From assembly GCA_033763455.1 (NCBI GenBank), contig JANRKO010000057.1, positions 1 through 45,014 on the forward strand: DNA of 45,014 bases, given 5' to 3'. The notes below the pieces were generated by a model. That model was not told the origin of the DNA and searched no databases. It saw nothing but the letters and a program-made list of their open reading frames with translations. Origin of the DNA: Polyangiaceae bacterium (GTDB lineage: Bacteria; Myxococcota_A; Polyangia; Polyangiales; Polyangiaceae). Positions 1 through 45,014 of the stretch are shown here, one piece after another. Positions within the stretch are counted from its first letter, which is position 1, and each line of letters starts with the position of its first letter. A program made the translations under genes and the position numbers.

Positions 1-156
1 CACCGCTCGCTTTTACTGCCGCTATTTGCCGTCGCAGCTCTGTTAGCTGTTTTTCTAATTTGTTCCTTTCTACGTCTTCCATCCCCAGATTGTCGTTGCT
101 CTCGCGTCGTTCGTCACGACGGGGCACGGCGAGGTGTTACGTCAATTCATTCCTAG
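1..156 (+). CDS. Possible 3' end of a membrane protein running in from the left edge
   Basis: Frame +1 is open from base 1 to TAG 154-156 and reads HRSLLLPLFAVAALLAVFLICSFLRLPSP..., with one hydrophobic helix. An alternative minus-strand start at 82 (MEDVERNKLEKQ...) cannot be excluded. Confidence 0.35.
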   Translation, partial: HRSLLLPLFAVAALLAVFLICSFLRLPSPDCRCSRVVRHDGARRGVTSIHS

Positions 157-181
157 GGCTAGGCTGAGCGGGGTATGCGAC

Positions 182-1135
182 TTAGAGCTCGCGAGGCTTT
201 CTTTGGCTCTTGGAGCGCTCTCTCGCTTCGAGGTCTTCCAGCAACCTTCGGTTAACGGAAAGTAGATCTGCGATGAACCCCATCATGCCGATCTGCACAC
301 TCATCATGAGGAGCACGGATGCCAAGATGAGCGATTGAACGCGACCAGCTCCGTCGTTCTGAAAGTAGTAATACAGAAAGCGAATGCCCACCCCCAGGCC
401 TGAGAGGAAGAAGAGCAAGCCTACGATCGCGAAAAACCGAAAGGGACGGTAGACGACAATGATTCGAAAGACCGTGACGATGGACTTTCGGATGTACGCC
501 GGGATACTGCGCACAAGCCGAGATGGCCTCAAATCCCCATTCACACGCACGGGCACCGATAGGATCTGAAGGTTCTTCTGACCCGCCTGAATGATGGTTT
601 CCAGGGTATAGGTGTAGTTGTTGAACACATTGAGTGTGCATGCGGCTTGGCGTGATATCGCGCGGAAACCGCTCGGTGCATCAACTACGTCTGTATTGCT
701 CATGGTCCGAACAAACCAGGAGCCAAGCTTTTGCAGTAGCTTTTTTGTCAATGAAAAGTGTTCAATCGCGCTTATAGGTCGCGCGCCAATCACGATGTCC
801 GCGCGGCCTTCCATCACGGGTTGGACCAACGCGGCAATGTCGTCGGCACAGTACTGATTGTCGGCATCGGTGTTGACAATGATATCTGCGCCGAGGGCGA
901 CGGCACTGCGCAGGCCTAGCATGAACGCTTTGGCCAAGCCTTGATTACGAGTGAAGCCAACCACGTGGTGCACGCCGTTGTTCTTCGCGACGGCAACCGT
1001 GTCGTCGGTACTGCCGTCGTTGATGACCAACACCTCTATCGTGTCGATCCCTTCGATCCGTTTAGGGAGCGCCGCCAAGGTGATGGCCAGCGTCGCTGCT
1101 TCATTGAAACATGGGATTTGAATGATGAGTTTCAT
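182..1135 (-). CDS. GT2 family glycosyltransferase (polyprenol-phosphate glycosyltransferase, DPM1/ArnC-like)
   Basis: IIQIPCFNE, VINDGSTD and NTDADNQY (DxD) motifs, DAPSGFRA, and two C-terminal TM helices. Confidence 0.92.
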   Translation of the reverse strand: MKLIIQIPCFNEAATLAITLAALPKRIEGIDTIEVLVINDGSTDDTVAVAKNNGVHHVVGFTRNQGLAKAFMLGLRSAVALGADIIVNTDADNQYCADDIAALVQPVMEGRADIVIGARPISAIEHFSLTKKLLQKLGSWFVRTMSNTDVVDAPSGFRAISRQAACTLNVFNNYTYTLETIIQAGQKNLQILSVPVRVNGDLRPSRLVRSIPAYIRKSIVTVFRIIVVYRPFRFFAIVGLLFFLSGLGVGIRFLYYYFQNDGAGRVQSLILASVLLMMSVQIGMMGFIADLLSVNRRLLEDLEARERSKSQRKPREL

Positions 1136-1185
1136 GAGAGGCCTTCTTGGATGCTACCGCTGTACCGACGCTTGGCACCGGGGTG

Positions 1186-3018
1186 CTAGGAGCCTTCCGG
1201 CGGAGAAGCCCAGGCTTTGGCCAGCCGCTCCACGCTGACGAGCTGGAAGCGGCTATAGGTAAACAGCACGGCCTCCTCGGGTACTTGCAGAAAGACCAGA
1301 GACTGGTAGGAGATGCCGGACAAGGTACGGTTCGTAAAGGTGTTGAATGGCTCAAATGTCCGAGCTTTGCTGACGAAATCCGTACCATAGCGGTTTCGAT
1401 TGATCAGAAAGTGGGTTACCTGGTTTCGCTTGGCGTAGTCGAGTACGGTGCTGCGTTCGGTGGCGTAGAGGGCCAAGAAGGTGTCTTCGGTCCGAGCTTT
1501 CTGACGTGCCCACGAGCCCTTCAGCCAAGGTTGCAGCGTCTCGAATCCCCCCATGGTGGCCCTGGCCGCCCAAAGGGGGATGTCGTCCGAATCTAACGGG
1601 TGCCCCGCTATGCGCGCATTAAGTGGCAGGCCTGCGACAAAATCGTTCAAGGGACGGTTTACGGAGCGATTTAGATTGGTGCCCGACAGCTGGGGCGCGT
1701 ACCCGGTGCCTAAGAATAGCCACATGCCTCCCATAGCGGCCGCGCCCACGAAATTGCGTAAAGGGTAGCGTATTCGATCGCGAAAGCGTTCGCCGAACGT
1801 GGCCAGCACATCGACCACGAGCATGAGGCCAACTGCGTGTATCCCGAAGGAATAGAACCGCTCAGGCGAATATAGACGAAACGCCCAGTAGCAGGCGACG
1901 AAATACATGACAGCACACCCGCAACAAAATGAAACGGTTGGCATTGGCCGAGCGCTCAGACCCATCACGGAAAGCGCTCCGAGGCCGGCGATGAGCACGA
2001 AGGCAAATCGGGGAAGGTGCTCATCGAATGGACGGGGCTCCTCCCCGAGTGGCCGTTTGCCTTGCGGCATGAACGTGGCAGCAAACTCCCAGCCAAAGAC
2101 GTGCCGAGGCTCATCAAAAGGGAGGATCCATAGGCGGCCAGACTTGCCAAATGCGGGCTCCTGTTTCGCATCTTCTAGTGAATAGAGTGGACCGTCTTTC
2201 GCCGGACCGCCCAAAAGAGAGGGTGAAACCGCAAGTATGGCCATTAGCACCGTGACGGCGTAGTGCTTGAGGCCTGAAACGACGTGAGCCCTGCTTTGCC
2301 CAAAGCGATTGGCCATCACGAAAATTCCCTCGGCAGGGAGTATCATGGCCAACGCCGTCGGATAGGTGAGTGCAGCAAGCAGGGCGGCTAGGCGACGAAC
2401 GCCGCCTTTGGCAGAGAGCGCGCCCGAAAACCACAGGGCAAAACATGGGAAGGCGAAGGCCCTCGGCAGCCCTCCGGCGATCCGGTTCATGACCCACCAA
2501 TCGCGGAAGAATAGAAAGAGGAGCAGTGAGGCTCCCAAGAGCCCGAGGCGTTTGGCTCGGAAAAGGACGCCTGCAGCGCCAACAATAATCAACAAACACA
2601 CTAGCTGCACCAGCTTCGTCGCCACAAAAACGTTCGTGGCTTTCACGAACACGAAGTACAGCCCACGCACAAACGGCGGCTGATAGGTGAGCATTTCGTT
2701 GGAAATCGGATCGTCCTTCAGCGCTCCACCGGGTTCCCACCGGTGATACTGAAAGATGGCGGACCGGGCGTCGTCTTGCTGCAAATCAGGGTTCGTAAGT
2801 GTTTCCCAGTGACCCTTGAGCCACCCGTGCAGAAAGATGGCTAAGACTAACCAAACGCAAAGTGTGCTTAGCCAATGCACTGCCGTGCGTGGCAAGTGTG
2901 CTCTCAGCCTGCGGGCTACCACGGATGGACTGATGAACGTCAGGAGGGCGCGAGCGGGAAGCACGCCGAACGATAGCCGGCGCGTGCGGCATGCGAAACC
3001 CATTTGAGAGGACTGCAC
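1186..3018 (-). CDS. Polytopic membrane protein, probable GT-C-fold glycosyltransferase
   Basis: Many hydrophobic helices, acidic QQDDAR motif after the first TM, soluble C-terminal domain ending in a VTHFLI-type motif. Lies next to GT2 genes. Start codon uncertain. Confidence 0.65.
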   Translation of the reverse strand: MQSSQMGFACRTRRLSFGVLPARALLTFISPSVVARRLRAHLPRTAVHWLSTLCVWLVLAIFLHGWLKGHWETLTNPDLQQDDARSAIFQYHRWEPGGALKDDPISNEMLTYQPPFVRGLYFVFVKATNVFVATKLVQLVCLLIIVGAAGVLFRAKRLGLLGASLLLFLFFRDWWVMNRIAGGLPRAFAFPCFALWFSGALSAKGGVRRLAALLAALTYPTALAMILPAEGIFVMANRFGQSRAHVVSGLKHYAVTVLMAILAVSPSLLGGPAKDGPLYSLEDAKQEPAFGKSGRLWILPFDEPRHVFGWEFAATFMPQGKRPLGEEPRPFDEHLPRFAFVLIAGLGALSVMGLSARPMPTVSFCCGCAVMYFVACYWAFRLYSPERFYSFGIHAVGLMLVVDVLATFGERFRDRIRYPLRNFVGAAAMGGMWLFLGTGYAPQLSGTNLNRSVNRPLNDFVAGLPLNARIAGHPLDSDDIPLWAARATMGGFETLQPWLKGSWARQKARTEDTFLALYATERSTVLDYAKRNQVTHFLINRNRYGTDFVSKARTFEPFNTFTNRTLSGISYQSLVFLQVPEEAVLFTYSRFQLVSVERLAKAWASPPEGS

Positions 3019-3218
3019 GTACCACGCTGCGTGAAGCTAAGGGAACGCTATTTGCCTTGACAGTGGAATCATCCGGGCGGTAACCGGCATATAGACCATG
3101 CCGACTACCTCAGCCTCGATCGCTGGTGATATCTCGCCGGAGCCGCCCGGTTGGTTGGCTGTTGGTAACGTATTCTGGGTCGGCGAGGGTTTGTGCGGTG
3201 AGCGTTAGAGACTACTAA

Positions 3219-4769
3219 ATGCGAGTTGAACGTACCTCGTCCTTAGTGTCCCGAGTCACGGACGGTGCCATTATTGTCATCTTGGCGGCGTTTACTCTAG
3301 CCGTGCGCTACCTAACGCTTGAGGAGGTTGAGGGCGGTGGGGATGCGCTTGCGAGTTGGTACTTTGTCCGGCAGTGGATTCACGGCGTCGACTTTGCGAC
3401 GTTGACTTGGGACCATCATACGGCCAGGTTCGGAATCAATATCCCCGTGTACGTTGTTCAGCGATTGTTGGGGTCTCATGCCACGACCTACTATGTGGCT
3501 CCCGTTACTGCATGTGTGGTTGCAGTTGTCTTTACATACAAGATCGCTCGTGACTTGTCGGGGCCGTACGCTGGTGTACTAGCTGGGTTGAGTCTTGCCG
3601 TCTTTCCACCTATGGAGAGAGCGGGCAGTCAATTGCTACCGGGCGTGTTTGCCGCGGCCTACGTTTCGTTCGCTTCCTACGCGGTGCTTCGCTATTGGCG
3701 CTCCAACCATCACGGGATGCGCTGGATTTTGGCGGGTGCCGTGGCGATGTTTCTCGCCTATCTCAGCCATGAGCCTACGGTATTTTTTCTTCCGGGGCTG
3801 GCTTACGGTATCTGGCTCTACCGTCGCAGCTGGCGGGCAGGGCTGGCATTCGGCGGTGCTCTTGCTGCACTGCTCCTTTTGGAGAAGCTCTGGTATATTG
3901 CGTTCACGCAGTATGCTTCGCGTATTGCCGTCACGTTGAGCCAACATGGGCCCGGCTTGGTTTCGGGCCTAAGCAGCAGCGGGCAATCGGACGTCTGGAC
4001 GCTTTTTGATCGCTTCGACCGCTCGCTGGAAACCTCGTGGAAGCTGGCTCTTTTTGGCTTCATGACCGCGGGGCCTGCGCTACTGGCGCTCGGTCCACGT
4101 CGCGCGCGTGGGCCAACCCTAGGAGCCATGGGGTTTCTGGTGGGCGTAACATTTGCCGTTAACAGCCTCGATCCACTTACGGCGTGGCTGAGCTTCCAGT
4201 CGCGCTACTGGGTTCCCGTAGCCCCGCTTGCGATGGCTGCGAACTCGGTGGTTATAGTCGCCGGCGCGCGCGAATTCCTTCGGGGTTTCGAGCGCTATAG
4301 GGTGGGAGGCAATGGACTGCCATTGCTTTTTACTCTGCTTTGTACCCTTAGCCTGGGCTGGGTCTATGCTTACGGTTTGAAGGGCCGTCTACCCAGCGAG
4401 TCGGGATGGGTAGGCACGCGTCGAAAGGCAGAAAGCTTCGCAGAGACGTTTCAGCGAGGCCTACCCTTCACAGGTGCGAACGAGGCCGGTTTGAAAGCTG
4501 TTCGTCTGGCCGTTGGCGTGTATTTGCCGGATCAGCTGTTAGCCCACGAGGGTAAATTGCCTCGACTTGAGGATGTCATACACGTGGTCGACGGGCACTT
4601 GCACTGGTTTGCCAAAGATACCCCAGAAGGTGCCTTTCAGACGCGCGCCATCTTGGATCAAAACCAACAGTGCCAATATCGAATGGCAATCAAGGGGCGA
4701 TTTCTTGCCATTTCGCCGGGGCTCTCGCTCCCAAGTGACTGTACGAAAGCCAGTTTCGAAGTCAGGTAG
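3219..4769 (+). CDS. GT-C / ArnT-PMT-like membrane glycosyltransferase
   Basis: First TM followed by EGGGDAL, then 'YKIARDLSGPYAGVLAGLSLAVFP' and 'AYLSHEP' (ArnT-like), with about 10 TM segments. Confidence 0.75.
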   Translation: MRVERTSSLVSRVTDGAIIVILAAFTLAVRYLTLEEVEGGGDALASWYFVRQWIHGVDFATLTWDHHTARFGINIPVYVVQRLLGSHATTYYVAPVTACVVAVVFTYKIARDLSGPYAGVLAGLSLAVFPPMERAGSQLLPGVFAAAYVSFASYAVLRYWRSNHHGMRWILAGAVAMFLAYLSHEPTVFFLPGLAYGIWLYRRSWRAGLAFGGALAALLLLEKLWYIAFTQYASRIAVTLSQHGPGLVSGLSSSGQSDVWTLFDRFDRSLETSWKLALFGFMTAGPALLALGPRRARGPTLGAMGFLVGVTFAVNSLDPLTAWLSFQSRYWVPVAPLAMAANSVVIVAGAREFLRGFERYRVGGNGLPLLFTLLCTLSLGWVYAYGLKGRLPSESGWVGTRRKAESFAETFQRGLPFTGANEAGLKAVRLAVGVYLPDQLLAHEGKLPRLEDVIHVVDGHLHWFAKDTPEGAFQTRAILDQNQQCQYRMAIKGRFLAISPGLSLPSDCTKASFEVR

Positions 4770-4808
4770 CCCAAGGCAGCCAAGCAAGCGCTGCCTGCCC
4801 GGGAAGTA

Positions 4809-6494
4809 TCACTCTGCTTTTCCGCGCATGCAGTGGACAACAAGCGGCAGCTTATTGTTTTCCTCGTGGACCGTGCTCTTGGTGCACAAGGCGGGAAACT
4901 CGGAGCGCGCGGCTTCAAGTTCGCTCGCTCGACCAATTACGATCACTGCCGGACCCTGCCTCTGCCTCCGAAGGCTCGACGCAATGTCGGATACGTGATA
5001 CCCGCGCATCAAGCGGTACCTATCCTGAAGCAGCGAACCGTAGGTTTTGGAATAGTGGATGTGGTATCGCGTGTACGCGTCGATATTCGAGCAGCTGTAG
5101 GAGTCACAGTACAGCGGGATGCGACCGGACTGACCGTCGCTGAGCTTTGTCAAGAGGGCGAGAGCCTTGGGTGTCTCGAGGCTTGGCCAAGCCTTTTCTC
5201 TCCGACCATGAGCTGCCACAACGGTACTTGGGAGGATTAAGGCAAGGGCTAGTACACCTCCAGCCCAGCGCACCGCGCGGTGGCGCTGATTCACCCATGC
5301 GTCCAAGCCAAGGACGGCCAGGATTACGAAGTAGCCGAGCATGAAGACGTTCGTTCTAAACAGGCCAAAGGGCCATTTGCCGACGATATTGAAAACCAGT
5401 GCGGTCAAGGTTGGCGTGACAAGAAGGCACAACACGAGCCACCGCTTTCGGTGCACAAGCAGCCAAATTCCTTGGAAGTGGAGGAGGAGCCACACGATTG
5501 AAAACGTTGCCAGAAGCTCGCGCGAAACGGCGGCGGGCAAATGCAGTGACTCCCAACTCCATTCGCTTACCAACGATGGCGCAGACGTTAAGCTTAGGTA
5601 CTTCTGCACATACCAATCCACACGTGATGGCTCGGCGGCGCTCGACTTCTCAAAGAACACGCCGTACTTTGCGGCCCAGTAGGGGGACTCGTCGTAATTG
5701 GCAACGGCTGCTAGCGCCGTTGCACGAATCCACAGGATAAGCGCCGTACAAGTGCAGAGGGCCGTGCTGAGAATCACGGTTCTGTGGTTCCCTGCGCTTT
5801 GACTGCTCGGGCGCCGAAGAAATGTAAGCGTCATCGAGAGAAAGAAGGCAGGGTACAAGAACACAATATTGTACCCTAGGAGAAAGGCCGCCGAGGCAAA
5901 GGCAAAGATGAGACTCAACTGCAACAAGGAACTCGCTCTCCGAAGCTCCCTGAGACAAAACCAGACACACACAAGGTGATTAAGTAGCTCAACCGCATAG
6001 GGCTTAAACTCTACGCCGTAGTCTATGAACCACGGATGGATTGCAGCGAGAAGTAAGCCCACGAGTTGAACCCAGGTTGAGCGGATGAGTTCCCTCAGAA
6101 TTAACCAGAAGATAGGCAACGTGAGGCATGAAGCTAGGAATGGGAGTAGGCGTAGTGAAAGCTCGCTGTACCCCAGGGTGTTTACAACCTTCAGCGAGAG
6201 CCACATGAACCCGAGCGGTCTTACGTAAAGTGACTGAAGGGGCTCATTGAGCAGCCGTTCCGCCCAGCTCGTTTCATCGAGCCACAGCGTGGGTGCCGAA
6301 AGATAGAGGCTACCTCGGAGCCAAAAACCAAAGGCAAAGATCAACACGGCCCCCCACAAGTGAGCTCGCCGCAGAACCAACTTGCCAAAGCGTAGAAGGC
6401 GAAGCCGCCACTCTCGCCCGTCCAACTGCCCATTTTTCGAGCTGGCTGATACGCCCTCTCGGTCTTCGCTCACTCGGGCCCCATGATCACTCAT
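4809..6494 (-). CDS. GT-C / PMT-family membrane glycosyltransferase
   Basis: LWLDE motif, 'SELSLRLLPFLAS' and 'YGVEFKPYA'. Start placed at ATG 6494, which overlaps the upstream TGA (ATGA). Confidence 0.82.
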   Translation of the reverse strand: MSDHGARVSEDREGVSASSKNGQLDGREWRLRLLRFGKLVLRRAHLWGAVLIFAFGFWLRGSLYLSAPTLWLDETSWAERLLNEPLQSLYVRPLGFMWLSLKVVNTLGYSELSLRLLPFLASCLTLPIFWLILRELIRSTWVQLVGLLLAAIHPWFIDYGVEFKPYAVELLNHLVCVWFCLRELRRASSLLQLSLIFAFASAAFLLGYNIVFLYPAFFLSMTLTFLRRPSSQSAGNHRTVILSTALCTCTALILWIRATALAAVANYDESPYWAAKYGVFFEKSSAAEPSRVDWYVQKYLSLTSAPSLVSEWSWESLHLPAAVSRELLATFSIVWLLLHFQGIWLLVHRKRWLVLCLLVTPTLTALVFNIVGKWPFGLFRTNVFMLGYFVILAVLGLDAWVNQRHRAVRWAGGVLALALILPSTVVAAHGRREKAWPSLETPKALALLTKLSDGQSGRIPLYCDSYSCSNIDAYTRYHIHYSKTYGSLLQDRYRLMRGYHVSDIASSLRRQRQGPAVIVIGRASELEAARSEFPALCTKSTVHEENNKLPLVVHCMRGKAE

Positions 6495-7465
6495 GCCTCG
6501 GGTCCCCGCCGCAACATCAGCCTGGCTGCTCCCCACACTAGTACTTCAGCGAGAAGCGAGCTTGCGCGTGAGAGTATAGACAGCACCAGCGCGGCACTCG
6601 CCCCTAGCGTTGGAGTTAACCCGAGGGCGAGAACTGCTTCACGCATGCCGAGCCCGCCTGGAGTTACCAGCACGATAAATCCTGCAACCGTGGCAAGCGG
6701 AAAGAGCCCCGAGGCTTGTATAGCGATATTTACGTCCGCGCCGAGTGCCCGGGCGAGCAGTGCTCCGTGCCCCGCCCAAGATAGCCAGTACAGAAATTGG
6801 TACACGGGCGCCTGTGGGGCAATGAGCGCCAACCTGGGATCACCGTTCAAAAGCCGCTGTGCGGCTTTGGGATAACGCTGAGCTGGCAAAAGCAGCAACG
6901 CCAGGAGCAACACAAGGCTACATCCAAAGGCCAAGGGGGTGCCCCAGGTATGGAGCACGGAGAGGCGCTCCAGTGTGCCCGCGCCCCAACTCAACCCAAA
7001 CCCCACCGCCCCGCCCACGGCTAACCAACTTAGCATTTCTAGCGCGATCGAGGCTCCAACCAGCGGCCCCGTGGTTTCAATGGCCGACGCCCCCGCCATG
7101 CGCACTACTGGGAGCCCAAGCTTTCCCGCGTAGCGAGCCAACTGGGAATCGAAGTAGAGGGCCAGGGCTTTGCCGCGTGGGACACGATGCCCAGCGAGCC
7201 GTTCGATAACAAACAGCCATGCGCGCCCTTGTAGGAACGTGGCTAGCACAAGCGGCAGGAGGCTGAGCGAGAGGAACCAGAGATTCAGGTTTACGTTCGG
7301 CGACTCTTGCCACCGAATGGCCAGCTGCCATGCCGTATAGCTCACGAACAAAAGTGCCACGAGCATGAGCACCGGCCGTAGCTTTCGCTTGAACGCAGCG
7401 GTCGGTGCCGCCACGGCGTGGCCGGGCGCGGCGGCGTGTGCACTGGGATCGGAGGGCGTATCCAT
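6491..7465 (-). CDS. Lysylphosphatidylglycerol synthase TM-region / AglD-like flippase-family membrane protein
   Basis: About 8 TM helices, 'SQLARY' and the family motif 'TPGGLGMREA'. Confidence 0.8.
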   Translation of the reverse strand: MDTPSDPSAHAAAPGHAVAAPTAAFKRKLRPVLMLVALLFVSYTAWQLAIRWQESPNVNLNLWFLSLSLLPLVLATFLQGRAWLFVIERLAGHRVPRGKALALYFDSQLARYAGKLGLPVVRMAGASAIETTGPLVGASIALEMLSWLAVGGAVGFGLSWGAGTLERLSVLHTWGTPLAFGCSLVLLLALLLLPAQRYPKAAQRLLNGDPRLALIAPQAPVYQFLYWLSWAGHGALLARALGADVNIAIQASGLFPLATVAGFIVLVTPGGLGMREAVLALGLTPTLGASAALVLSILSRASSLLAEVLVWGAARLMLRRGPEA

Positions 7466-7486
7466 TGGCCAGGCGAATTCTCGCCC

Positions 7487-8446
7487 TTAGGTTTGGGGCT
7501 TCTTACTGATTCCCCAAGTATTGGCGATAGGGTACGCGTACTTCGCCTGGGACTCGAAGTAGGTTCTCATCATGATCTCGGCAAGCAGCCCAAGCCCGAT
7601 GAGTTGGCTGGCCATGAGCACACACATTACCGAGATCATGAATAACGGATTCCGATGCACCCACGTGGCGTACGCGAACTTTTGATAAAGCACGATGCCA
7701 GCCAAAAGTGCTCCCCCTCCGAGGAGCCCCACGCCCGCGCCTCCAAAAACGTAAATGGGCTTGGTCTGAAAGCTGCGGAAGAACCAAACTGTAAGCAAAT
7801 CAAGCATTACCTTGATGGTACGCCCTAGGCCATACTTCGAAGTGCCGGCGTGCCGCGGCCTGTGGTTCACGACCATTTCGGCCACACTTGCACCCTGGCT
7901 CTCGGCGAGCACAGTGAGGAAGCGATGCATCTCGCCGTACAAGCGCAATTCGTTTGCAATCTCACGGCGGTAGACTTTGAGCGAACAACCTAGATCGTGC
8001 ACCTTGGTCTTGGTGACAGCGCGGATACAGGCATTGGCAATCTTAGATGGGATCTTGCGCAAGAACATGCCGTCTTTGCGGTTCTTGCGCCAACCGCTCA
8101 CGACATCAAATCCGCTCTCCAGTTTCTCAATGAGGTGCGGAATATCGCTCGGATCATTTTGCAGATCCGCGTCCATCGTTGCCACGATATTACCTTCAGC
8201 AAAGCGAAACCCCGCGTCGAAGGCTGCGGCTTGCCCACAGTTGCGCCGAAAGACCACCACCTTGAGGAAGGGCTTCTCTTGGTGCAGCTGTTCTAGGAGT
8301 TCACGGCTGCCGTCCGTGCTCCCATCGTCCACCGCAACAATCTCGAACGTCTTCTGGCCCGGCGTGAGCGCACTTTCGATCTCTTCCACCAAGCGCCGCA
8401 GATTTTCGCGTTCATTGTAGACGGGAATAACGACGCTGAGATCCAT
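7487..8446 (-). CDS. GT2 polyprenol-phosphate glycosyltransferase (ArnC-like)
   Basis: SVVIPVYNE, VDDGSTDGS, MDADLQNDP, HDLGCSLKVYR, HRPRHAGTSKYG and two C-terminal TMs. Confidence 0.93.
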   Translation of the reverse strand: MDLSVVIPVYNERENLRRLVEEIESALTPGQKTFEIVAVDDGSTDGSRELLEQLHQEKPFLKVVVFRRNCGQAAAFDAGFRFAEGNIVATMDADLQNDPSDIPHLIEKLESGFDVVSGWRKNRKDGMFLRKIPSKIANACIRAVTKTKVHDLGCSLKVYRREIANELRLYGEMHRFLTVLAESQGASVAEMVVNHRPRHAGTSKYGLGRTIKVMLDLLTVWFFRSFQTKPIYVFGGAGVGLLGGGALLAGIVLYQKFAYATWVHRNPLFMISVMCVLMASQLIGLGLLAEIMMRTYFESQAKYAYPIANTWGISKKPQT

Positions 8447-8547
8447 GAAAGCCGCGGAATCTAGGCGCTTTTAGCAGTTCGGGTCAACCCTCTGTCCGGG
8501 TGCCTGCCTGGTTGGGGTTTTCTGAGAGATGAGTTATTCATGGGGCT

Positions 8548-9330
8548 ATGTCCGCCTTTGCACAGCCCAAGTCCCAGTCGACTCTGGGCAACGCCGCAGA
8601 AATCAATCACGCCGTTTACGAGCAGTTCTGGCAGGATTGCCCGGATTTTGTGCGATTCAATCCGGGGGCTCGGCATCGCCGACGGATCGTGCGGGAGTGG
8701 CTTGCTGGGTTGCCAGGCGGAACGCTGTGCGACGTCGGTTGCGGCAACGGCGAGCTCTTGGTGTCCCTGATTGGTGAGCTTGGTGGGGTATCGGAGTTTT
8801 TTGGGGTGGACCTGTCCCCGACCACGATCGTCAACAATCGCGAACGTTTACCGATGGTGGCGTTTGATGTATTGAATATTGAGGAGCAAGCACTTCCACG
8901 CGCGTTTGATATCATTGTGTGTTCGGAGGTGCTGGAACACCTCGACGATCGCGATCGAGCGTTTAAACATTTAGCATCCATGTTAACGCCAAACGGGCAT
9001 CTATTGGTGACCACACCCACCGGCAAGGTGCACGCTACGGAGCGACACTTTGGCCACACGGTCCACCCGACCTTGCCAGAACTGGAGTCACTCGGGGCGG
9101 CAAACGGTTTGAGGCGGGTTCGCGCCATCAATTGGGGGTTCCCACTTTACCGCGCCCTCAAGTGGGCAACCAACCTTGACAGTGAGCGTGCCCTTAAAGC
9201 GTTTGCATCTGGCCGCTACGGAGCCTTGCAGAAGAACATCTCCAACGCGCTGTTCTTCGCCAACTACGCCAATGCCCGAGACTCATCCCGGGGTTGCCAG
9301 CTTTTTGTCTTGTTCAGAAAGGCTGCCTAG
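8548..9330 (+). CDS. Class I SAM-dependent methyltransferase
   Basis: Motif I DVGCGNG, FDIIVCSEVLEHL and LTPNGHLLVTTP. Confidence 0.9.
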   Translation: MSAFAQPKSQSTLGNAAEINHAVYEQFWQDCPDFVRFNPGARHRRRIVREWLAGLPGGTLCDVGCGNGELLVSLIGELGGVSEFFGVDLSPTTIVNNRERLPMVAFDVLNIEEQALPRAFDIIVCSEVLEHLDDRDRAFKHLASMLTPNGHLLVTTPTGKVHATERHFGHTVHPTLPELESLGAANGLRRVRAINWGFPLYRALKWATNLDSERALKAFASGRYGALQKNISNALFFANYANARDSSRGCQLFVLFRKAA

Positions 9331-9348
9331 CTTGCTGGCCTGAAACGT

Positions 9349-10386
9349 TCAGCGCGCTTTGATCCATTCAAGATGCAGCCAGGTGGTGTCAAGGGTCTGT
9401 GCGCGGACGTAGCGGGCCTCCATCGGTGGGAAATCAAGGATCCACTCCTTAAAACTATCCGTTTTCCTCCCAACTTCGGACCATTTCTGTCCGTCTTGGC
9501 TGAGCGAGATGACAAGTGGTAATGCACGGTTACCGCCGTAATCTGTCCGGTTACGAACCTCGACGCGCCGAACCGTTGTTACTTTTCCGATGTCAAACCG
9601 CACCCACGGGTGCAGTTCCCTCTGAGTGTGGAAAAAGATCGCGGTGGCCTTCCCGTCACAAACTTGGCTGCTTACGTTGAGGCCGGGGTAGGTGCTGCTC
9701 GCCTGCCAGGCTTTGCCCTCAAGAAGATTGGGGGGAGTTAACAAGCGGTGAGCTAGGCTAAAGCCTCCCCACGTGGCGGCGAGGCTTGCCAGCACTAAGA
9801 CCGCGACGCGAAAGAAGCGCAAGCCACGCACCACATCCGCCTGGCGATACGCTGCCTCAACGTCGGTGACGAGCAACCCAAGGGCACGCTGGAGAATATC
9901 CGCATCGGCTTTACTCTGCGCCTGCCCGAGTGCCGTGTCCGGCAGAATATGGGCCGGGAAAAGCTCATCCAGACGGGCAACACTCGCCGCGTCGAGCTCA
10001 GCTCTTCGTACGATGTCTACCCTGCGAGCAGCCCAGGCGTCCGCTCTGCTCCCTCCCAAAGAATCAAGGGCTAAGGCCGCGGCCTGGTGAAATAGCACTA
10101 GTGCCGTGGTGTCCGAGGATTCTGAGGTGACGGTAGTGATGCGATCGCGGACACGTTCGCCCAAGTCAAACAAAGCTCGCGATTGCTCGACCAATAGGCG
10201 CTGTTTGGGGCTTAACTCCATCGCCTCCCGGCTAGCTGCGGCAAGGGCGCGGCCCTGCCAAAACCACTCCAAGATCCGAGAGAGGGCGCCGCCCCGGGCG
10301 GGCGCGTTAGGAGGGGTTCTTGCCTCCGAAGCGGTGGGCGCCTCTGGGAAGGTTGCCGGAGGTGCTACTTCGTCGTTCGATTCCAT
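9349..10386 (-). CDS. Membrane-anchored discoidin (F5/8 type C) domain protein
   Basis: Single TM (FFRVAVLVLASLAATWGG), then WQASS...FFHTQ..HPWVRFDIG...VEVRNR...SQDGQKW...ARYVR. Start taken at ATG 10386; the ORF track extends to 10422. Confidence 0.78.
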   Translation of the reverse strand: MESNDEVAPPATFPEAPTASEARTPPNAPARGGALSRILEWFWQGRALAAASREAMELSPKQRLLVEQSRALFDLGERVRDRITTVTSESSDTTALVLFHQAAALALDSLGGSRADAWAARRVDIVRRAELDAASVARLDELFPAHILPDTALGQAQSKADADILQRALGLLVTDVEAAYRQADVVRGLRFFRVAVLVLASLAATWGGFSLAHRLLTPPNLLEGKAWQASSTYPGLNVSSQVCDGKATAIFFHTQRELHPWVRFDIGKVTTVRRVEVRNRTDYGGNRALPLVISLSQDGQKWSEVGRKTDSFKEWILDFPPMEARYVRAQTLDTTWLHLEWIKAR

Positions 10387-10405
10387 GCTGATACCCGCCT
10401 TCGCC

Positions 10406-12418
10406 TTATATCCCGAGCTCAATGAGTGCTTGAGCGGTCTTATCCGATTTGTGCGCGCGCTTGAAGAGGTAGATCCCCTGTTTTTGCGCTAAGAGGCCGT
10501 AGCCATTCTCCACTGCCTGGCGAATTCCCTTCCGCGTGTTGCCAAGCCCGAGCGTACGTTTGGCCACTAGAAGGTAGTCGGCGTTGCCCGTCCACATCCG
10601 CAGCGGATAGGCGATTGCGCGATTGGACGCGTGGGGCAAGGCCTCCTCAGTGCCGGAGACGGAGGCTTCCTTCGGGATCATCGCTACAAGCTCTCGCATT
10701 GCTTGGTACTTCGCGCTCTCTTCTGCAGTGAGAGGCCGAAAAGCCACTGTTCCAAAGCCGCCGCGAAACTTCTCGGGATCTATGATGCAACCGAAATGAT
10801 AGCTGTGTATCAACACAGCAACAGTCACGGCGGAGAGTGCGGAGGCGCGCCACCACGTACCCTCTTGCTCCAAGCGATTGAGTGCGAGCACGCCCACTCC
10901 AAATAGGTAAGGCACCCAGTGCATGGTGTAGTGGAACGAGATGGAAATAGTCGGATCGTAGTCAGTGGTGAGCAGCGTCATGAGGGCGCCCGAGCTCGCG
11001 ACCAGGGCCCAGCCCCAACGCCGATATGCTAGAAACCCGAGCGGGGCCGCAAGGTGGAGCCAGTAGATGATCTTCTTCGATTCCAGCAGCGAGTGGAAAA
11101 CGAAGAGCGGGTTGGTGGCGATCGTTTTGGCGACGCTACCGTAGCCGGATTCGCCAGGGATCATGAGCCCCTTGAACAAGTCGGCGAACCACCAGGTACC
11201 GGCCCACGGCATCAAGACGAACTTGAGCAGGAAGAACGCAGGCACAGATAAAGCAAAGATGGTTGCCCCCTCCCGTGTTCGCTTGCCCGACGCGATCAAG
11301 AACGCACCTAATATAGACAGGCCAATGGGTATGTCTTCGCGAATCGAGAACAGCAGAAGTAGCGTACCCAGCATCAACCAATAACGCCGCCGAGCAATGG
11401 CAAAGTAGAGCAAAAACTGGAACGCACACGACGTGGTGATCCAGTGGAAGTCGTAGAAATTGGCCCCGTGAAGCGGAGCATAAAGGAGATAAAGGATGCT
11501 GATAATGCAGGCAGAGACCCTGGGGAGCTGAGTACTTGCGAACAGGTAAAGCGTTATGGCACCGCCGCCCAGGAATACAGACTGAATAACAAGGAGCGTC
11601 TCTGCATGCTGGTATAGATAATAAATTGGCAGATATAAGACGAGTACGAGGTTGGCGTGGCCAGCGATGTAGTTGCCGCCGCGTGGGCCAAAAAGTACGG
11701 GGGATTTGAAAAAGTCCCCTCGGATCCCGTTGGCCATGAGGTTGTCGTAGATCGCGAGATCAAACGCACTCGTATACAAACGGTGGTGCTGGAGAATAGA
11801 GTGATAGCCTGTGTACGTAGCGTAACTCGCAGCGGCTATCACTACGCAGCTGATCGGGCCAAAGCGTGAGAGCCAGCTGGGGATCCTTCGGGCAAAGGTT
11901 AGGCCGGTGGCGAGGTGGGTTGCGAAGAGGGCAGGTAGCGCCACGCGCAGAGAACGCTCCAAACCGAGCGTAAACAGCCCAAAGGCCAGAAGCGTGCTGA
12001 GCATGCGGTCATCCCACACGGCGCGTTCGAGCAGAGCCGGCACCATCCAAATTAAGAGGGCCGGGCAGCTGAGGCGCGCCGCGCGTTCAAACCCAGAAGT
12101 GAGGCGCGCTCGCTCACGCGGGTGAGAGAACCAGGCAAGGCCGGCAACCAGGCAGGGAAGCGCTACGCTGATCACCAGGCATTTTAGGACGGCAGAGCGC
12201 AGAGACGGCAAGAGCGTGTTGGCAGTAGCCAGGCCTGCTATTGGAGCGTCTTCTCGGAGTAGCAACCACGTGCTAGCGGTGGAGGCCAAAGCCGCGCCGA
12301 GCACCACAGCGCTTGAAGCAAGGCGAAACCCAGGAACGTTAGGTGCAGGGTTCCCTTCGGAGCGAAGGCTTGTGGAGGCAACCTTGGACCCCTCATTCTG
12401 AATCTTGATCGATTGCAC
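10406..12418 (-). CDS. DUF2079-type membrane protein (GT-C-like)
   Basis: AFDLAIYD, GHAN..YLPIY, NFYDFH and REDI motifs with many TMs. AGGAG RBS precedes the GTG start. Confidence 0.75.
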   Translation of the reverse strand: MQSIKIQNEGSKVASTSLRSEGNPAPNVPGFRLASSAVVLGAALASTASTWLLLREDAPIAGLATANTLLPSLRSAVLKCLVISVALPCLVAGLAWFSHPRERARLTSGFERAARLSCPALLIWMVPALLERAVWDDRMLSTLLAFGLFTLGLERSLRVALPALFATHLATGLTFARRIPSWLSRFGPISCVVIAAASYATYTGYHSILQHHRLYTSAFDLAIYDNLMANGIRGDFFKSPVLFGPRGGNYIAGHANLVLVLYLPIYYLYQHAETLLVIQSVFLGGGAITLYLFASTQLPRVSACIISILYLLYAPLHGANFYDFHWITTSCAFQFLLYFAIARRRYWLMLGTLLLLFSIREDIPIGLSILGAFLIASGKRTREGATIFALSVPAFFLLKFVLMPWAGTWWFADLFKGLMIPGESGYGSVAKTIATNPLFVFHSLLESKKIIYWLHLAAPLGFLAYRRWGWALVASSGALMTLLTTDYDPTISISFHYTMHWVPYLFGVGVLALNRLEQEGTWWRASALSAVTVAVLIHSYHFGCIIDPEKFRGGFGTVAFRPLTAEESAKYQAMRELVAMIPKEASVSGTEEALPHASNRAIAYPLRMWTGNADYLLVAKRTLGLGNTRKGIRQAVENGYGLLAQKQGIYLFKRAHKSDKTAQALIELGI

Positions 12419-12499
12419 GTGGCTCCTAAACCCGTGCGCCTAATAGCGAGAAAAGCGAGGCTCGTAAAGGCAACGAGCCAAGGGGTGAAGCCTCATAGT

Positions 12500-14890
12500 T
12501 TAGGGCTTTCGCCCGTAAATATCGTAGGCACGACCCTTAGCAAACGCCGGGTGTTGCGTTAGTAGCAAGAAATCACGACCGAGCTCGGCTGGGAGCGAGA
12601 CGGAGCAAGTAGGATCGACTACCACAAATCCTGCACGGGGTACCATGGCTAGCACCGCGTCGCCATCTAAGGGTTGTCTTGGTGCCGGGAAGGCGCGGGC
12701 CTTCGGTCCAACGCTCGGAGCATTCAGATCTCGGACTCGGTACGCGCCCTGGAGGTAGCCCTGGCCACAGCTCAGCACCACCACGTTGTCGTTGAAAGGA
12801 CCAAACGGTGCGCGTTCAGGCATTTCGCTTAGCAAGACGTTGCCGACCGACTCCGTCTTTTTGGTGTGGAAGTTCACAAAATTGAAGAACATCAAGTCCC
12901 CAGCGACAGTATCGGCACCAAAGAATTTGCCGGAATGTCGGTAGATATGCGTGACGCCGAGGTGCTGCAGCAATTCGTAAACGGCCTTCGGATCTTTGAG
13001 CTCGCCGTAGTTTATCCCGTACTGCCACAAGGTGAAGTCGTGCACGAGCTCCGCTTGCATCCCCAGACCAATGTGGTCTTCGTGCAGAAGCACCCTCGCG
13101 CCCGCAGGGAGACGTGCGCTCACGGCGTTGGGACGAGAACTAATCTCGAAGCGGTCCCGGTAGTTCTTCTTGAAACCCGTGTTCAAGAGGTCGAGCACTA
13201 CTTTCACAGGGGAGCCAACCATGGCGTGAGTCTGAATGAAGTAGACGTCTCCCCCCCACACGATTTGAAAAGCGACCAGGAGCGCGCAGGCTGCTCGAAC
13301 AAGCCACCCAGAGCTCCCCCAGATGAGCGCGAGCGCTGCCGCCGTAGCGGCCGCCATTAGTGGCAGAATCGCCTGCAGGTAGCGGTCTTGATGGTGCGTC
13401 CAGAACCACGCAAAGATGCCGAGGTGGACCCAAGCTACTACCCACCAAACAAGGCGAGCTCTGCGAACGAAGACAAGCGGTCCGAGCAGGAGTGTGAAGA
13501 GTGATCCGAAGACGGGGACGGCGCCGTGCATCTGCGCCCAATTGTTCGGGATGAAGGAGAACGTGAAGAGCGCACGGAGTGTGAGCAGCAGGCCTTCCCA
13601 AGTTCGTGGGGGCTTCCACGATTGCTCGGCTTGGTGGCCCCATTCCAACCGATACGCGGAAGCTTCGCTGAATGGCGTCGAGTGGAAGAAGCGGTGCAGC
13701 AACGGGTAGAATGGGTCCCCGTAATAACTCAGATTCTTCAGCCAGAATGGCGACGAAACGACCAACGCCGCGAGCACGGTGCACACGGGGGCTAAAATGA
13801 GCACCCTGCTGTTAGCCAATGCTCGCTGGCCGAAAAGGCCCCTCCCCGTCAGCCAAATCCAGCGCGTCAGCAGGCAAGCCACGGGGAACGGGATGAGCAT
13901 CAGCCCGACCGTCTCCTTGAGCATTAGTGCGCCGCCGAGGAACGCCCCCAAGTACGCACACGCCGTAAGCGAGAGGTTCGGAAGCGCTCGCAAGGTGAGC
14001 AGGAAGATAATGGGCCCATACATGGCTCCAAAGTGATCGGCCCCCCCGCTCAGGCTGCTATCGTAGAGGAACACACCCGGAAACAAGAAACGCGCGGCCC
14101 AAGTCGCCCGAGCATCTGCCCGGGGAGCCAAACGTCGAACGATAGCGGGGATACCTACCAAGGTAGTGACGGAAAACACCACGAACTCTAGGTGGGCGCA
14201 CAGCTCCATCCTGTCGAACAGTTTTGGGACTGGCGCCAAGAATGCCCACGCATAAAGAAAGCTCGTCGAGTGTGGGCGCGAAGCAAAAATCCAGCCTTCG
14301 GGAAAGCGTCGCACGCCGCCGTGGGCCACGAAGTCTTCCGCCAGCGTCATGTGCTTCCAGTACGAGTCGTATTGGATGTTCTTGGGCGTGAGGATGACAA
14401 AGTAGATCATCCCAAAAGCCGCGAACCCGAACAGGATGGCGAACGGTCGCAGCCAGTGTTTACCGCCGAACCAATCTTCAGCGATGAAGGCCCGCTTGAG
14501 CTCAGAAAAGAGCTGCCAAAGGTTCGGCAACCCGATCAGAAAAAAAGCGAAGGGCAACGCCCAAAAGAGCCATGGTTGGTACAGCTGAAGGAAACCTGCA
14601 GCTGCCATAGCCACGACAAAGCTCAGCACTCCCGTGCCGAAGCTCAGCATGCCGTGTTCCAACCCAGGCAACCCCGGCAGCACCCGCCGCACTACGCGGT
14701 TCCCAAAGCTCACAACCCCGAGCGCCCAAAACAGCACAGCGCCCCAATACCCGGCGTAGCGGAAGAACAGCCACTCCTTGATCGGGTAATGGTCGTCCAC
14801 CACGTTCGCGAAGACGTAGATGCCGGCGACCAGGCTTGCGAAGAGTAGTGCCCGGCGGAGCCGTTCGATGAGTGGGAGGGGGAGGCCCAA
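12500..14890 (-). CDS. Large polytopic membrane protein, probable GT-C glycosyltransferase
   Basis: QYDSYWKH acidic loop, 'PFWLKNLSYYGDPFYP' and 'QDRYLQAILP' motifs, and a C-terminal soluble domain. Confidence 0.72.
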   Translation of the reverse strand: MGLPLPLIERLRRALLFASLVAGIYVFANVVDDHYPIKEWLFFRYAGYWGAVLFWALGVVSFGNRVVRRVLPGLPGLEHGMLSFGTGVLSFVVAMAAAGFLQLYQPWLFWALPFAFFLIGLPNLWQLFSELKRAFIAEDWFGGKHWLRPFAILFGFAAFGMIYFVILTPKNIQYDSYWKHMTLAEDFVAHGGVRRFPEGWIFASRPHSTSFLYAWAFLAPVPKLFDRMELCAHLEFVVFSVTTLVGIPAIVRRLAPRADARATWAARFLFPGVFLYDSSLSGGADHFGAMYGPIIFLLTLRALPNLSLTACAYLGAFLGGALMLKETVGLMLIPFPVACLLTRWIWLTGRGLFGQRALANSRVLILAPVCTVLAALVVSSPFWLKNLSYYGDPFYPLLHRFFHSTPFSEASAYRLEWGHQAEQSWKPPRTWEGLLLTLRALFTFSFIPNNWAQMHGAVPVFGSLFTLLLGPLVFVRRARLVWWVVAWVHLGIFAWFWTHHQDRYLQAILPLMAAATAAALALIWGSSGWLVRAACALLVAFQIVWGGDVYFIQTHAMVGSPVKVVLDLLNTGFKKNYRDRFEISSRPNAVSARLPAGARVLLHEDHIGLGMQAELVHDFTLWQYGINYGELKDPKAVYELLQHLGVTHIYRHSGKFFGADTVAGDLMFFNFVNFHTKKTESVGNVLLSEMPERAPFGPFNDNVVVLSCGQGYLQGAYRVRDLNAPSVGPKARAFPAPRQPLDGDAVLAMVPRAGFVVVDPTCSVSLPAELGRDFLLLTQHPAFAKGRAYDIYGRKP

Positions 14891-14938
14891 GGTGCTGACT
14901 GCTTTATCCCAAGATCGGCGTTAAACCGAGATCCCCCA

Positions 14939-15979
14939 TCAATTCTTGCTCACGTGGAGGCCACATTCGCGTTGGGTGGCCTCTTCCCACCACCAACGCC
15001 CCGCTCGCTCGTGTTCTCCAGGGCGAATCGCGCGGGTGCAAGGCTCGCAGCCCACCGACACGAACCCTTGGTCGTGGAGTTCATTGTAGGGCACTTCGTG
15101 CTCACGAATGTATTGCCACACCTGGCCGAGCGACCAATGCGCAAGTGGGTTGAGCTTAACAATGGGGCCGCCAGCACCCTCGTGCAGGGCATCCCGAGAA
15201 ACAACGGCTAGCTCCCCGCGTGTTGATGGGTTCTGATCCCGCCGTTGACCGGTAGCCCAAGCACCAAAGCTTCGAAGTGCCCGGTTGAGCGGCTCCACTT
15301 TTCGGATCTGGCAACATTCCTGATGCCCATCCTCGTAGAAGCTGGTAAAGCCGCGCCGTTTTACCAAATCTTCGACCGCAACGAAGTTCGGGAAAAGCAT
15401 CTGAATCGTGATGTTGTAGTGGCGCCGCACGCGCTCCAAAAAGCGATACGTTTCCGGGTGCAAGCGACCCGTATCTAGGCAAAAGACGGAGAAAGGCAGC
15501 TTCAGCTTGCTTGCCATGTCGATCAAGACGACGTCTTCGGCTCCGCTGAACGCAATGGCACAGCTGGCTCCAAAGTGCCGGAGGCCGAACTCCAAGATCT
15601 CTTGGGGCGCGCGGCTGCGGAGGTTTGCGTCGGCCGAAAGGAGTTCGGCGTCGGTGGGCGGAGAGGCCGCAACTGCTTGGGCGTGAAGCGATGTGGGCTT
15701 CTCGGCCGGCACTCCACTCAATCGCTCCTTTAGGAGGCGGGGAGCGCTGTCGAACACCTGGGTCCCGCCTTCGTCTTTCACGATGAAGAACGGTGCCAGG
15801 CTGATCCCGTATTCTTCGGCAAGCCTCATGCCTGGGGAATTCGGCTCGCCCTCGATGGCCCACACGATCTCGTCTACACGTTCCCAAACCCCACGGTCGC
15901 GGAGAAATTGCTCGGCCTGGGCGCACTTCCGGCAGGGGGAGCCGTCCAGAAGCTGCTTTTTTACCATTGTGAGGTGCAT
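14939..15979 (-). CDS. cysH: APS reductase (CysH family, 4Fe-4S type) with N-terminal thioredoxin-like domain
   Basis: AFSGAED, LDTGRLHPET, ECCQIRKVEPL (CC), GCEPCT (CxxC), RAGRWWWE and C-terminal ECGLH. The N-terminal ~90 aa carry CRKC and APFF. Start taken at ATG 15979; the ORF track extends to 16186. Confidence 0.9.
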   Translation of the reverse strand: MHLTMVKKQLLDGSPCRKCAQAEQFLRDRGVWERVDEIVWAIEGEPNSPGMRLAEEYGISLAPFFIVKDEGGTQVFDSAPRLLKERLSGVPAEKPTSLHAQAVAASPPTDAELLSADANLRSRAPQEILEFGLRHFGASCAIAFSGAEDVVLIDMASKLKLPFSVFCLDTGRLHPETYRFLERVRRHYNITIQMLFPNFVAVEDLVKRRGFTSFYEDGHQECCQIRKVEPLNRALRSFGAWATGQRRDQNPSTRGELAVVSRDALHEGAGGPIVKLNPLAHWSLGQVWQYIREHEVPYNELHDQGFVSVGCEPCTRAIRPGEHERAGRWWWEEATQRECGLHVSKN

Positions 15980-16200
15980 GCGGGGCTCGCTGTATTTAGG
16001 ATCGGAGCGGTTGGGTGGCCAGCCTAGGTCACGACTCGCGGTTTGGTCCACGAGGCGGGCCAATTCTTGGTCGGCCTTAGAGCGGTCGGTTTCGGGCGGG
16101 CCATCGGGTCTAGAACTTAGGCCAATGTGGCTCATTGTGTTAGTGGAGGGGCTTGCCCTAGGCTCGCGCCGAACACTTGGCGTCACTTCGGAGGAAGATC

Positions 16201-17721
16201 ATGCGCACATTCTCTTTTGCTTGTTTTGCAGCTCTTGCAGCTACTCCCCTCTTTTCAACCGTTGCCTTGGCTCAGCCCGCGACCCCACCCCCAGCAGCCT
16301 CGGCTGCACCGCCAGAAGCTGCCCCTGCAGAAAAGCCGCCAGAAGCCGCACCCACTGAAAGCACCGCCCCCGCGGTTCCTCCAGCCGAAGGTGCCGCGCC
16401 GGTTGAAGCCGCCCCCGCACCCGCCCCCGCCGCAGCCCCCGAAGTTGGCGCATCTGCCACCGCCACTCTGAGCCTCCCGGCCGCACCCGCACCCGAGGCC
16501 GCGCCAGTCGCCCCCGCTCCCACGCCGGTACCTGAGGTAGCTCCTGCCGCCGAGGCACCCGCCGCCAAGTGGTACGAGGCCGCCGAATATCGGGTCTTTG
16601 TCGATTCCTTTTACGGAATGAATTGGAACCTGCCCAAGCCCCAGCTTACCGGCAATGGTCAGTCCGAAGTACGCGCTTACGATGTACACAATGGCTTCGG
16701 CTTGTCGTGGGCTGGTGCAGATCTTAGTTTGCCGGCGGCACCGGTAGGCGGAACGTTGAGCCTGCGTTTCGGGCCTTCTGCTGTGCGTTACTCCGGTTGC
16801 GTTAGCACGCAGGTTCCGTGCGATAAGGATATTGGGCTGACCAATGTGAAGCAAGCCTTCGCGTCCTATAGCCCTGTGGAAGGGCTCACGCTCGATCTGG
16901 GCAAGTTCGACACCATCTATGGTGCCGAGGTTGCGGACAGCCAAGACAACATGAACTACACGCGTGGCGTCCTCTATTGGTTGGGGCAGCCCCTGTTTCA
17001 CACGGGTCTGCGCGCGGAATACCAGGCCACCAAAGAGCTTGCGGCCACGCTGCTTCTCGTTAATGGCTGGAACAATTCGGTCGATAACAACGTCGGCAAA
17101 AGCATCGGTTTGCAGGGCAAATTCGCTACTGAGGACGGGATGTTTTCTGTCGCCCTTGGTTACCTAGGTGGTCCTGAGCAAGACGATACCGACACTCTTA
17201 CTTGTGAGCCAGGGTTTGCGCTCGACCCAAACGTAGGTTGCGTGGCGAGAGCCGGAGCTCCGGGGGGCGATTTTCCTGTGGACCGTGCAGACTCGAACAC
17301 CAAAGGTTGGCGTCACTTCCTCGACCTTGTCGTCGGGGCAAATCCCACCAAAGACTTAGCCATTCTGGCCAACGCGAGCCTGGGCATCGACAATGCGCGT
17401 GATCCAGATCGCACCAGCACCTTCACATCGTCAACCTGGTGGGGTGCCATGCTGGGCGCTCGCTATGACCTTGGTAACTTCGGCGTGGGCGGTCGCGGTG
17501 AATACTTCGACGACAAGGATGCCTTCGCTGTGGCGCGCGCCAAGGGCACTGCGCTCATGACCGGAACGCTCACCCTCGACGCAGATCTCGGACCTAACGT
17601 GCTGCTGAAGCTCGATAACCGCTTCGATTGGGCCGACAAGAAGATGTTCCAGTCGGGCATTCGCAAGGCTGAGGGCTCGGAGGTCACGAGTACTTTGGGT
17701 GTGGTCGCGACGGTTCCTTGA
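16201..17721 (+). CDS. Outer-membrane beta-barrel porin (BBP2/DUF1597-like) with Pro/Ala-rich N-terminal linker
   Basis: GGAGG RBS, signal peptide ending ALA, P/A/E-rich linker, then KQAFASY, DLGKFDTIYGAE, NMNYTRG, PLFHTGLR and VNGWNN. Confidence 0.82.
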   Translation: MRTFSFACFAALAATPLFSTVALAQPATPPPAASAAPPEAAPAEKPPEAAPTESTAPAVPPAEGAAPVEAAPAPAPAAAPEVGASATATLSLPAAPAPEAAPVAPAPTPVPEVAPAAEAPAAKWYEAAEYRVFVDSFYGMNWNLPKPQLTGNGQSEVRAYDVHNGFGLSWAGADLSLPAAPVGGTLSLRFGPSAVRYSGCVSTQVPCDKDIGLTNVKQAFASYSPVEGLTLDLGKFDTIYGAEVADSQDNMNYTRGVLYWLGQPLFHTGLRAEYQATKELAATLLLVNGWNNSVDNNVGKSIGLQGKFATEDGMFSVALGYLGGPEQDDTDTLTCEPGFALDPNVGCVARAGAPGGDFPVDRADSNTKGWRHFLDLVVGANPTKDLAILANASLGIDNARDPDRTSTFTSSTWWGAMLGARYDLGNFGVGGRGEYFDDKDAFAVARAKGTALMTGTLTLDADLGPNVLLKLDNRFDWADKKMFQSGIRKAEGSEVTSTLGVVATVP

Positions 17722-17745
17722 GTCGAATCAACCAAAATTGAAACC

Positions 17746-17773
17746 AGAGTTGGCGGCGAAAGCCGCCAACTCT
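17746..17773. terminator. Probable bidirectional intrinsic terminator
   Basis: Perfect 12-bp stem agagttggcggc / gccgccaactct with a GAAA loop, between the convergent porin and pseudokinase genes. Confidence 0.85.
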
Positions 17774-17801
17774 CATTTAGGCTCAAGCATCTGAAACGTG
17801 C

Positions 17802-19604
17802 CTATTTTCGCAGCGCTGAGCGCTTGGCATCGCTCACGGCGGCGTACGTCAGGAAGCGCTGAAAAGCAGCACGGTTCTCGGGAGTTGGGACGCCTTCGTA
17901 ACCAAAGGAGTGCGCTGTTTTGGTGGTGATGAGGCAGGTGACGGCTTCATCGAAGCGCCGCGCTTGGGGCGAAAGATCGCCCGGCTGGGAGCTTGCATCA
18001 GCCAAGCCTTGAACCACATCCCCGAGTTGAGGGCAGTAACCGAGTGTGCGTTCCAGATCGATGTTCTGCGCGCCTTTATCACAGCAATTTCGTTTCATGA
18101 TCGCGGCCGCGGCCAGATCATACCAACCGAGCTCTCCCTGGTAAGGAAGGGCGGCCAGCAATGCAGGATCGGGCCCGGCGTCGGCCTTTTCTCCACGCCG
18201 CGGCTCTTTTGCTCGCGCATCTTCCGCTATTGGGGGCGCGCTTTCTTGGACTTTGCGCTCCGCGTGGGCACGCACCAATGCGAACAAGAGCGAGGTGCCT
18301 TCGGAGAATTTCTTGGTCTGGCAGAAAAAATCCAAGTTCGGGCTGCCGGTGAAGGTTGCGTTGGGAAAGTAGGAAAGCAAACACTGCTCTCTGCTGAACG
18401 GCACCTCTGTTTTGGTGGCGGGCTTTGCAGCGAGTGGCTTGATGCTGCTCGGCACTGGCGCTACCTCGGGCGCCGGTTCCGGTTCGTTCCTCGACATTAC
18501 CACAGCCGCTACCACCGCCGCGGCCCCCGCGCCCGCAAGGAACGCGAGCGGCCAAAGCGGTCGCTTCTTCCTGGCAAACGGCGGTGGCGCGGAACTCTTG
18601 GTGCGAGCTGTGGCACGCGGCTTGGGGCTGGGTTCCCCAACCGCCGCTGGCCAAATGGAATCGTCCGGCCCGATCGAGATCTGAGGTCCGAGCGTGATGT
18701 CCGGCCCTAACGAAGCCTGAGGTCCGCGTGGGGCGGCGCCGTGCATGTCGGCGAGCACGGCCTTCTCGTCCCAAACGAGTGGCTCGTTTTCAGGCAGCAG
18801 ATTGCGCGGTCTGAGCGATAAAGCGTCCCCCACGAATAGTGATGCCGGTAGGCTCTCACCGCGTTCGATTCGATCGAAGGCTTCTCGTATGCGCGTGATC
18901 TTCGTTAAGCGGCGGCCGGCATCCGCCTGAAAAGCGGCAGCGAACAAGCGTTCGAGCTCAGGTTCATTCACACCCCACTGGGAGAGCGGAGCGAGCTTTC
19001 CCAGTGGGACCCGTTCGCGGACTTTCTCGCTGGATTCATTCCCGAACGGCGGTTGACCCGTAATGGCAAAGTATAAGCATGCCAAGAGCGACCACGTGTC
19101 GTCAGCGGCACAAGGCGCTTCGCCGGCAAGTCGTTCGGGCGAAGCATAGGCACCGATAGCGGGTGCAGCTAGTTGAGTGAGCACCGGGGCAATCGCCCGA
19201 CCTTCGGGCTCCACCATGATGGAAAGCGGAGAAATTGCCCCGTGCACAGCCGGCGCTTCGTGCACGGCGGCTAGCGCTTCCAACAGACGGGTGAACCAGA
19301 TGAGCGCCTTGAAGGGATCGATGGGTTTACTTGCGCGCGCCTCCCAGAGCGTTGTTCCTGGAACGTATTCTGCCAAGAATGTTGAGCGGTCCTCTTCTTT
19401 CGTCGAAGTATTGATGAGGGCTAGGTGCCGATGGCGCAGCCCCTTGCGCGCGAGAAGGCGCTCAGCGTGGGCACCCCCCGTGGTCAAAGCCAGGGTGAGT
19501 AAGTTGCTGTTGAGGTCGCGGACCAGAGCTCGCGGCAATGCATCTTGTGATGCCAGGGGCTTTTCGATTCGATGTTGGGCCGGCAGAGCGAAAGGAGATT
19601 CCAT
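17802..19604 (-). CDS. Membrane-anchored Ser/Thr protein kinase-like protein (probable pseudokinase) with Cys-rich extracytoplasmic domain
   Basis: LRHRHL, EYVPGTTL, YASPE, DDTWSL and TGQPPF are kinase subdomains. HRD is replaced by HGA and no DFG is evident. TM WPLAFLAGAGAAAVVAAVVM. Confidence 0.78.
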   Translation of the reverse strand: MESPFALPAQHRIEKPLASQDALPRALVRDLNSNLLTLALTTGGAHAERLLARKGLRHRHLALINTSTKEEDRSTFLAEYVPGTTLWEARASKPIDPFKALIWFTRLLEALAAVHEAPAVHGAISPLSIMVEPEGRAIAPVLTQLAAPAIGAYASPERLAGEAPCAADDTWSLLACLYFAITGQPPFGNESSEKVRERVPLGKLAPLSQWGVNEPELERLFAAAFQADAGRRLTKITRIREAFDRIERGESLPASLFVGDALSLRPRNLLPENEPLVWDEKAVLADMHGAAPRGPQASLGPDITLGPQISIGPDDSIWPAAVGEPSPKPRATARTKSSAPPPFARKKRPLWPLAFLAGAGAAAVVAAVVMSRNEPEPAPEVAPVPSSIKPLAAKPATKTEVPFSREQCLLSYFPNATFTGSPNLDFFCQTKKFSEGTSLLFALVRAHAERKVQESAPPIAEDARAKEPRRGEKADAGPDPALLAALPYQGELGWYDLAAAAIMKRNCCDKGAQNIDLERTLGYCPQLGDVVQGLADASSQPGDLSPQARRFDEAVTCLITTKTAHSFGYEGVPTPENRAAFQRFLTYAAVSDAKRSALRK

Positions 19605-19738
19605 GCCAAATCAGATATCTATCACGGTCCTCGCATTCCAGAAACAAAACGGAAACCCCAAGTAAGGCGTTTTTAGCCGGTTTTCCTAGCTTGGACCCAC
19701 GGCCGCTGGTAAAACGTGGGTGGTTTTGGAGGCGCACC

Positions 19739-22700
19739 ATGGAACTTGAACGTAAAGTTGGTTTGACCGCACACGGCAAGTCCGTTCAGCTGGATGACAA
19801 GAACACGCGGCGGTCGGTGCTGCTCAAGCTTGCAGCCCTCGGCTTCGAGGTGCCCGAACAGACAGGTGACGAGGACCTCTTGGTGCTCGCCCGAGACCTT
19901 TTCGCACGATACCGTGAACAGACGCGCCTCCTCAGCGAACACTTGTGTCCGGCGGATCGGCGCATTCAAGATTTTCTGAACGCTCAGCTGGCGCCGCTGG
20001 GCCCGAATGAAATGGTGCGCTTGCCCGCTGAGACACTCATCCTGGATCGTTACGGCCTTGCCCGGCACCTGAGCCTGCCGGACGGTGGGGACGAGTGGCA
20101 CAACGACGTGGTGAGCAGCTACCGTTTGGCCAACGGGGTCATGCATAACCCCACCAATGATCGCCGCACTACCGCCGGTGTCTTTCATGTGGCGGAGGCG
20201 GGGCTACCCGTGCCAGGTGATAAGCTGGGTGTGCCGCTCATCGCGTATGCCCGCATGTTACGTGAGGCGTTCAATCCGCCCGCAGAGCTGAATCGGCTGC
20301 CCTTCACGGCTAGCTGGGACGAGCCAGTGCATACGATGGCTTCTCTCATGTTACGCCCGCTGGTGTGCCCCGCGGTGGACGGATTTGTCCCTGAGAAACG
20401 GCTTGAGGTGCGGTTCTTTGTTCCAGGTGGTTGCGTTTCCAATCTCGATTTTATCGAAAGTATTTTTGCCAACGCGGGAGATCCGCATTTGCCGGAGAAC
20501 GACGCAGGGTTGGATGTAGATCATTGGACGGGGCACACCGGCTGCGTGGTTTTGGCGCCACATCTAACGCGTCTGAAGAAAAAGGAGCTCGGTTTGCCTC
20601 ACGTGAGCGCAGCCTCGGCTCGTCAAAAAGCATCTGGCATGTGCTGGGAGTCGGAAGATGAGCTCTACAATGGCGGCTCTGCTTTCAAGATCACCCTGCG
20701 CAGTGCAGAGGGAGTGATGGTCACCATTTTGGCCGACAATTACTTTGGGTACTGCAAAAAAGAAGTCAAAACGCAGATTAGCTTTAGCGCCAATTTGTAC
20801 GGGTTGGCTGAAGAAGAACATGCGGGTGGCGCCTTGGCGTTTGCCACTTTCAGCATGGGTGATCGCTTCCTACCGGACGCCCGCTTGCTCAGCACGGATC
20901 ATCGCTTCTCGGACGTACTGGAGCTTCTAAAAGACGGCGTGGAGTTGCACGATTCCGGCTACGCAACAGACGTGGTTTATCCAGAAATCCACTATCTGCC
21001 CGAAGATATGTCGATCGATTTGAAGCAGCAGGATGTCAGCTGGACCAGCAAAGGCGAAGAGCAGCACCTCAAGCTTTTACCCGATCACATTTACATCCAC
21101 CCGAGCGGTTACAAGATCCGGATGGAGAAGCACCCCGCGGCGCCAAGCTGGCGTCTGATTGGCACCGCCCCCGAGGGAACATTCTGCCACAAGCCGTGTA
21201 CGGTATCCGGCGGCGGCAAGTCGGAAATTAGCAAGAGCCTGGTAGATGCCGTGATCTTTGGTCCAATTTATGTCGGCCACTACGAGCAAGAGATGGCGCT
21301 CGTGGATGAGATCTTTAAAAAGGATTACAGCCAGGTGTTCCGCACGCATGGGCGGCGTGATGGGGGCAGTGGAGAGCGTCCGCTTCTATCTTTAGATCGA
21401 TCGCTCGGTTCGGTGGTGAAGCTGCTCACGCCCAACGATGACGTTTTTACTGATGAATATAACACCTGGCTGCGCTCGATCCCGAATCACGTGCGAGCGA
21501 TGGTGTTCATTATTAAGCGCTTCTATCGAACTGATTGGGGCGAGGATTGGCGTCGCCACTTCAGCGTGGATTTTATCAATGGCGCCGAAGGGCATGAGCT
21601 GCGTTACGACGGTCGAAAGCTGGTGGGCTCGTATTTGCGGGTTGGTGTTGGGAAAAATGGCGCATGGCGCACGTACAAGCTACGGCAGGATTTCGTGGCA
21701 GCCGATAAAGTTCAGATGGAAGACGATATCTCAGCCTCCATCGTGGTATCGGCGAGCAAGCTTTTAGGGTTACCAAAAGAGTATGATGGCCACCCGAGCT
21801 TGAAGATTGTTGAGAACTGCGAGTGGCGGTTGTTTCAACGCCCGGACGATGCGATTCACCCAGGTGTCGATCAGCAGGCTGAGCTCGATATGTCCGGCGA
21901 GGGGCTCTTCGTTTCTAACTTCCAACCGCTTCGCCCAGCGGATGTGCGCAAAATCGCAGAAGATGTTTCGCTGCACGATGCCTTTACCCAGCCCATGCGC
22001 AAGCACATCGTGCGTTCGCTGAAGCTGAAAGCGCCATTTAGTGTGTGTTCAGCCAAGCCGCGGCTCGTGGGTGGAAAGCCCACCAAAAATCCTCGCTACT
22101 TGCAGGTACGACCAGATGTAGTGAAGCCCAGGGATCGCTACGTGGCCCACATGGGCGCGCGCTTGTATCGACGGATCCCACTTGAAAAGCCTGTCGTTTT
22201 CCCCGTCATTAGTGTGCTTTCCGGGCGCCGCAATAATCCCCCCGAAGACGGTATTCGACCGCTTTCTGTGTACAGCCCCATCCACTACCAAGAGCTACCC
22301 GAGCTCTTTATGGATTACATCTGTTCGCTCACCGGCAAGTCTCCGAGCACCACAGGCGTAGGTTCCGAAGGCGCGCTCACCAAAGGCCCGTTCAACGCCA
22401 TCAGCGCAACAGCAGATCTGAATAACGCCTTGGTTTCCATGCTGCTCACGGGCTACGCAGGCTTTAGCTCGGCGGCTGGCTACATCGGCACCGACTACAA
22501 GATGGAGCACGACGTGAGCCTGCTCATTCCGGAAATCTGGTGTCGCTTGTTTCCGCACGAGCGCGATCCCAAGCGCATGTTGGAAGCTGGCTACTTGGAG
22601 CCCCTTTTGGACTACGAATTTGAAGGCAAGCCAGTTCTTGCGAGCCGCCTCGGGTACCGAATCACCAGCAAATTCATCCGCACGTTTTTCGGGCGCGTCT

Positions 22701-23260
22701 TCGACAACCCCACAGCCGTGTTCAACGACGAAATTCTAAAGCCCGAAACCCAAGATCCTGCCGTTTTTGCGGATGGCATGCGGAACATCACTGAGGCCCA
22801 AGAGCGCGTAGCTCGTACCTATTTTGAAGATGGATCCGTCAAAGATGCTTGCCCGCCCATCGCTGCGTTGCTCCACATCATGGCCTACGGTCAGTGGGAA
22901 GGGAAAGACGCCCATCATCCCGAGGTGCGCGCCATGTTCACGCGCGAGGCGATGCTGAATAGTGAGTGGTATCGGGCGCGGCTCCTGATCAAACAGCAAA
23001 GGGATATTCTACTTTGGGAGCGCCATGTCGCGTACCTCTCGGATTTCCTCGCACTGCCAAGCCATCGCGCCGAAGCCGAACGGCTTGGTGTGCCCGAGCG
23101 CCTGGAGCAAGCAAAGAGAGAGCTTCAACGAGTTCGGGATAAATCCTACCGAGAGGAGCTCTTCGGCACAATCGGGGCTGATCCGGTGCATGGCGGCGTG
23201 GAGAAAATCGAAGCCATTGGCCGTGGTGATGCTCGCGCTTCAGCTCAGAACATGAATTGA
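19739..23260 (+). CDS. Probable PPi-dependent phosphoenolpyruvate carboxykinase (PPi-PEPCK)
   Basis: 1173 aa. GVMHNPTNDRRTT, DNYFGYCKKEVK, AEEEHAGG, CHKPCTVSGGGKSEISK, EWRLFQRPDDA and GKSPSTTG match my recollection of the Entamoeba/Propionibacterium PPi-PEPCK family. GGAGG RBS before ATG 19739. Confidence 0.82.
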   Translation: MELERKVGLTAHGKSVQLDDKNTRRSVLLKLAALGFEVPEQTGDEDLLVLARDLFARYREQTRLLSEHLCPADRRIQDFLNAQLAPLGPNEMVRLPAETLILDRYGLARHLSLPDGGDEWHNDVVSSYRLANGVMHNPTNDRRTTAGVFHVAEAGLPVPGDKLGVPLIAYARMLREAFNPPAELNRLPFTASWDEPVHTMASLMLRPLVCPAVDGFVPEKRLEVRFFVPGGCVSNLDFIESIFANAGDPHLPENDAGLDVDHWTGHTGCVVLAPHLTRLKKKELGLPHVSAASARQKASGMCWESEDELYNGGSAFKITLRSAEGVMVTILADNYFGYCKKEVKTQISFSANLYGLAEEEHAGGALAFATFSMGDRFLPDARLLSTDHRFSDVLELLKDGVELHDSGYATDVVYPEIHYLPEDMSIDLKQQDVSWTSKGEEQHLKLLPDHIYIHPSGYKIRMEKHPAAPSWRLIGTAPEGTFCHKPCTVSGGGKSEISKSLVDAVIFGPIYVGHYEQEMALVDEIFKKDYSQVFRTHGRRDGGSGERPLLSLDRSLGSVVKLLTPNDDVFTDEYNTWLRSIPNHVRAMVFIIKRFYRTDWGEDWRRHFSVDFINGAEGHELRYDGRKLVGSYLRVGVGKNGAWRTYKLRQDFVAADKVQMEDDISASIVVSASKLLGLPKEYDGHPSLKIVENCEWRLFQRPDDAIHPGVDQQAELDMSGEGLFVSNFQPLRPADVRKIAEDVSLHDAFTQPMRKHIVRSLKLKAPFSVCSAKPRLVGGKPTKNPRYLQVRPDVVKPRDRYVAHMGARLYRRIPLEKPVVFPVISVLSGRRNNPPEDGIRPLSVYSPIHYQELPELFMDYICSLTGKSPSTTGVGSEGALTKGPFNAISATADLNNALVSMLLTGYAGFSSAAGYIGTDYKMEHDVSLLIPEIWCRLFPHERDPKRMLEAGYLEPLLDYEFEGKPVLASRLGYRITSKFIRTFFGRVFDNPTAVFNDEILKPETQDPAVFADGMRNITEAQERVARTYFEDGSVKDACPPIAALLHIMAYGQWEGKDAHHPEVRAMFTREAMLNSEWYRARLLIKQQRDILLWERHVAYLSDFLALPSHRAEAERLGVPERLEQAKRELQRVRDKSYREELFGTIGADPVHGGVEKIEAIGRGDARASAQNMN

Positions 23261-23286
23261 GCAGAAACACGACCTTTTTGCGATGT

Positions 23287-24360
23287 TCACGCGGCGTTCG
23301 TGCGTGTTTTGCGCTGGCGTTCTTGGCTCGCGCTAGCGAGCTCTCGGAGTACTTGTTCGGTGGTAGAGAAGTTGATGCAACCGTCGGTCACACTTTGGCC
23401 GTAGGTGAGCCCTTTCCCATTGCCAATCGCCTGCGTGCCTTCCACCAGATGGCTTTCCAAGAGTACGCCCATTACCTCCGAAGAGCCGTCCGCAACTTGC
23501 TGCGCAATGTCCTTTGCTACCGCTGGTTGCCGCCGGTAATCCTTCTCGCTATTGCCGTGGCTAGCGTCGATGAGCACGCGCGGCACTAAGCCTTTTGCCC
23601 TGAGCGCCTGGGCCGCACCGAGCACGTGGTCGCGGCTGTAGTTGGGCCCACTGTTACCCCCGCGCAACACTAAGTGCCCGTCCGCGTTTCCACGCGCATG
23701 CACGATCGCAACTCGGCCGTCACGATCCAGCCCCAAGAACCGATGCGGGTGAGCTGCGGAAAGCATACCGTTGATGGCCACCGAAAGGCTGCCATCCGTT
23801 GCATTCTTGAACCCAACCGGCATCGAAAGGCCACTGGCCATTTCACGGTGCGTTTGGCTTTCCGTGGTTCGCGCACCAATGGCCACCCAGCTGATGGCAT
23901 CCGCCAAATATTGCGGCGTTACCGGATCGAGCATTTCCGTTGCGATGGGCAAGCCGAGCGCGGTGATATCCAGCAAGAGCTTTCTCCCAATGCGTAGCCC
24001 ATGCTCAATATCGCAGCTTTCATCCATGTGCGGATCATTGATGAGCCCCTTCCAACCAAGCGCCGTTCTAGGTTTCTCAAAGTAGACCCGCATCACCACC
24101 AGCAGATCCTCTGAAAGCTCCTGCTCCAGTTGCTTCAGGCGCGTTGCGTACTCGAGGGCAGAGGCGGGGTCATGAATCGAGCACGGGCCCACAATTGCGA
24201 TTAGCCGTCCATCTTTGCCGTGCAAAACAGAACGGATTTGCTCGCGAGCCCGCAGCACGTGGTTGGCTAAGTCTTCTGCCAGGGGAAGTTCGCCAAGAAG
24301 TGCGCGGGGAGCCAAAAGTGAGGTCATTTGCGTTACGTTGAGATCGGAGGTTGTGGTCAT
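23287..24360 (-). CDS. 3-deoxy-D-arabino-heptulosonate 7-phosphate (DAHP) synthase, class I-alpha (AroF/G/H family)
   Basis: GPCSIHD, MRVYFEKPRT, GWKGLINDP, IGARTTESQTHRE, DASHGNS and YGQSVTDGC. Start at ATG 24360, downstream of the attenuator. The specific paralogue cannot be assigned. Confidence 0.96.
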   Translation of the reverse strand: MTTTSDLNVTQMTSLLAPRALLGELPLAEDLANHVLRAREQIRSVLHGKDGRLIAIVGPCSIHDPASALEYATRLKQLEQELSEDLLVVMRVYFEKPRTALGWKGLINDPHMDESCDIEHGLRIGRKLLLDITALGLPIATEMLDPVTPQYLADAISWVAIGARTTESQTHREMASGLSMPVGFKNATDGSLSVAINGMLSAAHPHRFLGLDRDGRVAIVHARGNADGHLVLRGGNSGPNYSRDHVLGAAQALRAKGLVPRVLIDASHGNSEKDYRRQPAVAKDIAQQVADGSSEVMGVLLESHLVEGTQAIGNGKGLTYGQSVTDGCINFSTTEQVLRELASASQERQRKTRTNAA

Positions 24361-24386
24361 GGGGACTGCGATGGGTGGGGCTGAGA

Positions 24387-24423
24387 ACAAAACCAAAAAC
24401 CCCGGTCGTTGTGGCGACCAGGG
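24387..24423 (-). terminator. Attenuator terminator hairpin upstream of DAHP synthase
   Basis: Minus strand CCCUGGUCG-CCACAA-CGACCGGGG (9 bp, one G-U pair) followed by UUUUUGGUUUUG. Confidence 0.85.
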
Positions 24424-24476
24424 CTACGTGTGGACCTAGAAAACGATACGCTCAATAGGTCAGGCCTGGACGCCAC
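24411..24476 (-). promoter_or_regulatory. Antiterminator pairing of the aromatic attenuator
   Basis: GUGGCG-U-CCAGG (24476-24465, inside the leader) is complementary to CCUGG-U-CGCCAC (24422-24411, terminator 5' arm and loop), 11 of 12 positions. Confidence 0.8.
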
Positions 24477-24523
24477 GCCGAAGCGCGCCAATATCCAAAC
24501 CAAAATTGAAAGCGACCGTTCAC
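24452..24523 (-). CDS. Aromatic amino acid-rich leader peptide MNGRFQFWFGYWRASAWRPGLTY
   Basis: GTG..TGA, 23 aa with 3 Phe, 3 Trp and 2 Tyr, directly upstream of the terminator and the DAHP synthase. An in-frame TTG at 24532 would add two more Phe. Confidence 0.85.
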   Translation of the reverse strand: MNGRFQFWFGYWRASAWRPGLTY

Positions 24524-24960
24524 GAAAAACAATATGGCAGACCAGCCGCGGGAGGGCAAGCATCACCCCGGACGTACGGAAAGCTCACACCGGCGCCCGC
24601 GCTGGGTCCGGCCACAGACCGGGGAGATCCGAACGCCGAAGCCGCACACCGGTGCGACGAGGTGCACTCCGTGGGGTTCCAGGCCGTTGCCGGGGGCAGC
24701 TTCGCAGCGTGTGGAAGATGCTTGTCATGACAAGTATCTGTTCATAGCGCGCAATCAGGCTTTCTCTTGACCCACTGGTTTGAAATTTGTTCTGTCGCCG
24801 GAAGCCACACCTTCGGCGGGCTGGGATCGCACCGTTTGGCGTGGGCTACGCTCTGATAAGGGTGCCCCTTGTGCTACCTTGCGCCGAACCTCGGGCTCGG
24901 CTTGGCTCCTTTCCAAAGCTCTTTAGAGGCTCGTTACCAAGTACCGCGGAGACGCCGCCA

Positions 24961-25938
24961 ATGATCACCCGCTCCATCCTTCTTACCGCAATCACTCTGT
25001 TAGCCCTCACGTCGACGGCTGGTGCTCACATTCAGCTGGTCGAGCCGAAGGCGAGGATCCCAAATGATCCTGGGATAAAGATGGGTCCTTGCGGCGGGGC
25101 GGTGTGGGGCGCAAACGGAACCACAACGTTCGCTCCTGGGCAGCAGATCACGCTCAAGATTGTCGAAACCATATCTCACGACGGTGCTTTTCGTGTTGCG
25201 ATGGACTTGGATGGCGACAACGACTTCACGCCAATGGTGAACAGTCAGGTCTTCGCGGACTTTCAGACATTCTTCGGTGGTGGAACTCCGGCAAATCAAC
25301 TCCCTGCGGAGGTGACGACATCCGTAACGGAGGGCAACATGCTCGTGCTCCGTAACTTTTACGGCTCTCACCCAGGAGGCGCCTGCCCTAGTGGCGTAAT
25401 GGAGTCCACTAACGGGGAGGAGGGCTGCGTCTGGAATATCAGCGTCACGCTTCCCACACAGCACTGTGAGACTTGTACACTCCAGGTAATCCAGATGATG
25501 TCAGAACCGGGCCGCGCTTACGGTAACGGCTTCTATTATCATTGTGCAGACATCAAGATCACAGGAGAGCCCACGGACAACACGGGCGGCGCCGGCAATA
25601 CTGGAGGTAGTTCCGCGAGTGCAGGCGGAGCGGCCAGCGGTGGCAACTCCAACGGCTCTGGAGGCGTCGCGTCTTCAGCAGGTGGGGCTGCAAGCGCTAC
25701 TGGAGGCAAGAGTACCGGTGGTGCTGGCCCCATCGCTTCGGGGTCGGGCGGAGCCAAGAGCATGACCACCGGTGGCGCACCTGTAGCCGGAACTGCCTCA
25801 CCGCAAGGCGCGGGCACCGAAGAGGATTCTGGCTGCGGAATCGCAGGGCGCGCATCCTCAAAGTGGGCCTGGCTGGCACCCCTTGGGCTAGCCGCTTTGC
25901 TTGCACGGCGAGCGCGGGCGAAGAAACATCTGAGCTAG
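24961..25938 (+). CDS. Secreted LPMO-like His-brace protein (SCE4755-like) with MYXO-CTERM sorting signal
   Basis: Signal peptide ...TAGA|H leaves His1. KMGPCG, ISHDGAFR, CETCTLQVIQ and YYHCADI follow, then a Gly/Ser/Thr/Ala linker and the C-terminus SGCGIAG..WAWLAPLGLAALLARRAR. Confidence 0.8.
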   Translation: MITRSILLTAITLLALTSTAGAHIQLVEPKARIPNDPGIKMGPCGGAVWGANGTTTFAPGQQITLKIVETISHDGAFRVAMDLDGDNDFTPMVNSQVFADFQTFFGGGTPANQLPAEVTTSVTEGNMLVLRNFYGSHPGGACPSGVMESTNGEEGCVWNISVTLPTQHCETCTLQVIQMMSEPGRAYGNGFYYHCADIKITGEPTDNTGGAGNTGGSSASAGGAASGGNSNGSGGVASSAGGAASATGGKSTGGAGPIASGSGGAKSMTTGGAPVAGTASPQGAGTEEDSGCGIAGRASSKWAWLAPLGLAALLARRARAKKHLS

Positions 25939-26004
25939 GTTTAGTGAGTGGATCGTCGAACTTTTCGAGGCAACTTGGAATGCACCTTCCTCCACATCAG
26001 AGCT

Positions 26005-26541
26005 TTAACCAACCCCCTCCGCGATCGGGTTTTGGTACACAACGTCCATTGAAAGGCTGATGCCGAGCGATTTTAGCTCGATCGACTGACCGCGGCGTGC
26101 CTCCCAGATTTCCCATTGGCCGCTCTCGCCTCGCCGTTGCACTTCAATCCGGGGCTCATCTTGCGCTAGAAAAACGAGCTCTTTGAGGGAAGCCAATTGC
26201 CGATAGTGCGCAGACTTGGTGCCCCGATCGTATCCCTCCGTCGATTCAGAGAGCACTTCCACTATCACCACAGGATTGGTGATGGCATGCTTGCTTTCAG
26301 GTGCCGTCTTTAATTCTCCGCAGACAACGCTCACATCTGGATAGGTGTGAAGAGCTGTTGCATCAATGTAGATGGCCGCGTCTGAAGAAAATACTCGGCA
26401 GGGTTTGCCACGAAGAGCGACACCAAGCTCCCGCATAAGCGCGGCGGCCAAAGCCGCATGCTCTGGAGTGCCCCCAGCCACAGCAAAGACCTCGCCCCGC
26501 AAGAATTCATGCTTTTCGGTCGCCCTTTGCTCAAACTCCAC
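26005..26541 (-). CDS. Uma2 (DUF820) family PD-(D/E)xK endonuclease-like protein, possibly N-terminally truncated
   Basis: KHEFLRGEVFAVAGGTPEH, YPDVSVVCG and NPVVIVEVLSESTEGYDRGTK. Confidence 0.85.
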   Translation of the reverse strand: MEFEQRATEKHEFLRGEVFAVAGGTPEHAALAAALMRELGVALRGKPCRVFSSDAAIYIDATALHTYPDVSVVCGELKTAPESKHAITNPVVIVEVLSESTEGYDRGTKSAHYRQLASLKELVFLAQDEPRIEVQRRGESGQWEIWEARRGQSIELKSLGISLSMDVVYQNPIAEGVG

Positions 26542-26626
26542 GAATTCGCGGTAGCTCAGCTACGAGTGAGCTCTCGCAAGTACTGAGAATAAGCAAGAAG
26601 CGCTGAACGGCTTCTGCGCCGGTGCC

Positions 26627-27070
26627 TCACATTTTCTGACTATGGCAACACGCTATTGGTGGGGCCAATAGGCAGCTCTTTTCCGTAGCAGTTCGCCACG
26701 TGGCTCGCGTGCAGCGAGAGGAACAGCTTGAAATGGATAAGCCGAGGGCGTCGTTCCCTTTTGCGTCCATTGATTCCAGGCTCTCGTCGGTAGCTTCGCC
26801 GGGAGCTTGGGTGTCGGCGCAGCAACTCTTCACCTCGCACACTGTGCAAGCGCATAGCTTGGAAGCCGTGATGCTTTGCCCAGGGGGCCAGGCGGGTGGC
26901 TTGAATTCGGCGCCCTGGGTAGAAGGCACTCCCGCTTGGCAGCCGAGTGCGAGCAAGGCCACAACAAGTACGGGGAGCCGGGCAGCCCGAACATCCTGAC
27001 GACAGAGCACGCTTGAATTACACGCCAAAGAGCGTGCCCTTGGGTGCTTCGCAACAATAGCTTTCCTCAC
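26627..27070 (-). CDS. Small Cys-rich putative lipoprotein
   Basis: Hydrophobic stretch with lipobox LALG-C and ten further Cys (CACTVCEVKSCC...CSSRC...C...CC). The true start is probably downstream of 27070. Confidence 0.55.
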   Translation of the reverse strand: MRKAIVAKHPRARSLACNSSVLCRQDVRAARLPVLVVALLALGCQAGVPSTQGAEFKPPAWPPGQSITASKLCACTVCEVKSCCADTQAPGEATDESLESMDAKGNDALGLSISSCSSRCTRATWRTATEKSCLLAPPIACCHSQKM

Positions 27071-27118
27071 ATGAGGTCACCCGTGGTGGGTACGCGCGAG
27101 CAACCAATGTGGTTTGAA

Positions 27119-28855
27119 TCATTGGGCGTTCGATTCCGTAACGCGCTGCGCATCCAGAATACGATACGCTGCCCAATGCACGGGCGCGTTTTTCGCGGCC
27201 AGGCGATCGACAAAAGCAAGCCAGGCGGCTTGTGGTGGGGAAGAGAAACGAGAGACTAGCTGGAGCTGCAACATCTTTCGTGATGCGTCCGGTTCCCCAA
27301 GGGCGGCCTGCCTAACTTGTTGCACCAAGGCCTCAGGGTAACGCTCCACCGGACGACCCGCAGCGTTAGTTTCTACAACCAGCAGCGTCGGTGGGCGTCC
27401 TCGGACGGCTTGCTCAAGAAATAGGTGCGGGTAGGTCCAGCTGGCGTCGACTCCTTGCAAGCCTCCGTATACCTCGGGCGCAGAGGCCAAATCTTGCACC
27501 ACGCGCTGGGGCCGCTCCCGCCGAACCAGCTCAAGCAACGCCTCCACGCTAGCTGCGCGCTTATCATTCCACAGCGTTGGGTACCAGAAGAACGGCCTTA
27601 CAAGGAACGCTCCGGCCAGGGTAGCGGCTGCGGCAATCGTCCAAAATCTGCCAGGAGCCCAGTGCTCACGCGTGCGATTTGTTCCGAGCACCACTGCCGA
27701 CATGAGACCAAGCAAGCATAGGTCGAGCGCTAACTGCCCCCACGCGCCGTAGCGCCCCAACACAATGGCTATGGCGCTCACCAGCATGGAATGAACAAAC
27801 AAGCGTCGGAACTCAGGTGCTGATTGCACCCATAGGCTGACGCCTAGAGCAATGAATACGGCGACAACAGGAGCGGTAGGCGTGTAGTTGCGCGCATTGA
27901 CGGCGGCCACGGCGTGCCCATCAGGCAGACCGAGCCAGCCTTTAGGAAAGACTACCAGCGTATTCAGGAGCAAATAGTGAATGCCGATCGTTCCCACTAA
28001 CAACAACAATGTGAAGCGGTCGTTCTTTGAAGAAAATAGCCTCGGAGCACCAAAAATCCCAACGAAGAGCCAGGGCAATGCTGGCGCGGCTAACACGGCT
28101 GGCAACCCGCTGAGCACGTTGTAACGCAAAACGCCTGAAAGGCCCCAGCTCCGAAAGGAGGCGTAGGAGCTGTGACTAAACCAGAACAGATCGTGAGACG
28201 CTAGAATGCCAGCGCCCACCCAGAGAACAAACGGTAACCCTGCCAAGACTAGCGGGAGCCACCAGCCCCAGCGCCGGATGCTGCTAGCATCGCGTTCGCG
28301 CCAGCAAGCGAGCGCCAGCCACGCGCCGATGAATCCCGTCACCGGCAACATTTCCGCGCGACAAAGTGGCACAAGGCCCGCACAAAGACCGGCCAATGCG
28401 CGCTTTTGGTGCACGAGGCATAACCAAAGCGAGAGCGCGACGAAGAATGCCGCGGGCACTTCGGTCATGGTGACAAAGGCGTCTTTCAATACGGCCATTT
28501 GTGCCGCGAAAAATACCACCGCAAACCAGAGCCCATTCGCCAAATGAGTTGGAACTAACCGTTGGCAGAGCAGTGCGGTAAGGAAGCCCGTTGCCACCGT
28601 TAGCCCGACGCTCACTAGGCGGGCAGCGTGTAGGCCCAGAAGCCCTGCCACACCGTAGAGCAAGCCAGTAAGAGGCTTGTTCCAAACGTCCAGGAGCCAG
28701 GCGCTCACGTTCAAGGTCGAGACTTGCTGGAAGCTGCGGGCGAAGTGCTGGTACGAGTCGTCGTCTAACCGCAAGCCGCTTACCAAGCTCGCGCACGTTA
28801 GCAGTACCAGGAGAACCCCTAGTGCGACGTGTAGCCGAGACTGCTCCGTTAACAA
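27119..28855 (-). CDS. Polytopic membrane protein, probable GT-C glycosyltransferase
   Basis: First TM then LDDDSYQH, WNKPL, MTEVPAA and PLCRAE motifs, about 12 TMs. Confidence 0.68.
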   Translation of the reverse strand: MLTEQSRLHVALGVLLVLLTCASLVSGLRLDDDSYQHFARSFQQVSTLNVSAWLLDVWNKPLTGLLYGVAGLLGLHAARLVSVGLTVATGFLTALLCQRLVPTHLANGLWFAVVFFAAQMAVLKDAFVTMTEVPAAFFVALSLWLCLVHQKRALAGLCAGLVPLCRAEMLPVTGFIGAWLALACWRERDASSIRRWGWWLPLVLAGLPFVLWVGAGILASHDLFWFSHSSYASFRSWGLSGVLRYNVLSGLPAVLAAPALPWLFVGIFGAPRLFSSKNDRFTLLLLVGTIGIHYLLLNTLVVFPKGWLGLPDGHAVAAVNARNYTPTAPVVAVFIALGVSLWVQSAPEFRRLFVHSMLVSAIAIVLGRYGAWGQLALDLCLLGLMSAVVLGTNRTREHWAPGRFWTIAAAATLAGAFLVRPFFWYPTLWNDKRAASVEALLELVRRERPQRVVQDLASAPEVYGGLQGVDASWTYPHLFLEQAVRGRPPTLLVVETNAAGRPVERYPEALVQQVRQAALGEPDASRKMLQLQLVSRFSSPPQAAWLAFVDRLAAKNAPVHWAAYRILDAQRVTESNAQ

Positions 28856-28977
28856 CGGCGCGGAGACTAGAGGAGCCCGCCTATGCCCACAAGAGTACGG
28901 CCCCGCCTGAATTTCGTGACGGGAGAACGCGCTTAGACTACACGCAAAAGAGCACCCCCTTCATTGCCCCCAAAGAA

Positions 28978-29901
28978 ATGCCCTCGCTCAAAACCACCCC
29001 TGACGAGATTGTGCGCTGGCTCGGCCTGCGGTTTCGTGTCCCGTGTGATTGGCAGATGGTGCGCCACAGCAAAAACCCCGAGAAGGGCTCGGTGGTGTTT
29101 GTGGATAGGCGGCGGGAGCGATTAGAGGTGCACTGGCAAGATTGTTCGAACGAGCCGGATCTAGAACGCATGGTTGATAACCAGCGCTCGTTAGCGAAAA
29201 AGCAGGATCCTGAGGCGCACACAGAGTTTCTGCGGGGGCTCGGCAATTGGCGCGGGCTGCGCACGCAATCTAAAGGGGCCGTGTTGAGCCGGGCTGTGCG
29301 TTTTGATCCGAAGACGCAACGCTTGGTGGATTTGGTCGTAAGTTCCTCGGAAGACGAAGACGTGAGCGATTTTTTTCCGTGGTTCTGCCGACACGTTGAA
29401 GTTGAGGCCAAAGGCCCTGACGCGTTGCGGTGGGCCTGCTTTGACATCGATCTCACCATGCCCGAGGGCTACAGGTTGCGCGATGCGGACATAAAGCCGT
29501 GCGACGCCTCTCTCGAATTTGAAGAAGTTGAGGCCGAAGGTGAGGCGCGGGTGCGAAGGCGCATCCGAGTCCGCCGGTTGGGTTTGGTCGACTCTTGGTA
29601 CACAGGCGATCCCGCGGGGCTGCTCCGGGCTCAGTCCGCCAAGCTAAGATTCAACGAGTTTACCCAACTCACGGAGGGGACTCATCCGGCGACCGAAGGC
29701 CGCGCGGTCGAGCCGACCACCTTAATCCCTAGGCTTGCCGGCCGGCAGGTGCATGCTCGGGTGCGGCTTTGGCATTGCGAGCCAGAAAACGCCTTGTACG
29801 AGGTCACATGCTCGGGCTATCGGAGTGCGCCCAATTGGCCCACCGATTTGAAGGTACACTGCCGCCCCCACGACCATGACCCGGGCTCCCGAGAAGCTTG
29901 A
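28978..29901 (+). CDS. Hypothetical soluble protein with apparent internal duplication (first gene of transporter operon)
   Basis: Two similar segments, WLGLRFRVPCDWQM and WACFDIDLTMPEGYRL. No signal peptide or TM. The stop overlaps the next gene. Confidence 0.65.
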   Translation: MPSLKTTPDEIVRWLGLRFRVPCDWQMVRHSKNPEKGSVVFVDRRRERLEVHWQDCSNEPDLERMVDNQRSLAKKQDPEAHTEFLRGLGNWRGLRTQSKGAVLSRAVRFDPKTQRLVDLVVSSSEDEDVSDFFPWFCRHVEVEAKGPDALRWACFDIDLTMPEGYRLRDADIKPCDASLEFEEVEAEGEARVRRRIRVRRLGLVDSWYTGDPAGLLRAQSAKLRFNEFTQLTEGTHPATEGRAVEPTTLIPRLAGRQVHARVRLWHCEPENALYEVTCSGYRSAPNWPTDLKVHCRPHDHDPGSREA

Positions 29902-30256
29902 TCCCTCTCAGATGCTCGATCTGGTGCCTGCCGCCAATCGTGCGGTCCGGGCGGAAGAGCGCGGTCAGACTCTGATCCTCTACGTTCCGATTCAGCGGCG
30001 CTGGTGGATGCGTGGTCCGTTCGGGTGGCTGCTTCCGTTTCGAAAGGAGAAGGGGATTGCCCTCGACTCCTTAGGGCGAGAGGTCTGGGAAGCTTGTGAT
30101 GGCACGCGCACGATTGAGGATATCGCTGAGGGTTTTGCCGCGCGCCACCGCGTGAGATTTCATGAAGCGAAGCTAAGCGTCACCACCTTCCTGCGTTCGC
30201 TCGTTGAGCGCCGGGTCGTGGTGCTCGTGCTTACGGAGCCGGTGAACAGCCAATGA
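29876..30256 (+). CDS. PqqD-family / RiPP recognition element (RRE)-like protein
   Basis: LDSLGREVWEACDGTRTIEDIA...AKLSVTTFLRSLVERRVV is the PqqD winged-helix signature. Confidence 0.85.
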   Translation: MTRAPEKLDPSQMLDLVPAANRAVRAEERGQTLILYVPIQRRWWMRGPFGWLLPFRKEKGIALDSLGREVWEACDGTRTIEDIAEGFAARHRVRFHEAKLSVTTFLRSLVERRVVVLVLTEPVNSQ

Positions 30257-31722
30257 AGGCGATTGTTGCAAAGAGTCAGGTGGCCCTAGGGCCTGCTCGG
30301 GGTGCCCAGCTTGCGCTTTCCGGCATGTCGTACCGGATGTTTCGCTCTGCAGTTACGATCGCGATCTTGGCGCTCGCCACCGCCTTTCTCGTGCACATGT
30401 TGGTTTATGGCCTTTTAGCGGGTCAAACCGAGCGAAATGCCTACCGTGATCTGCAGCGGTTGCGCGCGTTTGGCGAACAGATCACCCGCCTCGCGCATGT
30501 GGATGCGCCGACGAAGATCATGGCCACCTTGGCCGCGGGTGAGCCGTCGCGCTTGCGTGAATACCGCGGCTGGGCCAAGGGCGATGCGAGCGAGTTTGAC
30601 CGCGCTCATCGTGTCGCTGAACGCCTCTCACGTGTTCGCCAGTCGCTCGTGGAATTGCCGCCCACCGCGCAAGCTGTGCTGCTTGGTGATCTCACAGCGG
30701 ACGAACTCCTTGAGTCTCTTCGTCAACCGGAGCAGCTCACGTTGTTCACCAAGAAGCTCGCACAACTTCAGCTCGGCTCCCAAGCAATCGATCAAGTCGA
30801 GCTCGTGCGTTTGGTAAGCACGGAAATGGGCGCGTTGCACGACGTGACGGCTCGCATCGGTGCGGGGCATCTCGCAGCTGTGACCAGCTTTGCGGCTCAC
30901 TATCCTGAAAAAAGTGCGGAGGTGATCGCGGCGGAGCCCCCAGCTGATTTTGAGCGCACGCTCCAGAAACTAGGGTTTTTCAAGGATGCGGAGCTCTCGG
31001 AGCTCGCAGCATTCGCGAGCAATGCCCGCGACGAGCGCACCATCGGGGAGCTTCTGCTAGAGGCGGATGTTCGCAGCCAAGTCGCTCGCGAGCTGAACCT
31101 TTTGCCCAAAGATGTCGATCTCAAGAAGACTCTCGCGTATGCGGCGGACGGTGGGCACGCAGAATGGTTGGCGGGTGTGCTCGCTCAGGTAAGCGCTCCC
31201 AAGAACCTTACCGGTGAACGAGTACACGAGCTGGCCGAAGCGTACGGTCGTCGCTCAACTCTAGAGGAGATGCTCGGAGATCGCGTGCCAAATGACGGCG
31301 GGGGTTTCTTGGGTTTGCCCGAAAGGCTGCGTTGGTTGGTGGTGCTTTCTTTCTTGGTGTGCGTTGTTGGCGTGGCCAATGCCATGTTGATGAGCGTTAC
31401 CGAGCGTTTCACTGAAATCGCCACGATGAAGTGCCTGGGGGCGATGGACGGCTTTGTGATGATGATGTTCGTGTTTGAGGCGGCTATTCAGGGCGTGATT
31501 GGCGGCCTGGCTGGCCTCGTGCTTGGGTTATTGCTGGCGGCGTTACGCGGAGCCGTTGAATATGGTGGCCTGTTTTTCGCATTCGACGGCATGGGGCTGC
31601 AGCTTCTTCTTGCAACGCTGCTTTCCTTGTTGGTGGGTGTCGTCCTGGCTGCCTTGGCGGCGGTAGGCCCGTCCTGGGTCGCGGCCCGCCTCTCACCGAT
31701 GGAAGCAATGCGGGTCGAATAA
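30253..31722 (+). CDS. FtsX/MacB-type (type VII) ABC permease
   Basis: N-terminal TM, large extracytoplasmic domain, GVANAMLMSVTERFTEIATMKCLGA and AARLSPMEAMRVE. ATGA overlap with the PqqD gene. Confidence 0.9.
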   Translation: MKAIVAKSQVALGPARGAQLALSGMSYRMFRSAVTIAILALATAFLVHMLVYGLLAGQTERNAYRDLQRLRAFGEQITRLAHVDAPTKIMATLAAGEPSRLREYRGWAKGDASEFDRAHRVAERLSRVRQSLVELPPTAQAVLLGDLTADELLESLRQPEQLTLFTKKLAQLQLGSQAIDQVELVRLVSTEMGALHDVTARIGAGHLAAVTSFAAHYPEKSAEVIAAEPPADFERTLQKLGFFKDAELSELAAFASNARDERTIGELLLEADVRSQVARELNLLPKDVDLKKTLAYAADGGHAEWLAGVLAQVSAPKNLTGERVHELAEAYGRRSTLEEMLGDRVPNDGGGFLGLPERLRWLVVLSFLVCVVGVANAMLMSVTERFTEIATMKCLGAMDGFVMMMFVFEAAIQGVIGGLAGLVLGLLLAALRGAVEYGGLFFAFDGMGLQLLLATLLSLLVGVVLAALAAVGPSWVAARLSPMEAMRVE

Positions 31723-32483
31723 TGCAGGAAATGCGCCCCAGAGAGGCTCCGAAGAAAGCCGTCATCATCCGCACGCTTGGGCTCGAGAAGAGCTACGGCA
31801 TGGGTGATGCCACCACCTATGCTTTGCGGGGTGTCGCCGCCACTATCTACCGCTCCGAATTCATTGCCGTAATGGGCCCTTCGGGCTCCGGCAAGAGCAC
31901 CTTCTTCAACATGATCGGCGCACTCGATGCGCCTAGCAAAGGGCGTATTCTGATCGACGAAGTGGATGTGGCTCAGCTTTCCGCTGTTGAGCTCGCTTTC
32001 CTTCGCTGTCAGAAGATCGGCTACATCTTTCAGAGTTACAACCTCATCCGCTACATGACGGCACTTGAGAACGTTACCGTTCCGATGACGTTCGCGGGCG
32101 TGGTGCCCGAAGAGGCTCGGCGCCGTGGCCTCGATCTTTTGGAGCTCGTAGGCTTGAAGGAGCGCTGGGCGCACAGGCCAAGCGAGATGAGCGGCGGCCA
32201 ACAACAACGCGTGGCAATCGCCCGGTCTATGAGCAACAACCCCAAAATCCTCTTGGCAGACGAGCCCACAGCCAATCTCGATTTCAAAACGGGGCAAGAT
32301 ATTCTTGAGATCCTGCAGCGTATTAATCGAGAGCGGGGCGTTACCATCGTGTGCTCGACACACGACCACCGTCTGTTGAACGTTTGCGATCGCATCATGT
32401 GGATTCGTGATGGCCTCGTCGAACGCGTTGAGGAGCGAGAAAACATTCGGATCAAGCTCGGTACCATCGGCGGTGAAGCATGA
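31722..32483 (+). CDS. ABC transporter ATP-binding protein (LolD/MacB-type)
   Basis: [25 protein letters not shown] and STHD. TAATG overlap with the permease. Confidence 0.95.
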   Translation: MQEMRPREAPKKAVIIRTLGLEKSYGMGDATTYALRGVAATIYRSEFIAVMGPSGSGKSTFFNMIGALDAPSKGRILIDEVDVAQLSAVELAFLRCQKIGYIFQSYNLIRYMTALENVTVPMTFAGVVPEEARRRGLDLLELVGLKERWAHRPSEMSGGQQQRVAIARSMSNNPKILLADEPTANLDFKTGQDILEILQRINRERGVTIVCSTHDHRLLNVCDRIMWIRDGLVERVEERENIRIKLGTIGGEA

Positions 32484-35400
32484 GACATTGGTTGCGAATC
32501 GTCGCAGTACTTTTGCTGGCCTTAAGTGGTTCTTGGATTTGTGGGTCGCTTTTGGCCCACGCCGAAGACGCGCCGCAGAAAAGCGCTGATCCATCGGTTG
32601 TCTCACAGGGAACTCCTTCGTCCGCGTCCGCAGCGGGGGCACCGTCGGTGTCAGAGCAGGCTGCAGCGGGTGCGGGGGGCGCCGCTCAGATTGCTGATCG
32701 ACCGCTGACTCGAGAGGAGAACGCTTTTCTTTTTGACCTCCAACAGCTTACCAAACATCCGCACCGCTTAGCCGGCTCGCGCAATGGTTTTGAGGCGGCC
32801 GAGTACATTACGGCTCAGCTTGGGCACATGGGCCTCCAAACGTTCTTTGTCGACATGCCCGTGTGGCAGATGGAGACCGAGCGGTCGGAACTCTTGGTTA
32901 ACGGGCAGCGAGTTCAGGTTCACACCATGAGGCCCAATATCTCGGCCCTGTCCGTTACAGGTCCCGAGGGCGTGAGTGGGCCGCTGCGCTATGTCGGAAA
33001 AGGAACCTTGGAGGCCTACGGTGAGCGCGGGGTGGAGGGCGCTATCGTTGTGCTTGACTACGATAGCACCGGAGGCTGGCAACGTGCGTTTGCGTACGGT
33101 GCCAAGGCTGTGCTGTTCTTGGGCCATGGCGACGCCGTTGCGTCCGAGCCGAGAAATTCCGGCGTTCCCGCCAACTGGGTGCGGGCCTATGTTTCGGCGG
33201 ATCAGACCGCGGTCGATCTCACGCGCGATTACGACAAGGCCGAGCTCTTCATTGAAGGTCGCTGGCGGCGCACGGAAGGTCGAAATATTGTCGCGCGCAT
33301 TGCCGGCACCGCACCGGGCTTCGCCGGTGAAGGGGGCCAAGCTGAAGCCGTGGTGCTCTCTGCCAATTACGATACTTTTGGGGTCGTCCCGGAGCTTTCG
33401 CAAGGAGCACGGGGTGCAGCGAACGTGGCGGCGCTGTTAGAGGCCGCACAGGTGCTCAAACAAAACCCACCCAAACGCGACGTTATCCTGATGTTTTTGG
33501 ACAATCAGGCGCGTTACCACCAGGGTGCACGGGAAGTCTACGAAGCGTGGTTGTCCGATGCGGATGAGCTCACGCGTCGCGGCGAGGAGCACAGAAAAGA
33601 GTTGCTCCATGTGCGCGCGATGTCGCTTTTGCTTGAGAAGAATGGGCTCCTGTTCGATCGCGCCCCGGAGCCGCCGGGCGGTGGAGCCGCCAAGATTTGG
33701 CTCAAGCGCGCCCTGGTAGAAGCAGCCAATTTTAAGCGCGACGACGTGCGAAAGATCGTGGAGGTGATGCGCCTCAAAGCGGGGCGTGCTGGAGCCGTCG
33801 AGATTGCTCCCGAGGTTCGTCGCTTGGAGGCTGAGGCCCTGCGTTGGGACGAAATCCGACGAGCGCTTCATCAAGGTGCGCTTTCGGCCTTTGTTGAAGG
33901 TCAGGCGCGTGGCGGTGCAAACAAAGGAGAGGCCAAGCTCTACCAGACTCTCTTCCAACAACTTCAAGCAGCCTCAGGTTCACGTTTTAAGAAACGCCTG
34001 AATGAGCTCACCGCTCTGGTCGAAATGGACGATCAGAAGGTTGCGTTGCGCAAGGTGCTGGCCCCCGAGGGCAAGCCGCTGTTTATCGTGTTCCACGCGC
34101 AATATAATCTTTCGGATGGTGGCGCCACGTGGGGTGTTGTTGTCGGGGATTGGACCTACGCCCTCACGCCGTGGCGCTTACCGGCGGCTGGCACGGACGC
34201 TCCCGGGTATTACGGTGGGCTGCTCGGCGCGTTGCGCGCGACCTCAAGCCTCATTCCCCAAACGGTGAACCAGCTCGATCCCAGGACACTCACCGATCCC
34301 CTCTTTGGTCTCACGTTCGCGCCCGCGCCGTTTGCAGTTTCCAGTTCGATCGCCGGCACCTACGGCATCTACAACTTTGCTCTCATGAGCGGTGCTGATC
34401 GTCGTCCACGTGACGGGCAGCCTACCGACACGTTAGGCCGTTTGAACTGGGCCAGAGTTGAGCGTCAGGGGCTCGAAGCCACCCATCTCATGGCGGCCGC
34501 TGCGAGCTCCGCTGAAGTATCCTTGCCCCGAGTGCTCGCCGCGCAGAAGTTGAGTCGATACCCCACCTGGGACAGCGGCTCTCAAGGGGGAGATTACGCG
34601 GGGCTACAGGTCAGCGGGAGCCTGGCTGAAGATCGCCCCGCCGGCGGCGCCATGATTGCGTTGTGGCCGGGCAGTATAGCCTTTGCAGGTGCGGGAGAAG
34701 CTTGGTCGTCTTTGAAGGACGCCCAGGTTATTGCTGATTTTGAGCCGTTTGCGCTCGAGCCCGTGGATCAGAACGGTCGCTTTCGTCTGCTGGGGCTTCG
34801 GAACGATGTCCACTCCGAGATCATGGTGCTCGGCAGCTTGTTCGACCCAAATGGACGCATTCAAGCCATTAGCACGCAAGAAGGACAGGTGAAGCTCGCC
34901 ACCGAGCTTATTCGGAGCAACCTCTTCTTTGGTGAACAATATCGTTGGATGGCGCGTCGCGGCTTCGAGAGTGACCCGAAGCGCTTCAAGCTGCTCAAGG
35001 CCAATTCAGACTCGGCCTTCAGGACGAACCGTTCGCTCTGGGGGCAGCTAGGCGATCAGTATTTCGCCTATGTGTCGGATCAGATTGTCGATCGCCGGCT
35101 CAAGGTGTTCCAGGTGATGGGTGCTGCCGCGCTTGGCCCCTTCTCACCAAAGTCTCCGTACGGATCTGGGCTCGATCCAAAGGAAGTTTCTGGGAGCTTC
35201 TCGATTGCAGACAACTCCGCCAACGATCTCTGGAATCTGAACGAGGCTCGCCTAGGGCAGCTTCGGGTCCGCGGGGTGACAAGCCCCGACATTGAAGTTT
35301 TGCACAGCCGTGCGCTTCGCATCAAAGAACAAGCTAAAGCGGAGCCAGATCTTGCCAAGCAGGCAGGCGCGTTCGCTCGAAGTGCGGCGCTTTCACAGCG

Positions 35401-37531
35401 GGTCTATCTCCCGCTTCGCAATACGATGGATGATTTGGTGCATGCCATCGTGATGCTGCTCCTCCTTGCTATTCCGTTCGCGTTTGCACTTGAGCGCCTG
35501 ATTGTGTGCGCTACCACGATCTACGGGCGTTTGGCCGGCTTTACCGGGATGTTTTTGGGCACCTTTGGGCTTTTGTACTTCATGCATCCGGGCTTCGCGA
35601 TTGCAGCAACGCCGGTCATTATCTTCTTGGCGTTCGCCATTTTGCTGCTTTCGAGTTTGGTCATCTACATCGTTGTCAGAAAGTTCAAGACGGAGCTCAA
35701 GGCCATGCAGGGGCAAGCTTTGGGTGTTCACGGCCTTGAAGTTTCGCGCATGGGAACCATGTTGGCGGCGGTTGGCATGGGTATGTCCACGATGCGGCGG
35801 CGCCCAACGCGCACCACATTAACGGCCATCACGGTTGTGATTCTGACCTTTACGACGCTCGTATTCGCATCGTTTAGCCAGAAGGTTGGGCTCCGCACTA
35901 CCTACGAGGGCCCGAAGAGCCCGCACACGCGGTCATCCATTGCGATGCACCAGCTGGATTACTCCCCGTTACCGGAAGGCGTGAAGGATCTTGTATTTGG
36001 CCAGGAAGGTGTAGGCGGCCTGGTGGCCCCGTATTACTGGCTGACGAAAGATACCAAGAACAAAGCCGTAGACGTGCGTTTCTCTGTGGCTCGCGCTGAC
36101 GACGGGCGCTCCATGGCGATTGATGCTGCCATGGGTATTTCGGATGCTGAAGTGCCTCGTTGGCCGGAGCTTACTGCCACATTGGGTGAGGGAACCCCTG
36201 AGGCCAAGCGCCTTCGGCTGAAGTCTGGAGCGGTATTTTTGCCGCCCATCGTTACCGATGTACTTGAGCTCAAAGTGGGCCAGGCAATCTTGGTGAATGG
36301 CCAGCCTGCCACGTTCGGCGGTTCAGTGAATACGGCCGAGCTTCAGCGTTTGAAGCACGTGGATGGGCACAGCGTGCTGCCGGTGGATTTTCAAGCGTTG
36401 GAAAGCGGCCCAGCTCAAATTCAGGCTGACAAGAGCGAAACGGAACTTGCATTCGCCCAAGATGTGGCCCGTGATTTTGTGCATCTGAGTGCCGATCAAG
36501 TCATGATTGCCTCGTCGGATTTCGTCCAACGCTTAGGCGGCAAGCTTTTTGCGCTGGGTATCTACCCGGGCGAAGGCGTGGATGTTCAGGCACGGGGCCG
36601 AGAGTTAGCCGAGACACTGGTGATGCCGGTTTGGGCTGCCGGGCCATCGGGTGTCGAGCGGCTACTCCTCACAGAACTCACGGAGGTGTCGGGAGGATTT
36701 GCTCTGTTCGTTCCGCTCCTGCTTGGCGGCTTGATCATCTTCGGCACGCTGCTCGGATCCATCAGCGACCGGGAGCGCGAGATCTACACTTTCTCGGCGC
36801 TTGGGCTGTCCCCTGGGCACGTAGGCGTACTGTTCTTCGCCGAAGCCGCCGTCTACGCCGTGGTCGGCGGTATGGGTGGGCAGCTTTTGGCTCAGTTCGT
36901 GGCTTTGGGCGCATCGGCTCTCGCCAAGGCTGGCTACATGAAGCCTGCGGCGATCAATTTCTCGTCCACGAATTCGCTCTTCGCGATTGCTGTGGTGATG
37001 CTCACGGTGCTGGTCTCAGCTGTTTATCCGGCTGTGCGAGCCTCCCGCAGTGCCAACCCGGGTTTGGCACGAGCATGGCGGTTGCCCGCTCCCGAGCAGG
37101 ATGATCTGAAGCTGAAGTTCCCCTTCACGGTGTCGGCTTATGACATCACAGGGGTAGTAAGCTTCTTGGCTGAACACTTCCGCGCTCACGACGATGCCGG
37201 TCTGGGTAGCTTTGCGGCGTCGGACGTGAGCATTCGTCGCGGAACGCAGGGCAACTTGGAGCTCACCGGGCGTTTTGCGTTGGCTCCTTTTGACCTTGGT
37301 GTAACCCAACACCTAACGCTCATGGCGGCGCCGTCTGAGATTGAAGGTGTGGATGAAGTGGCCATCCATGTGCACCGCGAAAGCGGGGCTAGCAATGATT
37401 GGTTCCGTGCCAATGGCGTGTTCATGCGTGATCTTCGGCAACAATTCCTGCTGTGGCGTACGCTTTCGAACGACATGATCGAGCACTACCGCATGGAAAC
37501 ACTCAAAACTTTGGGGCCAAACGAGGCCTAG
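32480..37531 (+). CDS. 1683-aa fusion: signal peptide + degenerate M28 peptidase/PA domain + TM bundle + FtsX-type permease
   Basis: HRLAGS, GPLRYVG, RNIVARIAG, VVLSANYD and VAALLEAA (M28 fold), followed by RRRPTRTTLT-TM and GSISDREREIYTFSALGL (FtsX). ATGA overlap. Confidence 0.85.
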   Translation: MRHWLRIVAVLLLALSGSWICGSLLAHAEDAPQKSADPSVVSQGTPSSASAAGAPSVSEQAAAGAGGAAQIADRPLTREENAFLFDLQQLTKHPHRLAGSRNGFEAAEYITAQLGHMGLQTFFVDMPVWQMETERSELLVNGQRVQVHTMRPNISALSVTGPEGVSGPLRYVGKGTLEAYGERGVEGAIVVLDYDSTGGWQRAFAYGAKAVLFLGHGDAVASEPRNSGVPANWVRAYVSADQTAVDLTRDYDKAELFIEGRWRRTEGRNIVARIAGTAPGFAGEGGQAEAVVLSANYDTFGVVPELSQGARGAANVAALLEAAQVLKQNPPKRDVILMFLDNQARYHQGAREVYEAWLSDADELTRRGEEHRKELLHVRAMSLLLEKNGLLFDRAPEPPGGGAAKIWLKRALVEAANFKRDDVRKIVEVMRLKAGRAGAVEIAPEVRRLEAEALRWDEIRRALHQGALSAFVEGQARGGANKGEAKLYQTLFQQLQAASGSRFKKRLNELTALVEMDDQKVALRKVLAPEGKPLFIVFHAQYNLSDGGATWGVVVGDWTYALTPWRLPAAGTDAPGYYGGLLGALRATSSLIPQTVNQLDPRTLTDPLFGLTFAPAPFAVSSSIAGTYGIYNFALMSGADRRPRDGQPTDTLGRLNWARVERQGLEATHLMAAAASSAEVSLPRVLAAQKLSRYPTWDSGSQGGDYAGLQVSGSLAEDRPAGGAMIALWPGSIAFAGAGEAWSSLKDAQVIADFEPFALEPVDQNGRFRLLGLRNDVHSEIMVLGSLFDPNGRIQAISTQEGQVKLATELIRSNLFFGEQYRWMARRGFESDPKRFKLLKANSDSAFRTNRSLWGQLGDQYFAYVSDQIVDRRLKVFQVMGAAALGPFSPKSPYGSGLDPKEVSGSFSIADNSANDLWNLNEARLGQLRVRGVTSPDIEVLHSRALRIKEQAKAEPDLAKQAGAFARSAALSQRVYLPLRNTMDDLVHAIVMLLLLAIPFAFALERLIVCATTIYGRLAGFTGMFLGTFGLLYFMHPGFAIAATPVIIFLAFAILLLSSLVIYIVVRKFKTELKAMQGQALGVHGLEVSRMGTMLAAVGMGMSTMRRRPTRTTLTAITVVILTFTTLVFASFSQKVGLRTTYEGPKSPHTRSSIAMHQLDYSPLPEGVKDLVFGQEGVGGLVAPYYWLTKDTKNKAVDVRFSVARADDGRSMAIDAAMGISDAEVPRWPELTATLGEGTPEAKRLRLKSGAVFLPPIVTDVLELKVGQAILVNGQPATFGGSVNTAELQRLKHVDGHSVLPVDFQALESGPAQIQADKSETELAFAQDVARDFVHLSADQVMIASSDFVQRLGGKLFALGIYPGEGVDVQARGRELAETLVMPVWAAGPSGVERLLLTELTEVSGGFALFVPLLLGGLIIFGTLLGSISDREREIYTFSALGLSPGHVGVLFFAEAAVYAVVGGMGGQLLAQFVALGASALAKAGYMKPAAINFSSTNSLFAIAVVMLTVLVSAVYPAVRASRSANPGLARAWRLPAPEQDDLKLKFPFTVSAYDITGVVSFLAEHFRAHDDAGLGSFAASDVSIRRGTQGNLELTGRFALAPFDLGVTQHLTLMAAPSEIEGVDEVAIHVHRESGASNDWFRANGVFMRDLRQQFLLWRTLSNDMIEHYRMETLKTLGPNEA

Positions 37532-37543
37532 CAGGGACTGAAG

Positions 37544-39646
37544 ATGGCGGACGTGCGACCCAAAACACCCGGATTTTTCAGCCGAAAGCACCGTGCGGAT
37601 ACGGAGCTCGAAGAGTTCCGTTCGCTCATGAAGGCACCTGGAACCTTCGAGGACGGCTTCAGTTGGACGGCATTCGCGGGGGCACTGTTCGTCGCGATGC
37701 TCATGGTGCCAGGCTCCATCTACATGACCCTAATTGCGGGTCTTTCGATTGGCCCAGCAGCGCAATGGGTGACGGTTATCCTGTTTATCGAAGTAGCTCG
37801 TCGCGCGAACAAGCACCTGCGTCGTGCCGAAATCTTCACGCTCTTCTATTTGGCTGGCGCCATCATCGTTACGGCCTCGATGGCACAAGGCCAGTTTCAG
37901 GGGGGCCTCGGTGCTATCTGGGCGCAGTTTTTCGCGCAATCCGATGCTGCTCGTGCTGCCGGTATCGCGGAGAAGCTTCCAACATGGATCGTGCCGACCG
38001 ATCCTGCCGTTCTCGATCAACGCTCCCTGCTGCTGCCTGAGTGGCTGCCGGTGATTGGCCTAGTGGTTTTCACTATGGTGATTGGGCGCATCGACAACAT
38101 GATCCTCGGCTACGGCCTCTTCCGCCTGACCAGTGATATCGAGAAGTTACCGTTTCCAATGGCTCCTGTTGGCGCTCAGGGCATCATGGCGCTCTCGGAG
38201 GAGCAAGACAGCGAGACAAGTGCGCGTGAAGGCACAGCGCTTGGCGAAAATACGGCGCAACAGGCTTCCTGGCGTTGGCGCGTATTTTCAATTGGCAGCG
38301 TGCTCGGGATCGTGTTTGGAGCCATCTACATTGGGATCCCAACCGTAACCGGTGCCTTGCTCGACAAGCCCATCACGATTTTGCCGTTGCCGTTTAAGGA
38401 CTTCACCTCGCAAACCGGGCAGTTCTTGCCGGCGGCAGCGATCGCAATTTCCTTCGACCTCGGCATGCTGCTCTTGGGCATGGTGCTTCCCTACTGGGCT
38501 GCTGTGGGTACGTTTGCGGGGCTCGTTATTACGCTCTTGCTCAACCCCATTCTGCATCTACCCGAGATCGGGATTTTGAAATCCTGGAACCCGGGGGACA
38601 ACATGCAGACCACGTTTTACAAGAACCAGATGGACTTCTATTTCAGCTTCGCCATCGGAGTTGGAATGGCGATAGCCATCGCCGGCTTCGTCTCGGTGGG
38701 TAAGGCTTGGGCGGCGGAGCGCAAGCGTTCCAAGCTTACGGGGCCTCGCAGCCGAATGGCGGCGTTCGATATCCCAGCTGGGCGTGGTGATATCAGGACA
38801 GCCGTGATTATCGCGACGTATTTGGGCGTCATGGCCATGTACATCACCGTCTCCACCTGGCTGCTCTACTTGGCTGACGGCGCCGTTTATTGGCCAGTCG
38901 TTGGCGTGATGCTGTTTTACGCGATTATCTACACGCCGATCGTGAGCTACGTCACTGCTCGCCTCGAAGGCATCGCCGGCGAGGTGCTGAATATTCCGTT
39001 CGTGCGTGAAGCAAGCTTCATCTTCTCGGGCTACCATGGCGTTGCCATTTGGTTCCTGCCCATCCCGCTTCACAATTACGGGGCCATGACGGTGTTTTAT
39101 CGGCAGTGCGAGCTCACAGGCACGCGCTTCTGGTCGATTTGGAAGAGCGAAATCTTGCTCACTCCCATCATCGTCGGCGGCTCGCTCCTGTTCGCCCATT
39201 TCATCTGGGGCCTCGGTCCGATCCCAAGCCCGCAGTACTTGTTCGCCCAAGAGTGGTGGGAAGTCACCGCCGCCCAGCAGTCCATCATCTTCTCCTCCAC
39301 GTTGGGTGGCTTTACGGAGTTTGAAGCGGCATTCAATGGCAACTACATCTTGGCGGGGTTGGGGGTGGGAGGTGTTCTGTTCGCGGCATTTGCCTGGCTC
39401 GGCGCACCGACATTCTTCATCTACGGCATTGTTCGAGGGTTAAACCAGACGCTACCGTTCGTGGTGATCCCGCAGTTTATCGGAGCCCTGATTGGGCGGT
39501 TCTACTTCAGGCGGCAGTTCGGGTTGGTCTGGCGCCAGTATGTCCCCGTGGTTTTCGCCGGTTTCGCCTGCGGCATGGGCCTTATCGGCACGCTCGGCAT
39601 TGGAGCCACATTCGTGTCTAAGAGCGTTTTTACGCTCCCCTTCTGA
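37544..39646 (+). CDS. OPT (oligopeptide transporter)-like polytopic membrane protein
   Basis: 700 aa with about 16 hydrophobic segments, FSWTAFAGALF N-terminus and an EKLPFP motif reminiscent of the OPT/YSL family. Confidence 0.65.
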   Translation: MADVRPKTPGFFSRKHRADTELEEFRSLMKAPGTFEDGFSWTAFAGALFVAMLMVPGSIYMTLIAGLSIGPAAQWVTVILFIEVARRANKHLRRAEIFTLFYLAGAIIVTASMAQGQFQGGLGAIWAQFFAQSDAARAAGIAEKLPTWIVPTDPAVLDQRSLLLPEWLPVIGLVVFTMVIGRIDNMILGYGLFRLTSDIEKLPFPMAPVGAQGIMALSEEQDSETSAREGTALGENTAQQASWRWRVFSIGSVLGIVFGAIYIGIPTVTGALLDKPITILPLPFKDFTSQTGQFLPAAAIAISFDLGMLLLGMVLPYWAAVGTFAGLVITLLLNPILHLPEIGILKSWNPGDNMQTTFYKNQMDFYFSFAIGVGMAIAIAGFVSVGKAWAAERKRSKLTGPRSRMAAFDIPAGRGDIRTAVIIATYLGVMAMYITVSTWLLYLADGAVYWPVVGVMLFYAIIYTPIVSYVTARLEGIAGEVLNIPFVREASFIFSGYHGVAIWFLPIPLHNYGAMTVFYRQCELTGTRFWSIWKSEILLTPIIVGGSLLFAHFIWGLGPIPSPQYLFAQEWWEVTAAQQSIIFSSTLGGFTEFEAAFNGNYILAGLGVGGVLFAAFAWLGAPTFFIYGIVRGLNQTLPFVVIPQFIGALIGRFYFRRQFGLVWRQYVPVVFAGFACGMGLIGTLGIGATFVSKSVFTLPF

Positions 39647-39666
39647 GGAATACGGGTGAGGCGCTC

Positions 39667-40458
39667 ATGAGCATGATTACCGATACAAATACTGCGGCCG
39701 ACTCAGCTGTGCGCGGTGCACGCCTCATCCGTGTGGAGGGCGTGTCCAAGATTTACCGCCTCAAACGCGAGGTTGTGTACGCCCTCAATCAGGTCAGCTT
39801 GGAGATTTTCAGGGGGGAATACCTCTCCATCATGGGCCCATCTGGGTCAGGCAAGAGCACGTTATTCAACATCGTGGGCGCGCTCGATCGTCCGAGCGAG
39901 GGCTCCGTGCGCATTGGCCCGCTGGACCTCACCACGCTTGGCAGCCGCGAGCTGGCGTACGTTCGCTGCAACTACATCGGCTACGTATTTCAGGCGTATA
40001 ATCTCATCCCTTCGCTCAGTGCTCTTAAGAATGTCGCTTTGCCACGCGTGTTCATGGGTGCGAGCCAAACAGACGCCGACGCAATCGCGACCAAGCGGCT
40101 AGAGCAGGTTGGGCTCGGCCATCGGCTGGAGCACCGCCCCGGCGAGCTTTCCGGTGGGCAGCAACAGCGCGTGGCCATCGCTCGCGCGCTGGTGAACGAT
40201 CCCACCATTATTTTGGCGGACGAGCCCACCGCCAACCTCGACCTCACCACCGGCGGCGAGATTATCGAGATCTTGAAGGGCTTAAGCGTCGATCACGGCG
40301 TTACCATCATCACGGCCACCCATGACCATAAGATGCTGAAGAACTCGGATCGAGTCATCAACATCCGCGATGGAAGAATCGAGAGTGTGAAGCTGCGCGA
40401 TGAGCTCAACATTCAAGAGGGTGAGATCGAAATCGGCGGCGCAGCCGTCGCGCACTAG
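39667..40458 (+). CDS. ABC transporter ATP-binding protein (LolD/MacB-type), paralogue of 31722-32483
   Basis: [24 protein letters not shown] and ATHD. Confidence 0.95.
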
Positions 40459-40856
40459 CCACCCATGCGTTCTCTGGCGTCAGGGTTCCGAAAGGGTTGA
40501 GTTGTTGTGTTCCGTGGACGGCGTATGCTGGGTCCGCGTTTCGGAGTTACGCGAGCAGCCACCATCCTGATTTTATCTGCACTAGAACTGAGTCCGTGGC
40601 GCAGCGCATCGTAGGGATAACGCCCACAAGCCTTCCCCGGAGCACGTCCGGTAAGGTCAGCGGCCAAGCAAAGGGCAATGGCTGGGCGGTGTGAGCAACA
40701 AATGCCATTGCTGTTCGAATCCCCAGAAGTAGGATCCCGTCCGGCGTGGTGCTTCCGGTGCTGGTTACGCCAAATCTCGCTTGTTAGCTTTATTTCTTTG
40801 CTTGGTGTGCCGTCCTGTCAGACACCCGCAGTCGACGTCAGCGCATCTAACTTGCC

Positions 40857-42734
40857 ATGTCCCCAAAAGAACGTTCGCCTGACGGCCTCACCGCAGAGGC
40901 AGCTTCAAACGCGCAAGTTTTACTTCGCTTGTTAAAGCTCGCCTGGCGGCACCGCGTGCGGTGTCTCCTGGTTCTCAGCCTCCAGTCGCTGTTGCTTCTG
41001 CTCGGGGTCTGGGGTCTCAGCTTTGGCGGCATTGGCGTAGACGTGATCCGCCATCATCTGCAGGCGGGTGCGCCGCTGCCGCGCTGGCCCCTTGGGTTAG
41101 CTCCCCCCGCAAGCCTAGATACCTGGCACACGTTGCTGGCGTTGAGCGGTCTTATCTTAGCTATGGCACTCTTTCGCGGGTGCCTCACCTACGTGTATTC
41201 GATTCAGGCGGGCAAGCTGGTTCATATGGACGTTGTGCCCGCAGTGCGTGCAGACGTGTATGCGAAGCTGCAACGGCTGAGTTTTAGGTTTTTTGACGCT
41301 CACGCTAGTGGATCCATCATTAATCGCGTCACGCGCGATGTTCAGCTGTTGCGTTCCTTTGTTGATGGCGTGGTTATTCAGGGCGTCATCATGGCCCTCT
41401 CTTTGCTGCTCTACGCGGCCTATATGTTTCTGACCCATCCTGGGTTAACGGCGGCAAGCTTAATTCTGTCGCCTGTTTTGGCGATTATTACGAATCGCTT
41501 TTCCAAGTGGGCGCAACCAGAATACGCAAAGAATCGCAAGCTGGTGGACGACATGGTGCTGCGCATTGCGGAGGGCACCAAAGGCATTCATGTGCTAAAG
41601 GTGTTTGGTCAGGAGCGGAAAGAGCACGAGCGCTTTGTCGAGCGGAATCTGGCCGTGAAGGAGCAGCAAACAGCCATCTTTCGAGCAGTGAGCGTGTATG
41701 GCCCTTCGGTCCAGTTCTTGAGCCAATTGAACGTTGCCGTACTGCTCGGCTACGGAGGCTGGCTGGTTTGTGAAAAGGAGCTCACGCTTGGCAGCTTGAT
41801 CGTCTTTACTGGGCTTCTGCAGCAATTCGGCGTGCAGGTGCGTACGATGGCCACGGTGGTGGATGTGCTACAGCAGAGCCTCAGCGGGGCTCGGCGTGTA
41901 TTTGAGGTGTTAGACGCACAGGTTGAGGTTCAAAGCCCGAGCGCGCCGGTGCGTCCGAGCCGCATCCAGGGTGCTCTTAAGTTTGAGAACGTTTCATTTG
42001 CGTTTGGTCCGGAGCAAGCAGCGCTTAACGATATCACTTTTGAGCTGAAGCCGGGGCAGTGCGTCGCGATCTTGGGAGGCACAGGGTCGGGGAAGAGCAC
42101 GTTGCTCAGCCTAATCCCAAGATTCTACGATCCGACGGCAGGTAGGGTCTTGTTGGATGGCGTTGACCTTCGTTCGCTCGACCTCGATATTCTGCGCAGA
42201 AACGTCGGAGTCGTGTTTCAAGAGAGTCTGCTCTTTAGCGCTACCGTTGCCGAGAATATTGCATTCGGAAAGCCGGACGCGAGCCAGGGCGATATTGAGC
42301 GCGCAGCCAAAGTTGCCCGCGTTCACGATTTCATCATGAGCCTGCCCGAAGGATACAATACGCTCCTGCAGGAAGCGGCTACCAATCTTTCGGGTGGTCA
42401 GAAGCAGCGCATTGCAATTGCCCGTGCCATTCTGTTAGAGCCGGCAATCTTGCTTCTGGATGATCCCACCGCTTCGGTGGATCCGGATACCGAGCACGAG
42501 GTGCTTGAGGCCGTGGATAGCGCAACAGCGAATCGCACCACGTTCATCGTGGCCCATCGCTTGAGCACGCTGCGCCGAGCAGACATCATTTTGGTGCTCA
42601 AGGACGGGCGTATTGTGCAGCGTGGCACACATGCGGAGCTCATGGAGCAAAGTGGGCTTTATAGTCGTACGGCTCGGCTCCAAACCGGGGATTTTGACGA
42701 CCTCGGGTTGTTGGCCTCTGGAGGAATTTCGTGA
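40857..42734 (+). CDS. Type IV ABC exporter, TMD-NBD half transporter with degenerate Walker B
   Basis: 6-TM TMD, GGTGSGKST, LSGGQKQR, ILLLDD and VAHR. Confidence 0.93.
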   Translation: MSPKERSPDGLTAEAASNAQVLLRLLKLAWRHRVRCLLVLSLQSLLLLLGVWGLSFGGIGVDVIRHHLQAGAPLPRWPLGLAPPASLDTWHTLLALSGLILAMALFRGCLTYVYSIQAGKLVHMDVVPAVRADVYAKLQRLSFRFFDAHASGSIINRVTRDVQLLRSFVDGVVIQGVIMALSLLLYAAYMFLTHPGLTAASLILSPVLAIITNRFSKWAQPEYAKNRKLVDDMVLRIAEGTKGIHVLKVFGQERKEHERFVERNLAVKEQQTAIFRAVSVYGPSVQFLSQLNVAVLLGYGGWLVCEKELTLGSLIVFTGLLQQFGVQVRTMATVVDVLQQSLSGARRVFEVLDAQVEVQSPSAPVRPSRIQGALKFENVSFAFGPEQAALNDITFELKPGQCVAILGGTGSGKSTLLSLIPRFYDPTAGRVLLDGVDLRSLDLDILRRNVGVVFQESLLFSATVAENIAFGKPDASQGDIERAAKVARVHDFIMSLPEGYNTLLQEAATNLSGGQKQRIAIARAILLEPAILLLDDPTASVDPDTEHEVLEAVDSATANRTTFIVAHRLSTLRRADIILVLKDGRIVQRGTHAELMEQSGLYSRTARLQTGDFDDLGLLASGGIS

Positions 42735-44563
42735 ACGCTCGGGCTGTCAATGTGGACCCTGCGTTAGCTCAGGTTGCCAAGGGGCGAGCCCTCCGGTTCA
42801 TGCGTGACGGGTCGGACGAGCCTGTGCAACGTCCGATCAGCTGGGCGATGGTTCGGCGGCTCTACGATTATAGCAGCCGCCACAAGCGGTTAAGGGCCTT
42901 GCTCTTCGTTTTCGTCGCGATCCGAGCCGTACAGGTTCCACTCGTTACGTGGATCATCGGCAAAGTGGTGGGGGGGCCCATCGCTGAGGGCAACTTCACG
43001 AATGTGCTTTGGGGAGTTGCCGCATTTGTCGGCTTTGAGTTGTTCACCGAAATTGTGTGCATCTACCGATCGCGTTGGGCGATGCTGTTTGGGGAAGCCA
43101 TCGTGCATGATGTTCGCAACGATATGCATCGGCACATCATGAGCATGCCGCTTTCGTTCTTTCAGAAAAGGAAGGTGGGGCGTTTCATCAGCCGAATGAC
43201 GTCCGACGTCGATGCCGTGCGCACCGGGGTGCAAGATGTTGTGTTTGTGAGCGTGGTGCAGGCGGGGCAGGCCATCGTGGGCGCCGTAATGATGGCGTAT
43301 TACGATTGGAAGTTGTTCCTCGTGATGCTCGCCCTTGTTCCCATTCTCTGGGCTATCACGCGCTATTTTCGCAGCCGGCTCATTCAGGCGTACCGTCAAG
43401 TACAGGAGAGCTTCAGCCGCGTGACGGCCACTCTGGTGGAGAGCGTTACGGGGATTCGCGTCATTCAGGGCTTCGTGCGCGAGAAGTACAACGGGTACTT
43501 ATTCGAAGAGCTCATCGTGGATCACTCCACGTACAACATGCAGGTCACCAAGCAATCGGCAGCTTTCCTACCCCTCCTTGAGTTTAATGGGCAGTTGTTT
43601 TTGGCGGTGCTCCTCGTGCTCGGGGGTTTTCAAGCGCTTCACGGCGACGTTAGCCTGGCCACCATCATCCAGTTCCTATTCATGTCGAACCTCTTCTTCT
43701 CGGCGATCCCCGCAATTGGTGGCCAATACACCAACGCCCTCACCTCGATGGCTGGCGCTGAACGCGTGTTCGACTTGCTAGACACGAAACCCGATTGGTC
43801 AGATACGCCCAGTGCACAACATCTGCCCACGCTAAAGGGCCGCGTGGAGTTTCGTGATGTGAGCTTTGAGTACGCCCCTGGCCGCCCGGTGTTGCGCAAT
43901 GTGAGCTTCAGCGCAGAGCCGGGTCAGACCATCGCCCTTGTTGGCCCCACCGGCAGCGGAAAGAGCACGCTCATCAAGCTCGTGGGGCGTCTCTATCTGC
44001 CGAGCACCGGTGCGGTGTTGGTGGATGGCGTGGATTCTAAAGAAATTCACGGCGAATCCTTCGCCCATCAAGTGGGCACCGTGCCGCAGGATAACTTTCT
44101 ATTTTCGGGCACCGTGCGCGAAAACATCCGCATGAGTCGCCCGGAGGCCAGCGACGCGGACGTGGAGAACGCGGTACGTTCGCTTGGCCTCTGGGACCTA
44201 GTGAGCGAGCTTCCCAAGGGGTTCGATACGGACGTGGGTGAGGGTGGGGGCAGCCTCTCCCTTGGGCAACGCCAACTCATCTGCTTCGCCCGAGCGCTTT
44301 TGCCGGATCCTAGAATCATTATTTTGGACGAAGCCACGAGCAGCGTCGATGCGGTGACAGAAGCTCGCTTGCAGCTGGCACTCCAGAAGCTCTTGGCCGG
44401 AAGAACAAGCTTCGTTATCGCACATCGCCTGAGCACCATTCGCCACGCGGACACGATCTTGGTCATGCGCGACGGCGAAATCATTGAACGCGGCAAACAC
44501 GCAGAGCTGGTCCAACAAAAGGGCGCTTACTTCGAGCTGCATCGGCAGTTTATTGGGGGTTAG
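42731..44563 (+). CDS. Type IV ABC exporter, partner half transporter
   Basis: GPTGSGKST, LSLGQRQL, IILDEAT and IAHR. GTGA overlap with the preceding gene. Confidence 0.93.
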   Translation: MNARAVNVDPALAQVAKGRALRFMRDGSDEPVQRPISWAMVRRLYDYSSRHKRLRALLFVFVAIRAVQVPLVTWIIGKVVGGPIAEGNFTNVLWGVAAFVGFELFTEIVCIYRSRWAMLFGEAIVHDVRNDMHRHIMSMPLSFFQKRKVGRFISRMTSDVDAVRTGVQDVVFVSVVQAGQAIVGAVMMAYYDWKLFLVMLALVPILWAITRYFRSRLIQAYRQVQESFSRVTATLVESVTGIRVIQGFVREKYNGYLFEELIVDHSTYNMQVTKQSAAFLPLLEFNGQLFLAVLLVLGGFQALHGDVSLATIIQFLFMSNLFFSAIPAIGGQYTNALTSMAGAERVFDLLDTKPDWSDTPSAQHLPTLKGRVEFRDVSFEYAPGRPVLRNVSFSAEPGQTIALVGPTGSGKSTLIKLVGRLYLPSTGAVLVDGVDSKEIHGESFAHQVGTVPQDNFLFSGTVRENIRMSRPEASDADVENAVRSLGLWDLVSELPKGFDTDVGEGGGSLSLGQRQLICFARALLPDPRIIILDEATSSVDAVTEARLQLALQKLLAGRTSFVIAHRLSTIRHADTILVMRDGEIIERGKHAELVQQKGAYFELHRQFIGG

Positions 44564-44575
44564 TGGGAAGCGCCC

Positions 44576-44609
44576 GGGGGCGTGTAGGGGGGCGTGTAGG
44601 GGGCGTGTA
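44576..44609. repeat. Short tandem repeat (G5-6 CGTGTA) x3
   Basis: gggggcgtgta / ggggggcgtgta / gggggcgtgta read directly from the sequence. Confidence 0.85.
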
Positions 44610-44710
44610 CCCTGATCCAGCGATAAGGCGCGGCCTTCATGTGTCAGTGATCGAAATTGCTCCATAGTTGTTGGTAGAGGGCGTCACCGAATTGGTTGGA
44701 TGCCCTCCCC

Positions 44711-44780
44711 AGCTGCCGCTTGATGCGGCAGCTTGCCCCTCGCCAAGCGTCTCCCTGTGTGAGGGAGACGCGGGAGGGGC
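44711..44780. repeat. Two adjacent GC-rich hairpins
   Basis: agctgccgc/gcggcagct (44711-44733), and gcccctc..gcgtctccct/agggagacgc..gaggggc (44735-44780). Confidence 0.75.
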
Positions 44781-44847
44781 GTGTGCCTGGCAGCTCCGCG
44801 CTGCGACGGAGGGGGGTGCGACATGCAAGGTCTCGGGCAGCGCGGCA

Positions 44848-44924
44848 GCTCGTTTTTGGGATTGGGGATAAACAGGGCGGAAGAGGCGGCGACTGTCTGT
44901 GGATGCCCAATCCCAAAAACGAGC
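44848..44924. repeat. Perfect 19-bp inverted repeat
   Basis: gctcgtttttgggattggg (44848-44866) and cccaatcccaaaaacgagc (44906-44924), 39-nt spacer. Confidence 0.9.
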
Positions 44925-44932
44925 CCGCTTGG

Positions 44933-45014
44933 GGCGGCCGGGGCTATCAGCCTGTTTGCAGCTACTGGGCCGAACAAGACTTGGTGGTCGGTGATGAGTA
45001 CCGCGATGGCAATG
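44933..45014 (+). mobile_element. IS1380-family transposase fragment (5'-truncated, runs off the window)
   Basis: Translates GGRGYQPVCSYWAEQDLVVGDEYRDGN, matching the GYQP...W....(E)xRxGN motif I recall for IS1380 DDE transposases. The upstream sequence does not continue the similarity. Confidence 0.65.

Follow-up and report, generated by a model that had tools for sequence, protein, structure and literature searches.

The locus examined here raises the question of whether a myxobacterial gene for 3-deoxy-7-phosphoheptulonate (DAHP) synthase, the first common step of the shikimate pathway, is switched by a ribosome reading Phe, Trp and Tyr codons just ahead of it. Such a ribosome-dependent attenuator was proposed in a preliminary description of the window (the whole 45,014-nucleotide stretch of DNA that was analysed). 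The proposal withstood every computational test able to refute it. The short open reading frame (sORF), the terminator, the alternative pairings and their spacing are conserved at orthologous genes, and a classical ribosome-mediated (leader-peptide) transcription attenuator very probably controls one class I DAHP synthase gene. To judge from its sequence, the leader and its switch most likely let the myxobacterium raise DAHP synthase when Phe, Trp and Tyr are short. The gene and its leader are arranged as follows:

23287 to 24360, minus strand: class I (AroF/G/H-type) DAHP synthase, 357 aa (TIGR00034, NF009395)
24452 to 24523, minus strand: leader ORF, 23 codons and stop, (M)VNGRFQFWFGYWRASAWRPGLTY, its start aligned across the family of 24 related leaders compared here
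24488 to 24511, minus strand: aromatic codon cluster, codons 5–12 of the leader (TTT CAA TTT TGG TTT GGA TAT TGG)

The DAHP synthase scores 496 bits against TIGR00034 (aroFGH, cut-off 173) and 516 bits against NF009395. Its gene is monocistronic, with a convergent ORF downstream (19538–23260, plus strand) and a divergent neighbour upstream (24787–25938, plus strand). The leader ORF, also on the minus strand, runs from a GTG (24523–24521) to a TGA (24454–24452), and its translation, V(M)NGRFQFWFGYWRASAWRPGLTY, holds the six aromatic residues that had been reported within codons 5–12, namely F5, F7, W8, F9, Y11 and W12. The leader had also been described as absent from the mechanical ORF list, which is correct for the short GTG form, but a longer in-frame TTG form (24452–24559) is listed. 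In-frame TTG codons at 24532 and 24559 may be alternative starts, and the leader ORF could begin at one of them or be untranslated. No Shine-Dalgarno sequence precedes the leader ORF, whose start codon in the window is GTG. Upstream of it lies a promoter-like motif with two parts:

24554 to 24559, minus strand: promoter-like -35 hexamer TTGCCC, identified by consensus match
24531 to 24536, minus strand: promoter-like -10 hexamer CATATT, 17 nt after the -35 hexamer and 7 nt before the GTG

In the window this site shares 8 of 12 consensus positions and falls below the threshold of the promoter scan. Across the family, the pattern TTGCnn-N16-18-nAnnnT recurs at the corresponding position in 21 of the 24 leaders, and the stricter TTGnnn-N16-18-TAnnnT in 16 of the 24 versus 9 of 2400 random windows from the same loci. 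The conserved motif is positioned upstream of the leader ORF, not downstream, and ends 6–14 nt before the start codon in most leaders; the 7-nt distance from the -10 hexamer to the start is identical in three orthologues of the same genus. Given this closeness to the start codon, the leader ORF may be leaderless.

The switch itself is formed by four overlapping features:

24463 to 24501, minus strand: hairpin 1:2 (anti-antiterminator), -21.9 kcal/mol by folding
24465 to 24476, minus strand: region 2, the antiterminator strand GTGGCGTCCAGG, within codons 16–20
24411 to 24422, minus strand: region 3, the terminator 5′ arm and first loop bases, CCTGGTCGCCAC, with region 2 or the 3′ arm as partner
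24388 to 24424, minus strand: intrinsic terminator, stem and U-tract, -18.8 kcal/mol by folding

The 5′ arm of hairpin 1:2, GGTTTGGAT (24501–24493), lies within codons 8–11. The terminator stem (24424–24399) consists of 10 G+C-rich pairs closed by a 6-nt loop, CCACAA, and the U-tract TTTTTGGTTTTG occupies 24399–24388. The DAHP synthase ATG is at 24360, 27 nt past the U-tract, where about 30 nt had been estimated. Region 2 (24476–24465) matches the reverse complement of region 3 (24422–24411) at 11 of 12 positions, which reproduces the complementarity first noted between codons 16–20 and the terminator 5′ arm and loop. Folding yields the mutually exclusive structures that such an attenuator demands: the minimum-energy fold of the full-length transcript combines 1:2 with the terminator 3:4 (-56.1 kcal/mol), and masking of the 3′ arm converts it to 2:3 (-41.6 kcal/mol). 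A further hairpin, lying between region 2 and the terminator, is weakly supported, with 59.7% pairing across the family.

In the proposed mechanism, transcription would begin from a promoter shortly before the leader ORF, and the 23-codon leader would be translated by a ribosome while RNA polymerase moves ahead. Scarcity of Phe-, Trp- or Tyr-tRNA would stall the ribosome in codons 5–12, where it would cover region 1 and not region 2. The free region 2 would pair with the emerging terminator 5′ arm, so that no terminator forms and DAHP synthase is transcribed. A ribosome reaching the stop codon would cover region 2, or alternatively the 1:2 hairpin would sequester it; with region 2 covered or sequestered, the terminator would form and transcription would end ahead of the gene. 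The arrangement shares the four-region logic of Escherichia coli trpL and pheL as set out in the available excerpt of PMC11802643, with codons in or before region 1, the alternative helices 1:2, 2:3 and 3:4 followed by a U-tract, and a stop codon whose position brings the terminating ribosome over region 2. According to the same partial source, trpL and pheL carry codons for one amino acid and serve the terminal Trp or Phe branch, whereas here codons for three are mixed and the first common step is the target.

The wider distribution of the element was surveyed with a covariance model built from 9 examples. Matches were obtained in 16 of 151 sampled genomes of the same taxonomic family and 9 of 151 of the order, the source genome being counted in both, and the class sample yielded 1 of 151, the source genome only. 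The phylum sample gave 4 of 151, of which the three beyond the source genome (L132–L134, E 5e-4 to 7e-4) were rejected as bare terminators lacking a DAHP synthase or an aromatic sORF. In total, 22 distinct genomes were matched, exactly once each, and two named MAGs, labelled Polyangiaceae and Myxococcales, also carry the element. The 22 genomes probably belong to one order, Polyangiales (Myxococcota), and the element is present in a minority of the sampled relatives. By tblastn, each of the 22 matches is immediately followed, on the same strand, by a class I DAHP synthase gene.

This constant placement weighs heavily on an alternative in which the promoter, an RNA of ~135 nt and the terminator constitute an independent sRNA or micropeptide gene, with DAHP synthase served by a promoter of its own. 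The promoter-like motif and strong terminator would suit such a gene, as would a weak Rfam resemblance to the Pseudomonas sRNA P15, but a separate gene would not be expected immediately upstream of DAHP synthase, on its strand and once per genome, in 22 of 22 real matches. The 27 nt between U-tract and ATG are too short for a separate promoter and leader, no promoter-like site was found between them, and a conserved strand within the ORF has complementarity to the terminator 5′ arm. The P15 match, the sole one in an Rfam cmscan of 24200–24900 (both strands, E ≤ 10), scored 16.4 bits (gathering score 70, E 0.63) and was dropped as chance; P15 gave no match at the other loci checked, namely L096 (Pseudomonas), L063 (Pseudomonadales) and two of the family, and nothing similar was seen at the Pseudomonas and Pseudomonadales DAHP synthase loci. 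An independent gene is thus extremely improbable.

Chance is likewise an unlikely origin for the leader. Among sORFs preceding the 1257 terminator-like sites scanned in the source genome, this leader alone had at least six aromatic residues in eight; the probability of at least six in eight is 1.7e-5 per 8-codon stretch, given the 9.4% aromatic codons of 17 window ORFs, and the element recurs at orthologous genes in 21 other genomes. Each of the 24 family members has an aromatic-rich ORF whose start codon aligns within 0 to 8 nt, and all 24 keep a cluster of five to seven aromatic codons. The search of orthologous genes for sORFs rich in Phe, Trp and Tyr codons was therefore positive, with all three codon types in 22 of the 24 leaders. 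The cluster has the consensus R-F-x-F-W-F-G-Y-W; in each of the six best columns, between 17 and 24 of the 24 leaders carry an aromatic residue. The aromatic share is 28% in the leader frame versus 6–7% in the other two frames, a comparison that is partly circular because the frame was picked by aromatic content.

Conservation of the codons is also what separates the ribosome-mediated attenuator from a switch set by an RNA-binding protein, uncharged tRNA or a small molecule, to which the aromatic codons would be incidental by-products of base pairing. The codons do overlap the 5′ arm of hairpin 1:2 (UGGUUUGG), so that part of their conservation could be explained by RNA structure alone, and the lack of a Shine-Dalgarno sequence before the leader would fit a switch that needs no ribosome. 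However, the frame, start and stop are conserved, and the nucleotides of the cluster vary while aromatic identity stays: synonymous codons are both used across the family (TTT 41, TTC 18; TAT 23, TAC 17). The target pathway makes exactly these three amino acids. Furthermore, apart from the weak P15 match, the Rfam search of 24200–24900 found no T-box and no known leader family (Trp, Phe, His, Leu or Thr) at E ≤ 10. A switch of this non-ribosomal kind is accordingly very unlikely.

The pairings required by the ribosome-mediated attenuator were assessed in the 24-sequence alignment. Over the 24 sequences the terminator helix is 93.5% paired, and 6 of its pairs show changes in both partners. In the two consensus helices of 1:2, pairing reaches 74.7% and 86.5%, and in each helix 4 pairs have changed in both partners, figures that are qualified by the fitting of the alignment to the 1:2 structure. 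The antiterminator pairing was left out of the covariance model; 83.3% of its cells pair, compared with 33–56% in slid-partner controls. Three of its pairs (only 4 cells) changed on both sides, a pair count reached by 32 of 500 shuffles, and its covariation score was reached by 0 of 500. Covariation of the antiterminator is thin, and its support appears to come mostly from sequence conservation among related genomes.

The spacing of codons and structures was examined in the same sequences. In 23 of 24, the distance from the start of the last aromatic codon of the cluster to region 2 is 11–17 nt (median 15), and the stop codon sits 2–18 nt after region 2. Truncated transcripts, cut before the terminator 3′ arm, were folded under a 28-nt ribosome mask, as full-length equilibrium folding is unsuited to a kinetic switch. 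When an aromatic codon occupied the A site, pairing between the terminator 5′ arm and region 2 had a mean probability of 0.77, and in all 24 sequences the best aromatic codon of the cluster gave at least 0.6. When the stop codon was in the A site, the mean fell to 0.09 (at most 0.3 in 22 of 24). In the window, a ribosome stalled at any of the six aromatic codons would leave region 2 exposed.

Truncated folds calculated with no ribosome gave a mean antiterminator probability of 0.37, and only 12 of 24 sequences were at or below 0.3. In the window the corresponding value was 0.81 (-41.6 vs -35.5 kcal/mol), and the 1:2 hairpin is not the more stable pairing of region 2. As the antiterminator is favoured in many sequences when no ribosome is present, the 1:2 hairpin is not thermodynamically dominant. 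In full-length equilibrium folds, the mean terminator pair probability was 0.79 with the ribosome mask on aromatic codons vs 0.86 with no ribosome, and masking brought it below 0.5 in only 5 of 24. Since masked equilibrium folding leaves the terminator formed, the switch would have to operate kinetically.

Which amino acids such a leader would answer to is the point at which comparison with other attenuators becomes useful. The thr and ilv operons of enterobacteria carry multivalent leader-peptide attenuators whose multivalent response has been demonstrated. The leader described here resembles them in that one leader holds codons for several amino acids dependent on the regulated genes; the amino acids and targets differ, and here we infer the multivalent response. 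A closer parallel is the aroR-aroF attenuator of Corynebacterium glutamicum, reportedly described by Neshat et al. in 2014. In the available excerpts of PMC11802643 and PMC4046766, a leader aroR with Phe-Tyr-Phe precedes the DAHP synthase gene aroF, and excerpts of PMC3890552 and PMC7356990 also concern this attenuator. The background of the preliminary description, which had named only attenuators responding to one amino acid, was therefore incomplete. Both systems place a short mixed-aromatic leader before a DAHP synthase gene, and in C. glutamicum, as far as the excerpts go, ribosome stalling raises transcription; this likeness is functional only. Unlike aroR-aroF, which belongs to the Actinomycetota, the present element occurs in Myxococcota, and has a longer cluster, of five to seven aromatic codons, in which 22 of 24 leaders include Trp. 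The myxobacterial family also differs from aroR in its conserved promoter-like motif, which possibly places the leader ORF at or near the 5′ end.

The same precedent speaks for a ribosome-mediated attenuator that responds in practice to a single amino acid, Phe or Trp being the likeliest. In the excerpt of PMC11802643, Phe limitation raised transcription of the C. glutamicum system and Tyr availability had no effect. Phe codons are also the most numerous per family cluster (means F 2.5, W 1.6, Y 1.7), and 2 of the 24 leaders lack a Trp codon. Retention of all three in 22 of 24 leaders, and of Tyr in 24 of 24, points the other way. Aligned positions exchange F, W and Y for one another (e.g. W to Y) with no drift to other residues, and in the window each of the six aromatic codons is placed so that a stall there would free region 2. 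A single-amino-acid response is possible but rather unlikely, and the leader may sense all three.

The reach of the attenuator within its own genome is narrower than first supposed. The preliminary description had the leader controlling entry to the shikimate pathway, and this stands for one class I DAHP synthase; a second class I enzyme, encoded on contig C23, has no leader, and therefore the attenuator does not gate all entry into the pathway. No leader or terminator was found upstream of this second gene, of the trpE-like gene or of the two prephenate dehydratase genes of the source genome. A crude scan of the source genome for other attenuators, as sORFs enriched in a single amino acid before terminators, gave no convincing case, and the candidates inspected on C88, C31, C23, C6 and C40 lie within or beside unrelated ORFs. 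A crude cross-phylum scan took in the 80 named DAHP synthase loci less three whose stored DNA was under 2600 nt; among the remaining 77, only L035, L048 and L063 scored, along with an unconvincing L038, and the reverse-complement control gave 1 of 77.

A more ambitious reading joins three claims: that the leader is a multivalent sensor of any of Phe, Trp and Tyr, that (near-)leaderless translation from the GTG times the coupling, and that the element exemplifies a widespread, repeatedly invented and largely undescribed class of 'whole-pathway' aromatic attenuators. Taken together these are unlikely to hold. If they did, starvation for any one of Phe, Trp or Tyr would relieve termination at one of two DAHP synthase isozymes, and initiation at the 5′ end, on a start codon (GTG in the genus) 7 nt past the -10 hexamer, would be part of the timing between ribosome and polymerase.

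For the ribosome-mediated attenuator itself the mechanism is textbook, and the gain thus lies in scope and not in principle. Leader-peptide attenuation of DAHP synthase, documented so far in Corynebacterium, is extended to another phylum and to a three-amino-acid codon mix. In agreement with the preliminary description, no account of a leader-peptide attenuator in myxobacteria was found in the literature searched, most subscription journals lying outside its coverage, and as far as these searches show, control of shikimate pathway entry in myxobacteria is undescribed. The element is a defined and testable cis-element, with coordinates for promoter, leader, switch and terminator and 24 natural variants to compare. 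In the source genome, the presence of both an attenuated and a non-attenuated DAHP synthase points to a division of labour between the two. Myxobacteria draw heavily on aromatic precursors for their secondary metabolites, and in the engineering of Polyangiaceae strains, removal of the element should deregulate the first step of the pathway.

The minus-strand element in front of the DAHP synthase gene, which encodes the first enzyme of aromatic amino-acid synthesis, is very probably a leader-peptide attenuator of that gene; sequence, structure, spacing and conservation support this reading well. It comprises the following parts.

24559-24531, minus strand: promoter-like motif recognised by consensus, TTGCCC (24559-24554), a 17-nt spacer and CATATT (24536-24531), then 7 nt to GTG
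24523-24452, minus strand: leader ORF, GTG (24523-24521) to TGA (24454-24452), reading V(M)NGRFQFWFGYWRASAWRPGLTY, with aromatic codons 5, 7, 8, 9, 11 and 12 (Phe, Phe, Trp, Phe, Tyr, Trp)
24476-24465, minus strand: region 2, the antiterminator strand GTGGCGTCCAGG (codons 16-20), complementary at 11 of 12 positions to its partner 24422-24411, the terminator 5' arm plus loop
24424-24399, minus strand: terminator-like hairpin, 10-pair stem, loop CCACAA, -18.8 kcal/mol
24399-24388, minus strand: U-tract TTTTTGGTTTTG, directly after the terminator stem
24360, minus strand: ATG of the class I DAHP synthase, 27 nt past the U-tract

Region 3 is the terminator 5' arm; 1:2 denotes the anti-antiterminator hairpin, 2:3 the antiterminator and 3:4 the terminator. 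The enzyme is assigned by TIGR00034 (aroFGH, 496 bits, cut-off 173) and NF009395 (516 bits). The preliminary description had proposed the six aromatic codons, the 11 of 12 complementary positions and the U-tailed terminator followed by the DAHP synthase ATG, and all three were confirmed. The leader itself is as described there; its reported absence from the ORF track needs correction, as the mechanical ORF list holds a longer in-frame TTG form (24452-24559).

Across 17 window ORFs, 9.4% of 10,621 codons are aromatic, a background that gives a probability of 1.7e-5 for at least six aromatic codons in a given stretch of eight. Among the sORFs before 1257 terminator-like sites in the organism's own 6.56-Mb assembly, the window leader is the sole case with six aromatic residues in eight. 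The arrangement is thus more than chance, and its recurrence in relatives is the strongest evidence.

A DAHP synthase match was present in 19 of 41 related genomes searched (own genome included), and the reverse-complement control of the upstream-leader scan returned 0 of 109. Three same-genus orthologues, 74-75% identical, are preceded by VNGRFRFWFGYW... leaders and a terminator, and variants occur in more distant genera (MYAPSRLYYFGYYPA..., MLARWPLFWSFYWPA..., MFVSRNFWFFWY...). A covariance model built from nine examples (141 positions, 26 pairs), spanning the 1:2 hairpin and the terminator, matched 16 of 151 genomes in the family sample, 9 of 151 in the order sample (families f1 2/23, f3 5/15, f7 1/10), 1 of 151 in the class sample (the own genome only) and 4 of 151 in the phylum sample, the own genome being counted each time. 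The accepted matches fall in 22 distinct genomes, one each, and all 22 lie directly 5' of a class I DAHP synthase in the same orientation. The leader was also found in two named MAGs among 80 named public loci retrieved with the DAHP synthase protein: L048, labelled Polyangiaceae (MASRRFFWFGYWRAETAATGSSL), and L051, labelled Myxococcales (MLSRRHFWFGYWPAQAAATGSSL). A quick FastTree phylogeny of 118 DAHP synthases, from which five partial or interrupted rows (L028, L037, L096, L127 and L129) were left out, places the two MAG enzymes in a tight group with one from a genome of the window's own family. That family is therefore probably Polyangiaceae, and the mention of myxobacteria in the preliminary description is reasonable. 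The aromatic sORF is found upstream of orthologous genes in 22 genomes, the own genome counted, and two named MAGs, where the preliminary description had suggested looking for it.

Several other loci were noted during these searches. The three phylum-sample matches outside the own genome were rejected, being bare terminators with neither a DAHP synthase nor an aromatic sORF. In one related genome (L029, G016:C28), an sORF with the cluster RFWTWFSY stands upstream of DAHP synthase; after it comes a different terminator, also strong, still well ahead of the gene. The covariance model has no match there, the tree places the enzyme on a long branch among leader-bearing genes, and the locus probably belongs to the family in diverged form. 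Outside Myxococcota, two loci show a class I DAHP synthase preceded by an aromatic-ending or aromatic-rich sORF and then a hairpin with a U-tail: L035:1025-1200, in a MAG labelled Planctomycetota (MCPQFWFTGYRLRLLD; terminator arm similar to the family's), and L063:1000-1179, in a Pseudomonadales MAG (...GGYWFFTS). Neither has a covariance-model match at E<=0.01. A crude scan of 77 named loci turned up no convincing cyanobacterial leader of this kind. L049, in a MAG labelled Rhizobium sp. Q54, is most likely a wrongly binned contig: its DAHP synthase falls within the picocyanobacterial clade and barely differs from the Synechococcus sp. CS-1332 enzyme (branch lengths 0.005 and 0.027). Downstream of DAHP synthase in Pseudomonas sp. 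UMAB-08 (L096:3044-3189) lies a match to Rfam sRNA P14, well above threshold (70.9 bits, gathering score 45) and unrelated to the leader.

An ORF begins at the model's start position in all 24 aligned leaders (offset 0 to 8 nt), with ATG in 16 and GTG in eight, and the consensus peptide is M-x-x-R-F-x-F-W-F-G-Y-W-[P/R]-A-x-x-[R/A]-[R/A]-x-G. The cluster combines Phe, Trp and Tyr in 22 of 24 leaders (Tyr 24, Phe 24, Trp 22). Aligned cluster positions interchange aromatic residues (e.g., W to Y, F to Y) and both synonymous codons are used (TTT 41, TTC 18, TAT 23, TAC 17), which argues for retention of aromatic codon identity beyond the nucleotide sequence alone. The C-terminal half (RRPG or AATG) is conserved because it encodes the antiterminator strand. 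Across the 24 loci the clusters favour TTT, which supplies 41 of their 59 Phe codons, and TAT, with 23 of the 40 for Tyr (window cluster at 24488-24511); the shares in the 17 window ORFs are 44% for TTT and 31% for TAT of their pairs, and a cross-genome comparison needs each genome's codon table. The bias may stem from base pairing required in region 1, or slower codons may be preferred.

In the 24-sequence model alignment, pairing reaches 93.5% in the terminator, where six pairs differ on both sides. For the 1:2 helices the figures are 74.7% and 86.5%, and each has four both-side changes; these counts lean their way since the alignment was fitted to these helices. For the antiterminator, which lies outside the model, 83.3% of 281 cells pair, against 33-56% with the partner shifted 1-3 columns; both-side changes occur in three pairs (e.g., U-A to C-G at the arm end, and A-U, G-U and G-C inside). 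Its covariation score was reached by 0 of 500 shuffles and its count of both-side changes by 32 of 500, so that support for the antiterminator across the family is real and comes mostly from conservation. The full window leader has 1:2 + 3:4 as its minimum-energy fold (-56.1 kcal/mol) and switches to 2:3 (-41.6 kcal/mol) when the 3' arm is unavailable. Region 2 cannot join both 1:2 and 2:3, nor region 3 both 2:3 and 3:4, and the mutually exclusive structures anticipated earlier are thus borne out by folding.

In 23 of 24 leaders, the distance from the start of the last aromatic codon to region 2 is 11-17 nt (median 15). The stop codon lies 2-18 nt past region 2. Transcripts ended just before the terminator 3' arm were folded under a 28-nt mask around the A site. 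When aromatic codons occupy that site, region 2 pairs with the terminator 5' arm at a mean probability of 0.77, and the best codon of the cluster gives at least 0.6 in 24 of 24. This pairing drops to about 0 some two codons beyond the last aromatic codon and is 0.09 at the stop codon (<=0.3 in 22 of 24). The aromatic codons are thus the last positions where a ribosome can pause without covering the antiterminator strand. When the whole terminator is present, equilibrium folds retain it at any ribosome position (mean 0.79 on aromatic codons, 0.86 without a ribosome), so the termination decision must be kinetic, as is accepted for classical attenuators. Furthermore, truncated transcripts without a ribosome already prefer 2:3 in many members (mean 0.37, window 0.81), and the 1:2 hairpin would owe its hold on region 2 solely to forming first. 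Within these models, both properties speak against a simple attenuator picture.

The motif TTGCnn-N16-18-nAnnnT lies just 5' of the leader in 21 of 24 members, and in most of the family 6-14 nt separate the end of its -10 element from the start codon. A stricter form, TTGnnn-N16-18-TAnnnT with its end 5-23 nt ahead of the start codon, occurs in 16 of 24, against 9 of 2400 random windows from the same loci. If this consensus marks the promoter, the leader ORF would start at, or a few nt from, the 5' end, and both in-frame TTGs (24532, 24559) would lie within the promoter or ahead of it. Transcription likely starts upstream of the leader and not downstream, a downstream start being what the preliminary description had counted against attenuation. 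No Shine-Dalgarno sequence is visible before the leader ORF in the family, and the ORF is possibly leaderless.

The window leader would share the classical leader-peptide mechanism of trpL and pheL, and single leaders sensing several amino acids are known from the thr and ilv operons. No Rfam family matches it, and no such attenuator in myxobacteria was found in full-text literature drawn mostly from outside subscription journals. Among described systems, aroR-aroF of Corynebacterium glutamicum comes nearest, also a leader before a DAHP synthase gene, where aroR encodes a Phe-Tyr-Phe leader and transcription was raised by Phe limitation and not by Tyr availability (PMC11802643, PMC4046766, PMC3890552, PMC7356990). 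Judged from its sequence, the element would be a textbook mechanism, already described for this target in Corynebacterium, now in Polyangiales with a three-amino-acid codon mix.

The window's DAHP synthase gene stands alone between two neighbours.

19538-23260, plus strand: downstream ORF (1240 aa), convergent with the DAHP synthase gene and lacking Pfam matches at E<=1e-5
24787-25938, plus strand: divergent upstream neighbour with a BIM1-like domain

Elsewhere in the window, Pfam at E<=1e-5 also returned nothing for the large ORFs 27119-28855 (minus strand, 578 aa) and 28822-29901 (plus strand, 359 aa). The run at 30253-37531 (plus strand) resembles an ABC-type exporter in which one fused component is unusually large: it holds an FtsX-like permease, an ABC ATPase and a protein of 1683 aa that combines FtsX with peptidase M28 domains.

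The own genome encodes a second class I DAHP synthase (contig C23:144740-145783, L021), 51% identical to the window's, with neither an aromatic sORF nor a terminator upstream; no leader was seen upstream of its trpE-like gene or its two prephenate dehydratase genes. Leader-bearing genes cluster in the quick tree (4 label changes vs 21.3 for shuffled labels), and a leaderless clade of 19 myxobacterial paralogues, the C23 gene among them, is separate from them with support 100. The genome thus seems to pair an attenuated isozyme with one that escapes attenuation. Control of entry to the shikimate pathway, as first proposed, would apply to one class I DAHP synthase; the C23 isozyme would lie outside it, and the attenuator would thus tune one of two isozymes, not the whole pathway entry.

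Follow-up and report, generated by a model that had tools for sequence, protein, structure and literature searches.

Type VII ABC systems, among them MacAB-TolC, LolCDE-LolA, FtsEX-EnvC, YbbAP-TesA and BceAB-BceS, act at the periplasmic face of the membrane, usually with a partner protein that defines what the system does; those characterised in the account of PMC12646458 expel, extract, activate or regulate, and none known there assists import. Members of the OPT/Yellow-Stripe-like family (PF03169, TC 2.A.67) are polytopic carriers of ~700 residues regarded as autonomous proton symporters; PMC12831333 and PMC3061005 describe them as importing peptides and metal chelates by proton coupling. 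The latter source also has precedents for the fusion of OPT proteins with protease domains and for prokaryotic OPTs linked to AraC, and those lying beside AraC regulators and a xylanase are predicted there to import oligosaccharides. Here we describe an operon that encodes relatives of both classes together with a cytoplasmic RRE module, constant partners that are undescribed for type VII systems in the literature we searched. That search found no paper describing this gene set, in agreement with the initial annotation, which knew of no functional characterisation.

Within the window (the whole 45,014-nucleotide stretch of DNA analysed here), the operon comprises seven same-strand ORFs, all starting with ATG:

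28978-40458, + strand: the seven-gene run
28978-29901, + strand: g307 (307 aa), two PsbP/Mog1-like domains, predicted cytoplasmic
29876-30256, + strand: PqqD-like RRE protein (126 aa), overlapping g307 by 26 nt
30253-31722, + strand: FtsX489 (489 aa), type VII ABC permease with TM1, an outer domain of ~300 aa and TM2-4
31722-32483, + strand: ATPase1 (253 aa), MacB/LolD/FtsE-type ABC ATPase with canonical motifs
32480-37531, + strand: the giant (1683 aa), with signal/anchor and large periplasmic head, then TM bundle, FtsX module and a C-terminal domain in the cytoplasm
37544-39646, + strand: OPT700 (700 aa), polytopic permease and distant OPT relative, 3' of the giant
39667-40458, + strand: ATPase2 (263 aa), MacB/LolD-type ABC ATPase with canonical motifs

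ORF calling places the junctions, in gene order, at -26, -4 (ATGA), -1 (TAATG), -4 (ATGA), +12 and +20 nt, in full accord with the initial annotation, and the PqqD protein, two FtsX-type permeases and two ABC ATPases that it named are each borne out by Pfam matches (PF05402, FtsX and ABC_tran). Its list of seven genes stands as a list but not as a complete unit: an eighth gene of the conserved set, DUF6785/DUF6784, lies elsewhere in the genome. That component was missed, as were the catalytically dead head of the giant and the fold of g307.

The core of the operon is well supported, at the level of sequence, as a putative heterodimeric type VII (MacB/FtsX-type) ABC motor built from FtsX489, the giant's own FtsX module and the two ATPases. 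FtsX489 matches Pfam FtsX at residues 363-482 (54.4 bits), has hydrophobic segments at 29-57 and 357-479, and finds MacB (E 2.9e-10), LolF, LolC/E and FtsX in the PDB. The giant matches FtsX at 1407-1523 (36.2 bits), its module is 38% identical to FtsX489 over 52 aa, and MacB_PCD is present in 21% of the members of related Atlas clusters. ATPase1 and ATPase2, ~50% identical by tblastn, score 109.1 and 113.3 bits against ABC_tran; LolD is the best NCBIfam model for the former (213.3 bits) and gives 222.9 bits for the latter, both below its cut-off of 307.75. As in described type VII systems, there are two FtsX-fold modules with the order TM1, outer domain, TM2-4, served by MacB/LolD/FtsE-type ATPases, and the two permeases are unlike one another, as are LolC and LolE. 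In contrast to those systems, no equivalog cut-off is reached, no membrane-fusion, TolC-like, LolA, EnvC-like or outer-membrane partner is conserved among 52 related public loci, and the periplasmic partner is instead fused to a permease as a region of ~900 residues bearing a predicted dead peptidase head. The giant further differs in its extra TM bundle and novel cytoplasmic C-terminal domain. Its parts are as follows:

32705-34522, + strand: head (residues 76-681), modelled as a complete PA-domain M28 aminopeptidase fold without metal or catalytic residues
33560-34060, + strand: helical insertion interrupting the head (residues 361-527)
34544-35398, + strand: beta-rich domain and helical stalk (residues 689-973), from the secondary structure and pLDDT of the model
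35423-35689, + strand: extra TM bundle (residues 982-1070), hydrophobic segments ahead of the FtsX module
35810-37045, + strand: FtsX module (TM1 1111-1134, outer domain 1135-1400, TM2-4 1401-1522)
37067-37528, + strand: cytoplasmic C-terminal domain (residues 1530-1683), from alignment

The head, newly recognised here, is in its model (pLDDT 91.1, pTM 0.91) a complete PA-M28 aminopeptidase fold that is predicted to be catalytically dead. It resembles 2ek8 (Z 26.5, VIA), the Aeromonas aminopeptidase 1rtq (Z 26.4, 257 residues aligned, rmsd 2.8), TfR1 (Z 24.2) and GCPII (Z 22.4); the best Foldseek E value is 6.9e-16, profile searches return 2ek8 (4.2e-11) and Nicalin (1e-4), and Pfam gives Peptidase_M28 at 28.1 bits. 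The full M28 plus PA fold is thus common to the head, the PA-domain aminopeptidases (2ek8, BSAP, PaAP and GCPII), TfR and Nicalin, at Z 22-26.5. In the profile alignment, the HHD, DDASG and EE of the enzymes are replaced by ayD, RgAAN and nq, a loss common to 37 orthologues, and the head thereby joins the inactive TfR and Nicalin in lacking catalytic and metal residues. Unlike these receptors and aminopeptidases, it is bacterial, predicted to be periplasmic and built into an ABC permease, and it carries the helical insertion of ~170 residues, the added beta-rich domain and the stalk. M28 matches dominated the fold searches with the giant, so that residues 689-973 were barely probed. Across the 37 orthologues, the TM bundle has a mean identity of ~0.7 to the window sequence; the C-terminal domain, with a mean column identity of 65% in its own alignment, matched no PDB or Pfam family and occurs in one copy in the host genome.

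At the other end of the operon, g307, for which no Pfam or NCBIfam family was matched, is modelled (AlphaFold2, pLDDT 90.3) as a tandem PsbP/Mog1-like fold, also new here. Domain 1 (4-148) resembles Tli4 (Z 14.0), Mog1 (Z 12.1) and PsbP (Z 11.7), and domain 2 (149-297) resembles Apa (Z 12.2) and PsbP (Z 11.3), so that both fall in the PsbP/Mog1/DcrB/Tli4/Eag (DUF1795-like) class at Z 11-14, and Tli4/TplEi likewise has two domains. The relationship lies at ~10% identity with no sequence-family match, and such a likeness by itself shows no function. Most matches of this fold are periplasmic or lumenal, whereas g307 has no hydrophobic segment or signal peptide and is predicted to be cytoplasmic. 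At 50% identity its family counts 1347 representatives and, in a Planctomycetota sample, it is confined to genomes with the system. At least eight proteins are natural g307-PqqD fusions (all six long family representatives plus loci L029 and L048), and these recurrent fusions lend support to the initial proposal that the RRE is a cytoplasmic adaptor.

RREs normally bind ribosomal peptides. The RRE protein of the operon matches PF05402 (41.6 bits, cut-off 23.4) and stays under every NCBIfam PqqD-type or equivalog cut-off; its nearest solved relatives are PqqD and lasso RREs, the family profile matching 9x90_B (E 4e-4) and TbiB1 (E 4.5e-3). It departs from known RREs such as PqqD and TbiB1 in having no adjoining modifying enzyme or precursor, in a conserved aromatic insertion (RRWWMRGPFGWLLPF, family alignment) and in its coupling or fusion to a tandem PsbP-like protein.

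OPT700 is encoded with an ABC motor, in contrast to the autonomous carriers that it resembles in length and polytopic form. The window's own protein is without a Pfam match at a threshold as loose as E<=10, and its profile matched no solved OPT/YS1 structure. The earlier label 'OPT-like' nevertheless holds as a distant relationship because 14 of 35 orthologues match PF03169 (best E 6.8e-12); among 2223 relatives at E<=0.001, some are named 'peptide transporter' at source. DUF6785/DUF6784, the first gene in 13 of the 52 loci, is a second OPT-related permease, its link to OPT700 moderately supported (hhalign probability 81%, E 1.2e-5). By sequence comparison, it is well supported that the two are OPT-superfamily permeases accompanying the putative motor. 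The host orthologue is a single gene unlinked to the operon:

contig 28, 9645-12068: host DUF6785/DUF6784 orthologue

It adjoins PhyH, GH113 and AraC genes and is 43-49% identical to operon-linked copies, compared with 20-25% to stand-alone paralogues. Very probably, the host genome carries one set of an inner-membrane system of eight parts, in single copy.

Gene neighbourhoods, which the initial annotation had put forward as a check, show that the homologues co-occur. All seven genes stand in the window's order in 21 of the 52 loci, the remainder being mostly interrupted by contig ends, and 13 loci have the eight-gene order; because 21 loci keep all seven in order, the arrangement is more than chance. 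By their labels the loci span six phyla or classes (Myxococcota, Planctomycetota, Verrucomicrobiota, Lentisphaerota, Kiritimatiellota and Sumerlaeia) and, together with genome samples, they verify the occurrence in the PVC group that the initial annotation named; for the archaea that it named as well, the Atlas gave matches below threshold. Giant and OPT700 genes are adjacent in 47/52 loci, OPT700 and ATPase in 39/52 and FtsX-ATPase-giant in 34/52; across phyla, identity is ~80% for the ATPases and 61-74% for OPT700. Among 101 Planctomycetota genomes, 15 have OPT700 and 16 have DUF6785, including all 15 OPT700-positive ones, and g307 occurs in 11, all among the 16 with DUF6785. Of 21 genomes related to the host, OPT700 and DUF6785 (above cut-off) occur in an identical set of four, where the two genes are unlinked. 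The claim of a multi-component system therefore stands in so far as it concerns a real conserved set of two type VII permeases, two MacB/LolD-type ATPases, one OPT-related and one RRE/PqqD protein.

Beyond this unit, no gene family is common to more than three of the 52 loci, and the flanks are variable and offer faint hints at most. The 45 flank proteins surveyed from 20 related loci include several that are sugar-related and no peptidase; the carrier organisms are rich in sugar-related genes anyway. In the window, glycosyltransferase genes and an MsbA-type exporter gene pair adjoin the operon.

From these parts, folds and associations we infer an assembly, a direction and a ligand. We tentatively favour an uptake machine in which the type VII ABC motor serves to load permeases of OPT type. 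The dead-peptidase head would bind an extracytoplasmic oligomer (a peptide end or a glyco-oligomer, perhaps a metal chelate), ATP binding and hydrolysis would move the head by mechanotransmission and pass the ligand to the OPT-type permeases, and these would carry it across the membrane, where the g307-PqqD module may receive the cargo or gate the motor at the cytoplasmic side. The uptake direction is suggested because OPT proteins are described as importers (PMC12831333, PMC3061005) and because DUF6785 is multi-copy, in catabolic-type contexts with AraC. There are 5 to 11 DUF6785 matches per genome, compared with 1 to 4 giants; 11 of 13 paralogue regions stand alone, three of these with AraC regulators, and neighbours of the stand-alone genes include a xylose-isomerase-like TIM barrel, a sulfatase, an amidohydrolase and peptidase C26. 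The contexts next to AraC look catabolic. Against uptake count the lack of any import-assisting system among known type VII ABCs (PMC12646458), the distance of the OPT relationship and the patchy occurrence of the system among genomes.

The opposite direction is unlikely but has evidence of its own. In an export or extraction machine, g307-PqqD would pick a cytoplasmic peptide or small protein, the OPT-type proteins would pass it and the motor with its tall head would push it outward, or the motor would extract a lipid-linked or membrane-embedded envelope component. The binding of peptides by RREs is consistent with this, and the g307 fold class includes the Eag/SciW chaperones (Z 9.8), which hold the TM segments of effectors; an RRE with such a chaperone-like fold suits cytoplasmic peptide delivery for export at least as naturally as the receipt of imported cargo. 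The ATPases also score well, although below cut-offs, against models for DarD (darobactin export), DevA and bacteriocin export, and all type VII systems characterised in PMC12646458 expel, extract or activate periplasmically. Against export stand the importing role of known OPT proteins, the catabolic look of the DUF6785 expansions and the lack of a membrane-fusion or TolC-like protein conserved with the unit; no candidate for a conserved cargo gene was found, and the gaps within the operon are too short for one. The glycosyltransferase/MsbA neighbourhood would suit this reading, but it is limited to the host genus and one other locus.

FtsEX-EnvC, the paradigm in PMC12646458 for the control of periplasmic hydrolases by a type VII motor, offers a further model, which we consider improbable: the motor would move the head to control or scaffold peptidoglycan enzymes, and the OPT-type proteins would re-import muropeptides or stem peptides. 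Stem peptides could be ligands of an M28-like pocket, one related Atlas cluster of giants has LysM in 19% of its members, and an SLT transglycosylase adjoins the operon in loci L011 and L012. The window's giant, however, has no LysM domain by Pfam, the FtsX equivalog score is 29.1 against a cut-off of 255 (NCBIfam), and the multi-copy DUF6785 genes lie in catabolic-looking contexts. Occurrence is also patchy, at roughly every seventh or eighth genome in the PVC phylum samples searched (15/101 and 14/121) and 1/151 in the phylum of the host, and therefore does not fit a core cell-wall function.

It is more doubtful still that there is no single machine, and that OPT-type carriers, independent of an ordinary ABC system of MacB type, only share its operon and regulation. 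A search for fused OPT or DUF6785 forms found none, most DUF6785 paralogue regions stand alone and the host genome tolerates an unlinked copy, all of which such independence would allow. Against it, order and tight coupling are kept across distant phyla, giant and OPT700 are paired one to one with similar copy numbers, DUF6785 co-occurs near-perfectly with OPT700, and loci L046, L055/L056 and L080 show the families associated anew, with the order changed.

Finally, the PqqD/RRE domain, the service of MacB-type exporters to several peptide natural products, the ATPase scores against darobactin and lactococcin-972 models and the automatic Atlas name 'antimicrobial peptide transport system permease' might indicate that a RiPP or antimicrobial-peptide pathway with enzymes and precursor elsewhere in the genome has its arm for transport or immunity here, but this is very improbable. 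The 5 + 17 window ORFs scanned outside the seven genes include no RiPP enzyme, whether radical SAM, YcaO, lasso or other (nor a precursor, as first reported), and none occurs in the 45 flank proteins or in common to more than 3/52 loci; no precursor is conserved with the unit either. The two other PqqD genes of the host score higher (65.0 and 56.9 bits against 41.6) and have as direct neighbours, as expected, a transglutaminase-like gene of lasso B2 type and a radical SAM gene, the operon RRE is tied to the system-confined g307, and the high cross-phylum conservation is unlike that of secondary-metabolite clusters.

If the uptake machine that we favour is correct, the stand-alone DUF6785 paralogues of other genomes may be further substrate-specific permeases. 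The operon would then represent a widely conserved, unstudied machine in which a force-transmitting ABC motor is joined to peptide-transporter-like channels, most likely for the uptake of nutrients.

The initial annotation described seven genes on one strand that overlap or lie a few nucleotides apart, and all seven are present exactly as claimed, each on the + strand with an ATG start and with successive junctions of -26, -4, -1, -4, +12 and +20 nt.

Genes of the operon
28978-29901, + strand: g307, a 307-aa protein without a Pfam or NCBIfam family
29876-30256, + strand: RRE, a PqqD-like protein of 126 aa (PF05402, 41.6 bits)
30253-31722, + strand: FtsX489, a 489-aa permease (PF02687, 54.4 bits)
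31722-32483, + strand: ATPase1, 253 aa (ABC_tran)
32480-37531, + strand: the giant subunit, 1683 aa (PF02687, 36.2 bits, with a partial Peptidase_M28 match of 28.1 bits)
37544-39646, + strand: OPT700, a 700-aa permease whose own sequence has no Pfam match
39667-40458, + strand: ATPase2, 263 aa (ABC_tran)

This genome carries one complete copy of the system. The GC and GC3 of the operon are the same as those of neighbouring genes, so composition shows no sign of recent transfer. Promoter and terminator scans performed no better than on shuffled sequence, and the window gave 0 Rfam matches and 0 tRNAs with ARAGORN.

Scanning the genome collection with OPT700 yielded 52 loci, a good number of which are truncated by the end of a contig, and homologues of the operon genes do co-occur there: 21 of the 52 have the full set of seven, arranged as in the window. 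Their labels span Polyangiaceae/Polyangiales/Myxococcales, Phycisphaerae and other Planctomycetota, Verrucomicrobia, Lentisphaeria, Kiritimatiellae and Sumerlaeia, bearing out the PVC-group occurrence mentioned in the initial annotation. The giant subunit is followed by OPT700 in 47/52 loci, OPT700 by an ATPase in 39/52, FtsX-ATPase-giant recurs in 34/52, PqqD precedes FtsX in 27/52 and g307 precedes PqqD in 24/52. No further gene family is common to more than 3 of the 52 loci, so conserved partners of the membrane-fusion, outer-membrane, enzyme or precursor type are absent from the unit. Variant arrangements include FtsX-ATPase-ATPase-DUF-giant-OPT in L046, OPT-FtsX-ATPase-ATPase without the giant in L055 and L056, a g307::PqqD fusion on the opposite strand in L048, and DUF-giant-OPT (with a ~430-aa insertion)-g307::PqqD-mini-FtsX-one ATPase in L080.

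The distribution of the system is patchy. It occurs in 14 of 121 genomes from the phylum of L029's genome and, in the window's own phylum sample, in 1 of 151 genomes, the window's own. A DUF6785/DUF6784 permease, called DUF6785 here, forms an eighth part of the conserved unit. Among 21 relatives, the window's genome included, OPT700 and DUF6785 (above cut-off) are found in the same four, all of the window's genus. In the Planctomycetota sample (the phylum of L010's genome), OPT700 is present in 15/101 genomes, DUF6785 in 16/101, including all 15 OPT700-positive ones, and g307 in 11/101, always as a single gene and always inside the 16 DUF6785-positive genomes; these counts overstate independence because the genomes are kin. 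When 35 OPT700 sequences are put into a quick maximum-likelihood tree, rooted only at its midpoint, the eight Myxococcota rows fall into one group (SH-aLRT 100) among PVC sequences. This would fit one acquisition by a myxobacterial lineage, possibly from a PVC donor.

Several features identify the motor as a type VII ABC system. Both permeases contain the FtsX domain PF02687 (54.4 and 36.2 bits, above the 25.5 cut-off), have hydrophobic segments that agree with a TM1-loop-TM2-4 plan, and match MacB, LolC/E/F, FtsX and YtrF in the PDB; their nearest NCBIfam models are MacB, LolCE and FtsX, all below equivalog cut-offs. The best models for the two ATPases are LolD, MacB, DevA, DarD and FtsE (190-223 bits, again all below equivalog cut-offs), and both sequences contain Walker A, signature, Walker B and H-loop motifs. 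The periplasmic MacB_PCD domain family (PF12704) is unmatched in the window's two permeases and is carried by 21% of members in related Atlas clusters. Few partner types of type VII ABC systems are understood: TolC pumps, LolA, EnvC/amidases, TesA and BceS. The work of such systems is mechanical and takes place in the periplasm; as a rule nothing crosses the membrane through them, and the partner sets their function (PMC12646458). A docking of ATPase2 on OPT700 was considered on the basis of their adjacency in 39/52 loci and of Kiritimatiellia loci with one FtsX and two ATPases; it was dropped, as the L080 variant combines two FtsX proteins with just one ATPase.

The giant subunit joins this motor to a large extracytoplasmic structure. 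Hydropathy divides it as follows.

Parts of the giant subunit, from hydropathy
residues 3-28: signal peptide or anchor
~950 residues: ectodomain
residues 982-1070: extra TM bundle of three hydrophobic segments
TM 1111-1134, outer domain, TM 1401-1522: FtsX module
~160 residues: cytoplasmic tail

We modelled residues 60-978 using 34 orthologues (pLDDT 91.1, pTM 0.91). Residues 17-622 of the model make up an entire M28 fold that includes a PA domain; long helices break into it at 302-468, and after it come a beta-rich domain (~630-820) and then a helical stalk (841-914). The head matches the PA-aminopeptidase 2ek8 (VIA Z 26.5), Aeromonas aminopeptidase (Z 26.4, 257/291 residues aligned, rmsd 2.8), transferrin receptor 1 (Z 24.2) and GCPII (Z 22.4), with a best Foldseek E of 6.9e-16, and its family profile matches 2ek8 at E 4.2e-11 and Nicalin at E 1e-4. 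In the HMMER alignment to 2ek8, the HHD, DDASG and EE of the enzyme, which hold zinc ligands or catalytic residues, stand opposite the family-consensus ayD, RgAAN and nq. The bridging Asp and the Glu-Glu are replaced in 37/37 aligned orthologues, and the first His is retained in few, in a check that covers these positions. An M28/PA fold with these residues replaced across orthologues indicates that the head is a predicted pseudo-peptidase, as are transferrin receptor and Nicalin, likewise of the M28 fold. Within the giant subunit, conservation is highest in the extra TM bundle, in the FtsX helices and in the C-terminal domain, the last of which has no relative in the PDB or Pfam.

The relationship of OPT700 to the OPT family is distant. 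The protein itself has no Pfam match even at E<=10, and PF03169 is matched by 14 of 35 orthologues (E<=0.01) and, in a separate set, by 6 of 12 relatives, five of them above 25.8 bits (best 39.4); some relatives are named 'peptide transporter' by their sources. The family profile retrieved no OPT or YS1 entry from the PDB, and phmmer with the single sequence gave no match. OPT proteins have about 16 transmembrane segments and NPG and KIPPR motifs (PMC3061005). In OPT700 we count 13 hydrophobic segments by a crude hydropathy scan, which for both OPT700 and DUF6785 is too rough to assign the sides of loops. Aligned by hhalign with a 24-sequence DUF6785 profile, OPT700 matches over 141 columns (probability 81%, E 1.2e-5) and shares an E-x-L-P-F-P motif; with a thinner 6-sequence profile the match is insignificant (probability 5%). 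A search for longer, fused versions of OPT700 or DUF6785 gave no example, which is weak evidence against them. The OPT700-type protein of L080 (G056:C280, 10859-14122) is 1087 aa long, with an insert of ~430 residues between the parts matching window residues 581 and 622. L021, the second locus of L019's genome, holds a lone paralogue 67% identical to the window's OPT700, with no other system gene within 10 kb.

A DUF6785+DUF6784 gene, encoding a polytopic protein of ~620-760 aa, lies directly 5' of g307 in 13 loci, including the Myxococcota-labelled L013, L016, L017, L020 and L035, and somewhere in the locus in 25/52. The window's genome has exactly one, unlinked (contig 28, positions 9645-12068; 247 bits), near PhyH, GH113 and AraC genes; it is 43-49% identical to operon-linked copies and only 20-25% identical to stand-alone paralogues. 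Elsewhere, five multi-copy genomes have 5 to 11 DUF6785 matches against 1 to 4 giants. In 13 regions with paralogues, 90 of the 130 called ORFs were scanned; eleven of these regions are stand-alone, and AraC regulators adjoin DUF6785 in three of those 11. Other neighbours encode a xylose-isomerase-like TIM barrel, sulfatase, amidohydrolase and C26 peptidase. L067 (G091:C1:2759000-2777000) holds three tandem DUF6785/DUF6784 genes at 5561-12138; their neighbours include genes for an AraC regulator and for a xylose-isomerase-like TIM barrel, and FtsX and ATPase genes are absent nearby. In genome G125, eight matches to DUF6785 stand beside four giants, and OPT700 is unmatched at E<=1e-30; two of its DUF6785 genes lie directly 5' of an FtsX-ATPase pair (L078) and another directly 5' of a giant (L079).

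The first two genes of the operon probably form a module of their own. The model of g307 (pLDDT 90.3) places both halves in the PsbP/Mog1/DcrB/Tli4/Eag fold class: domain 1 matches Tli4 (Z 14.0), Mog1 (Z 12.1), PsbP (Z 11.7) and SciW (Z 9.8), and domain 2 matches Apa (Z 12.2) and PsbP (Z 11.3). A role in T6SS immunity, suggested by the best fold match, carries little weight, since the fold is generic. The family comprises 1347 representatives at 50% identity, and all six checked representatives of 422-445 aa have a C-terminal PqqD domain; g307::PqqD fusions also occur in L029 and L048. That such fusions recur in nature speaks for joint action of g307 and the RRE. The nearest solved relatives of the RRE family are lasso-peptide RREs and PqqD, and the operon RRE carries a conserved aromatic insertion. 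Two other PqqD genes of the same genome sit in canonical RiPP-type contexts, one with Transglut_core3 (lasso B2-like) and an HPr-kinase-like P-loop protein (L059, C47:179273-182473), the other with radical SAM and nucleotidyltransferase genes (L060, C6:357373-360588). These classical contexts underline that the operon RRE is of a different kind.

The surroundings of the operon vary. Flanking ORFs in the window include GT2, PMT_2, DUF2079, methyltransferase, PAPS reductase, porin, kinase, DAHP synthase and an MsbA-type ABC pair. An envelope-glycan block at 182-16186 encodes two glycosyltransferases of family GT2 and three PMT_2 (GT-C) membrane proteins, together with DUF2079, a SAM methyltransferase, one protein with an F5/8 type C domain and one with a PAPS reductase domain. 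Between it and the operon lie a 1240-aa ORF without a Pfam family at E<=1e-4 (19538-23260, +), a protein bearing a weak BIM1-like copper-acquisition domain (24787-25938, +), a putative endonuclease of the Uma2 family (26005-26541, -; 105 bits) and, divergent from the operon, a 578-aa polytopic membrane protein with ~12 hydrophobic segments (27119-28855, -), which has no Pfam or NCBIfam family and no tblastn match in the 52 related loci. The next genes begin 398 nt 3' of the operon and encode two MsbA/HlyB-type ABC half-transporters (625 and 610 aa; 40857-44563, +) that overlap by 4 nt. By tblastn this pair follows the operon only in the same-genus L005-L007 and in L035, and so lies outside the conserved unit. 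In other loci, genes near the operon encode GH95, galactokinase, a sulfatase, ROK, a TonB receptor and gluconolactonase-like and GH109-like proteins; the 45 flank proteins scanned included no peptidase.

We tentatively favour a putative uptake machine, at a little short of even likelihood. The dead-peptidase head would capture an oligomer, the ABC motor would pass it to the OPT-type permeases, and g307-PqqD would act on the cytoplasmic side. This reading draws on the OPT importer precedents, on the copy numbers and contexts of the DUF6785 paralogues and on the genes flanking the operon. Proton-coupled import of peptides and metal chelates is ascribed to OPT proteins in PMC12831333 and PMC3061005; the latter source adds that some OPT proteins are fused to protease domains and that some prokaryotic ones adjoin AraC regulators and a xylanase.

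An export or extraction machine is unlikely. The MacB and Lol models are among the nearest to the motor proteins, yet MacAB-TolC has an HlyD-type membrane-fusion adaptor and an outer-membrane factor and the operon has neither; no such factor is present among the window ORFs, the 45 flank proteins of related loci or the conserved flank families, and the MacB equivalog score here is 41.6 against 966 needed. The operon is likewise far below the LolCDE cut-offs (lolCE TIGR02212, 41.7 bits against a 362.45 cut-off; LolD TIGR02211, 213.3 and 222.9 bits for the ATPases against 307.75). We consider an FtsEX-like role at the cell wall more doubtful still: FtsX is among the structural matches, and FtsX_Gneg scores 29.1 bits against a cut-off of 255, with FtsE at 191.7 and 193.4 bits for the ATPases against 264.85. 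Mere co-regulation, with no single machine, seems very improbable; DUF6785 does lie apart from the operon in this genome, and junctions are overlaps or short gaps across all related loci. The slimmest prospect is a RiPP transport arm, to which the PqqD-like domain would point: RiPP-type enzymes are, as the initial annotation held, absent from the 5 flanking and 17 further window ORFs scanned, no modifying enzyme occurs in the conserved flanks of related loci, no conserved small family was found among their ORFs of >=70 aa, intra-operon gaps across loci are overlaps or mostly <100 nt, and the RRE falls short of the PqqD of PQQ biosynthesis (TIGR03859, 22.4 bits against a cut-off of 46), with no pqq genes among the window ORFs scanned. 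Antimicrobial-peptide resistance was given little weight, as it rests on a generic automatic name from the Atlas.

The putative uptake machine could be extended to a hybrid class of primary and secondary transporter, a possibility we regard as rather less than likely. It would combine a mechanotransmitting type VII ABC motor, a dead-peptidase receptor head, OPT-fold permeases, interchangeable DUF6785 channels and a PsbP-like/RRE module. The receptor head of the motor would capture an extracellular oligomer and the motor would then load or gate the OPT-fold permeases; interchangeable DUF6785 paralogues would be substrate-specific channels sharing one motor, and the cytoplasmic PsbP-like/RRE module a cargo receiver or feedback gate.

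The set of OPT-fold permeases, a fused, putatively dead PA-M28 head and a cytoplasmic RRE/PsbP-like protein stays together in six or more bacterial phyla or classes, as labelled, and the literature searched contains no description of such partners for a type VII ABC system. That the gene set lacks functional characterisation, as had been supposed, agrees with the full-text literature, where we found none and where DUF6785, DUF6784, PF20581 and PF20580 are not mentioned (subscription-only papers lay outside the scope of both searches). One candidate description of a PVC operon, Kamneva et al. 2012 (PMC3542564), was set aside, as 'operon', 'ABC' and 'FtsX' do not occur in its text. Because the system is single-copy and complete here, and is present in cultured bacteria such as Phycisphaera mikurensis NBRC 102666 (OPT700 homologue 65% identical), the hypothesis is directly testable. 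If the parts form one machine, it would tie secondary carriers to ATP-driven mechanotransmission, an RRE would gain a non-biosynthetic role, and DUF6785, DUF6784 and the large g307 family would receive their first functional context. The hybrid class, if true, would be the first ABC-assisted import route without a solute-binding protein or a canonical importer fold, and could explain the uptake of large oligomers by PVC bacteria and by the few myxobacteria that acquired it.

Follow-up and report, generated by a model that had tools for sequence, protein, structure and literature searches.

The window, the whole stretch of 45,014 nucleotides of Polyangiaceae DNA analysed here, encodes a 1683-aa protein (P0001; 32480..37531, on the forward strand like all features below) in which a full PA/M28 fold, stripped of its metal site, is welded to a type VII ABC motor. 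The head formed by this fold probably serves as a periplasmic, non-catalytic binding module on the large subunit of a heteromeric type VII (MacB/LolCDE/FtsEX-class) ABC machine, a reading to which we give a probability of roughly 0.55. Such a role is suggested by conservation and by analogy, since the catalytic residues have been lost yet the head is kept under strong selection. The pseudo-M28/FtsX arrangement is kept across several phyla: a sequence search gave 81 full-length relatives of the fusion protein, relatives form 128 representative clusters at E <= 1e-30, and they are encoded in at least 549 of 599 pattern-matched stretches from a genome collection holding one genome per species. 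Isolates labelled Verrucomicrobia bacterium LW23 and Phycisphaerales bacterium AB-hyl4 are among the carriers. Full-text searches of the literature turned up no publication on an M28-FtsX fusion, on the gene cassette that contains it, or on DUF6785/DUF6784. The automated names 'FtsX-like permease' and 'M28 family peptidase' both miss the nature of the protein as a pseudo-peptidase-permease.

Pfam recognises both parts of the fusion. Peptidase_M28 (PF04389) matches aa 269-354 with 28.1 bits against a cut-off of 21.3, spanning only positions 1-77 of the 193 in the profile, and FtsX (PF02687) matches aa 1407-1523 with 36.2 bits against a cut-off of 25.5. A preliminary description of this DNA had proposed an M28 domain fused to an FtsX permease, and the two matches within one protein bear it out. 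The N-terminal hydrophobic segment (aa 1-28, 32480..32563; residues 3-28 in a hydropathy scan) may be a signal peptide (AHA/ED) or a membrane anchor. It is followed by an Ala/Ser/Gly/Pro-rich linker (aa 29-75, 32564..32704), longer here than in most relatives as judged by the A1 consensus. The head then consists of the first M28 helix and strand with an inserted PA (protease-associated) domain (~aa 76-262, 32705..33265, borders approximate), the first half of the M28 core (aa 263-358, 33266..33553, placed by profile and hhalign alignments), a family-specific helical insertion of ~170 aa (aa 359-529, 33554..34066) and the second half of the core (aa 530-700, 34067..34579). By DSSP of the structure model, the insertion that separates the two halves contains helices of 28, 34, 26 and 46 residues and a short one of 9.

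In an AlphaFold2 model of aa 70-985 (pLDDT 93.5, pTM 0.93), analysed together with structure comparison, aa ~76-700 make up a complete PA-domain-plus-M28 aminopeptidase fold. Comparison by VIA aligned the head with B. subtilis BSAP (6hc6_C) at Z 26.3 over 378 residues (rmsd 4.8) and with the Aeromonas aminopeptidase (1amp) at Z 25.7 over 254 of 291 residues (rmsd 2.5). Foldseek, which the preliminary description had suggested as a check, matched the head to BSAP at E 1.2e-16 in ~630 alignment columns across both halves. The family profile matched the solved structures 2ek8 (E 2.9e-16) and 6hc6 (E 2.6e-15), and its alignment to these two and to the apical region of the transferrin receptor extends from the first helix over the PA domain; the model shows strands and helices in this part. 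Against 25 canonical M28 domains drawn from genomes of relatives, hhalign gave Prob 98.9 and E 1.3e-17, and the family member P0063 matched a canonical M28 model in HMMER at E 2.8e-7. The M28 fold landmarks read from the sequence are therefore borne out by profile, Foldseek and VIA. The span first given for the domain, residues ~75-660, does hold the M28 fold, but the actual end lies later, at about aa 700 (nt 34579).

Both halves of the core align to solved M28 structures. A profile of the second half (aa 520-705, 26 sequences) found nothing among solved structures at E <= 10, and sites 4 and 5 were consequently mapped by hhalign, by HMMER against the 25 canonical M28 domains and by the strand and helix order of the model. 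The second half contains H539, D546 (34115-34117), W551, S622 (34343-34345) and GIYN. Its DGQPTDT matches the canonical YHTPxDT, and a weak second HMMER stretch falls on the HTPxDT motif.

The metal site of this fold has been replaced. A table in PMC7522609 gives the canonical ligands of 1amp as His97, Asp117, Glu152, Asp179 and His256. The general base of 1amp is Glu151. At site 1 (His97, HxD motif) the ligand His is replaced by N296 (33365-33367), and the Asp of HxD is kept as D298, invariant in the 113 aligned family members. The bridging Asp of site 2 (Asp117) aligns to G312 (33413-33415) or to a one-residue gap beside R311. The motifs ANYD (aa 295-298, 33362-33373, with the Asn codon at 33365) and GARGAAN (aa 309-315, 33404-33424) lie where the preliminary description had placed them. 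It had also read the catalytic Glu-Glu as NQ; this dipeptide is present at aa 342-343 (33503-33508), but the canonical pair falls on Q343-A344 (33506-33511), a register given by two independent alignments (the HMMER profile against BSAP/2ek8, and hhalign against the 25 M28 domains). The general base Glu151 thus corresponds to Q343 and the site-3 Glu152 to A344, and Glu is absent from the Glu-Glu position in either register. Site 4 (Asp179) is placed on D573 by HMMER and hhalign, whereas N543-D546 is where the order of strands in the model puts it; D546, where 91 of the 113 members have Asp, is a possible retained site 4. The His of site 5 (His256, SDH motif) is S622, as mapped via the alignment of P0063 to canonical M28, and hhalign agrees within one residue.

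With N296, G312, Q343, A344 and S622 at sites 1, 2, base, 3 and 5, the replacement of the metal ligands claimed at the outset is confirmed. Of the five zinc ligands at least four are gone, as is the general-base Glu, and therefore the head cannot act as a co-catalytic zinc aminopeptidase; that it is no M28 protease can be regarded as well supported. The plain label 'M28 peptidase' is, as the preliminary description warned, misleading for a domain that has the M28 fold but lacks the catalytic apparatus of the family. Five conserved Asp and His residues that could serve as metal ligands (D298, D341, H347, H539 and D546) are located within or close to the former active-site elements.

The substitutions persist across the family, a point on which conservation among orthologues had been proposed as a check. 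In the 113 aligned members, the site-1 column holds Pro in 32, His in 18, Asn in 16 and Ala in 16; the canonical residue is found in 15 at site 2 (Asp), in 18 at the base (Glu), in 1 at site 3 (Glu) and in 0 at site 5 (His). The general-base column has Gln in 51 members and Arg in 13, and column 622 (site 5), Ser in the query, is Gly in 86. No member has more than three of the six canonical residues, none has all five ligands even with 1-3 columns of slack, and a regular expression for the intact M28 active-site motif matched 0 of 231 stored proteins. Beside the lost ligands stand near-invariant residues (D298 in 113, N315 in 111, R311 in 102, D341 in 98 and H347 in 81 of the 113), and the second half has its own (H539 in 107, W551 in 106, T637 in 103 and N632 in 96). 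Mean column conservation is 0.56 over aa 263-358, the highest of the outer region, against 0.28-0.50 elsewhere; it is 0.50 over aa 121-262 and lowest, 0.28, in the helical insertion. Because conservation in the outer region peaks at aa 263-358, the head is, as judged from the alignments, a maintained pseudo-peptidase and not a product of decay. No canonical M28 paralogue was found at E <= 1e-20 in the genome of the window or in three genomes of the same genus, the sole other M28 match being weak (22.4 bits, contig C73).

Between the head and the FtsX unit come two beta-sandwiches, then three long helices, then three membrane helices that are not part of FtsX. The beta-sandwich spacers (aa 704-901, 34589..35182; separate model, pLDDT 88.1) are one transthyretin-like and one Ig-like domain. 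The Z values behind these assignments are middling: the best in a wide VIA search was 8.7 (3e8v_A, 77 aligned, rmsd 2.1), with 7.4 to the transthyretin-like domain of carboxypeptidase D and 5-6 between the second spacer and Ig domains. The three long helices (aa 909-984, 35204..35431; H840-861, H867-885 and H889-915 by DSSP in model numbering) enter the membrane, and R924 and D985 of this region are invariant or nearly so. In the three non-FtsX membrane helices that follow (aa ~985-1070, 35432..35689, by hydropathy), E1005, R1006, H1036 and P1037 are invariant in A1. A duplicated FtsX permease of the ADOP/YbbP-like kind was ruled out, as hhalign of aa 905-1095 against 1330-1535 gave Prob 0.2%.

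One complete FtsX unit (aa ~1095-1525, 35762..37054) is delimited by Pfam, profile matches and hydropathy. It runs from a basic amphipathic start through membrane helix 1 and a periplasmic loop of ~265 aa to three more membrane helices; hydropathy segments at 1111-1134, 1401-1429, 1448-1466 and 1494-1522 point to a four-helix FtsX topology with a large periplasmic loop. Here the family profile matches YtrF (1.3e-8) and MacB (8.3e-8) as well as LolF and LolE chains, and its matches to MacB 468-638 and LolF 205-402 extend into the periplasmic loop. As for a Porter/Sabre-type periplasmic core domain, Pfam gave no MacB_PCD match in the fusion protein; among 22 longer relatives, one had a sub-threshold PF12704 match and none had a LysM domain. 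The conserved C-terminal cytoplasmic domain (aa 1530-1683, 37067..37531) has many near-invariant columns and no match among Pfam or NCBIfam families.

The fusion gene is the fifth of a conserved cassette in the order 359-aa protein, PqqD-like protein, FtsX permease, ATPase, pseudo-M28/FtsX protein, OPT-like permease and ATPase, with synteny counted over the related loci that have enough flank for each gene. The 359-aa protein (28822..29901, start codon uncertain; 52/57 loci) matches no Pfam or NCBIfam family, and it has unnamed atlas neighbours and weak PsbP/DcrB-like structural rows (TM < 0.45). The 126-aa PqqD-like protein (29876..30256; 56/59 loci), of the RiPP-recognition-element type, matches Pfam PqqD at E 1.6e-10 and NCBIfam PqqD-type models, all of these under their cut-offs. 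Since both proteins appear, as we read their sequences, to have no signal peptide, they should be unable to touch the periplasmic head directly. The 489-aa permease FtsX489 (30253..31722; 60/61 loci) matches Pfam FtsX at E 1.7e-14 and NCBIfam LolC/E, MacB and FtsX models below cut-off. Its membrane region matches the FtsX unit of the fusion protein with a Prob of 98.3% in hhalign, and the loop of ~300 aa between its membrane helices 1 and 2 reads as mostly helical.

The cassette encodes two MacB/LolD-type ATPases. The 253-aa ABC253 (31722..32483; ABC_tran E 3.3e-31; 66/67 loci) is encoded directly upstream of the fusion gene, and the 263-aa ABC263 (39667..40458; ABC_tran E 1.7e-32; 60/62 loci) two genes downstream; LolD matches both in NCBIfam, at 3.1e-63 (the best model for ABC253) and 3.4e-66 respectively, each under the cut-off. 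The adjoining ATPase gene agrees with the ABC context first proposed for the head. Between the fusion gene and ABC263 lies the gene for a polytopic membrane protein of 700 aa (37544..39646; 68/68 loci) that has no Pfam or NCBIfam match. Its language-model neighbours offer a lead that it may be OPT-like: its neighbours in the atlas by features bear the name 'peptide transporter family', and in one near cluster 33% of the members carry PF03169 (OPT). No conserved small ORF (20-75 aa) that could be a candidate peptide cargo was found in or around the cassette at 80 loci, where the recurring small-ORF clusters were off-frame reads inside conserved genes. Elsewhere in the same genome, a DUF6785 gene (contig C28) has only unrelated genes in its neighbourhood.

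Under the binding-module reading, the LolD-like ATPases, by binding and hydrolysing ATP, would move the FtsX unit, and the three long helices and the two beta-sandwich spacers would relay this movement to the head. There the remodelled former active-site cleft, between M28 core and PA domain, would hold and then release a periplasmic ligand. Such a ligand would most likely be a peptide or protein terminus, given the OPT-like permeases and the peptide-binding PqqD-like protein in the cassette. The head may accordingly be the substrate receptor of the ABC machine, as the preliminary description proposed. No ligand, partner or cargo of the head was identified in this analysis, and a complex prediction of the head (aa 70-700) with the FtsX489 loop (aa 57-357) scored 0.00 in two runs without controls, which speaks neither for nor against binding. 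A more ambitious and rather doubtful picture is that the cassette, of seven or eight genes in the PVC group, Fibrobacterota and related bacteria, constitutes a new envelope machine, in which an FtsX-driven clamp made from a dead aminopeptidase seizes a periplasmic N-terminus and trades it with OPT-fold permeases coupled to a MacB-type ATPase. If true, peptides or proteins would here be handled in a new way that joins three transporter classes, with the pseudo-peptidase as specificity element.

The head might instead act as a platform, switched by ATP, on which a separate enzyme or other partner of the envelope docks or is activated, in the way that the inactive LytM domain of EnvC serves amidases under FtsEX or that YbbAP presents substrates to TesA. 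A regulator or scaffold of this kind fits the data as well as a substrate receptor does. Type VII ABC systems do act via periplasmic partners according to PMC7668044 (FtsEX-EnvC) and PMC12646458 (YbbAP-TesA), the long-helix insertion of the head recalls the coiled coil by which EnvC binds FtsX, and conservation of the former active-site region with new residues is expected of a protein-protein groove. However, the conserved cassette encodes no candidate partner enzyme, conservation within the head is lowest in the helical insert (0.28), and the fold is M28 rather than LytM/M23; we regard a platform without cargo as possible but clearly less probable than a binding head. Still lower stands a passive role, in which the head would be a bulky structural remnant that sets periplasmic height or spacing and has no specific binding site. 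The generic beta-sandwich spacers and long helices after it would suit such a role, as would its being without a known ligand, but in a mere spacer the former active-site loops would not be the best-conserved part, nor would D298 (113/113), N315 (111/113) and H539 (107/113) persist across several phyla, and this explanation appears very improbable.

Retained catalysis is also unlikely. In that case the reaction would have moved to other residues (e.g. D298, D341, H347, H539, D546 and T/S637), making the head a hydrolase under the control of ATP. Conservation of 72-100% is seen for two His and three Asp in or next to active-site elements, and the active-site half is the best-conserved segment. 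In addition, M28-fold sites that deviate from the standard exist, for example the mono-zinc glutaminyl cyclases and a modelled GPAA1 site (PMC7522609), the latter with Pro at site 1 as in 32 of the 113 members here. The positions that bind the single zinc of glutaminyl cyclases (sites 2, 3 and 5) are nevertheless G312, A344 and S622 in this protein, and the canonical Asp, Glu and His occur there in only 15, 1 and 0 of the members; the Gln (51/113) and Arg (13/113) of the base column and the mid-strand position of H539 in the model argue in the same direction. We know of no M28-fold enzyme that uses a set of residues like D298/D341/H347/H539/D546.

The reuse of pseudo-enzymes as binding or regulatory modules recurs, as in EnvC, nicastrin and the transferrin receptor. 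For the apparently important envelope system described here, the head offers the most tractable handle: a soluble domain, predicted to be well folded, whose defined and conserved pocket can be targeted by mutation.

By both profile and structure, the head is best matched by bacterial aminopeptidases with the same M28 core and inserted PA domain, namely BSAP/YwaD (6hc6), Aneurinibacillus AM-1 (2ek8) and P. aeruginosa PaAP (8acr), with VIA Z of 26.3, 24.5 and 23.9, respectively. Framework motifs are common to the head and these bacterial M28 enzymes (xxYDS, PGAxxAxxxAALLE, G349 and xPxDT near the end). The BSAP-type aminopeptidases are secreted, soluble and active di-zinc enzymes of 400-500 aa, whereas the head has other residues at the metal and base positions, has its core split by a helical insertion of ~170 aa and is tethered to a membrane ABC permease.

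The transferrin receptor, nicalin and nicastrin have an M28 fold without catalytic zinc and use it for binding, not hydrolysis. The head is like them in having the fold without a catalytic metal site and an apical or PA domain and, as in nicalin and nicastrin, the M28-fold domain is part of a membrane complex. The preliminary description had compared the head to these proteins, and matches are indeed found (transferrin receptor 1 E 3.5e-5, nicalin 5.9e-5, nicastrin 2.2e-3); its nearest kin, however, are the active bacterial PA-domain aminopeptidases (E 2.9e-16), and in structure, too, it is closer to the active enzymes than to the inactive receptors (Z 26 against ~23.5 for the transferrin receptor). 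As the sequence match to the active bacterial enzymes is stronger, the simplest reading is that the site was lost here independently, and the likeness to the three proteins is best described as functional analogy and not as membership. They are also eukaryotic and work without an ABC motor. The helical insert was considered as the C-terminal helical domain of the transferrin receptor and GCPII and rejected, as no more residues align to these than to BSAP; with the aligned residues staying at 376-392 in all three (VIA), the insert has no counterpart in any of them.

Among ABC systems, FtsEX-EnvC likewise couples an FtsX-class motor to a non-catalytic periplasmic domain with a metallopeptidase fold, the LytM domain of EnvC being catalytically degenerate. 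EnvC is a separate LytM-fold protein bound through a coiled coil, whereas the head is M28/PA and covalently fused via extra membrane helices, and an amidase partner or division context is not evident here. The order lolC-lolD-lolE is that of the lol genes, and the FtsX489, ATPase and fusion genes follow the same permease-ATPase-permease order. Two different FtsX units probably share the LolD-like ATPases. FtsEX-EnvC is a type VII ABC system reported to work by mechanotransmission via a periplasmic partner (PMC7668044), and YbbAP-TesA is one reported to serve a periplasmic hydrolase-fold partner (PMC12646458). The NCBIfam Lol, MacB and YbbA models nonetheless all score far below their cut-offs on the cassette proteins, and LolCDE and YbbAP have nothing that corresponds to the ~1000-aa extra module, to the PqqD-like protein, to the second ATPase or to the OPT-like permease(s) found with the FtsX units of this cassette.

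The pseudo-M28/FtsX protein (1683 aa) is encoded by a single long gene (window 32480-37531, + strand). Pfam places Peptidase_M28 at aa 269-354 (28.1 bits against a cut-off of 21.3), a match that spans only model positions 1-77 of 193, and FtsX at aa 1407-1523. In translation, the + strand ANYD (aa 295-298, nt 33362-33373), GARGAAN (aa 309-315) and NQ (aa 342-343, nt 33503-33508) motifs lie where the preliminary description had put them. That description claimed M28 fold landmarks; the whole fold is borne out by profile, Foldseek and VIA-align comparisons, which indicate that the head (PA domain plus M28 fold, aa about 76-700) is complete. A profile of 77 full-length relatives matched best the solved chains 2ek8 (E 2.9e-16) and BSAP/YwaD 6hc6 (E 2.6e-15), both PA-domain aminopeptidases, with transferrin receptor (3.5e-5), nicalin (5.9e-5) and nicastrin (2.2e-3) ranking lower. 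The AlphaFold2 model of aa 70-985, built from a 46-row alignment, has a pLDDT of 93.5 and a pTM of 0.93, and BSAP is the top Foldseek match of this model (E 1.2e-16). As that alignment runs to about 630 columns over the 407-residue target, both halves of the M28 core align around a large insertion. With VIA-align the head matched 6hc6_C (Z 26.3, 378 aligned, rmsd 4.8), Aeromonas aminopeptidase 1amp (Z 25.7, 254 of 291 1amp residues, rmsd 2.5), and transferrin receptor and GCPII/III (Z about 23.5-23.9). The insertion, aa 359-529, is modelled as helices of 28, 34, 26 and 46 residues plus a short one of 9, and has no counterpart in BSAP, 1amp, transferrin receptor or GCPII/III.

In 1amp, one zinc is bound by His97 and Asp179 and the second by Glu152 and His256, with Asp117 as the bridging ligand (PMC7522609); Glu151 as general base occurs in that source just within a reference title. 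The family was aligned both to solved chains with HMMER and, with hhalign, to 25 canonical M28 domains from relatives' genomes (Prob 98.9, E 1.3e-17), and the two methods concur on site 1, the bridging Asp and the Glu-Glu positions. The site-1 His of canonical AHYDS is N296 in ANYDT, the bridging Asp of GAxDNASG falls on G312 or a one-residue gap in GAR-GAAN, and the Glu-Glu pair aligns to Q343-A344. The earlier reading of this pair as replaced stands, with no Glu present, but its "NQ" was off by one residue, a shift in register that leaves the substance unaffected. The sequence signal of the second half is weak, the profile of aa 520-705 alone finding no match in the PDB. Nevertheless, the family member P0063 aligns to the canonical M28 model (E 2.8e-7) with the SDH histidine at column 622, whereas hhalign sets it one residue on, at column 623; the query has Ser at both. 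Site 4 is ambiguous: it falls on D573 in the alignments, whereas strand order in the model points to the residues that close strand aa 535-543, where D546 is the sole acidic residue. These alignments agree with the earlier claim that the metal ligands are replaced, and the protein, though of the M28 fold, does not satisfy the family's catalytic definition.

The loss of catalytic residues is a trait of the family and not of one odd copy. A word-index search recovered 81 relatives, nearly all of 1600-1800 aa, and an exhaustive one brought up 1207 representative clusters within E <= 1e-3, of which 128 also reach E <= 1e-30. Scanning genome contigs, one genome per species, showed that at least 549 of the 599 stretches picked out by pattern encode a relative; going by record titles, the matches listed come from Phycisphaerae and other Planctomycetota, Verrucomicrobiota, Lentisphaerae, Kiritimatiellae, Fibrobacterota/Chitinivibrionales, Omnitrophota and MAGs labelled Polyangiaceae. 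In a 113-row family alignment, the canonical residue is kept in 18 rows for the site-1 His, 15 for the site-2 Asp, 18 for the base Glu, one for the site-3 Glu, none for the site-5 His and 91 at the D546 position. No row has more than three of the six canonical residues, and none combines all five ligands, even with 1-3 columns of slack. Pfam M28 matches occur in 15 of 22 longer members, none extending beyond profile position 78. Within the window's genome the sole other M28 signal is a weak partial match (C73:128933-129199, - strand; 22.4 bits over profile positions 3-68) that falls in a frame of 464 aa, and neither this genome nor three same-genus genomes has a canonical M28 at E <= 1e-20. 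Mean column conservation peaks at aa 263-358 (0.56, the top of the outer region), above the PA domain (0.50), second half (0.40), beta region (0.34) and helical insert (0.28). Near-invariant new residues flank the lost ligands: D298 (113 of 113 rows), R311 (102), N315 (111), D341 (98), H347 (81), H539 (107), W551 (106), N632 (96) and T637 (103). This pattern is characteristic of a pseudo-enzyme whose pocket has been remodelled and is functional, and aa 263-358 are not decaying.

Directly after the head, two beta-sandwich domains (aa 704-901; separate model, pLDDT 88.1) give a best structural match of Z 8.7, with the carboxypeptidase D transthyretin-like domain at Z 7.4 and the second sandwich Ig-like (Z 5-6); these middling scores suggest generic spacers. 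Three long modelled helices (aa 909-984) follow, then three membrane helices (window 35432-35689, +; aa about 985-1070) that connect the FtsX unit with the periplasmic module, carry invariant E1005-R1006 and H1036-P1037, and matched no known family. That they form a second FtsX domain was ruled out by an hhalign comparison with the later unit (Prob 0.2%). The one FtsX unit is complete, with four helices and a periplasmic loop of about 265 aa by Pfam, hydropathy and profile matches, so that the fusion to an FtsX permease reported earlier holds. Given the odd number of helices ahead of the FtsX unit, the head is predicted from hydropathy to stay periplasmic. The C-terminal cytoplasmic domain (window 37067-37531, +; aa 1530-1683, about 150 aa) has no family assignment and is very strongly conserved, with the stretches FPFTVSAYDITG..., LAPFDLG... 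and FLLWR.

Six further same-strand (+) genes flank this one. Upstream are a 359-aa protein without family assignment (28822-29901), a PqqD-like protein (29876-30256; Pfam E 1.6e-10), the 489-aa FtsX permease FtsX489 (30253-31722) and a LolD/MacB-type ATPase (31722-32483); downstream are a 700-aa polytopic, OPT-like protein (37544-39646) and a second LolD/MacB-type ATPase (39667-40458). Counting, among 80 related loci, those with sufficient flank, these neighbours are kept in 52/57, 56/59, 60/61, 66/67, 68/68 and 60/62, respectively. The 700-aa protein has no Pfam match; the Atlas clusters closest to it bear peptide-transporter names, with OPT on 33% of members in one, so the OPT label is a lead only. 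If true, the pairing of an OPT-fold permease with its own ABC ATPase, which follows it directly, would be unusual. The order of lolCDE is permease-ATPase-permease, which the FtsX489-ATPase-FtsX-fusion order resembles; by this likeness, FtsX489 may pair with the FtsX unit of the fusion as a heterodimer on LolD-like ATPases. In 34 of 80 related loci the cassette is immediately preceded by an extra long gene (about 670-1100 aa; for example L022:1554-4829 and L002:3557-6208), and the five of these scanned all carry DUF6785 and DUF6784. The corresponding gene of the window's genome is on another contig, C28 (L115:6646-9069), amid unrelated genes. Just downstream of the cassette is an ABC exporter pair (ABC_membrane plus ABC_tran; 40857-42734 and 42731-44563, +), which is probably not a member, since clear homologues (59-81% identity; 77% in L024) follow the cassette in only three of 80 loci (L001, L019 and L024). 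On the other side, a 578-aa ORF (27119-28855, -) shares 34 nt with the 359-aa gene at its annotated GTG start, making that start uncertain; like a 1240-aa ORF at 19538-23260 (+), it has no Pfam or NCBIfam family. The window also encodes a BIM1-like copper-acquisition-domain protein (24787-25938, +; E 3.6e-8), a Uma2-family putative endonuclease (26005-26541, -) and a bbp2/OmpL-like beta-barrel porin (16177-17721, +).

Type VII ABC systems are described as doing mechanical work in the periplasm without carrying substrates across the membrane (PMC7668044, PMC12646458). We favor, at a probability of roughly 0.55, a role for the dead aminopeptidase head as a binding module, the part with which such a machine does its work. 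The ligand would be held in the old active-site cleft, which lies between the PA domain and the M28 core, and ATP-driven movement would be relayed upward to the head through the long helices and beta-sandwich spacers. The ligand may be a peptide or protein terminus, as the PqqD-like and OPT-like neighbours point there. That the head is only a passive spacer is unlikely, as its conservation pattern speaks against it. A catalytic site relocated within the head could draw on five conserved Asp/His residues near the old active site, but is improbable; G312, A344 and S622 show the loss of even those positions that a mono-zinc site of the glutaminyl-cyclase type requires. The main rival, less probable than the binding module, is an EnvC-like role in which another protein would dock on the head and the head would act as a switch.

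A full-text literature search found no paper on the M28-FtsX fusion, its cassette or DUF6785/DUF6784. The nicastrin and transferrin-receptor likeness proposed in the preliminary description is apt as an analogy of working, as is nicalin, but not as kinship, since by profile E-values the head is closer in sequence to active bacterial M28 aminopeptidases than to any of the three. The closest functional precedent is FtsEX-EnvC, where a type VII motor works with a dead metallopeptidase-fold partner; however, there the fold and partner are different and motor and partner are unfused, whereas here they are fused.
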